DNA of 63,514 nucleotides, counting the filler, from Pseudovirgaria hyperparasitica (Eukaryota): assembly GCA_010093815.1 (NCBI GenBank). It is 6 parts of 6 records of this genome, joined end to end, with 100 filler letters (N's around TTAATTAATTAA, not from the genome) between each part and the next. Parts side by side here need not be neighbours in the genome. Positions count along the whole stretch, not along the records: positions 40,045 to 49,892 come from ML996626.1; 5 more parts are not named here. One strand, 5' to 3'. The notes beneath the pieces were generated by a model. It searched no databases. It worked only from the letters and a program-made list of their open reading frames with translations, and was not told the DNA's origin. Of this stretch, positions 1-63,514 are shown in pieces; the first letter of the stretch is position 1, and each line of letters starts with the position of its first letter. Both the position numbers and the translations under genes were made by a program.

Positions 1-415
1 TAAACTATTTTGCTAGATTTATGTCTAATCCTAGTCTAGAACATTATAAATACTTAAATAACTACCTATGGGGTTATTTAATTAAGACTAAGGATTTAGT
101 ACTAGATTTAACTCTAGACTCTAGTTCTAATCTAATCTCTAATTCTATTAATCTAATAGAAATTAGTAATTCAGATTAGGGAGGGGATATAGACTATAGA
201 AAATCTACTACGGGTAATATATTCTTATTATCTAATAAGAATAAAGATAATAGTATAGCTATTAGCTAGCTATCTAAATTACAAAAAATAGTAGCTATTA
301 GTTTAGCCAAGGCCGAATATATAGCCTTAAAAGAAGCTACTAAAGAGAGTCTATTCTTAAATAATTTTATTAAAGAACTCTTTAATAGTAACTCTAATAT
401 TAAAGAATATTATAA
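1..415 (+). mobile_element. Ty1/copia retrotransposon remnant (RT C-terminus/RNase H), RIP-mutated
   Basis: Degenerate translation reads FARFMSNP...NSD*GGDIDYRKSTTGNIF...IS*LSKLQKIVAISLAKAEYIALKEATKE, matching the copia RNase H motifs (DSDW..D...RKSTTG; SW.SK.Q..VA.S..EAEY.A). Strong TpA excess. Confidence 0.85.
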
Positions 416-871
416 TAATAATAATAATAATAATAATATTATATAACTAGGTAGAGTAGTACTCTATAGGCCTATGCCTCCTCTAGTCTAAGCCACTATA
501 TAAGAAGAAACCCCATAGAAAAAAACTTCCTTATATCTATAACTATATCTTATTAAACCTCTATTTCGTCTTAAGTATATAGCTATAGAGTACGCCTATT
601 AGTCTATAGCCTATATTACCGTTATTTTACCCTTAGGTAGCACGTATAGGTGCGGAGGTTATTAGTTAAGGGCTACCCTTAACTAATAATCGGGGTTCTC
701 CCGGGGTTCTTCCGGTATATATCGGGTTACTACTAGTATATACCGGGTCTCTTCCGGTATATATTTCCGGGTCCACTAGTACTAGAGGAGTAGTAGATAT
801 ATAAGTATCTATCGGGAGACGTTCTTAGGGTACTTATTAAGCTATCGTACGATATCTAAAGTCTTTATAAC

Positions 872-1109
872 TGTTAGGACGGGAACTATAACGGACCTAT
901 ATAGACTATTCTAATCTATGTAGCCACGTAGTGGCCAGAGCTAGGTTGAGTTAGCTAAGTTAAGCGAGGTTACTATATAAGTAGACCGTATAAACCGATT
1001 CCTACTCGTTAGGAATTAACCTTATATAAGAGTAAGATTACTCTATAAATACATTCCTATGTCTCTCTATAAACTATTAGACTACTATCCCACGTCTTTA
1101 CTCTTTATA
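872..1109 (+). repeat. 5' LTR
   Basis: TGTTAGGACGGGAA...CTCTTTATA. Direct repeat of 8677-8914; the differences I saw are C/T and G/A transitions. Confidence 0.95.
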
Positions 1110-1129
1110 TTTTAATTCCTCTCTATATA

Positions 1130-4100
1130 GTACGACGGCAGCTTATAGAGATAGCTCCTACTACGCGCTATAATACCCGTGGTACTACCTTACACGAGAG
1201 ACTCTCTCTAAATCTAAATAAAGAGAATAGTCTCCCTACGACCACCTCCACTAATAAGTATACCCTATAGACTATTATACTAATAACTAGTACGGCATTC
1301 CGTATAACCGTAGAAGATTACCTAGATAATAAGGAAGGAGTCTATCATACTCCATCGCGGTCTAGTTTATACTATACTAGACCTATCCTTACTATAAGAC
1401 TAGACCCTATTAACGTTAATGAATTAATTCGTTAGAACCGACTAACGTTAACCACGCCTTATAACGACGTGTATACTAAGCTATACACGGAGAGGTAGCG
1501 TTAGGCTTAGCTCGAGTAGTAACTTCGCGAACTCGATAAAGCGTAAGGATAAACCGCTAGACTCGAAGCCGTACTACGCGCTTTAGTGCTAGTAGTAACT
1601 AATCTATACTAATATGGATTAACTTAAGCCGAAACAGTCTAACTAAGTCTATTACTATCCTAGTTACCTCGGCCTAAGAAACTATCTTACTTTAACGGTA
1701 AAACCAGGAGGAGCTTTTATAAATAGGCTTACTAGTATAGCCGATTCTTCTACCTATTCACGAACGATAGTAATAAGATTAGGTTCGTATAGAACTACCT
1801 AGACCTAACGCTATCTAAACGTTAGATGGCATATCGAATTAAATACCCTAAGGATGCGTATAACTAGGACACGTTTACTAAATTCCTTCTTTAATACTTC
1901 GGCGATAGAGCCGAGCGACACGAATAGGCTTAGAGCTATATCTTTAAGACTTAATAGCGAGAGAGATAATCCCCGTTATAACTCCTTAAATACCTCTAAT
2001 CTCTTTGGAGAGAAGCTAAGGAAGATCGCATAGTTCGATAATGCGATAACTTTAAAAGGTCCCTTAACCCGAGCGTAAAGAAACGCATCGACCTTATAAT
2101 GTCTACCCCTACTAACCTTTAGGTACTCGCGAATCTCGTAGAACGACATTGGCGTATAATGAATAACTAACGTTATATAGGCGCATGACTATCCCTATTA
2201 ATCTAATCTAATGTAAAATCGTCTAAAGAGAACCGGTTTAGTAATAGATCGCGCGGAACACCTCGTGGGCGCTACCACTCTATGAACTCGAGAAGACGAG
2301 GCCCGTACCGCGGATCTTTCTACTAGTCGATATATCGAGACGCGAGAAACGACTCGTATAAATAACCTAAAGTCACCTACTATACCTATGGTAGGATAGG
2401 CTATATAGTACCCGAGTGCCGCTTAGGGAAACCACCGAATACTAATATAGATACTAAGTTAGTTATATACTATAAGTACTAGTAGCTAGGACACATCGCG
2501 TCTAACTACCCGGTATACGATATAAAAAACTAACTATCTATAAGGAACCCTCGCGACTTATAGACGTAACTAAAATAGAGAGATAACTAGCTAACTAGTA
2601 TATCAAACTATAGGCTAGGCCTATTAAGGTCCCTCGTGGATAACATTAGACCGTAATACTCGATAGCGGTTTAGCTACTAACGTTATATTAACTTAACGA
2701 GCACGAGAACTTAACGTCGACATTCAAGTACTAATAGGTACTACCTTCCATGGCATCGACAGTCCTATTAAATCATAGGGTACCTATACTATTAAATACG
2801 GCATCTAGGACAGCGGGGGGAAGTAGAAACCCTACTACTTAACCTTTATTATAGTAGATAGTCCCTTCGACATGATCCTTAGTATACCGTAGCTCGAAAA
2901 ACATAACCCGAAACTGGACTTTATCTAGAAAATAGCTGGCTAGCGCATGTACCCACTATAATAGAACCTAGTATAGCTAGTCGACGACGAATAATTCTAG
3001 AAGGACTACGAAAAGGTAATCTTCGCTATCTACGTCCTCTTACTTACTTAAAATAGAGAGCTTAGTATTAAAGTAGATGAAAACCTACTATATTAGTATA
3101 AAATATACTAACATATCGCGTTAGCGATCGACTCGTCCGAATTACCTTAATACCAATCTACCGACCTTACTATTAACCTCGAAGACGGTTAATAACCCCT
3201 ATACGGACCTATCTACCCTCTATTAGAACCCGAGCTATAGGTCCTCCGAGAATACATCGAAAAGAACCTTACGCGAGAATAGATTAGACCTAGTATATCT
3301 CTAGCCGGAGCTCTAATCCTCTTTATAAAGAAGAAGGATAGGAGTCTCTATCTATATATCGACTACTATAGTCTAAATAACATCACGCGAAAGAATCGTT
3401 ACCTACTACCTCTTATCTCCGAGTCTATTAATAGACTAGGGCGCGTAAAGATCTTTACTAAGCTCGATCTACGCGACACCTACTACCGCCTACGTATTAA
3501 GAAGGGCGATAAGTGGAAAACGGCGTTTAGGACCCGTTATAGATACTTTAAGTATATAGTAGTCCCTTTTAGACTAACTAACGCGCTAGGAACCTTCTAA
3601 GCGTACATTAATAACGCGCTAGTAGGCCTACTCGATATGACGTGCATCGTATACCTCGATAACATCCTTATCTTCTCTAATAACGAAGAAGAATACATCT
3701 AGCACGTACGCGTAGTCCTAGATAGGCTAGAAAAACATAAGCTATATATTAAGCTATCTAAATATAAGTTCTACTAGGACTACGTTAACTTTCTTAGCTT
3801 CGTTATTACTAATTAAGGTATAACCATAGAAAGGGATAGGGTCGCTACTATCGTGGACTAGCCTAAACTAAAATCGGTTTAAGATATACGTGTCTTCATT
3901 AGATTCGCTAATTACTACCGAAAATTCGTTAAGTATTTCTCCCGGCTAGTAGCACCGCTTAACGCGCGTACTACTACTATAGATTTATCTATTACGGTCC
4001 GCGGTAGATAGAAATAGTATAATATTAAATCGCAGCCTATAGAATTATCGGAAGGCAAAAGGGCCTCCTTCGAGAAAATCAAAGAGGCATTTATAACTAC

Positions 4101-6400
4101 CCCATTGCTAGTATACTTCGACCCGACCAAACCTATCCGCGTTAAAACTAACGCGTTAGGATTTATAATCTTAGACATTCTCTCCTAGCCTAGACTAACT
4201 AAGTCTAAAAAGGTCTAATGGTATCTAGTTACGTTCTTCTTACGTAAAATGGTCGATATTAAGACTAGATATACTATCTATAACCAAGAGCTACTAGTAA
4301 TAGTAGAGTCGTTTAAATAGTAGTAATATTATCTTAAAGGTACCATGTATAACGTCGAGTTACTAACTAATTACTATAACTTAAAGGGGTTTATAAGCAT
4401 GACGGTTTTAAACCGTTAATAGGTCTAATAGGCTAAGTAGCTTACGAACTTTTACTTTATAATCTACTATCGACCTAGAAGTATAAACCTAGCTAATAGA
4501 ATGTTAAGAAGACCTAACTATAAAGAAGGCGCCTAGGATTATAGTGGCCATAGGGTCCTAGAGTAGCTATAGGCCCAACTCTTAAGGACGAGGTTGGATT
4601 TTAAGTTATTAGGCGATTAGCGAGATGCTAACGTCGATGCTAGTAATCGAATCTCTAAGACTAAAGCCGGTAACCAAAGACGCGGTACTAAAGTCCCTAG
4701 TAGGCCGTTTATTAGCGCTGTCGGGAAGGGCGATAATGCCCAGCGTAAATATCTAATTAACCTCGCCTAGTTAATCGTGGATCTATAGAAGATAGACCCG
4801 ATAGTTTTAAAGTTACGTAAAATGTAGTAAGATAGGTTATTACGGACTAAAGTAGACTATAAGTAGACCTTCGTGGACGGCTTACTTTACTACGATAGAA
4901 AGTACTATATGCCGACGGGTAACGCGCGATTTAACGTAGTTAGCCGATACTATAACGCTAACCTAGTAGGACACTTTAGGTATGTACGTACCCTAAGCTT
5001 AATTCGTTAGTACTATTTTTAGGAAGATATACCTAAGTACGTCGAAGAATAGATAGCTACTTATCCGATTTATTAAAGAACGAAGGCCCCTAGGCATAAG
5101 CCATATAGGAATTTACAGCCTCTTTTAGCCCCCCTCTTTATATAGGAAGACGTTACTATGGACTTTATAGTTAACTTATCTCTAAGCGAGATGCTTAGAA
5201 TAAGTTATAATTCTATTCTTATTATCGTGGATAGACTTATAAAGATGTCTAGGTACATCCCGGTATAGAAGATAATTACATCTAAAGAACTAGCGTAGGT
5301 GTTCTAGAACGAGATTATCAAGGTCCATGGTATACTAAAAAGGATCGTTATGGACCGAGGAAGTACCTTCACATCTAAATTCTAGACGTTATTCTATGAA
5401 ATGGCAAGTATAAATAGAAATATATCTATAGCATTTCATCCTTAGACGGATGGCTAGATAGAGCGATAGAACTAGACGCTTGAGGCCTACCTACGCGCAT
5501 TCTACAATTTCGAGTAGAACGACTAGGCCTCTCTACTAAGTATAGTAGAGTTCGTATATAATAATAGTCGTCATAGTATAATAGATATTATACCTTTCTA
5601 GGCGAACCTCGGACGCAGTCTAAGGATAGGTTTTAAGCCTTAGACGGTCTAATTTAATCGAATAATAGACGTGAACGTCCACGCTTAGGAATTAGCGATT
5701 AAAATCTTCGAAACCGTACGTAACTATCGCGCTATAATCTAATAAGTAAACGACTTATATACGAAGTACTATAATAGGTTAGCTAAGGATTAGACGTACG
5801 AGGAGGGCGATAAGGTCCTTCTTAACGTCCGTAATATACGAACGTCGCGAGTAAATAAGAAGCTCGATTATAAAATAGCTAGTCCCTTCCGAATTAAACG
5901 TCGTATCGGTATAAGAGCCTACGAGCTCGACTTAGGAAGCGACATAAGAATCTATAACGTGTTCTACGTCTTACTACTTAAAAGATTTCGACCTAACGTG
6001 TATGGCCGCACGAACGTGTAGTTATACTCTATTATACTCTAAGATAGACTAGACGTGTTCGAAGTGGACCATATTATCGAACATAGGATCGATAAAGACG
6101 GTATTTAGAAATATAGAATCCGTTAGAAGGACTATACTAAGGACAAGGATACCTAGGAACTAGCGGTATATATCTTAAGTTCTATAATGGCTGCGTATAA
6201 GTAAAAGATATAGAATAGCGTATTATTAATGTAAGTATAGCGACGTTATAGTCGTCGTAAAAAGAAGAAGGATGCCGTAGAGAACGAAGTGCTAAACCAG
6301 GAAATCTAGACGCGCACTAGGAAAACTCTATATAGTAGCCCTATAATTCAAGCGTTACACGGTTACTAGACGCGAAGAAAGCGTAAACAACCATTTTAGG
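1130..6400 (+). pseudogene. gypsy gag-pol (Zn knuckle, protease, RT, RNase H, integrase, chromodomain)
   Basis: Knuckle at ~2465-2510. RT motifs [36 protein letters not shown] (3450-3680). Integrase DVTMDFIV (~5150) and AFHP*TDG*IER (~5430-5470). Chromodomain FEVDHIIEH...KYRIR*KDY...DT*E (~6058-6165). Boundaries approximate. Confidence 0.92.
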
Positions 6401-6799
6401 AACGCGACGTAACATACTATAATAGAATAACATAGAAGAGTCTAGAATAGACTAACATGGACCATTATACACGAGAAAAACATAGGACTAAGAACCTAAA
6501 AAAAGGTACCCCACTATAGAATTAAACTCTTAACACGAAATATAAAAGGTTAGAGTACCCGAACTAATAACCACTAGGCCACTAGTTCGGGTGCTCTAAT
6601 GGAATTCATAGAGATAAACTAATTTATATGCGGTGCCCACACTTAGGTGACTTAAGGAAAATTAGAATATAGAAACCGATAGTTATAAGCTAAGCGAGCG
6701 CACACATAATATCGTTAAGTTAAGAATTAAATTACTAGAAACTAGCCGACGGGTATCTAAACGGTCTAAAAAGGACTAAAATAGATAAAAGCCAGGTAA

Positions 6800-8400
6800 A
6801 TAGAGCCGGCGCGCACTACCTATAGTAGATCTAGAACACATAGAGCCAGGCATAGAGCTAACACATAGAGCTAGAACCATAGAGCTACTCCTCCATCTTA
6901 TTATCCGTCCTAATCTCTAGTATAGTCCTCTCTAACCGTACGATATAGCGGCGGAGGACGACGACCTTAGCCTCTAGAGTAATAACCCGATCCGTTAGAG
7001 CCTAGAGAGAAGAGTCTTAAGCGCTAGAGCGTAGCGACTAGGTCTAAAGTTAGCTAATATAATCTAGAATAATCTAGAAGGGAATATATACCCTCTTACG
7101 AGGCGACTTAGAGGGAGAAATAGTAGACCTCTTACGAGATTCGTTAGTAGCGCGAGACGGACGGGGGGGGATAGAGCGAATCCTCTCTACGGCCTCTATA
7201 GCTAGGATAGACTCCCTAGAATAGGTAGCCTAGGCGCTAGGGATCTCGCGGCGGCTAGAAAAATCAATAGGTGTTAAAAACAATTAACGTACTTATAACT
7301 TATACTTTAATAACCTCTAGGAAGAGCTTATAGCGCTCCCTAAACTCCCTCTATATAGTAGGTAGGCGGCTATAAGGACCCCTAAGGGTCTTACGGACGC
7401 GAAGGTCGTTATATATATCTTATATACGCATAGGAACCTAAGAATGTATTAGCGCGGACTACTTTAGATTATACTAGATTAAGATAGCCTATTATACTTA
7501 TCTATAGATAAGTCTTACTAGTCACGGTATAGCGGCGGTAGTGGGTAGGTAGAGTAAAGATAGGGCGTATAGGCCCGTCGCGGTTAGTAGAGTAGTAGCT
7601 AATGCTAGAGTTAGAGCGAAAGAGATATTTAGAGCCGGCCGTATAGCCCTTAATATACTCATAGTATATTAAACCGTAGTTCGCCGTTTTTCTATGGCGT
7701 AAACCGCGACCACGTTTAGTATCCTCGGCGACCTAGGCCTTATTATTAGTGGGCTAGGGTTTAGAGTAAATATTAAGGTCCTAAAAGAACCTAGAGCGAC
7801 TGAATCGGTCCATGTTAGACCGGAAGGAAGAGCGGTAAGGCGGCGGCGTAGGTAAGCGCGAGGGCTCGCGATTATCGTCTATAACGAGATCTTCTTTATC
7901 CTCTAGAGGAGGTAGAGTAGACGGCGTACGCTTTAGAGCGAGAGGAGAATCTACGACCACTTTATCTATAAGTTTAGTACTAGAATTACCTAGATTAGAG
8001 CGACTAGTGGCCACATTAGTAGCAGAGGTAGTAGTAGTAGTAGCCCTAGCTACTCTCTTCTCCGACTTAGAGCGCGCCTTCGTGCCACCGCGATAGATAG
8101 GCTTCTTAGCCGGCGTGGCCGGGGAGGAGGCGATGCCTTTAGAGCGAGTCTTATGAGAGGAGGAGATAGGCTTAGAGATAGGACTAGTATTAGATATCTA
8201 TATATACACGTTAGCTAGAGATCTAAGGAAGGAATATTCGTCTACCCTTAACGGCGATTAACGAAGCTAAATTAGTAACTATAACAACGCGAATAGGTTA
8301 TATAGGACCGGTTCTAATAAGAATAGACTACTATAGACCCTTCTAAACCTAAACTAGGGAAGATAGTATATGAATTAACGACTTACCTTAAGAGCGAGGT
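6800..8400 (-). pseudogene. Extra antisense, apparently spliced gene between pol and the 3' LTR
   Basis: Long minus-strand frames (SSHKTRSKGIASSPATPAKKP..., ORF 7781-8014, coiled-coil-like ALTDRVITLEAKVVVLRRYIVRLERTI at ~6920-7000). GTAAGT donor near 8386 and GCTAAC...TAG acceptor near 8200. Confidence 0.5.
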
Positions 8401-8676
8401 GGATATACTAGAGAATAAAATCAAAGGCGAGCGAAGCTAAATATATACTCGACCAAAGTGGCGATTATATATTCTAGGTAGTAGCCACGAAGTAAGGGAT
8501 AAGCGCGTGTATAAACTAATAAAAGTGAACTAGAATCTCGAGTTTACCTATATTAAGGATGGTTATAACGTTATAGGAACTTAGTTACGGATGTATAGGT
8601 ACACGATAGATTATAGAGACTTAGGATTATATATACTTAAGTGCTTTAGGGCGAAGCATAAAAAGAAGAAGGATAT

Positions 8677-8914
8677 TATTAGGACGGGAACCATAATAGA
8701 CCTATATAGACTATTCTAATCTATGTAGCCACGTAGTAGCCAGAGCTGGGTTAAGTTAGCTGAGTTAAGCGAGGTTACTATATAAGTGGACCGTATAAAC
8801 CGATTCCTACTCGTTAGGAATCAACCTCGTATAAGAGTAAGATTACTCTATAAATACATTCCTATGTCTCTCTATGAACTGTTAGACTACTATCCTACGT
8901 CTTCACTCTTTATA
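8677..8914 (+). repeat. 3' LTR
   Basis: TATTAGGACGGGAA...CTCTTTATA, same length as the 5' LTR. Confidence 0.95.
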
Positions 8915-8919
8915 GTAAC

Positions 8920-11900
8920 GTAGATAAGCCATTACCGTTATATATAGAGGTTAGGGTATATAGCTAGATAGTAGCGTATTATACCTCTCCGGCCGCACGC
9001 CTTATACCATAGAGAGGTATCGGGAACGCCTCTCTTATAGATATAGTATAGGAGTCCTATAGCGCCCGTTCGGGCTTAGATAAGTATAGATACTTAGGCT
9101 TTCGTTAGCCCTTTATATATCTATTTACTTAGTTCCTTCTATAGCCCTTAAATCCACTCTAGGTACCTATTCTACTAGGAGGTCTAGTGGGCACGGAGTG
9201 CCTCTTTCTACTTATCTTAAGTCTACGACCGTATGTTTTTCACGAGTTCTTAAAGGCTCTACCGGTCTAGGAGAGCGTCCGGGTTATCTTAGACTTCTTA
9301 TACTACTTAGCTAGAGACGGCTTCTATTAAGCACCTATACCGTATTCGATTCTAGCCTATATATAGGAGTGCGCGGTAATATATACTAATTCATATACGT
9401 AGCGCGGCGAAAGTATATTCTACGTTTCCTATACGTTCCTATACTTATTATTTAGTAAAGTATACTACCCTCTATGTCTAGTAGAAGTTATATATACTTA
9501 TGACGTCTATCTCGCGTTATAGTAGTACCGTGTTAGTAGCTTTATATACGCCTAATATAAGATAGAGTATGCGGTTCTATATGGATTCGAGCTTCATTCG
9601 CCTAGTCTATATAAGGGCTATATACTAGCACTCGTGTCCGTACGTAAAGGCGGGTCGTACTATAGATATATATAGCTAGCGTGCCTTATCCCGGGCGGTT
9701 CTCTATATAGAGACTATAATCCGTCGTATAGCGGCTTCTATCTAGAGGGCCCTAGAGACGGCGTATACCACTTATAGTCTCTATTTAAGCTTACTATCTA
9801 GTATAACTCCGAGCGCGCGCATGCTTTATACTAGTAGTTTATTAAATGCGTCGATTCGGGGGCGTCGTTCGCCTTCCCTAGTTATCTATTTCCCTTAACG
9901 ATTAATAAAGTGCATGAGCTGGTATTTCTCCGGGGCGAACTTTACTCTATAGTATTTTACCTACTAGAGGCACCTCTTATGGTTCTATTCTAGTCGTCTA
10001 CACGTTCGGTTAGTATTATTATTAATAGCTAGAAGGTATATGTTATCGGCGTATCCAACTACCTCTATATACTTTATTCCTTAAAGAAGGTCTACCGTAA
10101 AGAAGAGGAATAGGATTAGAGAGATAGTACTCCCTTATAGGATACCGCATGCCGTCTCTTTATATTCGCTCTAGTACCTAGGGATATATATCTAAGTTAT
10201 TCTTTCTATAAGGAATAACTATATAAAGCGTATAATCTATTCTAGTATTCGTCTTATCTAGAGGTTATAAATAAGTCTTATATAGTTTACCTTATTAAAC
10301 GCTCCGGCTATATTAAGAGAGAGGAGCGATACTATCCGTCCCTATTTCTATACGGCCTAGACGACTTTAATAATATATTAGATAGCTATTATTAGAGAGC
10401 TATCTACCTTTACCTTCTAGTTCGGAGGGAGAAGATTATATTTCTATACCGTAGTACTTATCTTCTTTACTATTATAGCCTCTAGTATCTTACCTAGATA
10501 GAAGAGAAGGGCGATTAGTCTCTATCCCTTTAGGGAGTTAGGGCTCTTTTCTAGTTTCGGGAGTATAATAGTATAGGTAACTTAGAAGCTCTAGGGGTGG
10601 TACCCCTACGTGACGTATACTTAGAATATATAAGTAATAAGTAGTAGGGTCGCTTTTATAGTACTTTTTAGGCATCGATTTAGAATTCCATCTAGTCTAG
10701 ATACTTTATCATTTAGGAGTATCTTAATAATATTAAGTATATCCTCCTCCGTAACTTCTTCGGGGATATCTACCATATATAGATATTTAGCGCCGTGAAC
10801 GTCTAATAGATCTACTAGTTCCGGGAGAGGGAACATGGCCTCCCGTAGAGCCTTAGTTTTCTTAAGGCTCATAGAGTATATTCTCCCCTAATATATTAGA
10901 GGAGGTATAAGTAGCGGGGGTGTCGGAGTGTCTACGCCCTTAGCCTATTTCGCTATACGCTATAGCTCTATTACGTATCGTGTCTATTAACTAGTAATTA
11001 TACGCTACTATTTACGCCTTTTATTATAGAGGACTTTATCGCGTTATTATATTACTTCCTTCTATTCTTTCTACGACTCGGGTATTCTCGTACGGTATAT
11101 ACGTGTATATAGCCTTTAGGCGTCTTATCTACTCTCCCGTACTCGAGGAATCCCCTTTACTTCCGGGGGCCGGTATATTTAGTATAGTACGTGTTTATTT
11201 CTTATATTCTAGTATATTTATAGGAGTGTCTATACGGCCTAGTCTATGGCTAGGTCGTTAGATATATTAACTATAGAGGGATCTAGGATCGCCGATTCTA
11301 GGTCCTTTAGGTACTTTTCCTAGTTAGTGTCCTTCTATATCTATCGTCCCTATTATTCATTCGGGGTATATATATTTATTACGGTTTCCATGCATTTATG
11401 GTCGGAATCCGTCTATACCTAGCCTAGGCGGTAGTATTAGATCCGGTAACTAATATACTCTATAGCGAAGGTAAGGTTAAGCGTAGACCCGTCTTCATTC
11501 TATTTATATTTTTTCTATATAACTTATTCTATAGATATAAGTAGGTATAGAAAGTCGTAGTAGCGGGTGCGTAGTTCCCTTACTCTAAGTTCTTCCCTAA
11601 CTACGGCTAGGCCTCCCTACTATCGGTAGTAGAGGTTAAAGTCTCCTAGGAGGATGTATTACCCTAGTTCCATAGTACCCTCGAGCATCTCGTCTAGTAT
11701 AAGTATACGTTATTAGTTATATATGTTATATATATATAGGGGGCCTATATCTATTTATAGGTATAGTGTTATCCTAAGGTTATCGCGCTCGGTATATAAC
11801 CATAATAAGAGTAGTATTAACCTATAAATATAGAAGAGGACTCGTCTTTCTAGTCCTAGAGGGTGTATAGTATAGTATCCGGGGTGTATGGTTAGTTTAC

Positions 11901-12040
11901 TCGTCTAGTAGTATTTATAGGGTTCCTAGATGGCGAGTATTATGGCCCCAGTCTCTTCGAGGAGCGTCGCCTAGTTCTCTCTTTTATATTATATATTTAC
12001 CTATATAATTTAGAGTATATTCTAGTCCCTTATTAGGTAC
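8920..12040 (-). pseudogene. LINE ORF2 (AP endonuclease + reverse transcriptase); C-terminal remainder at ~700-866
   Basis: Minus-strand motifs: APE ILAI*EP (~11925-11945), LLGDFNL (~11630-11655), SDH (~11400); RT GIL*GSTISLILFLF (GIPQGS-like, ~10100-10145) and GYADNI (YADD-like, ~10040-10058). Confidence 0.85.
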
Positions 12041-12049
12041 TAGGGAGTA

Positions 12050-13481
12050 TATATATCTATATACTTATTCCTTAGAGGCGCGACTATCCTCGCGCGGTAG
12101 CGGCTTTAACTATATCTTTTAGTCGTTCTATCGTCTTCGGGATAGTCTACTATCCTACCTAACTATCTTTCGGAGGGGAGGTTAGGCGTATTATAAAGGA
12201 AGGGCTCGTAGTAGGTATTATATTCTATAACTATCTCACGCCTCTTACTTTTATCGTGTAAATATATTCTATAACCTATTTACGTTTTATACACGTTAAC
12301 GACTATAACGGGTGTTTCCCGTCGTAGTTTAAATACTATACTATATCTCTATTTCTTAGTCCGTCTCCTCGCGGTTTATAAGGGCACTCCTAGATAGCGT
12401 GGTCCCTACGGTACTATCCGCACTTAGTCTTCTATAAGTACCTTTATATAGTATATCTATACCCTTAATAGTTAAAGTACTATATTATTACCTATACTCT
12501 ATTCTATAGCTCGGCTATAAGGAGCTCTCCTTCTATTAGGAATCCCTCCTATATAATATATTATACGAGGGCGGGGTCTCGGAGCTCTATAATTATAGTA
12601 GAGTGTTTTTTCGCCGTCGTCTTAATCGCCTATAGGTTCTTCTACCACGCTTTTACGATCTTAATCCCTAGGTATTTTCGCGCGTTAGATTATTCTATAC
12701 GCGTAATATCCTCTGCTCCGATAGCCTATCCCCGTATAGGTACTATATATACTATAATTAGGTATATAGCTACTCTAATAGACGTACTAGGGAAGATACT
12801 ACCTATCGCGTTCGGATCTCGCGAGATGTTTTACTATGTAGTATTCGTTATAGTAGTAAGTACTACCCTATCTAGTATAACTTTAGTAGCCACGACGCTC
12901 GACTATATTCCTTTCTATTTATTAATCTTATTTATAATTTCCTTTAGGGATGCCTATTAGACCTACGCTAGCGTGTCCTTATCCTAGATTACGATACGTA
13001 TACTATATACTCTATCTATAGTCCTAGTAGTCCTTAGTGCGGTAGCTCCGGGTATTACTATAATCTAAGCCCCCGTGTTAGGGCGCTTACCTTAGGATAG
13101 CTCTTCCTAGATTCTCCGTAGGCTGGCTTCTATTTAGTTAAGCCTACTACTAGGTTCCTCTTATGGCGACTTCCTTTCTTCCTCTATAATTTCTCTTAGG
13201 TTCTAGATAAGGTCCTAGAATATATAAAGAAGGGTCTTCTTTCCCTCCTTGGCGTCCCTCTCTATATATATTACCTAGTATTTAATTTTATCTAGGAGGG
13301 TCTCCCCTCTCGGGGTCCCCTCGGTCTAGGTTATCTATAGCGCTTCGCACCCTTAGTTAGTTCCTATATTTTAGATAGGTATCTAGCTATCTATATTAAT
13401 ATCGCTATATGGCCGTTTCTACCGTACTAGTAGGGGTATATCCGGCGTATACCGGGGTATTATAATACCTAAGGCCGCCAT
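12050..13481 (-). pseudogene. LINE ORF1 (gag-like, CCHC knuckles)
   Basis: ATG at 13481. RIP-degraded C-x2-C-x4-H-x4-C-type knuckles at ~12380-12485. Many RIP-derived stops. 3' boundary approximate. Confidence 0.7.
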
Positions 13482-13750
13482 GGTTATTAGTTAAGGGTAG
13501 CCCTTAACTAATAAAAGGGGGTCGGCATGTCGGCGTTTATTAGATATAGTCTATACTCGTGTTATTAAAGAGTCTTCGAGCGTATATATATAGTATCTCT
13601 ATACGTTGGTATTATCGCGTATTATATACTATACGTACGTACGTGTGTCGGAGGTTATTATACTTAGTATACTCTATCGTTTAATGTATGTAAATCGCTG
13701 TTTTACCCCGAATTAACTAGTTTAGTCCGTTAGGGTATGAGAAGTTTTTT

Positions 13751-13809
13751 TTAAAGAATATTATAAGATCTTTAATAAAATGAATACTATTAAAACAGAC
13801 TCTTTAAGT
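13751..13809 (+). mobile_element. Continuation of the copia RNase H region after the LINE insertion
   Basis: Starts with the second copy of TTAAAGAATATTATAA and continues the copia frame (KEYYKIFNKMNTIKTDSLS) up to the gap. Confidence 0.7.
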
Positions 13810-13909
13810 NNNNNNNNNNNNNNNNNNNNNNNNNNNNNNNNNNNNNNNNNNNNTTAATTAATTAANNNNNNNNNNNNNNNNNNNNNNNNNNNNNNNNNNN
13901 NNNNNNNNN
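13810..13909. other. Artificial contig linker (N44-TTAATTAATTAA-N44); also at 27321-27420, 39945-40044, 49893-49992, 59713-59812
   Basis: Five identical 100-nt spacers with stops in all frames. Complete contigs are 13411, 12524, 9848 and 9720 bp (decreasing). Confidence 0.98.
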
Positions 13910-15428
13910 TCATTTGACCATAATGATGTTGGGCGACGCAAGAAGCAGAGAAGTAGTTAGCGTCAATCTGTAGATTATAGTTATAGGGGTATATATTGTG
14001 CGCGCGACGTGCATCTTCACGTTTGGCTTGAGCCTCATCACGCTTAGCCTGCTGCTCTTCACGTTCCATGTCCCTAAATTGCTGCTCAGCAGTAAATAGC
14101 CGCATATCCTCTTGTAACTTCGCCCATTTCTCTTCATCAAGCTGACGCTTATTAGGGCGCTTCAGTTGTATACCAACAGGCTCACGATTACGGAATCGCT
14201 CCTTTAGAAAAGACGGCGGATTTTCAATAGAGACACTCTCCTCTATCTCGGCGGTAAGTGCATTTGCCCAGCAGTGGAAATCTGCGGTTGTAACCTCATA
14301 GTGCTGAGCACCCATCCCAGAACCTCTATCAGTCGAAACCCAGCAGTATCTATCCTTATGAGGACAGTTGTTGACTCCACACTTAAGACGAGCGACTAGA
14401 GCATGGTAATACTGCGTAGTATTAGTTACTGCGTCTGCTCGTATAGTATTCGCAGTACCAATAGGGCCATTACGTCTACCTCCTGAACTAGGTGCCCCAG
14501 CTTGTATACGGTGTATGGAGGCGTGCGACGGCGGTGTCTCATTATTATTCTGTGGAGAGAGTAATTCCCCAGGAGGACGACTGAGCGCAGGCGTCCTACG
14601 TGTATTTGTAGACGGCGTTGCACTACGAGGTATGGTCCTAGAGGCTTGTATTCTTTGTTTCTTCATGGCTTCATAGCCGGGACATAATACTCTGACTTCG
14701 AACTTCAGATCGATATCGTGCTTCGGTTTCCTCGTGTGGATACGATCAATATGGGATAGAATCTCTACCTCATCCGTAAGGGCAAAGGAAACCTCCATTG
14801 AGTACGTATACTTGTTTGAGGACGACTGAGACTAGATAACAAGGTATGTTTTTCCGTCGAAGTCCCACGACTCATCAGCAACCACCTCCTGTATACACTC
14901 GTTAACCACATCCTCAACCTTATCGAGTGCCCAAGATTCGCGTAGACACGCCGATAGGTTCTTCTGTTTCTCCTTCTTTCCATTAACGCGAAGTAATAGT
15001 ACTGGGTATAGCATGAAGAGGGCGATAGCCGCAGGAGGACTCGACGGAGGAGGCTCGTTTCCGGTATTACCCACGACGACTGGGGTATTACACCTATTAC
15101 CACGTAACGGTGATGGCGATGAGGGTATATCTATAGCCTCATTCGACGCCTGGGGCATAGAGACGAGTATCTCTGCCGCGTTCGCGTCATGATCAGGTAT
15201 AGTTGTTGGCTGTTCCACGTCCACAGCCGGCGTACCACTTGCTATCTTGCTCTTAGACTTCCTTTTTCGGACTGTCTGAGTACGACCTGCTGTCGCCCTT
15301 GCTGTCGGCTGACGATTAAGACGTGTTGGAGGAGGAGGAGGAGGAGAAGGCGCCTCTGTCGAGCAATTAGGTATCTCGAGCGGCCTGCTGAAACGAGCCC
15401 TCTTACCACTACGACGTGCTGTAGGCAT
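13910..15428 (-). CDS. Transposon-associated accessory protein (N-terminal poly-Pro, C-x4-C-x5-YCW...H...WA motif, coiled coil), 3' end lost in gap
   Basis: ORFs 14832-15428 and 13854-14798 are probably one gene. Motif LKCGVNNCPHKDRYCW...HYEV...WANAL resembles the RIP-mutated gene at 30183-33330. Confidence 0.6.
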
Positions 15429-16587
15429 AGTTTAGGGGTATTCCGAGTATTGTATAGTGTGGAGACGAGGCTAATAAGTATACAGGCACGTGGATTCGAC
15501 GTATTTCACGACGTTGCGGCTGCTATGCACGATAATGTTCAAAATGCTCGTTTACTATGGAAAAACGGTGTGTCGCGCACAGGTGTGCACGCCAAGAGTC
15601 GCGCTGAAAAAGTTACAGACGGATCCTCGGTGGGTAGCCCCCTACACTCAACACCTAAAATCGGGCGCTAAGCAAGTTGAATATCGCCTTCGGCTATTCC
15701 ATAATCTGATTACAGTATCGGTCATCCTAGAAGACACGACTCCTTCTCAAACAATCTCTAGATTGAGCAGGCTGATGAACAAGACTCAAGGCACATCTCT
15801 CCCAAGTGTAAATGTGATTGGGCTTCGTTCTCCAACCAATGTAAGATCAACACCAGGTGCGTGGCTTCTAAGATGCAATAGCCGCCATGGGAAAGGCTAA
15901 AAGCCAAGGCACCTGCCATCTTACATCTCCAATGCTTCTCGTCACGCCTAGGACGAATGGTACAGCGCTGTCTGACAAGCGTCTGTTGGAACGACGCTTC
16001 GCTTAAGGCAGATGTACTTTTGCTTTTAGAATGAGCATGCTCTGACCGTGCCACATGCAACACAGCCAAGCGGCGCACTCTCTTGCTCTCTTGCCCAAAT
16101 TTAGTGCCTTTGCGTAACAATTGATAATACGTCGCTTGAAAGTTTGCCGATATCCATGTTTTGGAGACGGCTAATAGAGGGCATATCATCACTTCTTAGG
16201 CATAATTCAAGGTTCTAGCAGGCTACTAGAGTAGACTTGGGAAGCATCTCTCCCACGCATAGAAATGGCCGAATGGCTACTTTGCAGTCTTCTCCGCTCG
16301 TTCTGTAAACGACCCTGCGCTACGGCTGTGCCTTTCTCACTTCACGCGTGCGGCAATGGTGGTGTCGGTCGACCCGAGTCTGCATTAGTTGCTTAGGTAT
16401 CTAGAAAAATATTGTAGATCCGCCTTGCATGGCCAGCGCTTAATAGCGCGGCACAGCAGACATTAGGCTCGCTGATAGTTTGACCAATAGTGATACGAAC
16501 GACATCTAATCTCCTTCACTTCACGCTGCGCACTATCCGAGCGAGCCTGGTAATCGTGCCCCCCGTTCACCACATTCACGCCCGCTG

Positions 16588-16684
16588 TAGGGCAGTCTGT
16601 TAGTAGCAACTCCGCCTAAATCAAAATGCGCGACGCGTGTACACAGAATGAGGTTCTATAGAGTTAAGTTAAGGTTTAGTTTAG
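16588..16684 (+). repeat. Left TIR of the IS3EU-like element
   Basis: Reverse complement of 21239-21337 apart from a 2-nt indel (TGTTAG vs TGTTTTAG). Confidence 0.95.
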
Positions 16685-16900
16685 GGTTATCGTACGATAT
16701 ATAGCTATAGAAAGAGAGTGTAGTCATATTCGTATCTTGCCATCACCGGAATAACGTTTTTCCAGCTACCCACAGAATAATTTTCACCTCTCTTTAATCA
16801 TACAATCACCATAACCATACTCACAACTATAACCATAACCACCATAACCACAACAACAACCACAACAACAACCACAGTAATAGCAGTAGCATCAATAGCA

Positions 16901-17700
16901 ATGGCGTAATCGTTTCTACTATTCTCAAGAGCTCGTGTAAGTCGTACGAGCTATAGGTAGCATGCTAATAGAGTGTATAGATCCAATAGTAATAACAACA
17001 ACCAAGCCCTTGTCCTCTACCACCCTATCCCCCACCCCGACATCCCCGGCCAGGTGGTCGGACGATATGAAGAGCATGGAGGTAGGAGGTATATCTTCAG
17101 AGTTGGAGGGCAGGAGTTAGCACCCTGGTGTCATAATAAGCAGCAGTGGGCGGTCTTGGCCTTACCTAGTTAAGATATTGAGTATAATGGCCCTTCTGCC
17201 ATTCAATTCTACCAGATCTGGTCATACCGCCCCTCTACCATCAACTCCGTCCTCGTACAATCCTGTGGACGTAAAGAGGTTATGCCCTATACCCAGTGTA
17301 TAAGGGCAAGAGCCCCCGCGTTTCCAACATGTGTCCGGTTACCAGGCCATTTTAGGGGAGCATGTGGCTATTGTAAGAAGAAGGACTAGGTAGCCAGATG
17401 CTCTGCACGAGATCGTACGAGGGTGTTACACCAGGGTAGTGCTCCTACTACAGCTATTACTATATTACCACTACCTCCAGAGGAGGAGGAAGAAGATGAT
17501 AATGATAAGGGGGAGGATATAGAGATAGAGGAGGAGGAGGAGGAGGAGGAGGAGGATGAGGATGAGGAGGAGGAGGATGAGGATGAGGATGAGGAGGAGG
17601 GGGATGGGGTAAGTCAGTCTATGAGACTGCAGCTGAAGACTAGGTATGTGAATCGTACGACTGAAGTATATAGTATCTATACCAACTAGGTATAGGGTTT
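16901..17700 (+). pseudogene. DUF3716-like Cys-rich protein with acidic tail (transposon passenger)
   Basis: 17222-17420 reads SYRPSTINSVLVQSCG...PYTQC...AFPTCVRLPGHFRGACGYCKKKD*VARCS, followed by a long E/D tract. GT-AG introns at 16937-16980 and 17644-17689. Confidence 0.75.
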
Positions 17701-17885
17701 TGTCCATACCACCCGCCATATACTAAGCCTTTACGTGGCGGCTGGAATAAGTACCTCATGGGAAACCAATTAGTATTCAAGAGTAAGAGCTATGTCTACC
17801 CTATTATACGATATAATGACTACCTTCTACCTCTAGTTCTTAGCCCAGCTAGCCTAGCCTCAGCCTCACCCTCCTCAATACCCTA

Positions 17886-19213
17886 CTAAACAGATTCAAG
17901 TATTCTCTCTAAGAATGTCTTACTTCCTCGTACGAGCTCTATAGCTAAGGGTAGATTCTTATTACCGTCACTATCTTCTACTAGGTTAACCTCTCTCATA
18001 ATCTTTAGAGTCGTACGAAGTGTTAGAGTTAGCTTTAGCTCCTGCTTAACCTTAGACTCCTGCTTAACCTTAGACTCCTGCTTAACCTTAGACTCCTGCT
18101 TGACCTCGGATTTAACGAATGGATTCCCAATGGCCTGCTTACTTCTCTTTTTCTTTGGTCTCGTACGACTAATATATGGAGATGGCGATTCCTTAGGACT
18201 AGTCTTATTCATCCGCTTCAGCCTGGTGGGTATTGTCTTAACCTCAGCCTCAAATTCCTCCTAGTGCTTGATCTCTTAATAGAGAATGTTAATCTCGTAC
18301 GATTTATTAGTCTTCTAGTTCCCTACTATGACCTTAAAGTCTTCTCCTTCAAGACAGTCCATGATTATATCATATAACGTAAGGTCAACTGCTATAAAGG
18401 GCCCTTTTTGGATAACAGATGTATAGATATGGATAACATGATTATCCTCTGGCTTATCCTAAAGCCAGGGGGAAAGCCATGTTCTCGTACGAGCTTCAAC
18501 CTCCCTCATAAAGATCTATGCTAATTAGTGATGGGAGTCTCCAATTTATTAGTTTGAGACCTTAACTAGGTATTTCTAGGCTATATATATATTAGTAGAA
18601 GTCTCTTCTATAGGAATATCTCGTACGAACCTCTTCCTTACCGTGTACTCTCATTCTCCTCACTTCCATCAGGTAATACCCGGGTTATGTTTTTCCATAT
18701 CACAATGTTCAACCTAAGCTTCTTTTCCCCAACTCCTGGCTTTCTATGTTTAACTATTAATCGGTTACGGGTTCTCTCAATCTCTTGTGCCATCTTATTC
18801 ATAGCCATTACCCTTGGTTTATATAGGTTCTCTTCTTCGCTCGTACGATCTCGAGCTAGTGTTATAGCCTATTGTACACGTGCGATATTTTGTTCTATAT
18901 ATCGATGAGCACGTTCTCTAGTAGTAGTATTAATAGTATACTAGCCTTTTGTATGCCATTGGCTAGAGGAGCCTTATTAAATAGAGAGGGCTGTCGTACA
19001 ATCTCGGTCTTGTTTTGTCTTCTGTGACTCTGGGGAGTCATTAATAAGTGTAATTGGTTCTACTACTAAGCTACCTCGTGGGTCAAACTCTATAAGAAAT
19101 GTATTATATGCGTTATACTTGGTGTTGCCTTGTTCGTATAATTCATTATGTCGTTTCCCACTCTTTAACTTAGAGCAGACCTTAAAGAAGGCAGCTGTAA
19201 TCTTTAGTGCCAT
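17886..19213 (-). pseudogene. Second orphan ORF of the IS3EU-like element (C-terminal VKQESK repeats)
   Basis: ORF pieces 18977-19213 and 17886-18212 are co-oriented and separated by RIP-type stops. 18-bp tandem repeat at ~18040-18105. Confidence 0.55.
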
Positions 19214-19329
19214 ATCGTACGATTAAAGAGGAGATATAAAAAGAAGATAGAAGTAGCTACTACTAAAAGTTATTAAGATGAGTAGGCTCATCTACTATAT
19301 ACATAGTATCTTCATAGACATTCTGGTCT

Positions 19330-21101
19330 ACCTAGTAAGGTTGTACGATACCATACTTACCATCTGGTTTAATAATACCTTCACCTGCAAATTCCACCTC
19401 CTTATTACCATCTCTACCTATACCTAAATCCTGATTATCCTGTTATACTATAGGGCCATGCCTATCTTAGTTAGTATAAGGTCCCTAGAGAAGTATTAGT
19501 ATCACACCGCTCCTTTACTCGTACGATATATACCTGCTACTACCTAGCTCTAACTAGAGACTTTAAGAGAGAAAGCTGGGGTTCTAGACTAGAATTAAAG
19601 TGCTTATGAGTTAGCTGCCTTAGCTTAAGGTATATTAATCGATAAGGATTCAGCCGATCGTATAATGTGTCTAGTGGGCCCTTTAGATTAAAATTAAGTC
19701 GATCTAGCTGTTGCTGGCACCATATAAGAGTATTAGGTGGTAGGTATGCATTAAGATTATAGATACCTGCCTCTTCAGCCTCTGACTTGACTCGTACGAA
19801 CTCAGTTGCGTTAAATTAGACTGCACCATTCATGATCTCAGGTCCTGGGTGGAAGTAGTTCATCCATGGCTTCCCATAGACCGTGTTAGGGCGATTGGCC
19901 TGCTTCCGAATATAGTGCTTATTCTATGTTCGTACGAATAGATCGAGCTCTCTTCGAAGAACTGGTGTGTAGATAGCAGAGAGTGTAACTATATCAGGGA
20001 TAAACTTTAGAGTCAGTAGCCGCTCCCCCTATAGTCTTGAAAAGTATCTCTATATAAAGTTAGCCTATACTTTTATGATCGTACGATACATACCCTCCAT
20101 CTCTAGAGTAAGCCTTTTGAGAGCTGATTCCACCAGGACTTAATTCTTTGATTAGCCGTGCTTATTCCCCATATCCAGCACTCAGAAAATAGAATATCTG
20201 GCTGAGATAGCTGCCTTAGCTTCCACTATGTGGTAGCCATTAATGTAGTCTTACCGCCATGGTCAGATCGTACGAGGAGAGGCTGATACTAAAAGCTTTT
20301 AAGAACCTAAAGAAACATCCGCTCACAGCTTATAGCCGTAGTAGAAGAGATCCCAATATAGCTCCATATAATAAAGCGTGAGTAGGCATTAATATAGGTA
20401 TAGATCTTAAAGCCGTACGAGCTTAGCTTATGATAGCCATCTATACTCTAATAGAAGTTTGGCCTAGGGATAATGAACTCTCCTCGTATCCGCTAGAAAT
20501 TAGTCTTTCTACGTGCTATCCTAGAAGGATTAACGATTTTCATAGCTCTATAGAGCCGATCTCTATATAAGTTAGAATCATACGATCTATATAGATGAAT
20601 ATAGAAGACTTACCTCCTAATTAGCATCTCTTACTAGCGGAAATGTGTATAGAGAAGGCCCCGACCATAGCCCTTAACCTGTCTAGTTTTCATATGCTCT
20701 TGTAAGAGCTCTTATATATATAGCTCTGCCTGCTCTTATGCCTTAATTCCACGAATCCGATGGTATAGCCCTATTTCTCTTCGAAGTCTACTAATTATAT
20801 ACTGGGTTATTATACGACCTTCTCTTTCTAGAACTACTATAAGCTCTGTATTAGATAGATCTCCCTTGAATATTAATTATTTAATTCGGCGGCCAAGAGT
20901 CTCTCGTACGATTGAACCACTATCCATTTGAGTTTAAACTCCCCATTACTTTAGTCTCTTTTCTAAGGTTCTTATGGCTATACGGATAGAGAACTTAGTC
21001 TATAACCAGCTATATATTTCTTTAACTGGGACACGCGCTACCCTTTTAGCTATAATCTCGGCTTAAAGGTGATCGATGTTCGTACGAGGTCGGCTAGATA
21101 T
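19330..21101 (-). pseudogene. IS3EU/IS481-type DDE transposase with N-terminal HTH (Clr5-like) region
   Basis: Read on the mirrored copy (24276 onward): PNFY*SIDGYHKLSSYGFKIYTYINAYSRFIIW, LLVRSDHGGKT, WGISTANQRIKSWWNQL. Two introns (mirror 24764-24814 and 25284-25327). 3' end approximate. Confidence 0.88.
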
Positions 21102-21238
21102 TTTAGAGATAGAGAACTAGGGACGTTTAGAGGAGTAGAAGGTAGAAGAAGAGAAGTATAGTATAAGTAGAAGAATTTATTTACGCGCCTATCGTACGAT
21201 AGATTAATAATACTAGAGACTATTATAGCTAGACTACT

Positions 21239-21337
21239 CTAAACTAAACCTTAACTTAACTCTATAGAACCTCATTCTGTGTACACGCGTCGCGCATTTT
21301 GATTTAGGCGGAGTTGCTACTAAAACAGACTGCCCTA
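21239..21337 (-). repeat. Right TIR of the IS3EU-like element
   Basis: Ends in CTGCCCTA, followed by the TSD CCGCTG. Confidence 0.95.
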
Positions 21338-21555
21338 CCGCTGTGCCACTTCCAGCTCTGCTACGCCCCTCGCAAAGTCCATTTCCTACAGGCTGTGATT
21401 GGACTGTTCGACAAGTATTGCATGCGATTGCTGTACGCCTGTGCATCATTCTCCACCAGTCGCTCCTGCAAGACCTCGCGCATCACCCGCCCCACAACCC
21501 TAGTGCTGCTGGAGTTTCGCGCTCACGTGCAATAATTCAGGCCAATGCACGGGCC

Positions 21556-22106
21556 ATGCAGACATCCTTAAATTCCCTCGTTTCCCCTCCTGTCGGCGGA
21601 GGAATTTCTTTGCACATACACGCTACCTGGTAAGACTGTATCTCCAACAAGCGCACACTGTGTACGTATCTTCGAACCATTCGTCTTCACTTATTCTCTC
21701 GTATCTTACTCGAAATCGCAGCATGTCGCATGCACAGGCTACATATTATACGTCTTCCGACGGCAAAACATACACCACTGACGGGAAATATGTACTCGCC
21801 GGCAATCAGTGGGAAGCACGTACGGGCTCTACCAACACTAGTAGTTCTGCCAGCCAGTCGCAAACATCACTTGGACACGTTTCCGGCCAGAATCTTACTG
21901 CAGCCATGCTTGCACCGTTTGGGATGACTGCTCCCTCCCATATCGTGCCGCCGCAGACTTCGGGGAATGAGAATTGGCGACCAACCGGGCAGCGAGCTGT
22001 GCCATCTATTGATGTACTACCAGCTGTACGAGCTGCCAAGAATGGTCATCCTTGGATGAGGGCTTATGTGAATTCTTTCGACCAAGTCACAGGTCGAACC
22101 GGGTAG
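21556..22106 (+). CDS. Small orphan Ser/Thr-rich protein in the inverted-repeat spacer
   Basis: Open frame 21660-22106 (MSHAQATYYTSSDGKTYTTDG... from 21723). A GT-AG intron at 21630-21721 would join an upstream exon (ATG 21556) in frame. No RIP signature. Confidence 0.5.
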
Positions 22107-22797
22107 CGCATTTTCAATGGGCTAAACATATTGGAGGGTGTGATAAGATGCAGTCAATGTTTGTAATTAGAAATGGTTATCTCTGGCGAACTCTAACAAT
22201 ACTTTATCCTTTACGCTATGATTTTAGTTATCCTGAAACCCTATCTTGCAATTCGGCTGGCCTTGAACGAGCCTCGCCAGATTCTACCACGACTAAAATG
22301 TGCAACTCTGTATCTCATACCAAATTATTACTAGCATCTAACGCATGCTTTCCTGACTCTACTCTTATTCATTTTTGCGGAAGCGTTATGGAAATATATC
22401 TCAAGCGACGGGCGCACTAATCGAAATTTTTCATATAATTTCATGCTAGTCAAGGACTACTCTCAGGAAGCAAATGGAAGACCGCACACATCATTTGGGT
22501 AGGACAGAAGTCGAGCCTCTTGGTAATTGTTGTGGTATCCACGCGCTCCTTATGCTCTAGTTTATAGTCTCACGGATCATGATTTTCGTATAATGTCTAC
22601 AATTAAAGCATACAGAAAGCTTGCCACATTTGACTAATTGGCAACTTAGATGGCTGAAAATGCAAGACACCAGGAAATATTATGTAAATACATGACACTC
22701 AAGCATGAACGTGTCCTCTGCAGATGTCAGGAGACCCAAACTTCACATACAGCAACTGAGGCTACTGGTTAAAGGACCCCTGATTGACAATGTGGAA

Positions 22798-23693
22798 TCA
22801 GAATGATGCAGGATTCACGCCATGCAAATGGTATGGCATTAATCGAACAGTAACCAAGAAGTGTTCGATAATGCCAAGGTTTCCGCCATTATAAAGTACA
22901 TTCAGTCCAGCAGTTGGTGGTGCCAAAGTCCAAGAATCGAGTTCGAAAGCATTATCTGGTGTGATAGCACCAGATATTGGATTTGCCCATGGAAAGGCAT
23001 GTGCACTCTTGATACGAACGTCTACAGGCCAATGCTGTGACCTATCTCGAGACAAGATATAATTGGGCACATGTGCCTGCTGCAGTATGTCTGTGGGGTC
23101 CCAAGTGAACAGCATGCACTTCCATCCGATTGCAAGAATCAAACTTAATGGACGGTCAGGATGAGCGTGACCTAGACGTATTACTGCTTCACTCGTAAGG
23201 TCCTTCCAGCCATGCGGGGTGTCGTGGTTTGCCGCTTTGCATTCTACCCAAAGAAAATCCCTTCCCGTGCCTTGTGGAATTTGGCCAGGTTGACGAGGAA
23301 GTGACATTAGTCGTACCGCAATGACGTCCGGCTTGGTTTGAGATGGTGACTGTACTGGGGGGAGGCCTCTGTATGCCTCTCTTCGAATGGACCACGATAC
23401 GCCATTGGCATCATCGACCTCAGGGAAGTAAAGGCGTAGAATGGCATCCCAAGCGTGCCAGACCACATCTTCTTGATCATACTTCGCTCCTCTTGAGTAT
23501 AATTTGCCAATCTCCTTGAAGGCCGTCGTTGTCGGATTCCAGAAATGTGTGGGCAAGCCGGGAACCCCGAAATTTTGTGGAAAATGCGGAGCGGACTGCG
23601 CAGACGAAGACTGCTCTTGCGGATAATGTTGAGATCTTACAGAATTAGACTAGTATGACATGTTACCATCGCTGTGATAACTTACCCTGACAT
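22798..23693 (-). CDS. Predicted PD-(D/E)XK nuclease-fold protein (~281 aa, 2 exons)
   Basis: ATG 23693 and intron 23685-23636 (GTAAGT...CTAAT...AG) give MSGSQHYPQ..., in frame with the 252-aa ORF. Motifs IRREAY...KPDVIAVRL...FLWVECKA. Confidence 0.72.
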
Positions 23694-23886
23694 CTTTCGC
23701 TATCCTTGACGTGTTGTGTTTAACTGAAAGATTTATCAGCCAAAGAATAAGATGAGAGCTCACGAATGCAAGATCTGTCCTACTCTTATAGATCATGGTT
23801 GATGCATCGTTGTGCAGTCCATACACAATGATAAGGGCGGTGCTCTGTTGCAATGCGGCGTAGGCGCACATCTGGCGTTTCCTGCA

Positions 23887-26800
23887 GCGGGTGATGCGCG
23901 AGGTCTTGCAGGAGCGACTGGTGGAGAATGATGCACAGGCGTACAGCAATCGCATGCAATACTTGTCGAACAGTCCAATCACAGCCTGTAGGAAATGGAC
24001 TTTGCGAGGGGCGTAGCAGAGCTGGAAGTGGCACAGCGGTAGGGCAGTCTGTTTTAGTAGCAACTCCGCCTAAATCAAAATGCGCGACGCGTGTACACAG
24101 AATGAGGTTCTATAGAGTTAAGTTAAGGTTTAGTTTAGAGTAGTCTAGCTATAATAGTCTCTAGTATTATTAATCTATCGTACGATAGGCGCGTAAATAA
24201 ATTCTTCTACTTATACTATACTTCTCTTCTTCTACCTTCTACTCCTCTAAACGTCCCTAGTTCTCTATCTCTAAAATATCTAGCCGACCTCGTACGAACA
24301 TCGATCACCTTTAAGCCGAGATTATAGCTAAAAGGGTAGCGCGTGTCCCAGTTAAAGAAATATATAGCTGGTTATAGACTAAGTTCTCTATCCGTATAGC
24401 CATAAGAACCTTAGAAAAGAGACTAAAGTAATGGGGAGTTTAAACTCAAATGGATAGTGGTTCAATCGTACGAGAGACTCTTGGCCGCCGAATTAAATAA
24501 TTAATATTCAAGGGAGATCTATCTAATACAGAGCTTATAGTAGTTCTAGAAAGAGAAGGTCGTATAATAACCCAGTATATAATTAGTAGACTTCGAAGAG
24601 AAATAGGGCTATACCATCGGATTCGTGGAATTAAGGCATAAGAGCAGGCAGAGCTATATATATAAGAGCTCTTACAAGAGCATATGAAAACTAGACAGGT
24701 TAAGGGCTATGGTCGGGGCCTTCTCTATACACATTTCCGCTAGTAAGAGATGCTAATTAGGAGGTAAGTCTTCTATATTCATCTATATAGATCGTATGAT
24801 TCTAACTTATATAGAGATCGGCTCTATAGAGCTATGAAAATCGTTAATCCTTCTAGGATAGCACGTAGAAAGACTAATTTCTAGCGGATACGAGGAGAGT
24901 TCATTATCCCTAGGCCAAACTTCTATTAGAGTATAGATGGCTATCATAAGCTAAGCTCGTACGGCTTTAAGATCTATACCTATATTAATGCCTACTCACG
25001 CTTTATTATATGGAGCTATATTGGGATCTCTTCTACTACGGCTATAAGCTGTGAGCGGATGTTTCTTTAGGTTCTTAAAAGCTTTTAGTATCAGCCTCTC
25101 CTCGTACGATCTGACCATGGCGGTAAGACTACATTAATGGCTACCACATAGTGGAAGCTAAGGCAGCTATCTCAGCCAGATATTCTATTTTCTGAGTGCT
25201 GGATATGGGGAATAAGCACGGCTAATCAAAGAATTAAGTCCTGGTGGAATCAGCTCTCAAAAGGCTTACTCTAGAGATGGAGGGTATGTATCGTACGATC
25301 ATAAAAGTATAGGCTAACTTTATATAGAGATACTTTTCAAGACTATAGGGGGAGCGGCTACTGACTCTAAAGTTTATCCCTGATATAGTTACACTCTCTG
25401 CTATCTACACACCAGTTCTTCGAAGAGAGCTCGATCTATTCGTACGAACATAGAATAAGCACTATATTCGGAAGCAGGCCAATCGCCCTAACACGGTCTA
25501 TGGGAAGCCATGGATGAACTACTTCCACCCAGGACCTGAGATCATGAATGGTGCAGTCTAATTTAACGCAACTGAGTTCGTACGAGTCAAGTCAGAGGCT
25601 GAAGAGGCAGGTATCTATAATCTTAATGCATACCTACCACCTAATACTCTTATATGGTGCCAGCAACAGCTAGATCGACTTAATTTTAATCTAAAGGGCC
25701 CACTAGACACATTATACGATCGGCTGAATCCTTATCGATTAATATACCTTAAGCTAAGGCAGCTAACTCATAAGCACTTTAATTCTAGTCTAGAACCCCA
25801 GCTTTCTCTCTTAAAGTCTCTAGTTAGAGCTAGGTAGTAGCAGGTATATATCGTACGAGTAAAGGAGCGGTGTGATACTAATACTTCTCTAGGGACCTTA
25901 TACTAACTAAGATAGGCATGGCCCTATAGTATAACAGGATAATCAGGATTTAGGTATAGGTAGAGATGGTAATAAGGAGGTGGAATTTGCAGGTGAAGGT
26001 ATTATTAAACCAGATGGTAAGTATGGTATCGTACAACCTTACTAGGTAGACCAGAATGTCTATGAAGATACTATGTATATAGTAGATGAGCCTACTCATC
26101 TTAATAACTTTTAGTAGTAGCTACTTCTATCTTCTTTTTATATCTCCTCTTTAATCGTACGATATGGCACTAAAGATTACAGCTGCCTTCTTTAAGGTCT
26201 GCTCTAAGTTAAAGAGTGGGAAACGACATAATGAATTATACGAACAAGGCAACACCAAGTATAACGCATATAATACATTTCTTATAGAGTTTGACCCACG
26301 AGGTAGCTTAGTAGTAGAACCAATTACACTTATTAATGACTCCCCAGAGTCACAGAAGACAAAACAAGACCGAGATTGTACGACAGCCCTCTCTATTTAA
26401 TAAGGCTCCTCTAGCCAATGGCATACAAAAGGCTAGTATACTATTAATACTACTACTAGAGAACGTGCTCATCGATATATAGAACAAAATATCGCACGTG
26501 TACAATAGGCTATAACACTAGCTCGAGATCGTACGAGCGAAGAAGAGAACCTATATAAACCAAGGGTAATGGCTATGAATAAGATGGCACAAGAGATTGA
26601 GAGAACCCGTAACCGATTAATAGTTAAACATAGAAAGCCAGGAGTTGGGGAAAAGAAGCTTAGGTTGAACATTGTGATATGGAAAAACATAACCCGGGTA
26701 TTACCTGATGGAAGTGAGGAGAATGAGAGTACACGGTAAGGAAGAGGTTCGTACGAGATATTCCTATAGAAGAGACTTCTACTAATATATATATAGCCTA

Positions 26801-27320
26801 GAAATACCTAGTTAAGGTCTCAAACTAATAAATTGGAGACTCCCATCACTAATTAGCATAGATCTTTATGAGGGAGGTTGAAGCTCGTACGAGAACATGG
26901 CTTTCCCCCTGGCTTTAGGATAAGCCAGAGGATAATCATGTTATCCATATCTATACATCTGTTATCCAAAAAGGGCCCTTTATAGCAGTTGACCTTACGT
27001 TATATGATATAATCATGGACTGTCTTGAAGGAGAAGACTTTAAGGTCATAGTAGGGAACTAGAAGACTAATAAATCGTACGAGATTAACATTCTCTATTA
27101 AGAGATCAAGCACTAGGAGGAATTTGAGGCTGAGGTTAAGACAATACCCACCAGGCTGAAGCGGATGAATAAGACTAGTCCTAAGGAATCGCCATCTCCA
27201 TATATTAGTCGTACGAGACCAAAGAAAAAGAGAAGTAAGCAGGCCATTGGGAATCCATTCGTTAAATCCGAGGTCAAGCAGGAGTCTAAGGTTAAGCAGG
27301 AGTCTAAGGTTAAGCAGGAG
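23887..27320 (+). repeat. Inverted duplicate of 18057-21490 (second IS3EU arm from 24040 plus 153 bp of flank), truncated by contig end
   Basis: Mirrored coordinates sum to 45377 at all landmarks checked, and mirrored ORF translations are identical. Confidence 0.97.
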
Positions 27321-27420
27321 NNNNNNNNNNNNNNNNNNNNNNNNNNNNNNNNNNNNNNNNNNNNTTAATTAATTAANNNNNNNNNNNNNNNNNNNNNNNN
27401 NNNNNNNNNNNNNNNNNNNN

Positions 27421-27493
27421 TAATATGGGGAAGCTACTTCGCAGGATGCGCCAGATGAGCCCGTAAGTCAAAGGGACCACGCGAGAATCGTTA
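27421..27493 (-). repeat. Repeat terminus, inverted copy of 39496-39568
   Basis: 73-bp exact reverse complement. Both copies begin TA-ACGATTCTCGCG and run outward to the contig ends. Confidence 0.9.
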
Positions 27494-28007
27494 GATTGGC
27501 CATTCGTGGGGCTACCTCGAAGTCTTCCCAGCGCGACCTTGGTATTGACGACCGTAACCAAAATTCATGTGCCAATGGTGTCTCGATCGGTGCCTCTTTT
27601 ATTTCAACCCGCTTTCTATTAGGTCAAGCCGTCCGACGGTCCACGTGGACACGTCCATTGTGACGATACGTTTGACCCCTGCAGCTACCAAGTCGTGCTT
27701 GGTTGGTCGAGGCAGGCGACATGGAATGAGACGAACGCCGCCCTGTGATGGCCAGTAATTTGATTTGATAATCCTTTTCGACCCACATGTTAGGCAAGTC
27801 CGCCCCTACCAGTGCCTAGGAAGCTGGGAAAGAGGGCAAACCGGAAGGAGTGTCTTCGTCACAGGAACACTCCCTTCGGTTAAATTTATCACAGTAAAGA
27901 AATACTAAAGCGTTGCCAAGTCTTGAACCTTGATGGACTTGCAGACTCTTCCTCCACCACCCCTCACAGGGCGCACGCAGCATGCTAACGGCTGGTGTGC
28001 GACAAAG

Positions 28008-28251
28008 CAGTGTTGGGGGAGGAGCGACAGGAGCGATCGCTCCAGAGTGGAGTGACTCGCTCTGGAGTGAAGTAATAAAAGATATTAAGTTAAAAAACTA
28101 GTTATCGTTTTTTGTCTGTAAGAAATTCTTTTTCTTCATAATTTATTTGTAAAATCTTAGCTAATTCTAAAATTTAACTCCGGAGTAAAAGGAATGTCAC
28201 CGGAGTGTTACTCCGCCACTCCGGAGTATAACTCATAATCCCCCATCACTG
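28008..28251. mobile_element. MITE-like element with CAGTG termini (hAT-like)
   Basis: CAGTGTTGGGGGA...TCCCCCATCACTG, subterminal GGAGT/ACTCC repeats and an AT-rich core. No clear TSD. Confidence 0.65.
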
Positions 28252-28386
28252 TGTAACTAAGAATATACGGATCGGCTAATGAAGTAAGGAACTGAGTCAG
28301 TATAGCGGGACGACCAACCCTTAGATTCGACTGAATGGGTTCACGCCGGAGCTGTATTTAGATTGGCGTCATGGGATAGACCGACC

Positions 28387-29610
28387 TCAGGTTTCTAAGA
28401 ATTGATCAAAGTAACTTATCGGTAACGTGATGTATCTATCTTCGATCGATTTCGAATCTGATTTTGCAATCTTGAGCTGGGACGAGTCAACCCCATTACC
28501 GGCCAGGGCCTTTGATAGTTGAGAACTGGTAGAAGATTCACTCTCCGGGCTGGGAGATGTCTGTGGCTGAATCTCGTGCGGCGTCAGCTTTCCATGTTTC
28601 TTGCACAGAGTGTCCTCGTTCATGATCCGCTCAAGTATTGAATCCTGCTCTTGTATCTTCTGTTCCAACCTAAGGAATCTATCTTCGATCGATCTCGAAT
28701 CTGGTTTTGCAATCTTGAGCTGGGACGAGTCAACCCCAGGGCTGAGAGATGTCTGTGGCTCATTCTCGTGCAGCGTCGGCTTTCCATGTTTCTTGCACAG
28801 AGTGTCAATGTCGTTGTTCGCACTTTCCTTCCCCAGCACCCTACACAGATCTGATCTAGTCAGATGGTGCAGTTCGTTGCTCCATATAATCCAGCAGTGT
28901 GTCTCTGGAGTCCTGGGACTATTTGCACCATTATGCGTCTTGTATTCGGGACTTGTCACCGCGAGTAGGCTCTCATACTTTCCGCGGTCTTTGTACGACC
29001 ATTTACGCTTTTCTACCCCAGTTCCGGCAAGCTGTAGTGTTCCGGAAACCTGTTTGTACTGTTCGACTTGGCGAAGGCCAACCTCAGACCCGGACTTGAT
29101 GGTCCAGACGGGGCAGCCGGCTGTTTCCTCGACCACGCAGCGGGTGCCGCTGCCACAAGGGCGCCATGCCATGATACGTTTCCCATCCTTCGAAGTGCCT
29201 GTCGCCCATGTCCACAGCTTAGTCAGTGGATCAGCCACAGCGGCCTGCGCAGTGTCTTTGCCGCCCTTTCCGCCACACTCCCGGAGGAGTTCTGTCCAGC
29301 TTTCTGGATAGGCACGGTCTTTGATGAGTTTATCGAGCATCGCAGTGGCTGCGCCGAGGGCCTCCACTCTCGTCTGGTCGTCTGAGCATTCGTCAACTTT
29401 AGCACGCGCTGTAAGGATATCGTCGATGACGTGTTTTAGATCATCGTAGCCGATAATTCCATCGGTCAGGTGCTCTTGGGGTAGCTGTGCTCTGTTGTTG
29501 TAGTAGAGAATATCTTGGTTGATTTTGTCAATCTGCAATCTTGCGCCCGCTTCTTCATCCCGCACGAATGCAAGGATATATCCATAAGCCTGGGTATGCA
29601 TGCTTCTATA
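28387..29610 (-). CDS. Hypothetical protein (~400 aa), 5' end probably disrupted by the Tc1 remnant; internal C-terminal duplication
   Basis: Long non-RIP ORF. Duplicated blocks DTLCKKHGK..QTS.SP and GVDSSQLKIAK.DS.SIEDR. Confidence 0.6.
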   Translation of the reverse strand, partial: YRSMHTQAYGYILAFVRDEEAGARLQIDKINQDILYYNNRAQLPQEHLTDGIIGYDDLKHVIDDILTARAKVDECSDDQTRVEALGAATAMLDKLIKDRAYPESWTELLRECGGKGGKDTAQAAVADPLTKLWTWATGTSKDGKRIMAWRPCGSGTRCVVEETAGCPVWTIKSGSEVGLRQVEQYKQVSGTLQLAGTGVEKRKWSYKDRGKYESLLAVTSPEYKTHNGANSPRTPETHCWIIWSNELHHLTRSDLCRVLGKESANNDIDTLCKKHGKPTLHENEPQTSLSPGVDSSQLKIAKPDSRSIEDRFLRLEQKIQEQDSILERIMNEDTLCKKHGKLTPHEIQPQTSPSPESESSTSSQLSKALAGNGVDSSQLKIAKSDSKSIEDRYITLPISYFDQFLET

Positions 29611-29618
29611 ATGATACC

Positions 29619-29900
29619 CCGGGCGTGCGATAATAATTATCATGGATAATCTCGCACTTTATACGAACCAATAGATTAAGCCACTTATACTTAGCGCTGG
29701 CCATATCGTACGATATACGCCACCGTACTCACCTAACTTTAATCCTATTAAGCTTGTATGGGCGGTAATAAAGGCATGGATTCATAGGTGGTATACCTGG
29801 ACACGTCAGCAATCTCGAACTTTTGAGGACTTCCTCCATATCGCCTTTACACATAGCCACGCTGATTAGTGGGCTCTACGCTTCTTTAAACATGCCGCAG
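29619..29900 (+). pseudogene. Tc1/IS630 (DDE_3) transposase C-terminal remnant
   Basis: IIIMDNLALY...RYTPPYSPNFNPIKLVWAVIKAW matches DN..H...PPYSPD.NPIE..W..K. Confidence 0.85.
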
Positions 29901-30182
29901 ATGGGTATTATATTGATGAGACGCTCCGGCAGAAGGTAGTAGCTGATTTAGAGAGGTTTGGACAAGGTAGAGGTGGTAGAGAGGTTACTGAAGTTAAGGA
30001 GATTGGGAGACTTTTCTACGAACTTATCATGTAATTCACTTATTAGTAATAAGTAAGTCGCGTAGCTAGCTAGTAATACTCTATATATATGTCCGTTTTA
30101 GGCACTAGTCGTTGAGTATATGGCTATAATATATGAATATATACTCCTAAATACACTCCAAGAAACACCATACTATCCCTAT

Positions 30183-33100
30183 CTAAATACTAGTTATGCT
30201 AGTTATAGTAAACGCCTGGAGCGAGGACGCTGCCTCGCTTACCTTAAGTTGCTCCTTATACCCACGAAGATATAGACGTGCATCTAGTAAGATGCTAAGT
30301 GGAACACCTGCTGTCTTCGCGGCTTCATGATAAGCAGTTCTAGCCCTCGTCTTATTATGAGTCTCTATCTCTTTACGCCATTCGAGAGCTGATAGTACTA
30401 CATCTGCCTGGTGACGCCCTGGTTGTGCTGGACTGCTAAAGGTTTCCACGACTCGTGTCTAAGGAGGTGTCTTACGACGAGACTCACGAGTCGGCGAGTG
30501 ATTCGAACTATGAGTAGATAGTAGACGAGGCTAAGGTTAAGGAAACGTAGGTACCTGTATAGACATTATGGGGTTGAGCCCGTGACGCTGTAATTATATC
30601 TGACGGAGTAGTTAAGTATACGCGACCTTGTCTTCATTATCTCGACGACGTCTTATCGCCACCTCCTCGCGCTTAATTAACGCCTGCCTCATCTGCTCGT
30701 CTTGAAGCCTCGCATTCCGCTCCTCACGATCTAACTCAGCCTCCTCACGTCGTAATCTCTTTATTTTAAGGCGCTTAAGTATAGAGGTAGTAGCTCCGTC
30801 AACAGCAGTTGACGAGGTACTAGTTCTACTACTAGTTCGAGACTTCCTTGGGCACGGTCGAGAGATAATCTTGTGGAATGAGTCCACTGATAGCTTGTCC
30901 TTAGTTACGCCTTGAACACCGTTGATAACATCATTAGCCCATGGCTCTGAGATAGTCTTATCCACCTTATAGTGGAGTATTCCATTAGGTGATGCGATCT
31001 TCTAGTACTAGCCTTGGTAGTTTATACACGTCGCCTCACTACACCAGAGCTTACTCTGAATATTATTGATAACGACTCCTCGGTCACGGCCTCGCTGTCT
31101 TCGCTCCTCCTGCGATTTAAATAACTGTTTCGAGCGTCCCTTGAGGTTCGGATCTATAGGCGACGATACTAGACCAGCAGAAACTATACCAGTAAGTGGT
31201 GATGGCGTGGGAGACTTCGGATTAGATGCTATAGCCTTCTTACGTCCCGGTGGCTGGTAAGACTCATAGATGACAGTATCCTTAAAGGTAAGGAATACAG
31301 CCTCTAGCGGATCTTTCCTTACTAGGCTATGGATCTTATTAAGGAAGGTAAGAAGCTTATCCTAGTTAAAGAGACTCTAGTCTAGAAATGTTGACTGCTT
31401 CCTAGCACGACTAGATATCCCGAGCTTCATAGTAAAGCCTCGAGTCTTAAATAGCCAGTCATTAGTGGCGAGGGCCTCATTAATCAACCGCTGAATATCC
31501 TCCTTATATAACTCATTCTCGAACTTATACCGGGCTTCTGTCTTTAGTAACGCAGCCTTGATAATCTTCCTAAAACCATCCACTCTGAGTTGCCAATTTA
31601 CGTGGATAGACTATATTATCTTATTAAGGGCCGCGTCATTATCCCAGAGGTCTCCCTCCTCTTTAACCTCATCTAAATCTCCCGCGAACTAAAGTAGATT
31701 TATCGGTATTATCGGGTATATCACGAGGTTGGCTGGAATTCCAATTCGTTGTGCAGGGATATCCTGCATGGTGTGATTTGGCAGGATAAAGCTGCTCTTG
31801 GCGGCAATCCATGCACCCATACATCGAAGCAATCTCATGCGGGAGGACTTACTTTTCATCCCGCATACGACGATCAGTAGCGCCAGTGCCGCTTTGTCGC
31901 ACACCAGCCGCCAGTACACTGCGTCACTATCTTCCAACCCCATCATAACGTGCAGGTTAGACGGAACGCGCAATCGATTTACTATATGTATTTAGCAGGC
32001 TTTCGGAGATGAACTCGCTAGAGAATCAATTCTATAAATTAAGATTCTGGTGTGTTATGAGGATGAATCACTGATGGTACTGGCTCCCCTCAATGCTTGT
32101 GGTTACTTGCATTCTACATCTTTTCTCTTCTTTTCGGATGGTGTGCAACTGGAGAATTGATGTACGACAATTTTGAATACATAGGCTTGCTTTGTAAAGC
32201 TCTACATTGGCTCGAGTAATGGCCTCGTCGGGGTGCTCTCTCATCGACATCCTGGAGACAGAGAAGGGCGTCATCTTGAAGGCGTCCCTAGGGATTGTGC
32301 ATCGGGCTACAATGGGATGTCGTATGAGTAATTCTGCGGGACTCACACTTCTCTGCTGTATTGATGCTATAAATCTGTATCTAGAAACTGTGAATGCCCG
32401 GACAGACAGGCTAGTCTTCTGCTGGTGGATCTGTGGGAGTGCCCGATTTCTTGATCCCGAAACGAAGCCCTCACGGCACTTGCTATCCATGAACTGGAAA
32501 CCAGGGCCGGCCTACTAAATGTAGAATATAGTGCCACGCCATATTGCACGCACAGCGGACAGCTTTCGACATGCCTGCTGTTTTTGGCAACACATAGTGT
32601 GTGCCCACGGCTCTATCGACGCGCGTTTAATTTTATAATGAAGACGTCCTGATAAGGATGGGACGATAAAGCAGTGGCCTCGCTCCTTCCTCTGCTAAGC
32701 TATTACTCGGGCACGCCCTCGGAGATTCTCTATATTCGGCGAACTTCAAAGCCCCGTATTTAGTGATAGCGTAGGAGAGTCGCGATGACGAACACGTTGC
32801 TAAGGTTACTAAGGTTTCTTAGCCCACGACTCGCACTTCAAGCTGTCCTTAAAGGTAACCATAATAACCTTATCCTTGGTACTAGCGAGCGAGTGGATCT
32901 TATCTATGACTATATAGAGTCTCTCCTAGCTAATAATCGACCAGTCATTAATAGTAAGTATCCTCCTCTACTTCTTCCTTATACTAAGACTATACACGAC
33001 CTAACGAGTCTCGAAGGCCTAGTCATCTATATTAAGCTTCGTATTAATTATCTTATTAATAGTACCCTTATATACCTCGCGATTAAAAGCATATCGCGGA

Positions 33101-33330
33101 AAAGTAGTAAGTTCATCCGCTGCCTCGTTCTTCCTATTAATACGTAATCTCTAGGATACGTGTATCTTATACGTCTCCTCTACGTCCTCTTCCTCAACCC
33201 CTATAACCTTGTCCTAACCGCTATTTATAGGATTCATAGGAAGAGATGAAGAAAGAGGAGTAGGAGGAGTAGGAGTAGAAGGAGTAGGAGGAGGAGGAGG
33301 AGGAGGAGGAGGTTTAGTCGACGCGTCTAT
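30183..33330 (-). pseudogene. RIP-mutated accessory gene of the Tc1-like element (homolog of 13910-15428), interrupted at ~31735-32608
   Basis: N-terminal poly-Pro at 33240-33315. LWCSEATCINYQG*Y*KI...HYKV...PWAND at ~30930-31050, then a coiled coil and an FSSP C-terminus. Convergent with the transposase remnant. Confidence 0.6.
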
Positions 33331-33594
33331 GGCAAATTGAACGCTTTGAGTGGGTTTTTTCGACGTCGTAGGGGGCATATGGGTAGAAAAAATACGTGGA
33401 GACTCAACACCAAGTATATTAACTAATAAAACCTCATGTGGCGACGAGTGTACGACAAAATGCCAAAATATGACTGTCTCACGTAAATTTGGGTGGGGGA
33501 GACATCGCGCGACATGCGAGTGCCAAGCTCGTCAGGTTCTAGGAAAACGACGGATTCTTTGATACTCCATCGCGCCGCACCCTTTGCTCCTGTG

Positions 33595-36490
33595 TTATCC
33601 GGGTCTTTTCACCTGTGCCGACAGAAGTTTTCGTATCATCGCGCTGGCAACCGAGGTGAGCCCTTCTTTGCGTGCTTTCAGTCTGGTCTGTCTATTCTCT
33701 GCGATCAATACCGCTGGCTTCGCACCTGGCACGATGTGACCTTCGCATGGTTCCTGTAATGTCATATCGCTGACCCGACGGGTGATGCCGATGATGACAT
33801 CATCCATTTTCTCGAGAGAAATCTTGTACGTAGCATTACTACTGTCGCCTTCCATAGCTTTGCACGGGTCAGTTATCGCATTGCCCTGAGAATCAACAAT
33901 CGAAAGCTTTTTCCCCTGCGATAATGCCGTGTTGATGCTTGTCAGAGCCTGTTCTGCTTGTACTCTTCGTGTGTCGTTTTCCATCGCATGAGCATAAGCA
34001 TGCAAGTTAGCAATGACTAGAAGTTCTCAGCACTACGATCTATCTGATGAAGGGTACAGTACCGTCTTCTGGGATGAGCACGCGCCAGTCTCCATTACTT
34101 AATAGCAGGACAAAGACATCGGTTTGGGAAAGGAGCATGTCTGTTTCGCAAATAATGACCTGCGTTAATATATGAGTTAGATCCAGGTGACGAGCTCTAT
34201 TCATAGCGAACGTACTGTATAATTACGAACGATGACCTTCTTGATAGTCGGCATGTTACTGGTATGGCTGCTCTTCTCAGTGGACTCGAGGAGTGGATCA
34301 TAAATATCCGAGAGAGTAGTGGTCGATACATCCCCAGTCATAACTAGGTCAGCTGAAACATTCGGAGGCCCAATCAATTCTTCGTTTCTGCGGAGTTGAA
34401 TGGGCTGCGACCTCGTGAAGTCGTGCTTTGGGGAAACAGCTCCATTAGCAGCCCATGTGTGCTTATTGTGGTCAAAATGAAGCGCACCGTTCTCCTGAAA
34501 ATGCTTAGTAGATACTTCACATGTGGACAGCGTACACTTTACAGATACCAGACGCATTCCAAGCCAGAGGATGTGCTCAATTCTTGATCTATGCGTTGAG
34601 GCAAGCTCAAGGTGTCGCTCATCCTCATCAATAAGAGTCTCAAACCAAGTGTCCGGGAAATAATTAAGGCTCCATATTTGGCCCCTAATAAGATAATCTT
34701 CCGGAAGGGGTCGCTTGTCAGCAGCATCTTGTTGCGGAAAGTCGAGTCGTTCTATAGGCAATTCTATGTTATCAGTTTTCGCGAGCGTGTTTAGGAAATC
34801 GGCAAGGGCTTCCCACGGCACATGCTCGAAGATAGCCGAGCAGTCGTAGTTAAGGGAGGAAACCCTGGTTAGAAAGACAAGCAAACAATGGATATGCGGA
34901 AAGACATTCTTGTCTCCAATGCGTTGAAGAGTCAACCTGAAAGTAGAGAACGTGATGCGTAAAGCATAAGCGAAAGTCGGTTGCGCAACAAGCTCAAGCT
35001 GACGAGCAAGGACGTCTGCCGTATCTTCCTCTGGCGGTGGCGTGATAGGTCTAACGTTATCATCGTTTGGGCCGCCTTGCGGTCGGGTGAGAGCCTCGAT
35101 TTCTCTTTTAAACCTGATGTCAAAATACTTACGAAGGATGGAACCTTCTTCTCCGTGGTTAAAAAGACTGGAGATGTTTATTACAGCGACATATATGCCT
35201 TGATCTCCCCATTTTGCAGAGACCCGACCGATATGAGGGTCCAACTGGCGGAGATAATCATCAGTAGTAGCATCAAATGTCTCAAGACATTCTTTGGTAA
35301 TCAGTATGCCGTGAGCCTTGATGTAAATCGTGTCAATATCGGCTGTATGCGCGTGAGCTGTATGCGTCCGGCCAAGTAATGTCATGATGATTGAATCTCG
35401 GGTACCCGTAAAAGGCTGAATACATGCAAGGGAGCGCGAATAGTGAAACAGCTGCTGTAGGGCATCTGGACGGGCGAGAATGGCCAAGTGGTGATACAAG
35501 CGACCAACGGTAGGGTTCTTGTCCACGGCTTCGCCATACCATGAACGACCGATAGCAGCCCAGGCCTCACGGTAAGGCATATCTTCGTCCTCAATGGCCA
35601 TACGATACCTACTAATATCGCCAAGGTGTTCAGTCCATGTATCGCGAAAAATAGGTACTGTCTCGTGTAATAGTGCAACCATCTTATATGCGATGTGGGT
35701 ATAGCATAGCATGAATTCAAGGCTTTTTGGAAGATGTTTGCGGAGTAGCTCGAGGAACGAGTGTATACCGTGCTTGCACATTCGAGCGGGCATGGAATAC
35801 TTGAGAGCAAGCTGCTGAAGAGCTGGGGTTGCTGATGGATGCTGGGAGGCAAGGAAGAAGTCGTGATGCTCATAGAGCAGCATACTGTGTAGTGAAATGA
35901 GATCTTGCCAGCGCTGAGGCGTCAGCTGCTCTTGGGACGCAGCCGCTTGGGCTTTATCCTCGCTAATGCATTTGTTTTCGAGCTTTACAAGACCTGCATA
36001 GATGTTCTTTACTTTGGCCGCAAGTTGCGATGGTAAGATGGGTCTAGAGTCTGGCTGCAAGAGTAGTTTGGGTTGCCAATCATCGGCAGAAAACTCTGGG
36101 TCACCGGGCTCACTTTTTGCGATTGTGGGAGTGTCGATATCTTCTACTGCTGGTAAACTGGGCTGACGAGAACCTGGGTTTCCGGGACTTCTATTCCTGC
36201 TGAGCAGTAAGTTAGTACGAAGCCACATGGCTAGTAACACATGGCTAGTAACACATGGCTAGTAAGAGTCACACTCACGCTTTGTGCGCTGCTTCCTCGC
36301 ATATCAGCCTCCGAAAAAGTGCTCTAGACGCGTGCGAGTTCACGTTTAGATTGATCAGCTGCTTTGAGTGACGGCTTTGCACATGGTCCCAGAGAGCGTT
36401 GCCCTTAAGGAATGTCTGGTCGGGACAGTAAGGACAAGCGTAGAGCTCATTGGTAGTGGCATTCTCGGGACCTTTTCTAGGCTGGATCAT
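33595..36490 (-). CDS. Est1/SMG6-type DNA/RNA-binding (TPR-like) domain protein with N-terminal C2H2 finger, multi-exon
   Basis: LLYEHHDFFLASQHPSA, HGIHSFLELLR, LGDISRYRMAIED, GRLYHHLAILAR...QQLFHY. Upstream exon CPYC...H...H, intron ~36277-36200. Downstream exons near 33595-34160 are tentative. Confidence 0.82.
36224..36265. repeat. 14-bp tandem repeat x3 (CACATGGCTAGTAA), intronic
   Basis: Seen directly. Confidence 0.95.
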
Positions 36491-37167
36491 GGTAGTAATC
36501 AATGTAATAGAATAGTCGCGGTTGGTAATTTTAACAATTTATTGTGTTGCTAGTTATCATGAAAAAGACAGAAAGTAGTGCGGGCATAATATAAATCGAG
36601 AAAAAGGCAACAAGTCCTTCATTCTGGGTTGCACATGCACCACCCTCACCGGTCACAGGCACCTCAAAGCATGGATAGCAAGCAAGCTGGGTGGTGTGCC
36701 GACTCCGCGCAGGAACGAGTTGCCCCCCACGACAGGCTGATTCGAAACCTTCCCACATTCCCGAGTTTGATTGCCGGAAACCGGTGGCAGGTAACGCACG
36801 ATTGTGAGGAATCGCTGAGACACGAGCCAACCCAGGCGTCAATCCGGATCTTGCCAGTGCACTCGGCATAGGATACTTCCGAGCCTACGCTGTCAATAAT
36901 AAGTAGCTAATTGTCGTGACGTAGGACAGCTGTAGGAAGATGCAGTGGGAAGCATCGATGGATAATGCCTGATGCCACACGCCCTCTCTTGATCGCTGCA
37001 GTGATGAGAGCTACAGGGCGCGCAGGACGCCTCTCCGTATATCGACGTTTGAGGCTCAGTAAGTAGGCAACCAGCGAGCGGTGACTTAGGACAGGATCCT
37101 GCTCGCATTGGAAAGGAAACAGTTATGCATACAGATCCGATAGCGGGTACAGACACGCTAGCCCGTG

Positions 37168-37227
37168 GTAAAGCCGCTCTTGGCAACAATGTGTTGCCAA
37201 GAGCGGCTTTACAAACAAGGGAACCGG
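37168..37227 (+). repeat. Dispersed hairpin element (21-bp perfect stem); copies at 52669-52752 and 56568-56635, partial at 27839-27881
   Basis: GTAAAGCCGCTCTTGGCAACA-ATG-TGTTGCCAAGAGCGGCTTTAC followed by AAACAAGGGAACCGG. Confidence 0.92.
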
Positions 37228-37994
37228 CTTAAGTGTACTTAGAAGAGAGCTAATCTAATTGAGAATCTCGTAAGAGAGTTGGCTCTTCGCTAATATAATT
37301 CCATGTGGCTTTACACTGCTTGTCCCCGGTCTTTCTAGTCGGATCCAGTCTCCCTTGCCGTATGTTTCCTTACGCTTTGATAGAGGCGGAAGTCGAGCTC
37401 TTCAACCACAACTCCTCGGTCTGCCTCTTGGCAGACAGCCTTACGGATAGCTTGATTGGTCAACTTATCAACACACACTGTTGTGTAATGTTAGGAAGTG
37501 CTTCACCTTCTTATGAGCAGCACTTACACGACACGATGGTACGGCCTTTGCGCTCGTGCAGCTCGTGCGCAATAACACATGGCGTATCCATAGCGCAGAA
37601 GGTCGGCGTGATCCGAAGACCAAGGCGTTTGATATCTCCCTTGACCGTTTTCCGCGATAGGAATTCGCCACAGACGAAAAGCTGTATGTTGAGGATCTGC
37701 TTCCCCGTCAGCGGAGCCTGGTTAAGCGATATTACCAAAGCTTACCATGTTGCGATCTCTTGCGAGTAAGGATTGCATAGTCTCCTGTACCCACGCCATG
37801 TGGACTGTCGCATAGGTTAGTCAGCTCGCTTTGGAGTTTCTCAACTACTGAGCGACTCATGCTCGCAATCCATTTGCCAAAACAATTTGACTCATCGCGC
37901 CTTGGCGTCGTGTGTATCGTAGTTGTCGAGCAGTTGCGCTACGTAGCCCATCTGGATGTTCTTGCTTTTAAACCATGTATATTATTGACATTTC

Positions 37995-38857
37995 AAGAGA
38001 ATCTGTTGTGTTCTTCTAATGGCTCCTGATCCCCGAGACTGTCCTAGCTGCTCTCTTTGTAGAGAGCATGATCTGTGTATTGTTACGCTACCAAGCCTAG
38101 TATACACTCATCGTGGATTGCTTTCATAGGATGGGAAGCCACGTTGTTGCAGACGTTTGGTATCACAATTTTGCGACGACAAAATGATATTGGATCTTTC
38201 TAGGTCTCTGACAGAACCAAAGCCAGGGCATTGCAGGGGACAAGGGCATGGTAGACTCATCCGATGGGAGGCCAGTGAGCTGGCGTCCGGCGATCGAGTC
38301 GCGATAATTGACCGGTCAAGTACTTGTAACTCATTCTCTACAACAGGGGATAGTCTCATTGAACCGAGTAAGTGGCTTTATGCATAGCCAAGGATAAAAA
38401 CATTGCCGGGTGCGTAGTCATGCGACTTCGGTGGACGCCAGTCACAGCATGATATTCGTGACGTGCTCGAGACCTGACTGGGAGTTTGACATTGGTTCTG
38501 ATGCAAGCCCGGGGGATCCACTAGCAATGTACCTCCATCGTATGGGCAACATCAAGGAAGAGCCATCCACTAAGTCGCCGCCTGGTATCGGCTAAACTGG
38601 TAGGCCATGGATACTGAGCCATGGAATCGCAAGGACCTTACGCACAACGCACAGGCTATCCTTGCTCAACGGTTCACGCAGCGGCTCGCAGACCCATATC
38701 TTACTAGGCAGGAGAGTGAAGAGCTTCCTGCGCGCTCTCATCACTGCAAGGTATAATGCAGTTTATCGTCAAAATGCCACGCAGCGTTTCAATCTGGGAG
38801 CTTCGGTAGAGTAAAGCGTGACAAAGTTGGTTGACAGTCCTGTCTAGTCCAGCTAAG
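37995..38857. repeat. 863-bp segment duplicated (reverse complement) at 59813-60675
   Basis: Mirrored coordinates sum to 98670 and ORF translations are identical. Confidence 0.95.
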
Positions 38858-40247
38858 TAAGACCTGAGCAATATACATGTAGTCTGATTAGCTTGATTTA
38901 GTCCGTGTTCCCATTCATTGCTCTCACTCCGAGGCAAGTCTCTAGGCTAGCTGCGATGAAATGTAAGTTATAGAGATGTAGCAGGAGTCATACATATAAC
39001 AGGCAGGGTGACTAGAAAGAGAAACGTTTGATCATATGCCCGCCAGGTACAAAGATAAGGACGAATGGGAGCTTATGATGACGCAGTAATAGCGGCGAGA
39101 TGATAGTAGCCCGTATTGAACTGATACTTGGCTGTTGCCATCTTCTTTCGAGTACTCGTCCTTTCCACCCAATGCTTGAACACACTTGTGGTAACCTTGA
39201 CTTTTCGAACATTATCAATGAACATCTGGGTTGTCTATACTCTGGACTTCCACGTTATCAAGTATGAGCCATAAGAGAGTACCGAGTCGCATATTTGGTA
39301 AGGCTTGTCGACTGTGCAAATGCCAGTCTACTTTGGGGCAGGACTTCAATATGAAGCCTAGGCAAGTCCACTTCTGAAATTCTTCGCTGATATCTTGCCT
39401 GTTCTGTATCACCTCTGCTATTAGCGCCATAGCTTTGAGTTGGTATACTCTGAACCACCGTCAGAAGCACCCCCATAACGATCCTTTTCAAAATTTAACG
39501 ATTCTCGCGTGGTCCCTTTGACTTACGGGCTCATCTGGCGCATCCTGCGAAGTAGCTTCCCCATATTACAATTAAATCCCGAGTCTAATAAATTACAGGC
39601 CTTAACACTTCACGTTCACGTTCACGTTCGCGCTCTCCGCCTCGCTCGTCCATCGTCACATTCGCGTCGGTTGCTTCCCTCTTTCTCGCCACGCGAACTT
39701 CTCTCGCGCTCGCGGTGTCGGCTGGACTTGCTATCACGGCCATCTCGTCGGCTGGCACAACCTTCGTTGCGCTCATCTTGAGAGCCTACTATCCCGATCG
39801 ATAATAATGGGAAGATCGAGCAGACAAGTGCACTAGAATTCATGGCGCCCGAGGTCTTGAAAGGCGGGTTTGATAAGGCGACACACGACCTGGAGGGAAG
39901 TCTCCGGCGGTCAATCCAGTAAGCGCGTGGTACACAGGTAATAANNNNNNNNNNNNNNNNNNNNNNNNNNNNNNNNNNNNNNNNNNNNTTAATTAATTAA
40001 NNNNNNNNNNNNNNNNNNNNNNNNNNNNNNNNNNNNNNNNNNNNGCGTGTAAATTATTTGTAAAGCGTGATGCTTTCATGCTGAGTCCAAGCGGTGAACC
40101 CCCGAAATGGATCGAATATTACTAAAAGATTGACTAAAAGATAATCCCTCACGGAATGAAACTTGTAGTATAGAAAACATACCTTAAAGTATCCAAACTA
40201 ATATGCTGAGCCATGACAGTACTGAGTCGGTATCACTGAGTCGAGCT

Positions 40248-40300
40248 CCATGCCCTTATTGAGCCATGCCCTTACTGAGCCATGCCCTTAGTGAGCCATG
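40248..40300. repeat. 16-bp tandem repeat (GAGCCATGCCCTTA.T) x3-4
   Basis: Seen directly. Confidence 0.85.
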
Positions 40301-40853
40301 ATCTTACCGAAGCGTAGTCTTGGTTTACTAAAAATAGCCCACGAAGCAGTCTCTATCCAGTCTGATCGGTCTATGTCGAATCCTCGCTTTCGGTTGGAAT
40401 GATGCTACTTTTAGATTGCGCGATTGTATCTAAGCAATCGTCGTGCTGAGCTTTGAAGTAGGTTGAACATACAACCACACTCTTCTCGATACCAGTCCGC
40501 AAGCATGTGTCCTGTCGTCTGGATCTCCCCAACAACTCCTTCTCGTCGTGGGAGTAAATGGAGAAGTTCTTTCGAGACTCTTCGGTCCCACATATTTGGT
40601 CGTCACAGACCTGCCGGCCACGACAGCTGTGAATCGCTTCTAGAGCCACCAATGCTCTTGGTAACACAGTACGGGCAGACACAAATGAGTATGAGCTTCG
40701 AAAGTGAGGTCACTCCGACCGTCTTGCACTCTTGACGTTGCGATAAGAACGGGTAGCATCCTTGGCATGACTATCTCTATCTTTTACATGAAGCTGTCAT
40801 CTGCCCCTCGACTTAGCGACTGCTCACGAACATTCGACCTCAATGTAGATAAG

Positions 40854-41522
40854 TCAGATGCATCCGACTTGCCATTCCGATCGTGCTGTCTCAAGGGACT
40901 GTTCTGCCGTGTTGGAGCGTAGTATGCCTTGCTGATAACGGAACTGATCCTCGACGTGCTTGGCGCTCCAGAAGTCGTGCAGCAAGTACCCCTGCGTGTG
41001 CAGATTGCCTGGGTCCGTCCTTCGGTCTTTCCAGCGAACCCGATACAATAGGTTATTCTGGAGCTGGAGCAAACGTAAAATTTCATCATGGATAAGTCGA
41101 GCTCCTGGCACATCCCTCGAAAGGGATATCATATGATCTTGCATCTTCTTCTCATGATCCCAATGTGATTTCAGCTCTGGCTTCCATTGACCCGAGTCCA
41201 TTTGTTGTCTAAAATGTTGCAAATTTCTGTCGACACGTGCCTGTCCTTGTGCTATTATCCTGTCGCAAAAACAGATCATGAAACGGAGATGTTCGTGGTT
41301 TTCGAAGATAGTCTTCAGTAGTGATTTGATAGCTGTAGGGTTGTTAATAGCATTGGAGATGATTACGTTTGTAGAGGGTGTTTGGTTTGAAGGAATGTGA
41401 GATGATTGCTCTGAGGCTAAGAAGTTTGAAGATGGTGCCAACGAGTTCGGCGGTTCATTCCCTGGCATCACCGCATACGGTTCTAATCCAGGCTGTGGAC
41501 AGTACTGATCCGTTCCTATCAT
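40854..41522 (-). CDS. Hypothetical protein (~220 aa)
   Basis: Open frame; probable start MIGTDQY downstream of the BTB gene. No recognisable motif. Confidence 0.4.
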   Translation of the reverse strand: MIGTDQYCPQPGLEPYAVMPGNEPPNSLAPSSNFLASEQSSHIPSNQTPSTNVIISNAINNPTAIKSLLKTIFENHEHLRFMICFCDRIIAQGQARVDRNLQHFRQQMDSGQWKPELKSHWDHEKKMQDHMISLSRDVPGARLIHDEILRLLQLQNNLLYRVRWKDRRTDPGNLHTQGYLLHDFWSAKHVEDQFRYQQGILRSNTAEQSLETARSEWQVGCI

Positions 41523-41574
41523 GAAGCTCCCATTGGTCGGCGGTGCAATCGAATCGAAACAGATGTTTATTATG

Positions 41575-42411
41575 TCAATGTCTTTTATTCTCATAGAACA
41601 ATCGCAACAAGTTTGCACCAAGATGTCCCTCTTCACACAAGATAGAGTAGAACGATTCATAGCGTCCAATCTTGGTGAAATGTGCACCGTGATACAACGC
41701 CACCATATCCTGCAGCTCAGGATAATTCTCACTAAACGCAAATCGAGTTAACGCTAAAATATCTTGGTAACGCCTTTGGTCCAGGGTAAAGACTGAAAGA
41801 GTCTTATGCAGCTTTTGAAGACTGAGACTGATAAGACTGTCCACCATCTTCTCTTTGGCGAATGCGTAGAGCCGCGCATGGGCAAGGAAGACGTACTCTG
41901 CTTTTTCTGCGCCGGCACTATGAGGAGCAACACGAAATGATTGGCGATAATCCTCATACGGAGTAGTGGCACAATATACTCTTCTCTCAAAATCTGGTCT
42001 TCTGACATGAAAGTCCTGCTCTCCAACCACTGGTTGATATGAAGCAGCGGTCGCTTCATCCGCGTACTTCGTCTTTCTCTTCCCCTTGCCCATCTTGGAC
42101 GTAGGTATATCCCAATCCCACTGTGAATTCGGTTTGTTTTGGTATGCTTCATCCTGTACCTCATTCATTGCTTCTTCAGCCGTATCCACAGGCGTGGTTT
42201 GTAGCTCTTCGGTCCAGTCATCGTCGACGACGTATGGCGGTGCTGCATAATCGCCAGTATATGCGAATGTGCAGAAGCGACTAAAGTCATCCGGGTTGAT
42301 TTGTGGCAGAAGGACCGTTTTCTCCTCAGCCTCCTTGAACGCCGAATTATCGCCAAAAAGTCTTTTGAAATAATCAGACAACGGAGCAAGGATACCATAA
42401 TGTACAACCAT
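41575..42411 (-). CDS. BTB/POZ-domain protein
   Basis: VHYGILAPLSDYFKRLF...FKEAEEKTVLLPQINPDDFSRFCTFAYTGDY and the fungal motif FLAHARLYAFA...L..LSLQKLHKTL. Confidence 0.85.
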   Translation of the reverse strand: MVVHYGILAPLSDYFKRLFGDNSAFKEAEEKTVLLPQINPDDFSRFCTFAYTGDYAAPPYVVDDDWTEELQTTPVDTAEEAMNEVQDEAYQNKPNSQWDWDIPTSKMGKGKRKTKYADEATAASYQPVVGEQDFHVRRPDFERRVYCATTPYEDYRQSFRVAPHSAGAEKAEYVFLAHARLYAFAKEKMVDSLISLSLQKLHKTLSVFTLDQRRYQDILALTRFAFSENYPELQDMVALYHGAHFTKIGRYESFYSILCEEGHLGANLLRLFYENKRH

Positions 42412-43301
42412 GGGGACCTCCTCTCTGCCGACAAGAAATGTGACTTTTCGATGAATACGGCAAATGTGGAGTCTGTTCTAGAGAGTCTCTGATGGAATCA
42501 ACTGAGAACGGGTTTTTGCTCCTGCGGCGAGATTGGAGCAGAGTCACAAGGCGTCAAATTGATAGAAGGCTGTCCATGCATGCCAGCGTGTCAAAATGTG
42601 CGTCGCCCAGAACTCGCTTACCAGCTCTTTTGGACCCCTTAGTGTGGCCACTCTGTGCAACATATGCTCAACGCCATGTTAAGCTCAAATCTTCCGAGTC
42701 TAAGCAAAAATTCAGTCTGGTTTTGGCGTTCTAGAGTGATGGACAGAATAATGATATCAAATAGACTTTACAGACCCAGAAGTAAGAGTATCGTCATATT
42801 CCTCCGGCTCGTCTTAAGATCTTTCTTATCTGTATATGTGGATTCCATAAGGATAAGTACCTAATTGCACCGATTTGAGTAAGCTATTACTAAAGCTAAC
42901 GTGATCTAATTAAACAGAATAGAGCAATAAGTCTACACCGCAACAGTAAGTACAGACCAAGAAAATCCCCCCCCCAGAGACCAGATCTAGAGTTATCTTC
43001 TGGCTTTGAATATAAATTAATGTTATCATAAGATATATAGGGACCATGTCTGACACGGACTAATCCTTGGAAGTTAGAGTGCCTAAGGCAGATAAGCAAG
43101 CTAGTACACAATAGCAAGCGGGGTGATTCGGCTCCAGCTTCAGACCCATTATCAAGCCGTCTTAGTTCTAGTGGCACGGCCCAAGTTGTCCAAGACCTTT
43201 GCAAACATGGTTCTCATTGTTGAAATTCGTCTCACGAGCGTACCGAACTACCTTTAGAAGACAAAGCCTCTATCCGGTGCGGTTCGGCCACCCGCCATGT
43301 A

Positions 43302-43527
43302 CCATCTTGGACCCCATGAAGCCATAAACCCTATAGCGCCACAGGTGCCCCATAAGGCCCCTAAATGGCTTCCTAGCGCTCACGTCTTTAGAGGGTGGTG
43401 TAGCGTATCCCTTAATCGGGATGGCGGGTCTTAAAGGGGATTTTAGCGGGTCTGAGGGCGCCTTTTGGGGGCTCTGGTTGGCAGATGTGGCGCTATAGGG
43501 TCTGTGGCTCCATAGGGTCCAGGACTG
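43302..43527. mobile_element. Tc1/mariner-type MITE
   Basis: ~45-bp imperfect TIRs (...GGACCCCATGAAGCCATAAACCCTATAGCGCCACA / TGTGGCGCTATAGGGTCTGTGGCTCCATAGGGTCCAGGACTG) flanked by TA on both sides. Confidence 0.75.
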
Positions 43528-43759
43528 TATCTATGCCACGTGTGGCTAAGCTGCTTGGCCTTGCCCCATGCCGCTTACTCACCTACTAGCTGTAAGGCAA
43601 CACAACTCTAAACATCCACCTAAGCTCAGCCTAATAAATAATCATAGGCAACTCTAATAGGTGGGAGTAGAGATTACACTCTGCTAAGCGCAATGCTCTT
43701 TGTCCTCAACAATAACCACGGGAGCTTCTACCTGGTAACCTTCACTGACGGTAATATCC

Positions 43760-44122
43760 CTCCGTACGCCATTCTCTCGCACACGTAGGGACGTGCCGAA
43801 GATAATAAGGTCACGTACATGGATATAGTAGGAGGCACTAGTAAGAACAAAGGTGGGATTCGAGAAGCTACAGTTCTGCAGCAAGCAGGTCAGAGAACAT
43901 GGCCTCGACCACTTCTAAATCGATACCTGCTGCATTAACAAGTCAAGCAGCAGCGAGCTCGCCGAGGCGATCAACTCAATATTTCGCTAGTACCAGCGAG
44001 CAGAACGATAATAAGTCTACCTCATAGATGTGTCAGTACGCACCCACGATGGCCAGCTTCCCCATGCGGAGTGGGCATCAGCGCTTCGCAACAGCCGATG
44101 GTTCACGCGAGGATGGACAGTT
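43760..44122 (+). pseudogene. HET-domain (heterokaryon incompatibility, HET-E-like N-terminus) pseudogene
   Basis: PYAILSHT*G...GFEKLQFC...F*IDTCCINKSSSSELAEAINSIFR*YQ...VYL.DV...SRWFTRGWT. Stops fall at conserved Trp positions and the frame is truncated after RGWT. Confidence 0.92.
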
Positions 44123-44444
44123 AACTAGCAGCTCTTCGAATGAGGCCGTTTATATTTTCGCCACTGAATGCAATTCTCACTTGACTGGATGAACTAAAAC
44201 CTGCTTCATTTGCCTCGGTATTTTTAATTTTGTATAAAGTCACTATTCCCCATCTGTGTCCTCCAGCCTGCAGCTCGACCGCGACTTTAAGCTGCCAGAG
44301 TAAAATCAAAATTCAATATGACCGTATCCTGGATCACACCGTGAAATTTTGGGTTTTGCAGTCAGACTGGTCGCATAGAACCTGAGCTCTCGTTAGCAGA
44401 ATCTATTATAAATTTCGACCATATTGTGAGTTACTTTGACCGGT

Positions 44445-44687
44445 TCAGGACTTGGAGAGAAGAAATCCGTAGCAGCCATTGCATACTTTTGCGCGAGCTT
44501 TCCTATCTACCGCAACAAGCTTCGCCTTCTTGCTTTTAGTGCACCGCTCACATGTAAACGCAGTGGCAGCGCTAAGTCGGTACAGCTTCAATGTACTATT
44601 TAAAGGATAATCCTTCACCACTGTACAATCAGGCGGTAGAATGTCTTTATCGCAATCTTCGAAATTAGAACTGTTCGCGTTTTGCAT
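44445..44687 (-). CDS. Small C4 zinc-ribbon-like protein (80 aa)
   Basis: CERCTKSKKAKLVA...VCNGCYGFLLS (two CxxC pairs). Confidence 0.6.
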   Translation of the reverse strand: MQNANSSNFEDCDKDILPPDCTVVKDYPLNSTLKLYRLSAATAFTCERCTKSKKAKLVAVDRKARAKVCNGCYGFLLSKS

Positions 44688-45704
44688 CTTTACAAAGGTC
44701 AGTAATGGGCAATATAGCGGACACTTATTAACCTAGCGGGCAGTCATGACACGTACATTTAGACGTGGAGGAGACTTCGTGGGGAAAATGTACCAAGGAA
44801 AATTTCCGTATTGATAGTTCATAGCCGCATAACCATATATACAAAGCTTGCGCTTTAGCGGCTTCTACAAAGAGGCGGTCAGTTTAGGGCCTATGCCGCG
44901 GACAACCAAGTCTGCAGCCAGTATAAGGCGCTAGCGATACTCGAAGGTGGAAGACCTATCAGCCTATAGGAAACAGTACCATTTAAGACTTGATTTCGGA
45001 ACTCCGATCTAACGTTACATTTTAGGTATCCATGGATGGAAGACAATTCTTTTTTTCTGCAAACCCTTACCGCCGTTCACAGTGCACAGCTTTCGTATGG
45101 TTGGCTAGATAGCGCTATTCTTATCTTCTGCAACATGCCTAGCAGTGAAAATTCCCATTACAAGCAGCGGCAACTATTAAATCACGAGCCCTGGTACGAA
45201 CAACCAGGCTGGTATATGTTCTCCTGAATTAGCACTTTCCACTGGCAGCAAATTGCATACCCACCTATTATCTCTGTATCCCAAATTATTCGGGGTGGGT
45301 CAGGGTGAATGAACAAACCAAGCCAAACTACCGCATTGTACCATGTTGTAATCGAGTCAAAGGAGAGTCTAGCTGCCAATATATATGCACGTCGAGATCC
45401 TGGATCCATGGTATGGCTTGGATCAGAGCGCTACTACCCTAGTCGTAGCTAAACTTTTAGTGTTGCCGAGCATTGATCAAGAATAGGCATCGAACTCCAG
45501 CACGTCTTGCAGTTACCCCACCACAAGACCAAGAGGCCCTAGCTGCCGTACTTAGCCCGTCACGGTGAGACCCTTGTCTTAGATTAGGTGTCGCTCCTTC
45601 TCCATTCCTTTCTACAGAATTACTTCGTCCCTTTTCCAAAATTACCGCGGTACCTTCAACGAAACCCTGATGACTCCAACAACACGTAGAGTTGGCCAGT
45701 ATGT

Positions 45705-46790
45705 ATGATATTCGCTACTTCGGCTGGTTGCTTACTCTATGCAAGCTTGATGGCAAGCGCACCAGTCAAATGCATCGTAAGCAGCGCACGGGTGCCGTAT
45801 TACGTTCACACAGACGTGCTGTCAACAGCGAAAGGATCTACCATGGATGTCCGTCTCAATGGTTCTTGGAAACAAGATGGTGAAGAATACCTGGATTGGA
45901 CGGATTTTGATTTGGATACTGTTCAATGCGTGCTCAATTACCTCTACACTGGCGATTATCACTGTGCAAACATTGCCTGCAACAAGGATATTGGAATAGA
46001 TGATTCGGATATTGCTGCTACCCCCGAGGTCGATCTGGGTAAAGATTACATGAACATTCGGTTGAGCAAGCTTAGTGCTAATCATCTAGATAACCGGCCC
46101 CTGACCCACCAAAACATTTGTCTTCCTCTAGCCGATCGTCCTCTAACTCCGCTAAGCCAATGCCTTAGTCTTGGACTGCCGGAAGAACGCATGACGACTT
46201 TTGCTGGAACCCTATCTAGCAAAGATGCTGAACTTCGTGGTTACGGTAAAAATGGCCAAGCAGTATTGACACATGCAAAGGTGTATGTGTTTGCACATCA
46301 GACGTTGTTTTCAGAACTAGCACAATTTGCCTTGCAACGTCTCACTCAAGTTCTGGTTCTAGTAGATGCCGAAGACAACAGCCTGTTCCCTGGCCTTTCA
46401 GATGCAATTCGTCACATATATAGTAGGACACCGGGACAAGACCTGTCGAGTCTACCAAGGGATCCAGGCAGAAACATCATATCTCAATTCGTGGCACTCA
46501 ATTATCCTGATCTTACTGGAGATAACCTATTTGAGCTGATCTGTGAGGGAGGAGACTTCATGGCTGATGTTTCCCATAAACTAGTCCGACAAATTCGTGC
46601 GGGTTGTAATTTTCACGATTCCTTGCAAGACCAAATCGATCGATTGCGCACGGATTTGATTTCACTGCAAGTCAAGTATGATGATAAAGACGGAGAATTG
46701 AGAGAGGCTAAAGAGAAAATTAATGGCCTGGAAGCATCAAGCAGGGGATTTTCTAAAAAGAAGAAAAAAAGCCGAACTTACGGGATTTGA
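45705..46790 (+). CDS. BTB/POZ-domain protein with C-terminal coiled coil
   Basis: YYVHTDVLS...WTDFDLDTVQCVLNYLYTGDY and LTHAKVYVFA...ALQRL...IRHIYSRT. Probable in-frame intron at ~46039-46089. Confidence 0.82.
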   Translation: MIFATSAGCLLYASLMASAPVKCIVSSARVPYYVHTDVLSTAKGSTMDVRLNGSWKQDGEEYLDWTDFDLDTVQCVLNYLYTGDYHCANIACNKDIGIDDSDIAATPEVDLGKDYMNIRLSKLSANHLDNRPLTHQNICLPLADRPLTPLSQCLSLGLPEERMTTFAGTLSSKDAELRGYGKNGQAVLTHAKVYVFAHQTLFSELAQFALQRLTQVLVLVDAEDNSLFPGLSDAIRHIYSRTPGQDLSSLPRDPGRNIISQFVALNYPDLTGDNLFELICEGGDFMADVSHKLVRQIRAGCNFHDSLQDQIDRLRTDLISLQVKYDDKDGELREAKEKINGLEASSRGFSKKKKKSRTYGI

Positions 46791-47109
46791 GAGTACAAAA
46801 ATTGCATGCATTGCAATTCGCTTCGCAGGAGTTGTTATCGACCACTGCGAAAGCATATGTATGAATTTACAGTGCTTCAGGCACTATCATACTACTACTC
46901 CGACGAGGATGGCAGTGCACACTATGCAAAATACAGTTCTGGTAAATAAAGCTGAGGGACTTTATTGATAATGTCTCAATACATAAGTAGAACATGCCCC
47001 TTTTACACAGAGTGCATAGTCATCCGCAACTTAATGGCTGCAACTCTTGTTACTGAATTTTTAGCTGTGATCCGATCTTACTTCGTAACTATGCCTCATT
47101 CACTTCTAC

Positions 47110-49479
47110 TCACATAGCCCCATGAAGTTCTCTAATAGCCCTTCGCTTCTCACCCACAAATTTACATACTCCATTCACATCAGACTTGGACTTAATATCG
47201 CACAGTCGCTTTCTCTTCCGGTTTGGAGATAAAACACCCAGCACTGGCCGCATCGGTGGCAACTGCGCTCTCTCAAAATCGATGACCAACACCTGCTGGG
47301 TCTCGGCGCTCCACAGCAGGTTCCGCGGCATGGGATCCTTGTGCAATACTGCCAGATTGTGGATCGCTGTAAAGGCACACTCTGTCTGCTGTGATAGCAA
47401 GGCTCTATTTTTTGGGGTGATATACTTTGCAATGGGTCTACCACCATGACTCATGAACATTATGTGAACGAGCTCAGCAATGCCATCGTAATAGTATGGA
47501 CGTGGCAGGTCAATATTTCCAAGATGTACTGGCACAGACTGTCCCTGAATAGGGCGTAACCGCTCATACACATCAGCTTCGTGCCGAAGGTGTTGTACGA
47601 AACACGCAGGAGTCCCTTTCGCGGCAACAGTGTATCCATGCGACGACAAGCGGACGCGGAAGAGTACACCACGGGATCCATGCACTCGCAAACACTCCAC
47701 ATCGTGGTCCATATCGTTCGCTAGCTGTTCTTGCATGAGCTGGAGAAACGTGGCCCGATCGATCTGGTGCTTGAGCGTACCATGATCTTGAAAGTTCGGG
47801 CAGGCTCGGTCCAGAGGTCCGCCATCCAGCAAGCCTCGAAGACAGCCCTGTGTGCAGTACGATCTTTTCTGACCTTCTGCATCAGAGGCTGCAGCACGTC
47901 CAACGGACCGTTTCGTCGGGTTCTTCGTTTTCGTCTTTGGGTTTCGAGGCATAGGTCGCTGAGTCGATCGTGAAGGCGTGTCTGGGTCAGACTCGCTATC
48001 ACTACTGCTCCTTTCCTTGCGTGGGGAACAGTTCGGCGAAGGCTTCCGCCGTCGAAGTTGGATGGGTGTATCGCGAAAATATGGGATGTCCGACCGGGGT
48101 CTGTAATCGGATGTATCTCTTTCAGGAGTTGGAAGCTCTTCGAGCAACTCATTGTATTCAACCTGCCAAGTCTTCAGCTGAGCCAGGGCCCTGTCCCTCC
48201 ACTGTTGGGCCCGAGGTCTGCCACGCATCGCGAGAAGAGTGAACGCAAGCATTTGGCCCACGGCAGTCAGATGCAAGCGGTTGGTTTGATTCAGCCCGGG
48301 AGTCCATCCGGTATCCGGTCCCACATCCCCATTTGGTACTGAGAGAAAATAGTACACGGTGCGAGGATCTTCGCCAACACGCAAAAATATGTAGGCTTCA
48401 CCAGTACACACCACACCATACTCCAGTCCTGCTTTCACCATGTAGGAGAATGGCTGTGTGATGACAGCTGCAATCAGACGGCGATACTTTGTCTTCATAT
48501 CTTCGTCATCGCGCACCTGCACAATTGTGTCTATGTCCATCTCTTTTAAACCCTCGTAAATAGTACCGGGAGAAAGCTTGTGGGGGGCTTTGTATTCGAT
48601 GAGGAAGGCTGGGATGCGTTGAGGTGCGTCTTGCGAGTCATCCGACACACTGTAGACACAGAACTGGTCTGCACGAGGACGCGACGACTTGGTAGCATTG
48701 TCAGGTAGCGCGATAGTGGCAGATTCTGAGCGCTGCGCGATCTCGCGTTCCTGCAAACGTGGCGACCGTCGCCGGCCGCGTGATATGCTCAACTGCTGTA
48801 CACCATCCTGAATTGCGCTTTCGGGGCTCAGGGTGTTGCCATGATTTTCAAATCTGACAGAGCCCTTCAGTCCAAGTTTCTCGCGAAGTGCGGTATCGTC
48901 GAATAGCATGGTGATAACAGCAGAGACGGGGTCTTCGACAGTGGTACGTTGGAAGTAGTTAAGATCCATCTCCGAGCCCAGTAGCCTCTTGCTAACATTT
49001 TCGCCCGTCTCTTGCATATATTGTATCGATGAGAACTGCCGCCTAGTCACGAAATTAGACTCCATCAAGTCTGCCCAGATAGCTTCCTGCGGTTCCCCGA
49101 AGTCTTCCCAAGCGCGAATGTAATCGGGACGAGGTTTACGGTCCGCATTGCTCGGATCGCCTTGAGTAGACTGCGTAGCGTCGGTTTGGACAGTGAGACC
49201 AAGGGAGAGGTGATGGTGACAGTGGTGGAGGAATTCAGGCAGTGATGTTTTGCGGGTTTGTTCTTCGGCATCTCTACGAGCGTGTTCTGCTTCATTTCGA
49301 GCGCTCTCCGCATCTTCCCGTCGACGTTGTTCTTCCTTCTGAGCGTGTTCTGCCTCTTTCTGTACGCGTTGTGCCTCTTTCTGTGCGCGTTCTGCCTCCT
49401 CACGTCGGCGCTGCTCCTCTTCACGTCGAATTTTTTCCTCGTGATAAAGCTTCTCGTAATCGGTCGGCTGTTTCGACAT
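47110..49479 (-). CDS. Spok-family protein (coiled coil + PD-(D/E)XK nuclease + Cys cluster + kinase-like domain), ~789 aa, intronless
   Basis: Heptad coiled coil; TSLPEFLHHCH; RADQFCVY...IEYKAPHKL; QPFSYMVKAGLEYGVVCTGEAYIFL; YCTQGCLRGL...LDRACPN; HGSRGVLFRVRLSSHGYTVAAKG; LHKDPMPRNLLW...VIDFERA; NRKRKR. Start taken as MSKQ. Confidence 0.88.
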   Translation of the reverse strand: MSKQPTDYEKLYHEEKIRREEEQRRREEAERAQKEAQRVQKEAEHAQKEEQRRREDAESARNEAEHARRDAEEQTRKTSLPEFLHHCHHHLSLGLTVQTDATQSTQGDPSNADRKPRPDYIRAWEDFGEPQEAIWADLMESNFVTRRQFSSIQYMQETGENVSKRLLGSEMDLNYFQRTTVEDPVSAVITMLFDDTALREKLGLKGSVRFENHGNTLSPESAIQDGVQQLSISRGRRRSPRLQEREIAQRSESATIALPDNATKSSRPRADQFCVYSVSDDSQDAPQRIPAFLIEYKAPHKLSPGTIYEGLKEMDIDTIVQVRDDEDMKTKYRRLIAAVITQPFSYMVKAGLEYGVVCTGEAYIFLRVGEDPRTVYYFLSVPNGDVGPDTGWTPGLNQTNRLHLTAVGQMLAFTLLAMRGRPRAQQWRDRALAQLKTWQVEYNELLEELPTPERDTSDYRPRSDIPYFRDTPIQLRRRKPSPNCSPRKERSSSDSESDPDTPSRSTQRPMPRNPKTKTKNPTKRSVGRAAASDAEGQKRSYCTQGCLRGLLDGGPLDRACPNFQDHGTLKHQIDRATFLQLMQEQLANDMDHDVECLRVHGSRGVLFRVRLSSHGYTVAAKGTPACFVQHLRHEADVYERLRPIQGQSVPVHLGNIDLPRPYYYDGIAELVHIMFMSHGGRPIAKYITPKNRALLSQQTECAFTAIHNLAVLHKDPMPRNLLWSAETQQVLVIDFERAQLPPMRPVLGVLSPNRKRKRLCDIKSKSDVNGVCKFVGEKRRAIRELHGAM

Positions 49480-49743
49480 AGCGATAAAGGATGAACATAA
49501 AACGCACAAGCAGGGCGTGGTCTGCGTTCGAGAGAATCCAGGACATTAGTATCGTTACGTAATCAACCCTGACTAAGCTCTCCCCGTTAAAGATCACTAG
49601 AACCCAGAGAAGCAGTGAAAACACGACAACAGCGAGAACCGAAATTTTTGGAATTCAGTCGATCAAACGTACGCATATACCTTCTCATTAGGCTACTTGA
49701 CTTGCTGTGAGCCAGGCGCATCGCCCAGTGCGACCCGGACACC

Positions 49744-49892
49744 ATGGCAGCCGCGTGGCCTCAAGTGATGGTGTGGCCCACCGCGCTCCGCGAGCACGCA
49801 ACTCATCTCAGCAAGCACCTGCGAGACATCCTCCTCAACATCGAACGCTCGCAGGATCAACCAGTGCCCTCCGATCAGGTCAAAAATATCAT
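49744..49892 (+). mobile_element. Probable 5' start of a retroelement ORF1-like gene, truncated by gap
   Basis: MAAAWPQVMVWPTALREHATHLS... resembles N-termini of fungal non-LTR gag-like proteins (from memory only). The contig breaks here, as expected for a repeat. Confidence 0.4.
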
Positions 49893-50441
49893 NNNNNNNN
49901 NNNNNNNNNNNNNNNNNNNNNNNNNNNNNNNNNNNNTTAATTAATTAANNNNNNNNNNNNNNNNNNNNNNNNNNNNNNNNNNNNNNNNNNNNGCCACCAG
50001 TGTGGAGATATCAGCGCGCTACTGAAATTCCGTGCTACGTCGGCGCGAGGATAGAAGGTACCCTTGTACGGTACTCGAGTCTCGGACAGGATAGAGTCTC
50101 AGGTATACTTTGCTTTTGTGGGACCATATCTTCATGTTACTATAGTACACAATAGCATCTCTCGTATTCACGACCCCGCGGTCTGTTGGTAGTCTGCCCT
50201 TGAACTTATTCTTTTTAGTCCGGTTTATCTTCTACTTCAGGCCCCCAACCAGCCTTCTCAGCCTCGATTTAACAATGTAGTACGTGAGACCACTATACCT
50301 CTGGTATAGGGAACTACTCCAAATCCTCTGGTGTCGGTGCGCTGAAGCAAATGCAACCTAATGACGAAATGTCATAACTAATCATACACGAATTGCAAGC
50401 GGCCTGCTCAATTCAAAGCTTAGGCAGAGTAGTGTATCCTA

Positions 50442-51300
50442 TTAACGTGATCCCTCTAAAAGACTTGAGTACTCAACCTGCTTTGCATGTGGGCGTGGCC
50501 CATACCCTTCGCTGGCCGGTGGCCTTTGCTGTGGTGCTGGATATACTGACGAGTAACCTTGTATGACTGGTGGCGGCGGTTGAGCAGCAAGGTCGTTCCG
50601 CCGTATCTGAGGATTAGAATAGTAGGCTGCTGCCGCACTGAGTGGTGGAGCGTGCGGTGAAGTGGACGCAGCCTCTGGTCCAGCCGTGGCTGCAGCGTTC
50701 AATTGGAACACTGGCTGGTTGGCCCGCTGTGCGATCTCGTCAGGCCCCAATGTCCAGTGCATTGCTTCAGCAGAGCGCCACGGAACACCCATCTCCGATG
50801 CAACCTTCTGCCACATTGCTTCTTTGAAGCTAAGACGCGTTAGAGTCGATATAATCAGATAGAGTGGGCATGCTTACCGGACGTAGAGTCGCGCGAGCTT
50901 ATTTTTCTTCTCCTCGTCCCAGTGTGCGCGCTTCTCGAGGTAGTTCTGATAGCGAAGTCGACATGAGATGGCACTCCGTCCGGGAATCCTCTTGGAAATG
51001 TCCTCCCACTTCATACCTTCGCCCCTTAACAAGACAATGAGCTCATCTTCCTGCTGGGTCCACTTTGTGCCATTCTTCTGCGGCGATTCATCGACTAGTG
51101 GCGTTTGTGATGCTGTGCGCTTGATGGAGAGGCTTCGTAGAGGTGGAGAAGGCAATCCAGAGTGACCTGAGTTGTAGTGAGGCGGACCGTTATGATGGGC
51201 ACCGAAAGATAGGGGTTGAAAGGCGTTGTTATGGTGAAGCTTTTTAGGTTGTTGCAGCGGCTGAATAGATAGAGAATGTGGAAAAGGTTGCAGATTTGAT
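50442..51300 (-). CDS. Myb/SANT-domain transcription factor (2 exons; start codon unclear, possibly pseudogene)
   Basis: KWTQQEDELIVLLRGEGMKWEDISKRIPGRSAISCRLRYQNYL; intron 50877-50830; then FKEAMWQKVASEMGVPWRSAEAMHW. Confidence 0.8.
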
Positions 51301-54300
51301 ATATGCAGGAGCTGGTACGTAGGAAGTCGACGTCGAAGTCGGCCCAAGTCTGCTTACGCCGGCCGCGGAGCTCGTCGAAGAGGTGGTATGCTTATTGGCA
51401 GCAGGCTAAGACGCAGAGTCTCGCGACTCGAGAAGGAGTGAGATATCCACGTTTGCAGAAAGAGTGAGCTAGCGGAGTCTTCCCCAGCTCTAGCAAATAT
51501 ATGTCTTTAAAAGTCTCAGGCGCGGGTGAAAGGAGTCGCAGTGTAGTAGTGTGATAGCTGCAAAGATGAGAGGTTCTTTCACCAGGAACAAAAGTTGAGG
51601 AGTGAAAAGTGAAAAGTGAAAAAAATTCAAGTCGTGTGTTAGAAACTAGCAGCTCTGATCTGGAGCTTCAAGCCGCATCATTTCTTGGAAGTAGTGTCGT
51701 AGATATATCATCTGAATCTAATTCAATACGGATAATCGTAAGCCATCGGTCTGTTGCTGCGCCGCAGCCACAAACTTTGCAGGAACTTGGAGATCTGCCG
51801 CTCTCACGTAACTCGTGGCCGATCAAGAACGCAACCCATGGCACAGAAGCCCCGCGTTACAGAGATCTGGTAAAACAAGCTGAGCATGAAGCCGCCGAGT
51901 TCGCTCTGAAATATCTTGAATATAGCCTGTCAAACAACTCGGAGGTGTGGGCCATGGCAAGTGAGGGTAGAAATAGGTGCTTAGTAGCTACCCGTCCCAC
52001 GCACTTCGGAGTTGGTTACTTAGAGCAATTGGAACGAGATTGGACCGTAGTGTGACGGATTCGATGAAGCTTGGCCCGAAAAACCATGTCTGTCTATTTG
52101 CGCGCACATAGCTGCCGTACAACGTCTGCAAGACTGCCCTGAGTGACTTCTGCCGTGTTAGAATGCATAATCTCAGAGCCGTAGCCGAAGCTCAGGATTT
52201 AACTTTTTGGACAGGAACTCTTTCAGCCAGAGCACCCAGAACCCGATTATCAGAACCGCAATGACTGACGAACCAATATATCAATGTGCTTCGCCCAGGG
52301 AGTGCGCAAGTCAGCGCCTACGAAAAATTCTGGTTCTATGGAGAAGGTCTTCAGAAGGGAGCTCCGATGCTCCAAGTGGATGACGGCACGTCCTCTATCA
52401 CACTTGATGACCTAGCTCGTATCGTGAGTTACTGTGCCAACCTGGTTAGTAGCTGTGGTCCCGGGTCACGGAGGATCGGGGAAGGCATGCTGACACGCTG
52501 AGATGCATTGATGCCATCTGCAACATTATTCTCATCTGTATTATTATGATATCCAACCCTTTCCAAAAATCATCGCCATGGGTGCGGTCGAACAAAATGA
52601 GGCCATGGGATCGCAGCGCATGCTTGTATTTATTCGGACCGATCGGATTACAGAGCTCGTCCTCCTTCAGCCGCTCTTGGCAACACTCTGTTGCCAAGAG
52701 AGGCTTTACAAACAAGGGAACCGGAAGGAGTGTCTTTGTCACCAGCACTCCGATTATTTTCAAGCCCCCAAAGCCCTCGTGATCCGCACCATATGCCAAA
52801 ACGATCGGGATGTCAGAACTATCAAGCAAAGGACGCCTATCGGCGAAAGACTCACCATCACCCCTGGCTTGCGAGGAGCTGATCGAGGTGGATGGCGACC
52901 TGAGAACCATCCTTCAAGAAGGAGCCAGCGAGGCAATGGGAGGGATCTCCGTTTACACGAGCCAATCCTCGAAATTCGACAGCGAGACAATCCAGAGGTG
53001 CCGCAGCAAAGTTGCAGAAGAGCTGAATCGACGACAAGGCCCAAGCACCCTACCCAGAGAGTATCGTATCTGCGAGCTGTTCGAATCTCATCTACAGACA
53101 ATCCGAATTTACAAAATAATACAGATAGAGAAGCTTACGGAAAGTGGCGTATCGCCAAAAACCCCCCCCAGGTATCCAGGAGCGCGAAATAATTACCACT
53201 TCTATCGCCGCGCCCAATCAGCCAACCTCTTGTTTACATCGAGACTTGTTTCAGATGATCCTAGAACATGTCCAGCAACAAGGGGTGCGCACGTACGGGT
53301 CGGCCGCCATGCAGGAGTGACTTACATTATTATAATTGCCGCCGCAAAGTCCTTGCGCGCCACACCACTACCTACTACAACCACCTACTTTTATATGGAA
53401 GTGGCGCATAGTGACTTTATTAAATTATATAAGTTTGCTTTCAAGATTAGTAGCAGTGGGATATTCTACTTAATAAAGAAGATAATAAGAACGCTGTCGT
53501 CTCTTTACGGCTCCTCTATCTTCCCTTTCTTTATATATAATTAGGTTGTCCTGAGCACGAAGAGTGGTAGGATGTTTTTCGCCAAGAGTTATTCTCTTCT
53601 AGTACCTCGCTAGACACTCTTCTCCGATACCCCAGCCAGGTCGTAAGTATGCCAGATACTCCTTGGAAGTAATCTTACTTTCGATCTTTACTTCCTTTCC
53701 TACGTACTCATCGATAAGAGTTCCGGGCGGTATTGTGCGGGCAGCGTTTAAGGATATCCGCCCTTTCGGATTCCGAGCTATAAAGTATAGCTCCGATGAA
53801 GATTGCCAAGGGTAGTCGAGAACGTGGAAAGGTGAAACCCTTTTGCGTTGATACCTTTTACGTCCAAGATAAGTGCACTTCTTTTGAATTTTAAGGCATG
53901 CTGCACATTGCGGTTGCTCTCGACTGCACTTCTGTTTTCGAGCGCTATGACTTAGTTACCACCCTACTTCGCATAGCCGAACTTCACTCACCGGTCAATG
54001 CTCGACCAAAGCTCTCATGGCCATCAGAATTGGCAAGCGCCGCTGCGCAGCCTTTTGGACGGCTTGTCGGATAGCATCACTGGTCCGTATGGTATATGGT
54101 AGAACGCATCGTCATGAGGACAATTTTATACCTATGAGGCTTGCAGACGTCTTTAGTCTACTGGAAAAAAAGATGTAAGAAGTTGTTGTTGAATAGCAGT
54201 CATGGCGAAAGCATCAAAGGACTTCCACCAATGACTGCACAACGAAATGGAGTTCCAGCCCTGATCACCCACTGAGTACTACAGCGTGTCTATGTCCAGT

Positions 54301-57300
54301 ATGAAGTGAGATCTCCGTGGGCCTAAGGTTCTTGCCACCTGATATGGGACGATCGTGAGCTCAGTCGTTGGAGACTCAGAAAAATTGACGCACTATTGGC
54401 CGCTCGCATATACGGCAGCGTACCTATCAGCCGTCACGATATGGTATCCACTCCACCTTCCTCTGATGAGACTCGATTTCAGTGCTGCCGGTGAAGCATA
54501 GCCAACTGACAAGCCTGGTCGACCCTTGCCATTTGAAAACGGACTAAGGTCCAGAGTGTCGTTTCTGCGTCCCCTGAACACGGGGGTCGTGAAACGCTTT
54601 CCAGCTGGTGGACGGAGTCGACCCCCTCGAGGTCGGCACCAGCCTTGGCCGCAAAGCCCCCCAGCATCGTAAAACTACTCATTCTCCCTTCGTTATGAAG
54701 CTCCTCACAGCACGTGAAATTGTCCTACATTATTACCCTCATGTCTCCATCTAATCATGAGAAGCAACCAAAACCACAAATCGACAGTACGGTCTCAGGG
54801 GCGTTAGGCCGTCTGATGGCAAAGGGGACTTGGACCTACAAGCAAACTGATGTCGGTCAGCAAGCAGGTACATGGTGATGTCTGTCCACTCATCTGTGGT
54901 GATGATGGTGTGATGTTTCTCATGCTCAAATACCATCGAATTTGACCATGGCCTGCATCTCCAAACGAATGCGAGTGTTCAGCTATGCCCGTCAAATTTT
55001 CAATTATGGTCATGGTACGTACGCCTTTGGAAAACGAACCGTAAAGTGCTGCCCTCGCTATTCATGATTAGAAGTACCAAACAGATAAGCAATATTCTTG
55101 ACGCTTCACAGCTTCGCGACCGTCCCGACATCTACCAGATATTCCATCATAAAGAGGCTTCATACATTGTTCTGGAGGACATGGTAAGCCACAACGGCCT
55201 TGCAAACCCCTCAACTAAGTACATCTAACTGTTTCTTTCCCAATGCAATCATTCACCAGAACGTGTCTGCCGTAATGAGACTCGCCGCTTGCTTTCTCTC
55301 TCGGACACATATACTTAGTAATCGCAAGCATTGAGTGGAGCCAGTACCATCAATGATTCATCCTCATAGCACACCAGAATCTAAATCTATAGAATAGATT
55401 AAGAGGGCTCAATGATTGAAAGGTGCATTATTGGTCAATGTTTGTGAGACTGTGGGTCTTCCTCCACCATCCCTGACAGCGTGACGCAGTATACTGGCGG
55501 CTGGTGTGCGACAAAGCGGCATGGGTCGCTTCATTCATGCATTGCTCTGGCGGGCCTCCCGAAAGTCATGACGAGTCAGAATAGGAGATATGTGATGTGG
55601 GCGCGTGCCGGGGCTGCAGTACATACACTGCAGTGATACTGATCTACCATGCACGTTTGAACGACCCAGGAGCACCTAACCGCCATTCCGAGGCCATCAA
55701 GAAACAACGACTTGAAGAATCTCAAAGAATCCTATCAGAATCGCCTTCTTCGTCCAAGGGTCAAGCCGTCCAAGCACTTGCTGCTCTCTTTTCGTATCCA
55801 GTTCTCGGCGCAGAATAGATTTGCCCACACGACACCATAACATTGCTCCTTATGCTTGTTGTTGATGGAATACCTGCCGAATCGAAGGTTTGGCCTAGTG
55901 AAGTCCAATTGGGACAGTTGAATGACCCCTACTATGAACACCTACGAAGTGGAGCAGAATCCTGCAGAGCGAAGGAAAGTGCAGTACGAGATTCAGAAAG
56001 CAAATGTCTATGCGAGCCATCTGAGCACGCGATCCTACATTGTCGAAAAATATCTCAACATGCGCGATGCTAGCGAGTAGATGCAGCAGAAGCAGAATAA
56101 CCTGAAAGACAGGAACCGTTACGGTGTAAGACCGGAAATTAAGAATTATCTCGGCAATCGGCCTGGGGCGAGGCTCGCAAGTGCTGGTGTGAACCGCAAA
56201 GCAGGAGTGGCGAGCACGACATACGATAATACTTGTGTTATAATTCAATCACCTGCTCTTGCCGGCCCAGCGTTGAGGGCTTGGACGTGCGGCTACTCCG
56301 TGTGTAGGCCATGGATAGCTCTTCCCAGATGCTACTGCCCTTCGTTCGATATCGGTGCATTTACCGCTCCTTAGCTTCATCACGGTATACAGTTCGTATA
56401 CAGTAGTGGCATAGTGTGAGACTACTTTCTGTTCGGGTTTAGAGGCTCGTCAGGTCATCACTACAGCGTGTCTATGTCCGGTATCAAGTAAGAGTCAACC
56501 TTGCCCTGGCAGCGGCCATGTATTGATAGTTCCATAAGGTAGCACTTACAGGCCATTGCTACCGCGCAAGCCGCTCTTGGCAACAAAGTGTTGCCAAGAG
56601 CGGCTTTACAAACAAGGGAACCGGAGGGAGTGTCTGACTGATCAGATAATGATGCCTCATGAGGCTCATACGAAGCACTTCTAGGTAGCCTTGCGCCTGA
56701 AGATGAAGGTTATAAAAGTAGAAATATGCAAATAAGGCAACTATGGTTAGTTGAAATTGGCGAGAATCTGATACGTAATGGACTCTTCTTCTAGGGCTTC
56801 CTCTTACTGTACTCCTCTTCCATTCCGCACCTGGCCCTGCGCTCATCGCCTTTTAGCTGTCACTGGGGTAAGAAATGGTCTAATCAGAGAATTTGACAGC
56901 CGCATGACTCCCGAAAGATGCGTAGCAGATTTACGAGGGAAATATTTGTTAGCTCTCTGCCGCAATGCATTCGTCTGCAACCAAATTAGCGCCCCTGGTC
57001 GTCCCTCACTCGAAAGCTGGACACGAGGGCACGGTACTCTGCCACACTACCCAGCAATCACTGTATTTGAAGAAGACATAGACAAAGAGGACAGGTTCAA
57101 TATTATTTTTGATCAAGAAAATCCAAAAGCCAAAGGCAAATCTTTCCGTCAAGCTCTCGTCTCTGTGTGCTCTCTAATTTCGCGGCCTCGGCTCTCTTCG
57201 CCGTCGGCTCCCTTCTCGAGTGAGTCTGCATCCGGTCTGCCTGGGAGAAGGAGATGAAGGAGAAGACCGGGACTCGTATTACATAAAGCCTCCTGTAGTC

Positions 57301-57340
57301 CTCGTCATGAGCGGTGGAGTCTTATTATGTAATCTTCGAA

Positions 57341-59000
57341 TTATAGAAAAGACAGCAAAAATCTTGCTGTAATGCGGCTTGTGTATTGTCGCCAGTTGTG
57401 CATGGAAACGGCCACGCGTGTCCGCTCTTCAAGAAAATTCCCTGGAGAAATTAGCAAAGATCCAGTGACCAAGGGGGGAATGAAATTTGTACTTTTGTCT
57501 TGGATGAGCGAACTTAGTTTCTGGAGGCATGTGATCATTCCCGGTTGAGTGATCTTCGCGCTCCAGTCATTTTTACAATCTTTGATCGGATTACAGCTGC
57601 GAGCATACTTCTTTTGGAAGAGCTCTATGATAATGTCGAAGCATCCGTCAATTCTTCGGACAGCTTCATTTGCGCTTTCCTCTGCGAAGCTCATCTCACA
57701 ATCTCCTTGGCCCACTCTACTATCCAGAATACTGTTAACATTCTTCAGGATGCCTTCGGTAGCAATGGCTAAACCAAGAACTATAATGAACGCATCGGTC
57801 CATTCATCGTAGCCTCTACTACCCTCCAGCATGTTTTGCAAACGTCCTAGTAGCATCTTCATCATTTCTCTCTGTAATCGTGCGTAGAAATGTTTGATTT
57901 GTCGGTTCGCCAGACGCGGCGAAGTCTTGTCGCCGTAGTCATCTGGTCCATAGTTTGATAGCTTTGAGAGGATTTCAACTTTGTGTTCTTCAGGTATGGT
58001 CAAAGTGTGTGAAACAATATAGGTGGTCATTATGAGATAGTAAACCTCCGTCAGTAATTTCTCCTTCATGTTATTAGCAACCTGTCCAACGACCTCGTCA
58101 CGGGCATGTGCGCTCATACCTGTTCGGTTCCCTGAGCAGGGTCGATGTTGACTAGACACTCGAACATCTGTTTCGCGAATTCTTCCTTTTCACCCGCATA
58201 GTAACGACCGACAAAGATGGGCATGAAATGAGTAGCGATCTGTTTGACATGAGTGTCATATTTGGTCACATCCTCGATATAATCAATGTTCTGTAGCCCA
58301 AGTGGAGGCGAAGCCTTTTCTACACGCATGTTTTGGCCCGTTTTTGCGTCCTTGAGGTGTTGGAATTGCCGTAACAATTCTGGATTACTCGGCTTGAATT
58401 CATAGACGTCAACTTCAAGCCAGGGCAAGCCCCATCCTGGCGTCAATTGGATCTTGATCATAGACTTTCCCCAATCATGAACATTCGCTTCGCACAGTTC
58501 GATTAACGTGTCTTTGCTGTGGAGGTCGGAAATCAAGGCTATAATCTGTTAGCACTGTTCAATACTCATGTTCGGAACATACTTGGTAGGAGAAAAATCA
58601 TAAGATCAGGAAGTGTATCACGACAGCAGCCTAGTTTCCAATCATCACCTGGATTTTGTGATCTATTTACGCAACGGCGACAGATTTCGCCTGGGTCGCA
58701 CTAGAATGGTCAGTCGAGCTATGGCTCTAGAAGAGTGGACTGCTCCTACTTCATCTGTCTGAATCATGCAGGGCCAACAGACAGGTGCTTTCTGGTCTGT
58801 AACGAAATTATCCTTCGAGGCGGAGCTAGCTCTAGATCGAGCATGCTATCGTCAAGGCTATCGCTCAGAGGCGTCATGACAGGGTCTTCATACTCCTCAA
58901 GCACTGGGGATACATTTCTAGGAGGAATCCCTCGTGCCTGAGGATCGTGTGATTGTCCAGCGGCAGCGCACTGTGTAGTTGGTAATTTCTTGATAGCCAT
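57341..59000 (-). CDS. Zn(II)2Cys6 transcription-factor-like gene, multi-exon
   Basis: VCWPCMIQTDE|intron|CDPGEICRRC...GCCR at ~58620-58785. Downstream exons 58114-58536 and 57341-58159. 5' part may be frameshifted. Confidence 0.72.
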
Positions 59001-62000
59001 GATATTCCCGTTCTAGTGAAAGTGTAAGGCAGAGGCACATATGGTCTAAGCGGAAGCTCTCGAAACTCCCGTCGCTACATTAGAGACATTTATACAAAGG
59101 GAACGACAGGGACCGTAGAAAAGTGGCAATAAGAACCCAGTCAAATAAGCAGGATCAAATCGACTTCTGACAAGGGGTGAGTGCTCAGAAGGGGTTGTGT
59201 ATCAAGGATTCATGTGTGGCTTGCTGCGACCGGTCAGACAGACGCCCTCTTGATCGATCGTTCTCTGCATACATGCTCGTTCTGCTCAGCCGTATGTGTT
59301 CGGGCTCGGAAGCGGCACAGGCCTTCCGTGTATGGATCCACATCCATTTGTTGTTGTACAGTGCGCAAGCGACTGGTGGGTCAGGTTCCGAGAAGAGTTC
59401 TAATTGATCGGGATGTACCTTCACTGGTGGCTGGCCATGACAACCCTAGCAACTTTGCAGGCCGCAATGCAGCTGCTTATAAAGGTAACACTCACGATTT
59501 ATTGTGTCACTTATCATGAAAAAGACACGAAGTAGTGCGGGCATCACCCTCACCGGTCACAGGCACCTCAGACCCGGGTGGTGTGCCGACTCCGCACATA
59601 GCTCTATGAGTACCCCTGTCCCTTATCGTGATTCACAAGCAAGCATTGTAGAAGCCATGGCTGTAGAGGATGATGCTAAACGACTGGGAGCAGAGGTCGG
59701 CGAGTTTGATGTNNNNNNNNNNNNNNNNNNNNNNNNNNNNNNNNNNNNNNNNNNNNTTAATTAATTAANNNNNNNNNNNNNNNNNNNNNNNNNNNNNNNN
59801 NNNNNNNNNNNNCTTAGCTGGACTAGACAGGACTGTCAACCAACTTTGTCACGCTTTACTCTACCGAAGCTCCCAGATTGAAACGCTGCGTGGCATTTTG
59901 ACGATAAACTGCATTATACCTTGCAGTGATGAGAGCGCGCAGGAAGCTCTTCACTCTCCTGCCTAGTAAGATATGGGTCTGCGAGCCGCTGCGTGAACCG
60001 TTGAGCAAGGATAGCCTGTGCGTTGTGCGTAAGGTCCTTGCGATTCCATGGCTCAGTATCCATGGCCTACCAGTTTAGCCGATACCAGGCGGCGACTTAG
60101 TGGATGGCTCTTCCTTGATGTTGCCCATACGATGGAGGTACATTGCTAGTGGATCCCCCGGGCTTGCATCAGAACCAATGTCAAACTCCCAGTCAGGTCT
60201 CGAGCACGTCACGAATATCATGCTGTGACTGGCGTCCACCGAAGTCGCATGACTACGCACCCGGCAATGTTTTTATCCTTGGCTATGCATAAAGCCACTT
60301 ACTCGGTTCAATGAGACTATCCCCTGTTGTAGAGAATGAGTTACAAGTACTTGACCGGTCAATTATCGCGACTCGATCGCCGGACGCCAGCTCACTGGCC
60401 TCCCATCGGATGAGTCTACCATGCCCTTGTCCCCTGCAATGCCCTGGCTTTGGTTCTGTCAGAGACCTAGAAAGATCCAATATCATTTTGTCGTCGCAAA
60501 ATTGTGATACCAAACGTCTGCAACAACGTGGCTTCCCATCCTATGAAAGCAATCCACGATGAGTGTATACTAGGCTTGGTAGCGTAACAATACACAGATC
60601 ATGCTCTCTACAAAGAGAGCAGCTAGGACAGTCTCGGGGATCAGGAGCCATTAGAAGAACACAACAGATTCTCTTATCAGAAACTGTGTTACAGCAAGTC
60701 AAAACACGTCATTTCTATTCCATGTGACTCTCAATAATGTCTGGGGGAATCAGGGCCCAATGATGCAAAGCTAGCCCACCTGCGTTATCCAAGTTACGAT
60801 CGTGACCACGGGAGGTGGCGTAAAATCTGCTGTTAGGGTAACCACCAAGTTTACGATTGCACCATCTGGTGGGGACTCTTTCGACGGGGAAGGCTGCAGT
60901 GGCTCGCTGCCGGATTTACGTTTACTACAACGCCTGTTGGTTGACCAACCTGACTGATACCAGAAGGATTTGTACACCAATTACATACAAGATCGTTGCG
61001 TCAAACGAACTTCAACAAGACAAGTACAAAATGAGAAAGTATAAGTAAAGATATGGGGGAGCTTCCATATGTATAGGGTAATCTAGAAAATGAAGAAGTA
61101 ATGCTCTTATTTCGGTTGTTTGTACAGCTTGCTACGAAGATGATCGAGTCTCTGAATAATCGCACTGAGAGGTGGCATAGCGTCGGCTGTAATTGTTCTG
61201 CTTTCGTGGTCAACGACCGCTTCAACGCTACGAGCCTCTTCGAGTTTTTTGTACAGCTCTGGGTCAAGGAGTGGTGATTGCATGCACTCAGAGAAAATGT
61301 CCGGGTACGAAAGTCTTCCCCTATCCACCTGAATCAAGCGTTCATTGAGTTGCTTAAGGCTAGTATCAACTTGATGGCAAGCCTGGAAGAGTGCTTTGGC
61401 CCAGATTGGAGCTTCCATTCTGTTTAGTGGCTGTCTTGAAGTCTGTGAGATATTTGATGCCTCTGGCCTTGTGAGGAGACTCGTGTTTCGTGATCCTTGT
61501 ATTGCGACAAAACCCGTATTGGGACATATTGGTAGTTTTGCAATACGGGGGGTTGCATCGGATGTCTCCTCTCGCTCCTTGTCGAATCTTTGTTTATTTA
61601 CAGGTGTACAATCGATTATCCCACCACTGCATTTTATTGAGTTCAAGAAGCCATAAGACCCTAACTTCCGCTTACCTGCAGCTCTTAAAAGTAGGCCTGC
61701 GTCGTGCTAGTATCATTGGTTTAGCACACTTGGAACAGAGAGTTTGACCATTGAATCGTGAATGTCGTCCAACATGGCTAGAAACCGGTTAGTCCTATGA
61801 TATCGTACAGCTTTCTAATGTTTTACCTGCAGGAGTCGCAAGAATGGTTGGGACGTGATTGGTCGTAGGCACAGTCTTCAAGGCCATGACGAGAGCACAT
61901 TCCACAAGGCTTGGTCTTGTCACATCGAGAGTCGGTTGCCCTGGAAATAGATTAGTATACTTTACTTCATGATCTGAATCTTTTACTTACCGACAGTTTT

Positions 62001-62787
62001 TACATCGAAGTCTGGAAGCGCCCATAACTGGGTCATGGCTTGTGCTGCATGTGGGAGGTAATGTGAATATATAATTTCTCTACGGGTAGTCGTGTCAGAA
62101 ATTTGGATCGAGCCTATTCTCCCACCACTTTTGACAGGGCACAAAGAGTATAAATGCGGCTAACCGGGATTGATGAACGATAAAGCGGCACGGTCCCATA
62201 GATCCAATTCGTGAATCATCCAACCCACTAGTGCGAGCTACCGCGGCGCTTGTAATGGAGACGGGCTGTTGGGCTCGGCCATATCTGTGCTGGTTGGCTC
62301 AAATTCCAGGACGATGCACTGAACCGGGGTTCCGTAGTAGTGTGTATGGGTTCAACACAGGGGAAGGGGGTTGTGACCGGTGAGAAGCACTCCGATTGCC
62401 CAGTCAGTGCATCTGACGGTTTTCTTTCCCAACGCGAGCAGGGATCCTATGATTGAGGTATACACTGGGCGAGCAGGCAATATGAGCGGACGTTCAAATG
62501 CGGCAGTGAAAACATAGTTTCTTCGGAGCTACAGACACTAGATGCCATGACCTCTGGCTTCCATTCAACCTTCTCTCGTCACTTTCTCACAATTCTGCTG
62601 TCAGACTATGGTGTGGAGAACCGACCAGATCGCACGATTAATACGGACGAGGAACAGCTGAAAATCACATTCACTGCTCTCGTGGAAATTCTGTCTGGTC
62701 ATCAGATAAATGTCCTGCGCTATACAATGGGGCCCACGAAGCTCTAAACGGTATCGGAGTACGCTCTTCTTCGAAAAAAATTGAACG

Positions 62788-62847
62788 CATAGCAGCAGGT
62801 TCCATAGCAGCAGGTTCCATAGCAGCAGGTTCCATAGCAGCAGGTTC
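62788..62847. repeat. 15-bp tandem repeat x4 (CATAGCAGCAGGTTC)
   Basis: Seen directly. Confidence 0.95.
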
Positions 62848-63514
62848 GCAAAGCCCATAGTCAATCAAACTTCGCTTCTCTCTCTCCCATCATGTCCATG
62901 GCCATCTTGCCACCGTCTATCAAAGTTGGCAGTCTTACAGTCGCGTAATAACCCCCAATATATAATTGAATACTATCCAACTTAAGGCCAAGATTGGAAT
63001 AAATGCCACGAGTATCAACAGGAGGATCGTTTAGACCTAATACTGTGACCACAATGATCAATAGAGCACTTCGCCAACCTCTCATGATAATAGCGATTGG
63101 GGATAAAGTTTGGTTGTCGTGGGACTAGGAAGACTGGAGATACACAGCAGTGGGTAAGGACGGGGGGAGGGGGGACTGCGATTGTGGACTCGGATTCTCC
63201 AGTCCCTCATGCACTCAAGTTTAAGTGATGCCAACGCAGACACCCACCGTTTCGGCGGTAGGCGATCTGGTGGAATCTGGCGCTATTGATACTTGTGTTG
63301 AGAATTATAATTAGCAACTGTCATCGATCTACCGCAGTCGTATCTGCACTGAATCCATGGTCGACTCAGAGCTAGACGCTACTTTACCTCTATACAAGTG
63401 TTCGAAATGCTGCCTCTGGGCCTGACACAATCATGGGCTGTTCAAGCACGGACAAAAAACTCCTCAATAAAGTTAACATCGCCTTGCCCTTTCCAGGCGA
63501 CCGTGCAAGGCCTT

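Follow-up and report, generated by a model that had tools for sequence, protein, structure and literature searches.

Why should a palindrome of eight base pairs recur from one end of a transposon to the other, through coding sequences and introns alike? The question is raised by a stretch of DNA of 63,514 nucleotides from Pseudovirgaria hyperparasitica (the window, in which parts of 6 records of the assembly GCA_010093815.1 are joined with filler). One of the proteins it encodes has 100% identity to a protein of this fungus. In the initial annotation, 20 exact copies of TCGTACGA were placed between positions 16690 and 21199 and read as an array of binding sites for a protein encoded by the element. 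The even spacing of this array, referred to below as the lattice, and its occurrence together with a DUF3716 gene in unrelated kinds of mobile element suggest an undescribed self-marking system. No description of such a lattice was found in the literature searched.

A RIP-mutated transposon and its lattice

The coordinates of the element and its parts are collected in Table 1. The element has the TA..TA termini that are given as a criterion for IS3EU in the available portion of PMC10045372, together with a 6-bp target-site duplication, terminal inverted repeats (TIRs), and an rve-type DDD/E transposase, the class of the transposase being assigned by profile and homology in a copy that is broken by RIP. 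The ungapped core of the TIRs (16600-16687 vs 21236-21323) is 99% identical over 88 nt, and the match reaches ~100 nt if one indel is allowed. In a contig of run X2, 16581 is connected to 21338 at a junction that resembles an empty site and has 7 shared bases, one side of the junction being only 23 nt long and the contig coming from one run.

Table 1. Features of the transposon and its surroundings, in coordinates of the window
Feature	Position	Strand	Basis or remark
Left target-site duplication, CCGCTG	16582..16587		same hexamer at 21338-21343; 7th shared base possible
Left TIR, starts TAGGG	16588..16687	+	BLAST match to 21236-21341, 96% over 106 bp
Whole IS3EU-type DNA transposon, RIP-mutated, non-functional	16588..21337		termini, 6-bp duplication, TIRs
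Lattice	16690..21199		20 exact TCGTACGA and about 8 decayed or variant CGTACG-type sites
DUF3716 pseudogene	16961..17613	+	Pfam PF12511, E 9.2e-6; own HMM, 3.3e-16
Probable intron	17641..17692	+	GT..AG skip of 52 in a contig of run X4 only ('cut +3'); contains site 17653
Probable intron	17783..17836	+	GT..AG skip of 54 in contigs of X3 and X4; contains decayed site 17804
Transposase pseudogene	18300..21173 (3' limit approximate)	-	Pfam PF24764 (rva_4), E 1.4e-8 and 4.2e-4 in two frames
Right TIR, ends CCCTA	21236..21337	-	BLAST, ungapped comparison
Right target-site duplication, CCGCTG	21338..21343		matches 16582-16587
Inverted duplicate of 18057-21490, 100% identical	23887..27320	-	BLAST; right part of the element and 150 bp of flank, ends at contig joint

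Both genes of the element are broken by stops. The DUF3716 pseudogene consists of a conserved N-terminal block, a six-cysteine domain (17174-17386), and an E/D-rich tail (~17480-17610). Its match to PF12511 scores 25.9 bits, above the Pfam gathering cut-off of 22; Y stands in place of the first cysteine, and the frame is interrupted by a stop at 17387-17389. The transposase pseudogene has an rve/integrase-type DDE core at ~19780-20564 and an N-terminal part at 20637-21173. When compared by tblastx with intact metagenome copies, it was found to be 50% identical over 162 aa to L055, which contains an intact rva_4 ORF, and 39-44% identical to L100, L112, and L094. The RIP indices TpA/ApT and (CpA+TpG)/(ApC+GpT) were determined to be 1.38 and 0.78 in the element vs 0.85 and 1.18 in genic DNA, respectively, and the differences between the element and a second copy are mostly C/T and G/A. 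The element is a RIP-mutated repeat, and because it is a relic killed by RIP, the lattice in the window is a fossil.

All 20 of the exact sites named in the initial annotation are present, and no other 8-mer is as frequent in the element as TCGTACGA. In the whole window it occurs 36 times, an excess over chance that is borne out by 100 dinucleotide-preserving shuffles of the window, in which the mean count was 0.79 and the maximum 5, with 0/100 reaching the observed count. The sites were observed in contigs of two samples. A further 14 sites at 24178-27216 add nothing independent because they are found in the 100.000% identical inverted copy of the element's right part. The junction past 21490, as it appears in contigs from the two samples, corresponds exactly to 23857-23886 in reverse complement.

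There are 2 exact sites (845 and 29706) that lie in neither the element nor its duplicate. The first lattice site is 3 bp inside of the left TIR, the last is 36 bp short of the right TIR, and there are 0 exact sites in the same-contig flanks (13910-16587 and 21338-23886), so the sites do halt at the element boundary, as had been claimed. The other contigs joined in the window served as within-genome controls. Genic DNA contains 1 exact site in 36 kb, which is the chance level, and the heavily RIP-mutated DNA at 1-13800 (a Gypsy element and another RT-bearing repeat) contains 1 in 13.8 kb. The motif is thus not equally common in other RIP-mutated repeats; an equal frequency there would have spoken against the annotation. 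The counts of RIP-type variants (≤2 changes) are 9 for the 4.76-kb element, 3 for the 13.8 kb of RIP-mutated DNA, and 7 for the 36 kb of genic DNA. Within the P. hyperparasitica contigs of the window, the tiling is specific to the element.

The 9 variant sites that had been listed as filling gaps in the array are likewise all present, with two qualifications. The site at 20413 (CCGTACGA) corresponds to a core in an intact relative that is likewise flanked by C, and by this comparison it is not a decayed site. The site at 17253 (TCGTACAA) may never have been exact, since its translation is L-V-Q where the 'LIQ' block of DUF3716 has its invariant Q. In the diverged second copy from the same organism, 20810 reads as an exact TCGTACGA (T>C and A>G) and 20904, intact in the window, is decayed, from which at least some of the variants are judged to be decayed ancestral sites.

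The spacing of the 29 sites has a mean of 161 bp, a standard deviation of 52, a CV of 0.33, a minimum of 81, and a maximum of 311, and 0/20,000 random placements were as even. Neither 10.5-bp (10-11 bp, helical) nor 3-bp (codon) phasing was found among the sites of the window. The spacing is even and not strictly periodic. Sites had been reported in all four predicted introns, and this stands for the two that could be checked as GT..AG skips, each of which contains a site. The skips come from runs X3 and X4 of a second sample, which are of unrecorded kind, and are presumably of RNA origin.

The palindrome in other fungal mobile elements

A scan of metagenomes with the motif returned at least 67 non-tandem loci that are tiled by the same palindrome and contain genes of the IS3EU, hAT, Copia (RVT_2), LINE (EN+RT), Gypsy (integrase), and pogo-type (DDE_1) kinds. 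All of these relatives were found through the motif itself, and within this set every family has the same CGTACG core; the expectation that the array is a speciality of a single family of IS3EU, or that palindromes differ from family to family, is not borne out. The typical spacing is 90-225 bp and varies by element; the suggested link to nucleosome spacing is tentative. In 17 of 23 elements the CV is lower than expected at random (P<0.05). The IS3EU-type element C55 (L055/L056) starts with TATGG, which resembles published IS3EU ends; a search for TIRs in 11 metagenome loci found none. In a search for full-length IS3EU homologues the only longer protein was P0325, which at the protein level has R-T or V-R in 5 of the columns that hold sites in C55. 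The tiled elements have no common transposition machinery, and the function of the lattice is therefore not in the chemistry of transposition. On these grounds the transpososome scaffold, which had been offered as one possible function, was rejected.

Intact, GC-normal relatives that have not undergone RIP contain the same sites at the same codons; the sites are older than RIP. The hAT transposases are only 36-52% identical to one another, and their sites are found at the same alignment columns and in the same frames (207, 258, 350, 402, 492, and 542). When sites of the window were mapped through tblastx HSPs, 5 of 7 fell exactly on a CGTACG of an intact IS3EU copy that is ~38-50% identical in protein. 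In 18 ORFs (7,837 codons), R-T is written CGT-ACG in 70/107 cases, V-R is written GTA-CGA in 49/61, and S-Y is written TCG-TAC in 24/42, where the codon usage of the same ORFs predicts 6-9%. Lineage-specific sites displace non-conserved residues (columns 103, 175, 292, 421, and 600).

The sites thus occupy all three reading frames, rare codon pairs are fixed, and the protein is sometimes altered; selection therefore acts on the DNA. This agrees with the earlier claim that the constraint is on DNA and not on protein, as does the presence of a site in both of the checked introns. To judge from the alignments, the lattice is ancient and is maintained by this selection at the DNA level. The flanks of 291 sites carry no information, and flank identity is at background. 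The unit is therefore the palindrome itself, and a longer inserted repeat was rejected.

DUF3716 as the candidate reader

By Pfam or our own HMM, DUF3716 is encoded in 8 independent DNA groups of tiled elements (the window, C55, L010, L081, the L050/L016/L029 cluster, L069, L032, and L051), and L064 gives a weak match in addition. In the six families with both ORFs in one stretch (the window, C55, L010, L081, L069, and L032), the DUF3716 gene is convergent with the main ORF. No clear DUF3716 gene was found by either profile within the recovered part of the tiled LINE, Gypsy, and pogo-type fragments; such elements may rely on a reader supplied in trans or on a host factor. Copia-borne DUF3716 is 55-60% identical to two hAT-borne copies, and the hAT-borne copies differ from one another by up to 33%, which suggests that the gene has been exchanged between superfamilies. 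No DUF3716 locus was found in the collections of viral and prokaryote contigs.

The protein has six invariant or near-invariant cysteines, spaced CX2C-X10-C-X10-CX2C-X8-C, and a tail that is often acidic. The loops between the cysteines are longer than those in the canonical Zn(2)-Cys(6) pattern. PF12511 was matched by 45/45 members of the alignment (A3) and no other Pfam family matched DUF3716; the profile of Zn_clus (PF00172) found 1/45, at E 1.6, and does not place the domain in that family. A structure model is confident over residues 50-160, and its eight best Foldseek matches are all HAP1 Zn2Cys6-DNA complexes, at values that are not significant (E 1.8 or worse). The family is large: at E ≤0.001, matches were obtained to 1,500 clusters defined at 50% identity. 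Among 204 DUF3716 proteins (68 earlier), the tripeptides that the motif would encode are enriched only 2-4-fold, a figure confounded by the conserved FVRG block, and this protein-level proxy for tiling was set aside for that reason.

Because a DUF3716 gene accompanies the putative sites in 8 independent families, the original reading, in which the array would be bound by a protein that the element encodes, is the best of those available. We propose that the TCGTACGA sites, in which the core CGTACG is invariant and T/A is preferred at the outer positions, would form a cis-acting docking lattice over the whole body of the element, with about one site per 90-225 bp, for a protein that would bind DNA sequence-specifically and probably as a dimer. 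The likeliest reader would be the small DUF3716 protein, with its N-terminal block, putative six-cysteine zinc domain, and commonly acidic tail. Combined with the reader gene, the lattice would make up a portable module by which several superfamilies of transposable elements in Pezizomycotina mark their own DNA, and the most likely effect would be that the element stays active in transcription or resists silencing. Whether the lattice indeed consists of docking sites for element-borne DUF3716 in a portable activation or anti-silencing module is, in our estimate, an even call.

The lattice might instead be read by a host transcription factor, such as a zinc-cluster regulator acting at the cyp51 promoter, in which case transposable elements would have converged on its sites for expression and DUF3716 would do something else. 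The same motif does occur in a host promoter, and expression there follows the number of copies, according to the available portions of PMC8252799 and PMC6637983, and the fragments that lack a clear DUF3716 gene in their recovered part would find an explanation. One unchanged core extends across many superfamilies and presumably many hosts, which fits a conserved host factor as well as it fits docking of DUF3716 and counts against the latter. A host factor leaves unexplained the convergent position of DUF3716 in 8 tiled families from three or more superfamilies, and an enhancer needs promoter-proximal sites rather than an even coverage of coding sequence that is paid for in rare codon pairs and residue changes. 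The chance-level count in genic DNA also speaks against it, and we regard this explanation as unlikely, though a serious contender. A purpose other than activation for the same reader, either DUF3716 or another element-linked protein, appears to us distinctly improbable: a coat against the RIP homology search, DNA methylation, or heterochromatin spreading, or a self-limiting repressor that controls copy number. Acidic tails could contact histones. The even coverage of the whole body, with its low CV in most of the elements analysed, suits a coat or boundary array better than a promoter element, and the sites are intact in L113 and L125, which are extremely AT-rich, RIP-like copies (GC 0.23-0.24). 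RIP prefers CpA and the cytosines of the motif are in CpG, so the survival of the sites may simply reflect this preference. Despite the lattice, RIP has heavily mutated the window copy and several of those from metagenomes, a failure of protection that weighs on docking of DUF3716 as well as on a coat, and the sole functional data on the motif, in the available text on P. fijiensis, point to activation.

Two further explanations carry little weight. The motif might work in RNA, where the self-complementary UCGUACGA could serve in transcript pairing, packaging, or processing, and retroelements, which have an RNA genome, carry it too. Sites are found, however, in the two introns that were checked in a gene of a DNA transposon, as well as in each of the convergent genes and in terminal regions that look untranscribed; the motif is a perfect DNA palindrome without flanking structure; and in P. 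fijiensis it acts from within a promoter, as described in the available parts of PMC6637983 and PMC8252799. We consider a role in RNA very improbable. Chance, an assembly artefact, or a mutational by-product such as creation of the motif by RIP can be regarded as refuted. The central TA could come from CA or TG via RIP, and part of the window count is the identical inverted duplicate at a contig end; set against this are the shuffles, the contigs of two samples, and the intact relatives with the same sites at the same codons. RIP was rejected as the creator of the motif since it degrades the sites.

Implications and known systems

If docking of DUF3716 is correct, mechanistically unrelated fungal transposable elements would share a portable system of reader plus lattice that runs through their coding sequences. 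Mobile DNA would then have a novel means of governing its own chromatin or expression, and a large orphan family would acquire a function. The same reading would also provide a testable candidate factor for the enhancer palindrome that is tied, in the available portion of PMC8252799, to fungicide insensitivity in P. fijiensis, a major pathogen of banana. More tentatively, DUF3716 and the CGTACG lattice may be a horizontally exchangeable self-marking cassette in many superfamilies of Pezizomycotina, in which one reader dimer per approximate nucleosome length would keep chromatin open or hidden from repeat-sensing defence, and the same reader family would be the missing factor at the TCGTACGA enhancer behind the overexpression of P. 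fijiensis cyp51; in this extended form we think the proposal possible but rather doubtful. Even without a mechanism, an 8-bp palindrome held at fixed codon positions in transposases of such low identity, and recurring in class I and class II elements, is a case of overlapping codes in eukaryotic mobile elements.

The subterminal repeats of Ac/Ds, En/Spm, and similar DNA transposons are multiple short motifs that are confined to the ends of the element, are bound by the transposase, and serve transposition. The lattice resembles them as a set of multiple short motifs inside a transposon, protein-binding in Ac/Ds and En/Spm and putatively so here, and differs in that it spans the whole element, occurs in retrotransposons also, and is not tied to one transposase family. 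REP9/Styx of Zymoseptoria tritici is a 7.9-kb IS3EU-related transposon of another Dothideomycete host (PMC8232023, PMC10853768). As far as the available texts describe it, Styx has an RVE/DDE transposase of the IS3EU type, TIRs, a 6-bp target duplication, and the DUF3716 accessory proteins REP9-2 and REP9-3; it has four genes, whereas the window element has two or three. An internal palindrome is not mentioned in the available texts of PMC8232023 and PMC10853768, where 'palindrom' has 0 occurrences.

The palindrome itself is already published as the core of an orphan enhancer in the cyp51 promoter of Pseudocercospora fijiensis, a different Dothideomycete from P. hyperparasitica (PMC6637983, PMC8252799). 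In the available portions of these papers, element 'A' has the palindromic core TCGTACGA, identical in all 8 bp to the lattice motif; its copy number (1-6) correlates with higher expression, extra copies being associated with overexpression. Its authors consider it most likely a transcriptional enhancer, with the factor unknown and a transposon origin possible, and the same portions propose no link to DUF3716. In its host gene, element 'A' forms a short tandem cluster that is promoter-proximal, whereas the lattice is on the scale of kilobases.

The VANC system of the Mutator-like VANDAL elements of Arabidopsis, with which the array had been compared from the start, is an apt analogy in its logic and not in the form of its motif. 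In both, a transposon accessory gene for a sequence-specific DNA-binding protein is accompanied by many copies of a short motif, although binding at the lattice is only predicted (PMC5735166). With VANC the density of motifs marks the element as self and the outcome is derepression; for the lattice, anti-silencing is proposed. As described in the available part of PMC5735166, VANC motifs are oriented, tandem, and non-coding, and they are family-specific and co-evolve with the protein. The lattice motif falls outside this definition: it is palindromic and non-tandem, is identical across class I and class II elements, runs evenly through non-coding DNA and through coding DNA in all frames, and keeps its positions over deep divergence.

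Motif Distribution and Element Anatomy

The window was found to contain 36 exact copies of TCGTACGA, the 8-letter palindrome with the core CGTACG, compared with a mean of 0.79 and a maximum of 5 in 100 dinucleotide-preserving shuffles. Twenty of these copies lie at 16690–21199 within the RIP-mutated IS3EU-type transposon, each exactly where the initial annotation had placed it, and TCGTACGA is the top-ranking 8-mer of this element in an 8-mer count. Another 14 copies, at 24178–27216, fall inside an inverted duplicate of the element and are hence not independent. Only two exact copies are found elsewhere in the whole window (845 and 29706), and the flanks of the element within its own contig have none.

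A second copy of the element from the same organism, about 91% identical over 19826–21116, was found in contigs of the sequencing runs X1–X4. Its differences are mostly transitions, and a 655–677-bp internal deletion begins directly after site 20079. The nine transition-only variants listed earlier were all located. The one at 20413 is a native C-flanked core, and an intact relative has such a core at the corresponding position; the one at 17253 may never have been exact because it codes for the invariant Q in the 'LIQ' block of DUF3716 (PF12511), a family of small six-cysteine proteins. Site 20810 is exact in the second copy, and site 20904 is lost there. The mean spacing of the 29 sites is 161 bp (CV 0.33), an evenness that was never reached in 20,000 random placements.

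There are nine RIP-type variants in the 4.76 kb of the element versus three in another part of the window, 13.8 kb long and heavily mutated by RIP, and therefore the motif is neither a RIP by-product nor a feature of every repeat in this genome. In this region, 1–13800, a Gypsy-type retrotransposon with heavy RIP mutation (RT, RNase H, integrase, and SH3_Tf2-1) occupies the plus strand at about 3.3–6 kb, and the minus strand has another repeat with an RT. Motif tiling is absent from both of these unrelated repeats.

The TIRs of the element are about 100 bp long, with 88 ungapped nt at 99%, and its ends and target duplication match the published IS3EU criteria of TA..TA ends and 6-bp duplications, as given in the available part of PMC10045372. 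The window's copy is dead; the first cysteine and one further codon of its DUF3716 gene are destroyed. The earlier placement of sites in all four predicted introns holds for the two GT..AG skips listed below, which we infer to be introns from runs of unrecorded kind. In one contig of run X2, and in this run only, 16581 is joined precisely to 21338 with 7 shared bases and a side of only 23 nt; this joint is like an empty site or excision product, but weakly supported. A GAG/GAT-rich run encoding the acidic tail (17512–17589) has an 81–88% match at 33239–33312 in a genic contig, probably a low-complexity acidic-tract coding repeat.

The inverted duplicate comprises the right part of the transposon and 150 bp of flank, lies 2.4 kb away, and ends at a contig joint. 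Its junction is present in contigs of two samples, and it may have arisen by a recent fold-back duplication or reflect the assembly. The six-frame-stop linkers at the joints identify the window as a chain of several separate contigs, and adjacency across joints is therefore meaningless. A protein encoded in the window matches one from Pseudovirgaria hyperparasitica at 100% identity, and thus the host is a Dothideomycete mycoparasite.

Features of the window and of tiled metagenome loci (L handles)
Feature	Location	Strand	Basis
IS3EU-type element	16588–21337		TIRs; TAGGG..CCCTA termini; CCGCTG duplication on both sides
rve-type transposase, stop-riddled	within element	−	PF24764, E 1.4e-8
DUF3716 gene, then E/D-rich tail	within element	+	PF12511, above gathering score
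Putative intron (GT..AG skip)	17641–17692	+	contigs of second sample; contains one site
Putative intron (GT..AG skip)	17783–17836	+	contigs of second sample; contains one site
Inverted duplicate	23887–27320		copy of 18057–21490; 3,434 bp, 100.000% identical
Linker blocks	13810–13909, 27321–27420, 39945–40044, 49893–49992, 59713–59812		N44-TTAATTAATTAA-N44
Intact IS3EU-type transposase	L055 474–1475	+	Clr5 domain (PF14420, E 3.4e-9) N-terminal to integrase core
hAT transposases	L010, L081, L016, L029, L005, L058		Pfam
Copia RT	L069		Pfam
LINE endonuclease + RT	L044		Pfam
Gypsy integrase	L054		Pfam
DDE_1 (pogo/Fot-type) transposase	L019		Pfam
OrsD-domain protein	L032 1–1458	−	PF12013, E 2.5e-27
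DUF3716 protein, very long D/E tail	L032 2510–2935	−	paired with the OrsD-domain protein

Tiled Relatives and Constraint on the DNA

Metagenome contigs were scanned for three motif copies 128–158 bp apart, and every relative was found through the motif itself. At least 126 loci were obtained; among the matches listed, 59 are simple tandem arrays and 67 are non-tandem with unrelated flanks, in at least 34 DNA groups. True tandem arrays of TCGTACGA (L121, L073, L020, L014, L004/L036, and others) have periods of 20, 34, 48, 67, 144, 145 bp and others, and some of these loci, at high GC, probably come from other organisms.

Many of the at least 67 non-tandem loci are tiled as in the window. In the 4.3-kb contig C55 (L055 plus L056), exact sites number 23 and CGTACG cores 39, and L010 and L050 have 16 exact sites apiece in 3.5 kb. 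Their DNA cannot be aligned with the window apart from one 225-bp match at 69%; protein identity to the window's element is 50% for the L055 integrase core and 39–44% for L100, L112, and L094. Since the reading frames of these copies are open and their GC content is normal, the lattice of evenly spread sites belongs to live elements, and the motif is not confined to RIP-mutated copies. A Pfam search of 114 ORFs from 35 loci showed that tiling extends beyond IS3EU to hAT, Copia, LINE, Gypsy, and DDE_1 loci and to a locus with an OrsD-domain protein.

The flanking positions of 291 sites carry no information. CGTACG is invariant and the outer T..A is preferred (293 exact, 90 altered on one side, and 25 on both). 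In hAT transposases that are 36–52% identical, sites recur in matching alignment columns with an unchanged frame. Conserved R-T, V-R, or S-Y residues are always encoded by motif codons while adjacent synonymous positions vary, and other sites are lineage-specific and substitute non-conserved residues. Across 18 ORFs, motif codons encode 70 of 107 R-T, 49 of 61 V-R, and 24 of 42 S-Y pairs, against 6–9% expected from the codon usage of these ORFs. The earlier proposal that the constraint acts on DNA rather than protein is borne out by these columns and codon pairs. Five of the seven mappable window sites fall exactly on C55 cores. In 17 of 23 elements the cores are spaced more regularly than random placement would give (P < 0.05), and the mean per element ranges from 87 to 225 bp; the search pattern accounts for part of the pooled mode at 125–155 bp, and the spacing has neither helical nor codon phasing.

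DUF3716 and the Proposed Function of the Lattice

A DUF3716 ORF was identified, with Pfam or our own HMM, in the window, C55, L010, L081, the L050/L016/L029 cluster, L069, L032, and L051, and a weak match was found in L064. In all six families that show both ORFs in one stretch (window, C55, L010, L081, L069, and L032), this ORF and the main gene are convergent. DUF3716 is a large family, matched by 1,500 clusters at 50% identity with E values up to 0.001; named members occur in Histoplasma, Helicocarpus, Villophora, Microdochium, and Trichoderma. The N-terminal block of these proteins is conserved, as are six cysteines spaced CX2C-X10-C-X10-CX2C-X8-C, and an acidic tail is often present; AlphaFold models residues 50–160 with confidence. 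The Copia-borne copy is 55–60% identical to two hAT-borne copies, whereas hAT-borne copies are down to 33% identical to each other, which suggests movement of the gene from one superfamily to another.

Elements of class I and of class II both carry the lattice, which excludes a role in transposition chemistry, and the transpososome scaffold proposed earlier is rejected. Even coverage of gene bodies, at a coding cost, takes the lattice beyond a promoter element. Its palindromic site indicates a reader that would be a dimeric binder of double-stranded DNA, and DUF3716, the one protein that the tiled families share, is the candidate for this role. The effect would be activation, according to the only functional data on the motif. 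On these grounds we favor, at about even confidence, a portable reader-plus-lattice module that may keep the element active or unsilenced.

It is possible, though rather unlikely, that many elements instead exploit a conserved host factor. In the cyp51 promoter of Pseudocercospora fijiensis, TCGTACGA has been described as the palindromic core of element 'A', whose copy number tracks overexpression and which the authors regard as most likely an enhancer, its factor being unknown (available parts of PMC6637983 and PMC8252799); the shared DUF3716 gene favors a reader carried by the elements. We regard as doubtful, more so than the host factor, that the same reader provides a shield against repeat-sensing defense or is a self-limiting repressor; DUF3716 would fit here equally, and the activation data favor the portable module. 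An RNA-level role of the motif appears very improbable beside a palindrome that points to double-stranded DNA, and artifact or chance is scarcely credible beside the shuffled controls.

Comparison with Known Systems

No description of a transposon-wide lattice was found among the best 20 of 317 papers matching the motif, or in searches on its core with transposons and on fungal transposon-encoded binding proteins. In the literature searched, DUF3716 turns up in just two papers, one of them on REP9/Styx of Zymoseptoria, which is also IS3EU-related and has accessory proteins with DUF3716; a palindrome is unmentioned in the available parts of the Styx descriptions (PMC8232023 and PMC10853768). 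The proposed module would work like VANC of the Arabidopsis VANDAL elements, as described in the available part of PMC5735166, but would be built quite differently.

What the first reader, a model, noticed from the sequence alone, without database searches (positions are those of the whole stretch)
47110..49479. Intact Spok-like meiotic-drive gene
Seen: single-exon ~789-aa ORF with the full SPOK architecture and apparently intact key motifs: nuclease D...EYK, cysteine cluster YCTQGC...CPN, kinase HKD...N and DFE, a basic C-terminal NLS-like stretch, and a 7-aa repeat coiled coil (EAERAQK/EAQRVQK/EAEHAQK...). Known: Podospora SPOK proteins are single-gene killer/resistance drivers (nuclease domain needed for killing, kinase domain for resistance), and homologs are common in accessory DNA and Starship cargo. 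It shows no RIP damage although this genome clearly has RIP. Drive activity here is untested.
Basis: partly seen in the sequence, partly recalled or inferred. Interest (0 to 1): 0.75.

Follow-up and report, generated by a model that had tools for sequence, protein, structure and literature searches.

The report
Intact fungal spore-killer-family (Spok) gene
A mould carries an intact, distant relative of the known fungal "spore killer" genes, which pair a DNA-damaging poison with its own antidote in one protein; such relatives are common in fungi, and whether this copy kills anything is untested.

Summary
Confirmed: a stop-free 789-aa ORF (minus strand, 49479-47110) of the Spok family. An identical database protein carries Pfam SPOK2_N and is named Pseudovirgaria hyperparasitica. 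It aligns end to end with Podospora SPOK1-4 at only 28-29% identity. Every SPOK3 residue shown to matter is kept: K297, C542/C546/C560, D715. It sits in a large clade far from all tested drivers.

It is one of three intact paralogs, which group together and are under purifying selection, plus five relics. All eight lie on small contigs holding 8% of the genome.

The missing RIP is not special: paralogs are at most 67% identical per 400 nt, below the RIP threshold, and a 93%-identical duplicate on the same contig is un-RIPped too. No Starship link was found for this copy. The window joins unlinked contigs.

Most likely a nuclease-poison/kinase-antidote selfish gene acting in vegetative nuclei or, given sex, in asci; drive is not shown. 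New member of a known family. No earlier scan note on it was found.

The parts
47110..49479 (-). Spok-family gene, single exon, 789 aa
   Evidence: 28-29% identical over 723-762 aligned columns to SPOK1-4; no splice joint inside it in two spliced (RNA-like) runs of one sample
49255..49458 (-). N-terminal coiled coil (aa 8-75) with three 7-aa repeats at aa 28-48
   Evidence: one long helix H8-75 in the AlphaFold2 model; repeats
48826..49254 (-). Domain 1 of unknown function (aa about 76-218)
   Evidence: aligns with SPOK3 domain 1; pLDDT mostly above 90
48145..48684 (-). Predicted PD-(D/E)xK nuclease, the killing domain (aa about 266-445): D271, E295, K297, QxxxY Q342/Y346
   Evidence: columns equal SPOK3 D219, D238, K240, Q294, Y298; the nuclease fold was not independently recovered by fold search
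47866..48144 (-). Disordered linker (aa about 446-538)
   Evidence: pLDDT under 50 at 489-536
47767..47856 (-). Cys/His cluster C542-x3-C546-x13-C560-x5-H566-x4-H571
   Evidence: equals SPOK3 C493/C497/C511/H517/H525; H-H spacer 4 instead of 7, as in 87 of 416 family members
47245..47757 (-). Kinase-like resistance domain (aa about 575-745): K621, E634, H713-x-D715, N720, D734-F-E
   Evidence: equals SPOK3 K578/E591/D667/N672/D686; kinase fold, top match Rio2 Z 14.2, rmsd 3.3, 161 aligned, tied with many other kinases
47203..47226 (-). Basic NLS-like stretch PNRKRKRL
   Evidence: sequence; a similar basic stretch in SPOKs and relatives; import not tested
49617..49892 (+). Start of a young repeated element 138 bp upstream of the Spok ATG, cut by the contig end; class not identified
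   Evidence: 100% identical at the ends of C11, C50, C52; matches one end of a 4,999-nt contig in both RNA-like runs
45705..46790 (+). Convergent neighbour gene, no Pfam hit, spliced at 46037-46089
41575..42477 (-). BTB/POZ gene with a 92.7%-identical, un-RIPped copy on C45; internal control for RIP
40045..49892 (.). Contig G000:C62 (9,848 bp), repeats at both ends; the only DNA known to be linked to the gene

Best explanation
An intact, catalytically competent Spok-type poison-antidote gene, an old member of a small lineage-specific family living in the repeat-rich, poorly assembled part of the genome. Likely working, by transfer from SPOK1/SPOK3 experiments: the protein enters nuclei; the PD-(D/E)xK domain (K297) damages DNA; the Cys cluster plus kinase domain (D715) of the same gene product neutralises this in nuclei that carry the gene. 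A nucleus or spore that inherits protein but not the gene dies. The gene thereby keeps itself and its linked DNA. Since the fungus is described only as asexual and this compartment shows no recent RIP, the main arena is probably vegetative (loss of dispensable DNA, hyphal fusion), with spore killing only if it outcrosses. Shown here: ORF, homology, residues, kinase fold, purifying selection, location. Inferred: nuclear import, killing, resistance, any transmission bias.
For: Collinear homology to SPOK1-4. All 14 listed catalytic or cluster positions kept; 4 departures at 81 highly conserved columns against a family median of 3. Confident model, pLDDT 85.4, pTM 0.82. Purifying selection: versus paralogs pS 0.80 (saturated) and dN 0.34-0.37; C38/C36 dN/dS 0.16, nuclease 0.05. 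The three intact copies form one clade, support 1.0, matching the 'duplicate and diverge within a lineage' pattern of PMC6660238. Birth and death: 5 relics; the C26 relic has lost aa about 157-584, the whole nuclease. 8 of 8 loci on contigs C25 or smaller = 8.1% of bases, as are 8 of 8 DUF3723 matches. In the gene's own clade 149 of 163 proteins keep both active sites. Neighbours differ: 0 of 47 independent metagenome loci share a C62 neighbour. Vegetative killing and chromosome stabilisation are published for Spoks (PMC6660238; PMC12693581; bioRxiv 10.64898/2026.10.04.756499).
Against: Only 28-29% identical to proven drivers, patristic distance about 3.8; I found no assay of a member of this clade. 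Intact motifs do not guarantee activity: 4 of 6 FuSpoks were inert in yeast. dN/dS here is far below the 0.66-0.98 among Podospora SPOKs, and there is no recent near-identical copy, which fits an old, perhaps retired gene. Small contigs can be assembly fragments of core chromosomes (C28 carries a Dicer). No captain, FRE or DUF3723 on C62; only 2 of 28 long metagenome loci carry such a marker. The asymmetry test is weak: 20 nuclease-broken versus 9 kinase-broken of 416, many being alignment gaps, and metagenome loci L147 and L154 break only in the kinase half, which a lethal poison should not tolerate. A young element sits 138 bp upstream and could have disturbed the promoter.
Confidence: 0.5

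Rival explanations
1. A retired or resistance-only Spok-like gene: fixed in the species, with little or no killing, kept because its kinase half protects against other Spoks or because deleting it is itself lethal.
For: Old and strongly conserved. [quoted passage not shown] A DNA run under another organism label holds 87-97% identical pieces of both the gene and its neighbours, a hint that the locus is shared with a relative.
Against: The nuclease half is as conserved as the kinase half (aa identity 0.61-0.62 versus 0.60-0.61 to paralogs), and K297/D271 are intact. A resistance-only gene should let the nuclease decay.
Confidence: 0.25
2. An active classical meiotic driver whose main effect is killing sibling ascospores in heterozygous crosses.
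For: Same architecture as SPOK1-4. The genome has a MAT1-1 alpha box on C9 and no HMG-box match on that contig, which fits an outcrossing species. Heavy past RIP proves past sex.
Against: No sexual stage in the passages seen. A 92.7%-identical 893-bp duplicate and 100%-identical element copies on this contig show no RIP bias, which suggests little recent sex. No segregation data exist. This reading overlaps with the best explanation; it differs in claiming meiosis as the main arena.
Confidence: 0.12
3. A recently silenced copy: the element inserted 138 bp upstream displaced the promoter, and RNA over the ORF is read-through from the convergent neighbour.
For: Element boundary at 49617. The RNA-like contigs run 45746-49426 through both genes, strand unknown.
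Against: The ORF is covered for 2.3 kb in both runs, long for a 3' read-through, and it has no damage. Contigs cannot show a start or strand.
Confidence: 0.06
4. This deep clade has an ordinary, non-selfish cellular role (such as defence or regulated cell death); selfish behaviour arose only in the Podospora/Fusarium branch.
For: Raised, and judged unlikely, by PMC12693581. The family is very large: 772 representative proteins at E up to 1e-30.
Against: Patchy, multi-copy, often broken (24 of 79 metagenome loci have stops, several frames or extra hits), no conserved neighbours, mixed fungal classes among the nearest relatives.
Confidence: 0.07

Closest known systems
Podospora SPOK1-4 meiotic drivers (PMC4022471, PMC6660238)
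   Same: Single exon; coiled coil, domain 1, PD-(D/E)xK nuclease, linker, Cys cluster, kinase in the same order; all mutationally tested residues conserved.
   Different: 28-29% identity; separate deep clade; EYK and DFE where SPOK3 has DYK and DFD; H-x4-H for H-x7-H; paralogs 56-78% identical under purifying selection instead of over 90% identical with dN/dS near 1; no drive data.
Fusarium FuSpoks on accessory or dispensable chromosomes (PMC12693581; bioRxiv 10.64898/2026.10.04.756499)
   Same: Multi-copy, on small repeat-rich contigs; vegetative toxin-antidote role plausible.
   Different: 28-29% identical to FOXG_14281 and FOXG_07107; no accessory chromosome or Starship shown here; copies are old, not a recent burst.
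Spok-like genes of Pezizomycotina (Pfam PF27653 SPOK2_N; PMC4022471 Fig. 6 text)
   Same: This is the class it belongs to; nearest relatives are 53-56% identical hypothetical proteins of other Dothideomycetes.
   Different: No difference in kind; no assay of this branch was found in the searches made.
Starship cargo Spoks (Enterprise, PMC8092012; PMC9156397)
   Same: Paralog loci lie near FRE-type, TPR and DUF3723 genes on C36, C38, C39, C42, C26.
   Different: None of these on C62; the one DUF3435 locus is on C28 among core-type genes and has a TGA in the match; no element boundaries found.

Membership tests
Spok protein family | Full-length collinear homology to SPOK1-4 | tested here: met
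   28.4-28.9% identity over 723-762 columns, E 4e-62 to 4e-67
Spok protein family | Pfam PF27653 SPOK2_N | tested here: met
   Precomputed on the identical database protein P0002; name. The local Pfam copy returned only a weak APH hit.
Spok protein family | N-terminal repeat coiled coil | tested here: met
   dimerisation not tested
Spok protein family | PD-(D/E)xK catalytic residues and QxxxY | tested here: met
   D271, E295, K297, Q342, Y346 align to SPOK3 D219, D238, K240, Q294, Y298; Pro at Q+1 occurs in 15 of 416
Spok protein family | Nuclease fold confirmed against solved structures | tested here: inconclusive
   Fold and profile searches were filled by kinases; the domain was not folded alone
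Spok protein family | C-x3-C-x13-C-x5-H-x7-H cluster | tested here: met
   All five residues present; last spacer x4; spacer varies across the family
Spok protein family | Kinase-like domain with catalytic Asp | tested here: met
   D715 = D667, with K621, E634, N720, D734; kinase fold Z 14.2
Spok protein family | No intron in the coding region | tested here: met
   Open frame; no splice joint in the ORF in RNA-like contigs that do splice neighbours (one sample)
Clade II Spoks (Podospora drivers and close kin) | Nests with Podospora SPOKs in a tree | tested here: not met
   Falls in a 163-member clade (support 1.0) apart from the 119-member clade with SPOK1-4 (support 1.0); midpoint-rooted FastTree, sampling shaped by my queries
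Active Spok toxin-antidote | Kinase-dead allele toxic, rescued by wild type; nuclease-dead allele harmless | not testable with these tools
   Needs expression assays
Meiotic driver | Biased segregation or spore killing in heterozygous crosses | not testable with these tools
   No crosses; MAT1-1 present
Meiotic driver | Presence/absence polymorphism in the species | tested here: inconclusive
   One genome only; runs with at least half of the words are all one organism label, two samples
Starship cargo | Inside an element led by a DUF3435 captain with target-site repeats | tested here: inconclusive
   The 9.8-kb contig ends in repeats; no captain on it; the only DUF3435 locus is on C28

The most novel reading that the evidence does not exclude
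The three intact, mutually distant paralogs (56-78% identical) are three independent, non-cross-resistant poison-antidote modules that lock in the accessory DNA of a mostly asexual mycoparasite by killing nuclei that lose it. The whole untested branch they belong to (hundreds of proteins across Dothideomycetes, Eurotiomycetes and lichen fungi, about 29% identical to SPOKs) would then be functional, making single-gene addiction modules an ancient, class-wide feature of filamentous ascomycetes rather than a Podospora/Fusarium speciality.
Probability: 0.25. Interest if true: 0.6.

Novelty: new member of a known kind. Interest (0 to 1): 0.3.

Why it matters
As a sequence it is ordinary: Spok-like genes have been known since 2014 to be widespread, patchy and multi-copy in Pezizomycotina. 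Its value is as a test case. The assayed Spoks in the papers I read come from Podospora and Fusarium. This gene and its two intact paralogs sit on a distant branch, keep every active-site residue and can be put through the published yeast/E. coli assay directly. A positive result would extend poison-antidote activity across the family and allow mapping of what sets resistance specificity, an open question in PMC6660238. A negative result would show that motif conservation does not predict drive.

Tried and rejected
1. 'No RIP' as a sign of protection or recent arrival: rejected; the Podospora Spok block also lacks a RIP signature (PMC8092012).
2. Using the rest of the window as genomic context: rejected; it is a concatenation of contigs.
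3. Starship membership: not found. The test used only this genome's own marker proteins as queries and at most 10 kb of flank, so it can miss distant markers.
4. Single-sequence fold: useless, pLDDT 38; replaced by an alignment-based model. No solved Spok structure: best PDB sequence hit E 0.16; profile hits were kinases. No nuclease family among the Pfam hits shown for 15 aligned members (25 of 29 families shown).
5. Expression: no holder is on record as RNA. Runs X3/X4 look like RNA because they skip GT-AG introns and lack intergenic cover. Their contig covers the ORF but also the convergent neighbour and stops at 49424-49426, about 55 nt inside the ORF's 5' end. One sample, contigs only: no strand, start or level can be read.
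6. Run X5 (share 0.20, laid): 87-97% identical pieces of gene and neighbours, none bridging the two. Of 349 differences only 40 were shown; the 22 inside the ORF are 12 synonymous and 10 not, none at a tested catalytic site. Too partial to use for selection.
7. Poison/antidote asymmetry in natural broken alleles: weak and mixed.
8. The public 777-aa gene model ends differently through a 3' intron; not supported.
9. Class of the upstream element: Pfam and atlas gave nothing; all four identical copies end at contig ends.
10. A first guess at the Podospora-proximal query (P0238) missed SPOKs but led to the right clade.
11. A weapon against the rust host: considered and dropped; the protein starts with a charged coiled coil and nothing here points to secretion (no predictor run).
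12. Which of the three DNA-methylase loci is RID was not tested.

Full report
Observation. The finding is a 789-aa ORF on the minus strand, 49479 to 47110, without internal stops. The window is not a continuous region: five 100-nt linkers separate contigs. The gene lies on the 9,848-bp contig G000:C62, window 40045-49892. A database protein identical over the aligned length, on a contig of the same size, is named hypothetical protein EJ05DRAFT_495259 of Pseudovirgaria hyperparasitica, a rust-parasitic hyphomycete (PMC3317363, passages). That public model is 777 aa with a different C-terminus; spliced contigs show no joint there.

Family. The database protein carries PF27653, which is SPOK2_N. 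I retrieved SPOK1-4 themselves. They align with the protein from about aa 41-76 to 759 at 28.4-28.9% identity, E 4e-62 to 4e-67. I aligned 416 of 511 proteins held (680-860 aa; three database duplicates of this genome's genes dropped). SPOK3 D219, K240, Q294, Y298, C493, C497, C511, H517, H525, K578, E591, D667, N672 and D686 map to D271, K297, Q342, Y346, C542, C546, C560, H566, H571, K621, E634, D715, N720 and D734. K240 is needed for killing; the cysteines and D667 are needed for resistance (PMC6660238, sections 17-18). The protein departs from consensus at 4 of 81 highly conserved columns; the family median is 3. A model from 149 sequences is confident (pLDDT 85.4, pTM 0.82). The C-terminal domain matches kinases (Rio2 Z 14.2, tied with many). 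The nuclease fold was not independently tested, because kinases filled the lists.

Distance from the known drivers. In a midpoint-rooted FastTree of the 416 proteins (617 columns), the gene falls in a 163-member clade (support 1.0). SPOK1-4 fall in a 119-member clade (support 1.0) on the other side of the root, at patristic distance about 3.8. Sampling reflects my three queries. The nearest relatives from other species are 53-56% identical hypothetical proteins. The family is large: 772 representatives at E up to 1e-30. In the listings of four literature searches I saw no title or abstract reporting an assay of a Dothideomycete Spok or any Spok in this genus; full texts of those listings were mostly not read, and subscription journals are largely missing.

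Copies in the genome. The search gave 12 matches from 15 candidates, at 8 loci: three intact genes (C62; C38, 58%; C36, 55%) and five relics. The three intact genes form one clade, support 1.0. Synonymous sites between C62 and the others are saturated (pS 0.80) while dN is 0.34-0.37; C38 versus C36 gives dN/dS 0.16, and 0.05 in the nuclease. Among Podospora SPOKs the ratio is 0.66-0.98. So this is an old, conserved family, not a recent burst. The C26 relic lacks aa about 157-584 and has stops. The C25 relic has many TAG stops and lies beside strongly RIP-marked DNA. All 8 loci are on contigs C25 or smaller, 8.1% of bases. So are 8 of 8 DUF3723 matches and 5 of 15 FAD_binding_8 matches, three of them on Spok-bearing contigs. 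These are conserved Starship cargo types (PMC9156397, passages). C62 itself has none. The only DUF3435 locus is on C28 between a gamma-glutamyltranspeptidase and a Dicer. Small contigs need not be accessory chromosomes. Among 79 metagenome loci (47 after merging near-identical ones), 0 of 47 share a C62 neighbour and 2 of the 28 with at least 10 kb carry a Starship marker detectable with this genome's proteins.

RIP. The genome has strong RIP (composite +1.2 to +1.9 over window 1-13,000) and the ORF has none (-0.56). This is expected: RIP needs at least 80% identity over at least 400 bp in Neurospora (PMC3017866, passages), and the best 400-nt window against either intact paralog is 66.5%. Moreover the BTB gene on the same contig has a 92.7%-identical 893-bp duplicate with only 11 of 44 transitions in CpA context, and the element upstream has three 100%-identical copies over the 275 bp assembled. 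The compartment has seen little recent RIP, which points to rare sex. The genome has a MAT1-1 alpha box on C9; none of 6 HMG-box matches is on C9 (an intron-split HMG box could be missed).

Transcription. Two runs of one sample skip GT-AG introns of neighbours and lack intergenic cover, so I read them as RNA; they are not on record as such. One contig spans 45746-49426, covering the ORF and its convergent neighbour. Strand, start and level cannot be read. A repeated element begins 138 bp upstream of the ATG and matches a 5-kb contig in those runs; its class was not identified.

How it most likely works. By transfer from SPOK1 and SPOK3: nuclear protein; nuclease half damages DNA (PMC9972908, abstract and Discussion); Cys cluster and kinase half neutralise it where the gene is present; nuclei or spores without the gene die. 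Spoks kill vegetatively, and one stabilises a dispensable chromosome in Fusarium (bioRxiv 10.64898/2026.10.04.756499; abstract, one Results section, Discussion; supplements not seen). For an apparently asexual fungus this vegetative arena is the better guess (0.5). Against it: 4 of 6 FuSpoks with conserved sites were inert in yeast (PMC12693581, Results parts 1-2 of 3), although one of them is the gene later found active in its host; Podospora has three other Spok-like genes at fixed loci in two strains (PMC4022471, section 14). My test for poison/antidote asymmetry was weak: 20 nuclease-broken against 9 kinase-broken of 416, many by gaps, and two metagenome loci break only in the kinase half. 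Rivals: retired or resistance-only (0.25), mainly meiotic driver (0.12), non-selfish role (0.07), silenced by the upstream element (0.06).

Other reading used: PMC6660238 sections 9, 19, 22 and supplementary file 4; PMC12693581 supplement, part 1 of 30 and two searches, with alignment rows cut at 400 characters; PMC8092012 passages.

Verdict. A real, intact Spok-family gene; a new member of a known and widespread kind. It works like a Spok on sequence and structure, but is not a member of the driver clade, and drive is untested. The scan's notes held nothing on this protein or on Spoks. Interest 0.3.

Noticed in passing
window 13810-13909, 27321-27420, 39945-40044, 49893-49992, 59713-59812: 100-nt linkers (44 N, a 12-nt AT motif, 44 N) join separate small contigs; neighbours across them are not known to be linked.
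   Followed up: yes
window 1-13809 (G000:C58): Whole contig strongly RIP-degraded, GC 0.32-0.44, no ATG ORF of 100 aa.
   Followed up: no
window 49617-49892: Young repeated element, identical at the ends of C11, C50, C52, with an ORF starting at 49746 and a 5-kb contig in RNA-like runs; missing from the assembly beyond about 300 bp. A LINE-type ORF1 is my recalled guess, not tested.
   Followed up: partly
window 41575-42477; L068:6378-6932: BTB/POZ gene with a 92.7%-identical copy on C45 next to a dynamin-like gene; no RIP bias.
   Followed up: partly
window 44185-44936, minus strand: Small gene with two introns, spliced in RNA-like runs, with two CxxC-type motifs; no Pfam hit.
   Followed up: no
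window 34201-36228, minus strand: 675-aa ORF with an Est1 DNA/RNA-binding (TPR-like) match, on another contig.
   Followed up: no
L013:5053-7437 (C38) and L003:1483-3825 (C36): Two more intact Spok-family genes, 78% identical to each other; the C36 copy follows a ferric-reductase-type piece and a TPR gene.
   Followed up: yes
L047:6090-7100 (C26): Spok relic with an internal deletion that removes the entire nuclease domain, plus stop codons.
   Followed up: partly
L049:5921-7280 (C28:181920-183279): Only DUF3435 (Starship captain-type) locus, in three pieces with one TGA, between core-type genes.
   Followed up: partly
L076:8125-8856 (C9): MAT1-1 alpha-box gene downstream of an APN2-type endonuclease; no HMG-box match on this contig.
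   Followed up: partly
L080:2891-7288 (C26): Cluster of a GH18 chitinase piece, a collagen-repeat ORF and a T5orf172/MUG113 gene next to a DUF3723 fragment.
   Followed up: no
window 43855-49892, run X5: A DNA run under another organism label holds 87-97% identical pieces of this locus, with higher summed depth over the Spok gene (8-40) than over neighbours (about 5), possibly several copies or strains.
   Followed up: partly
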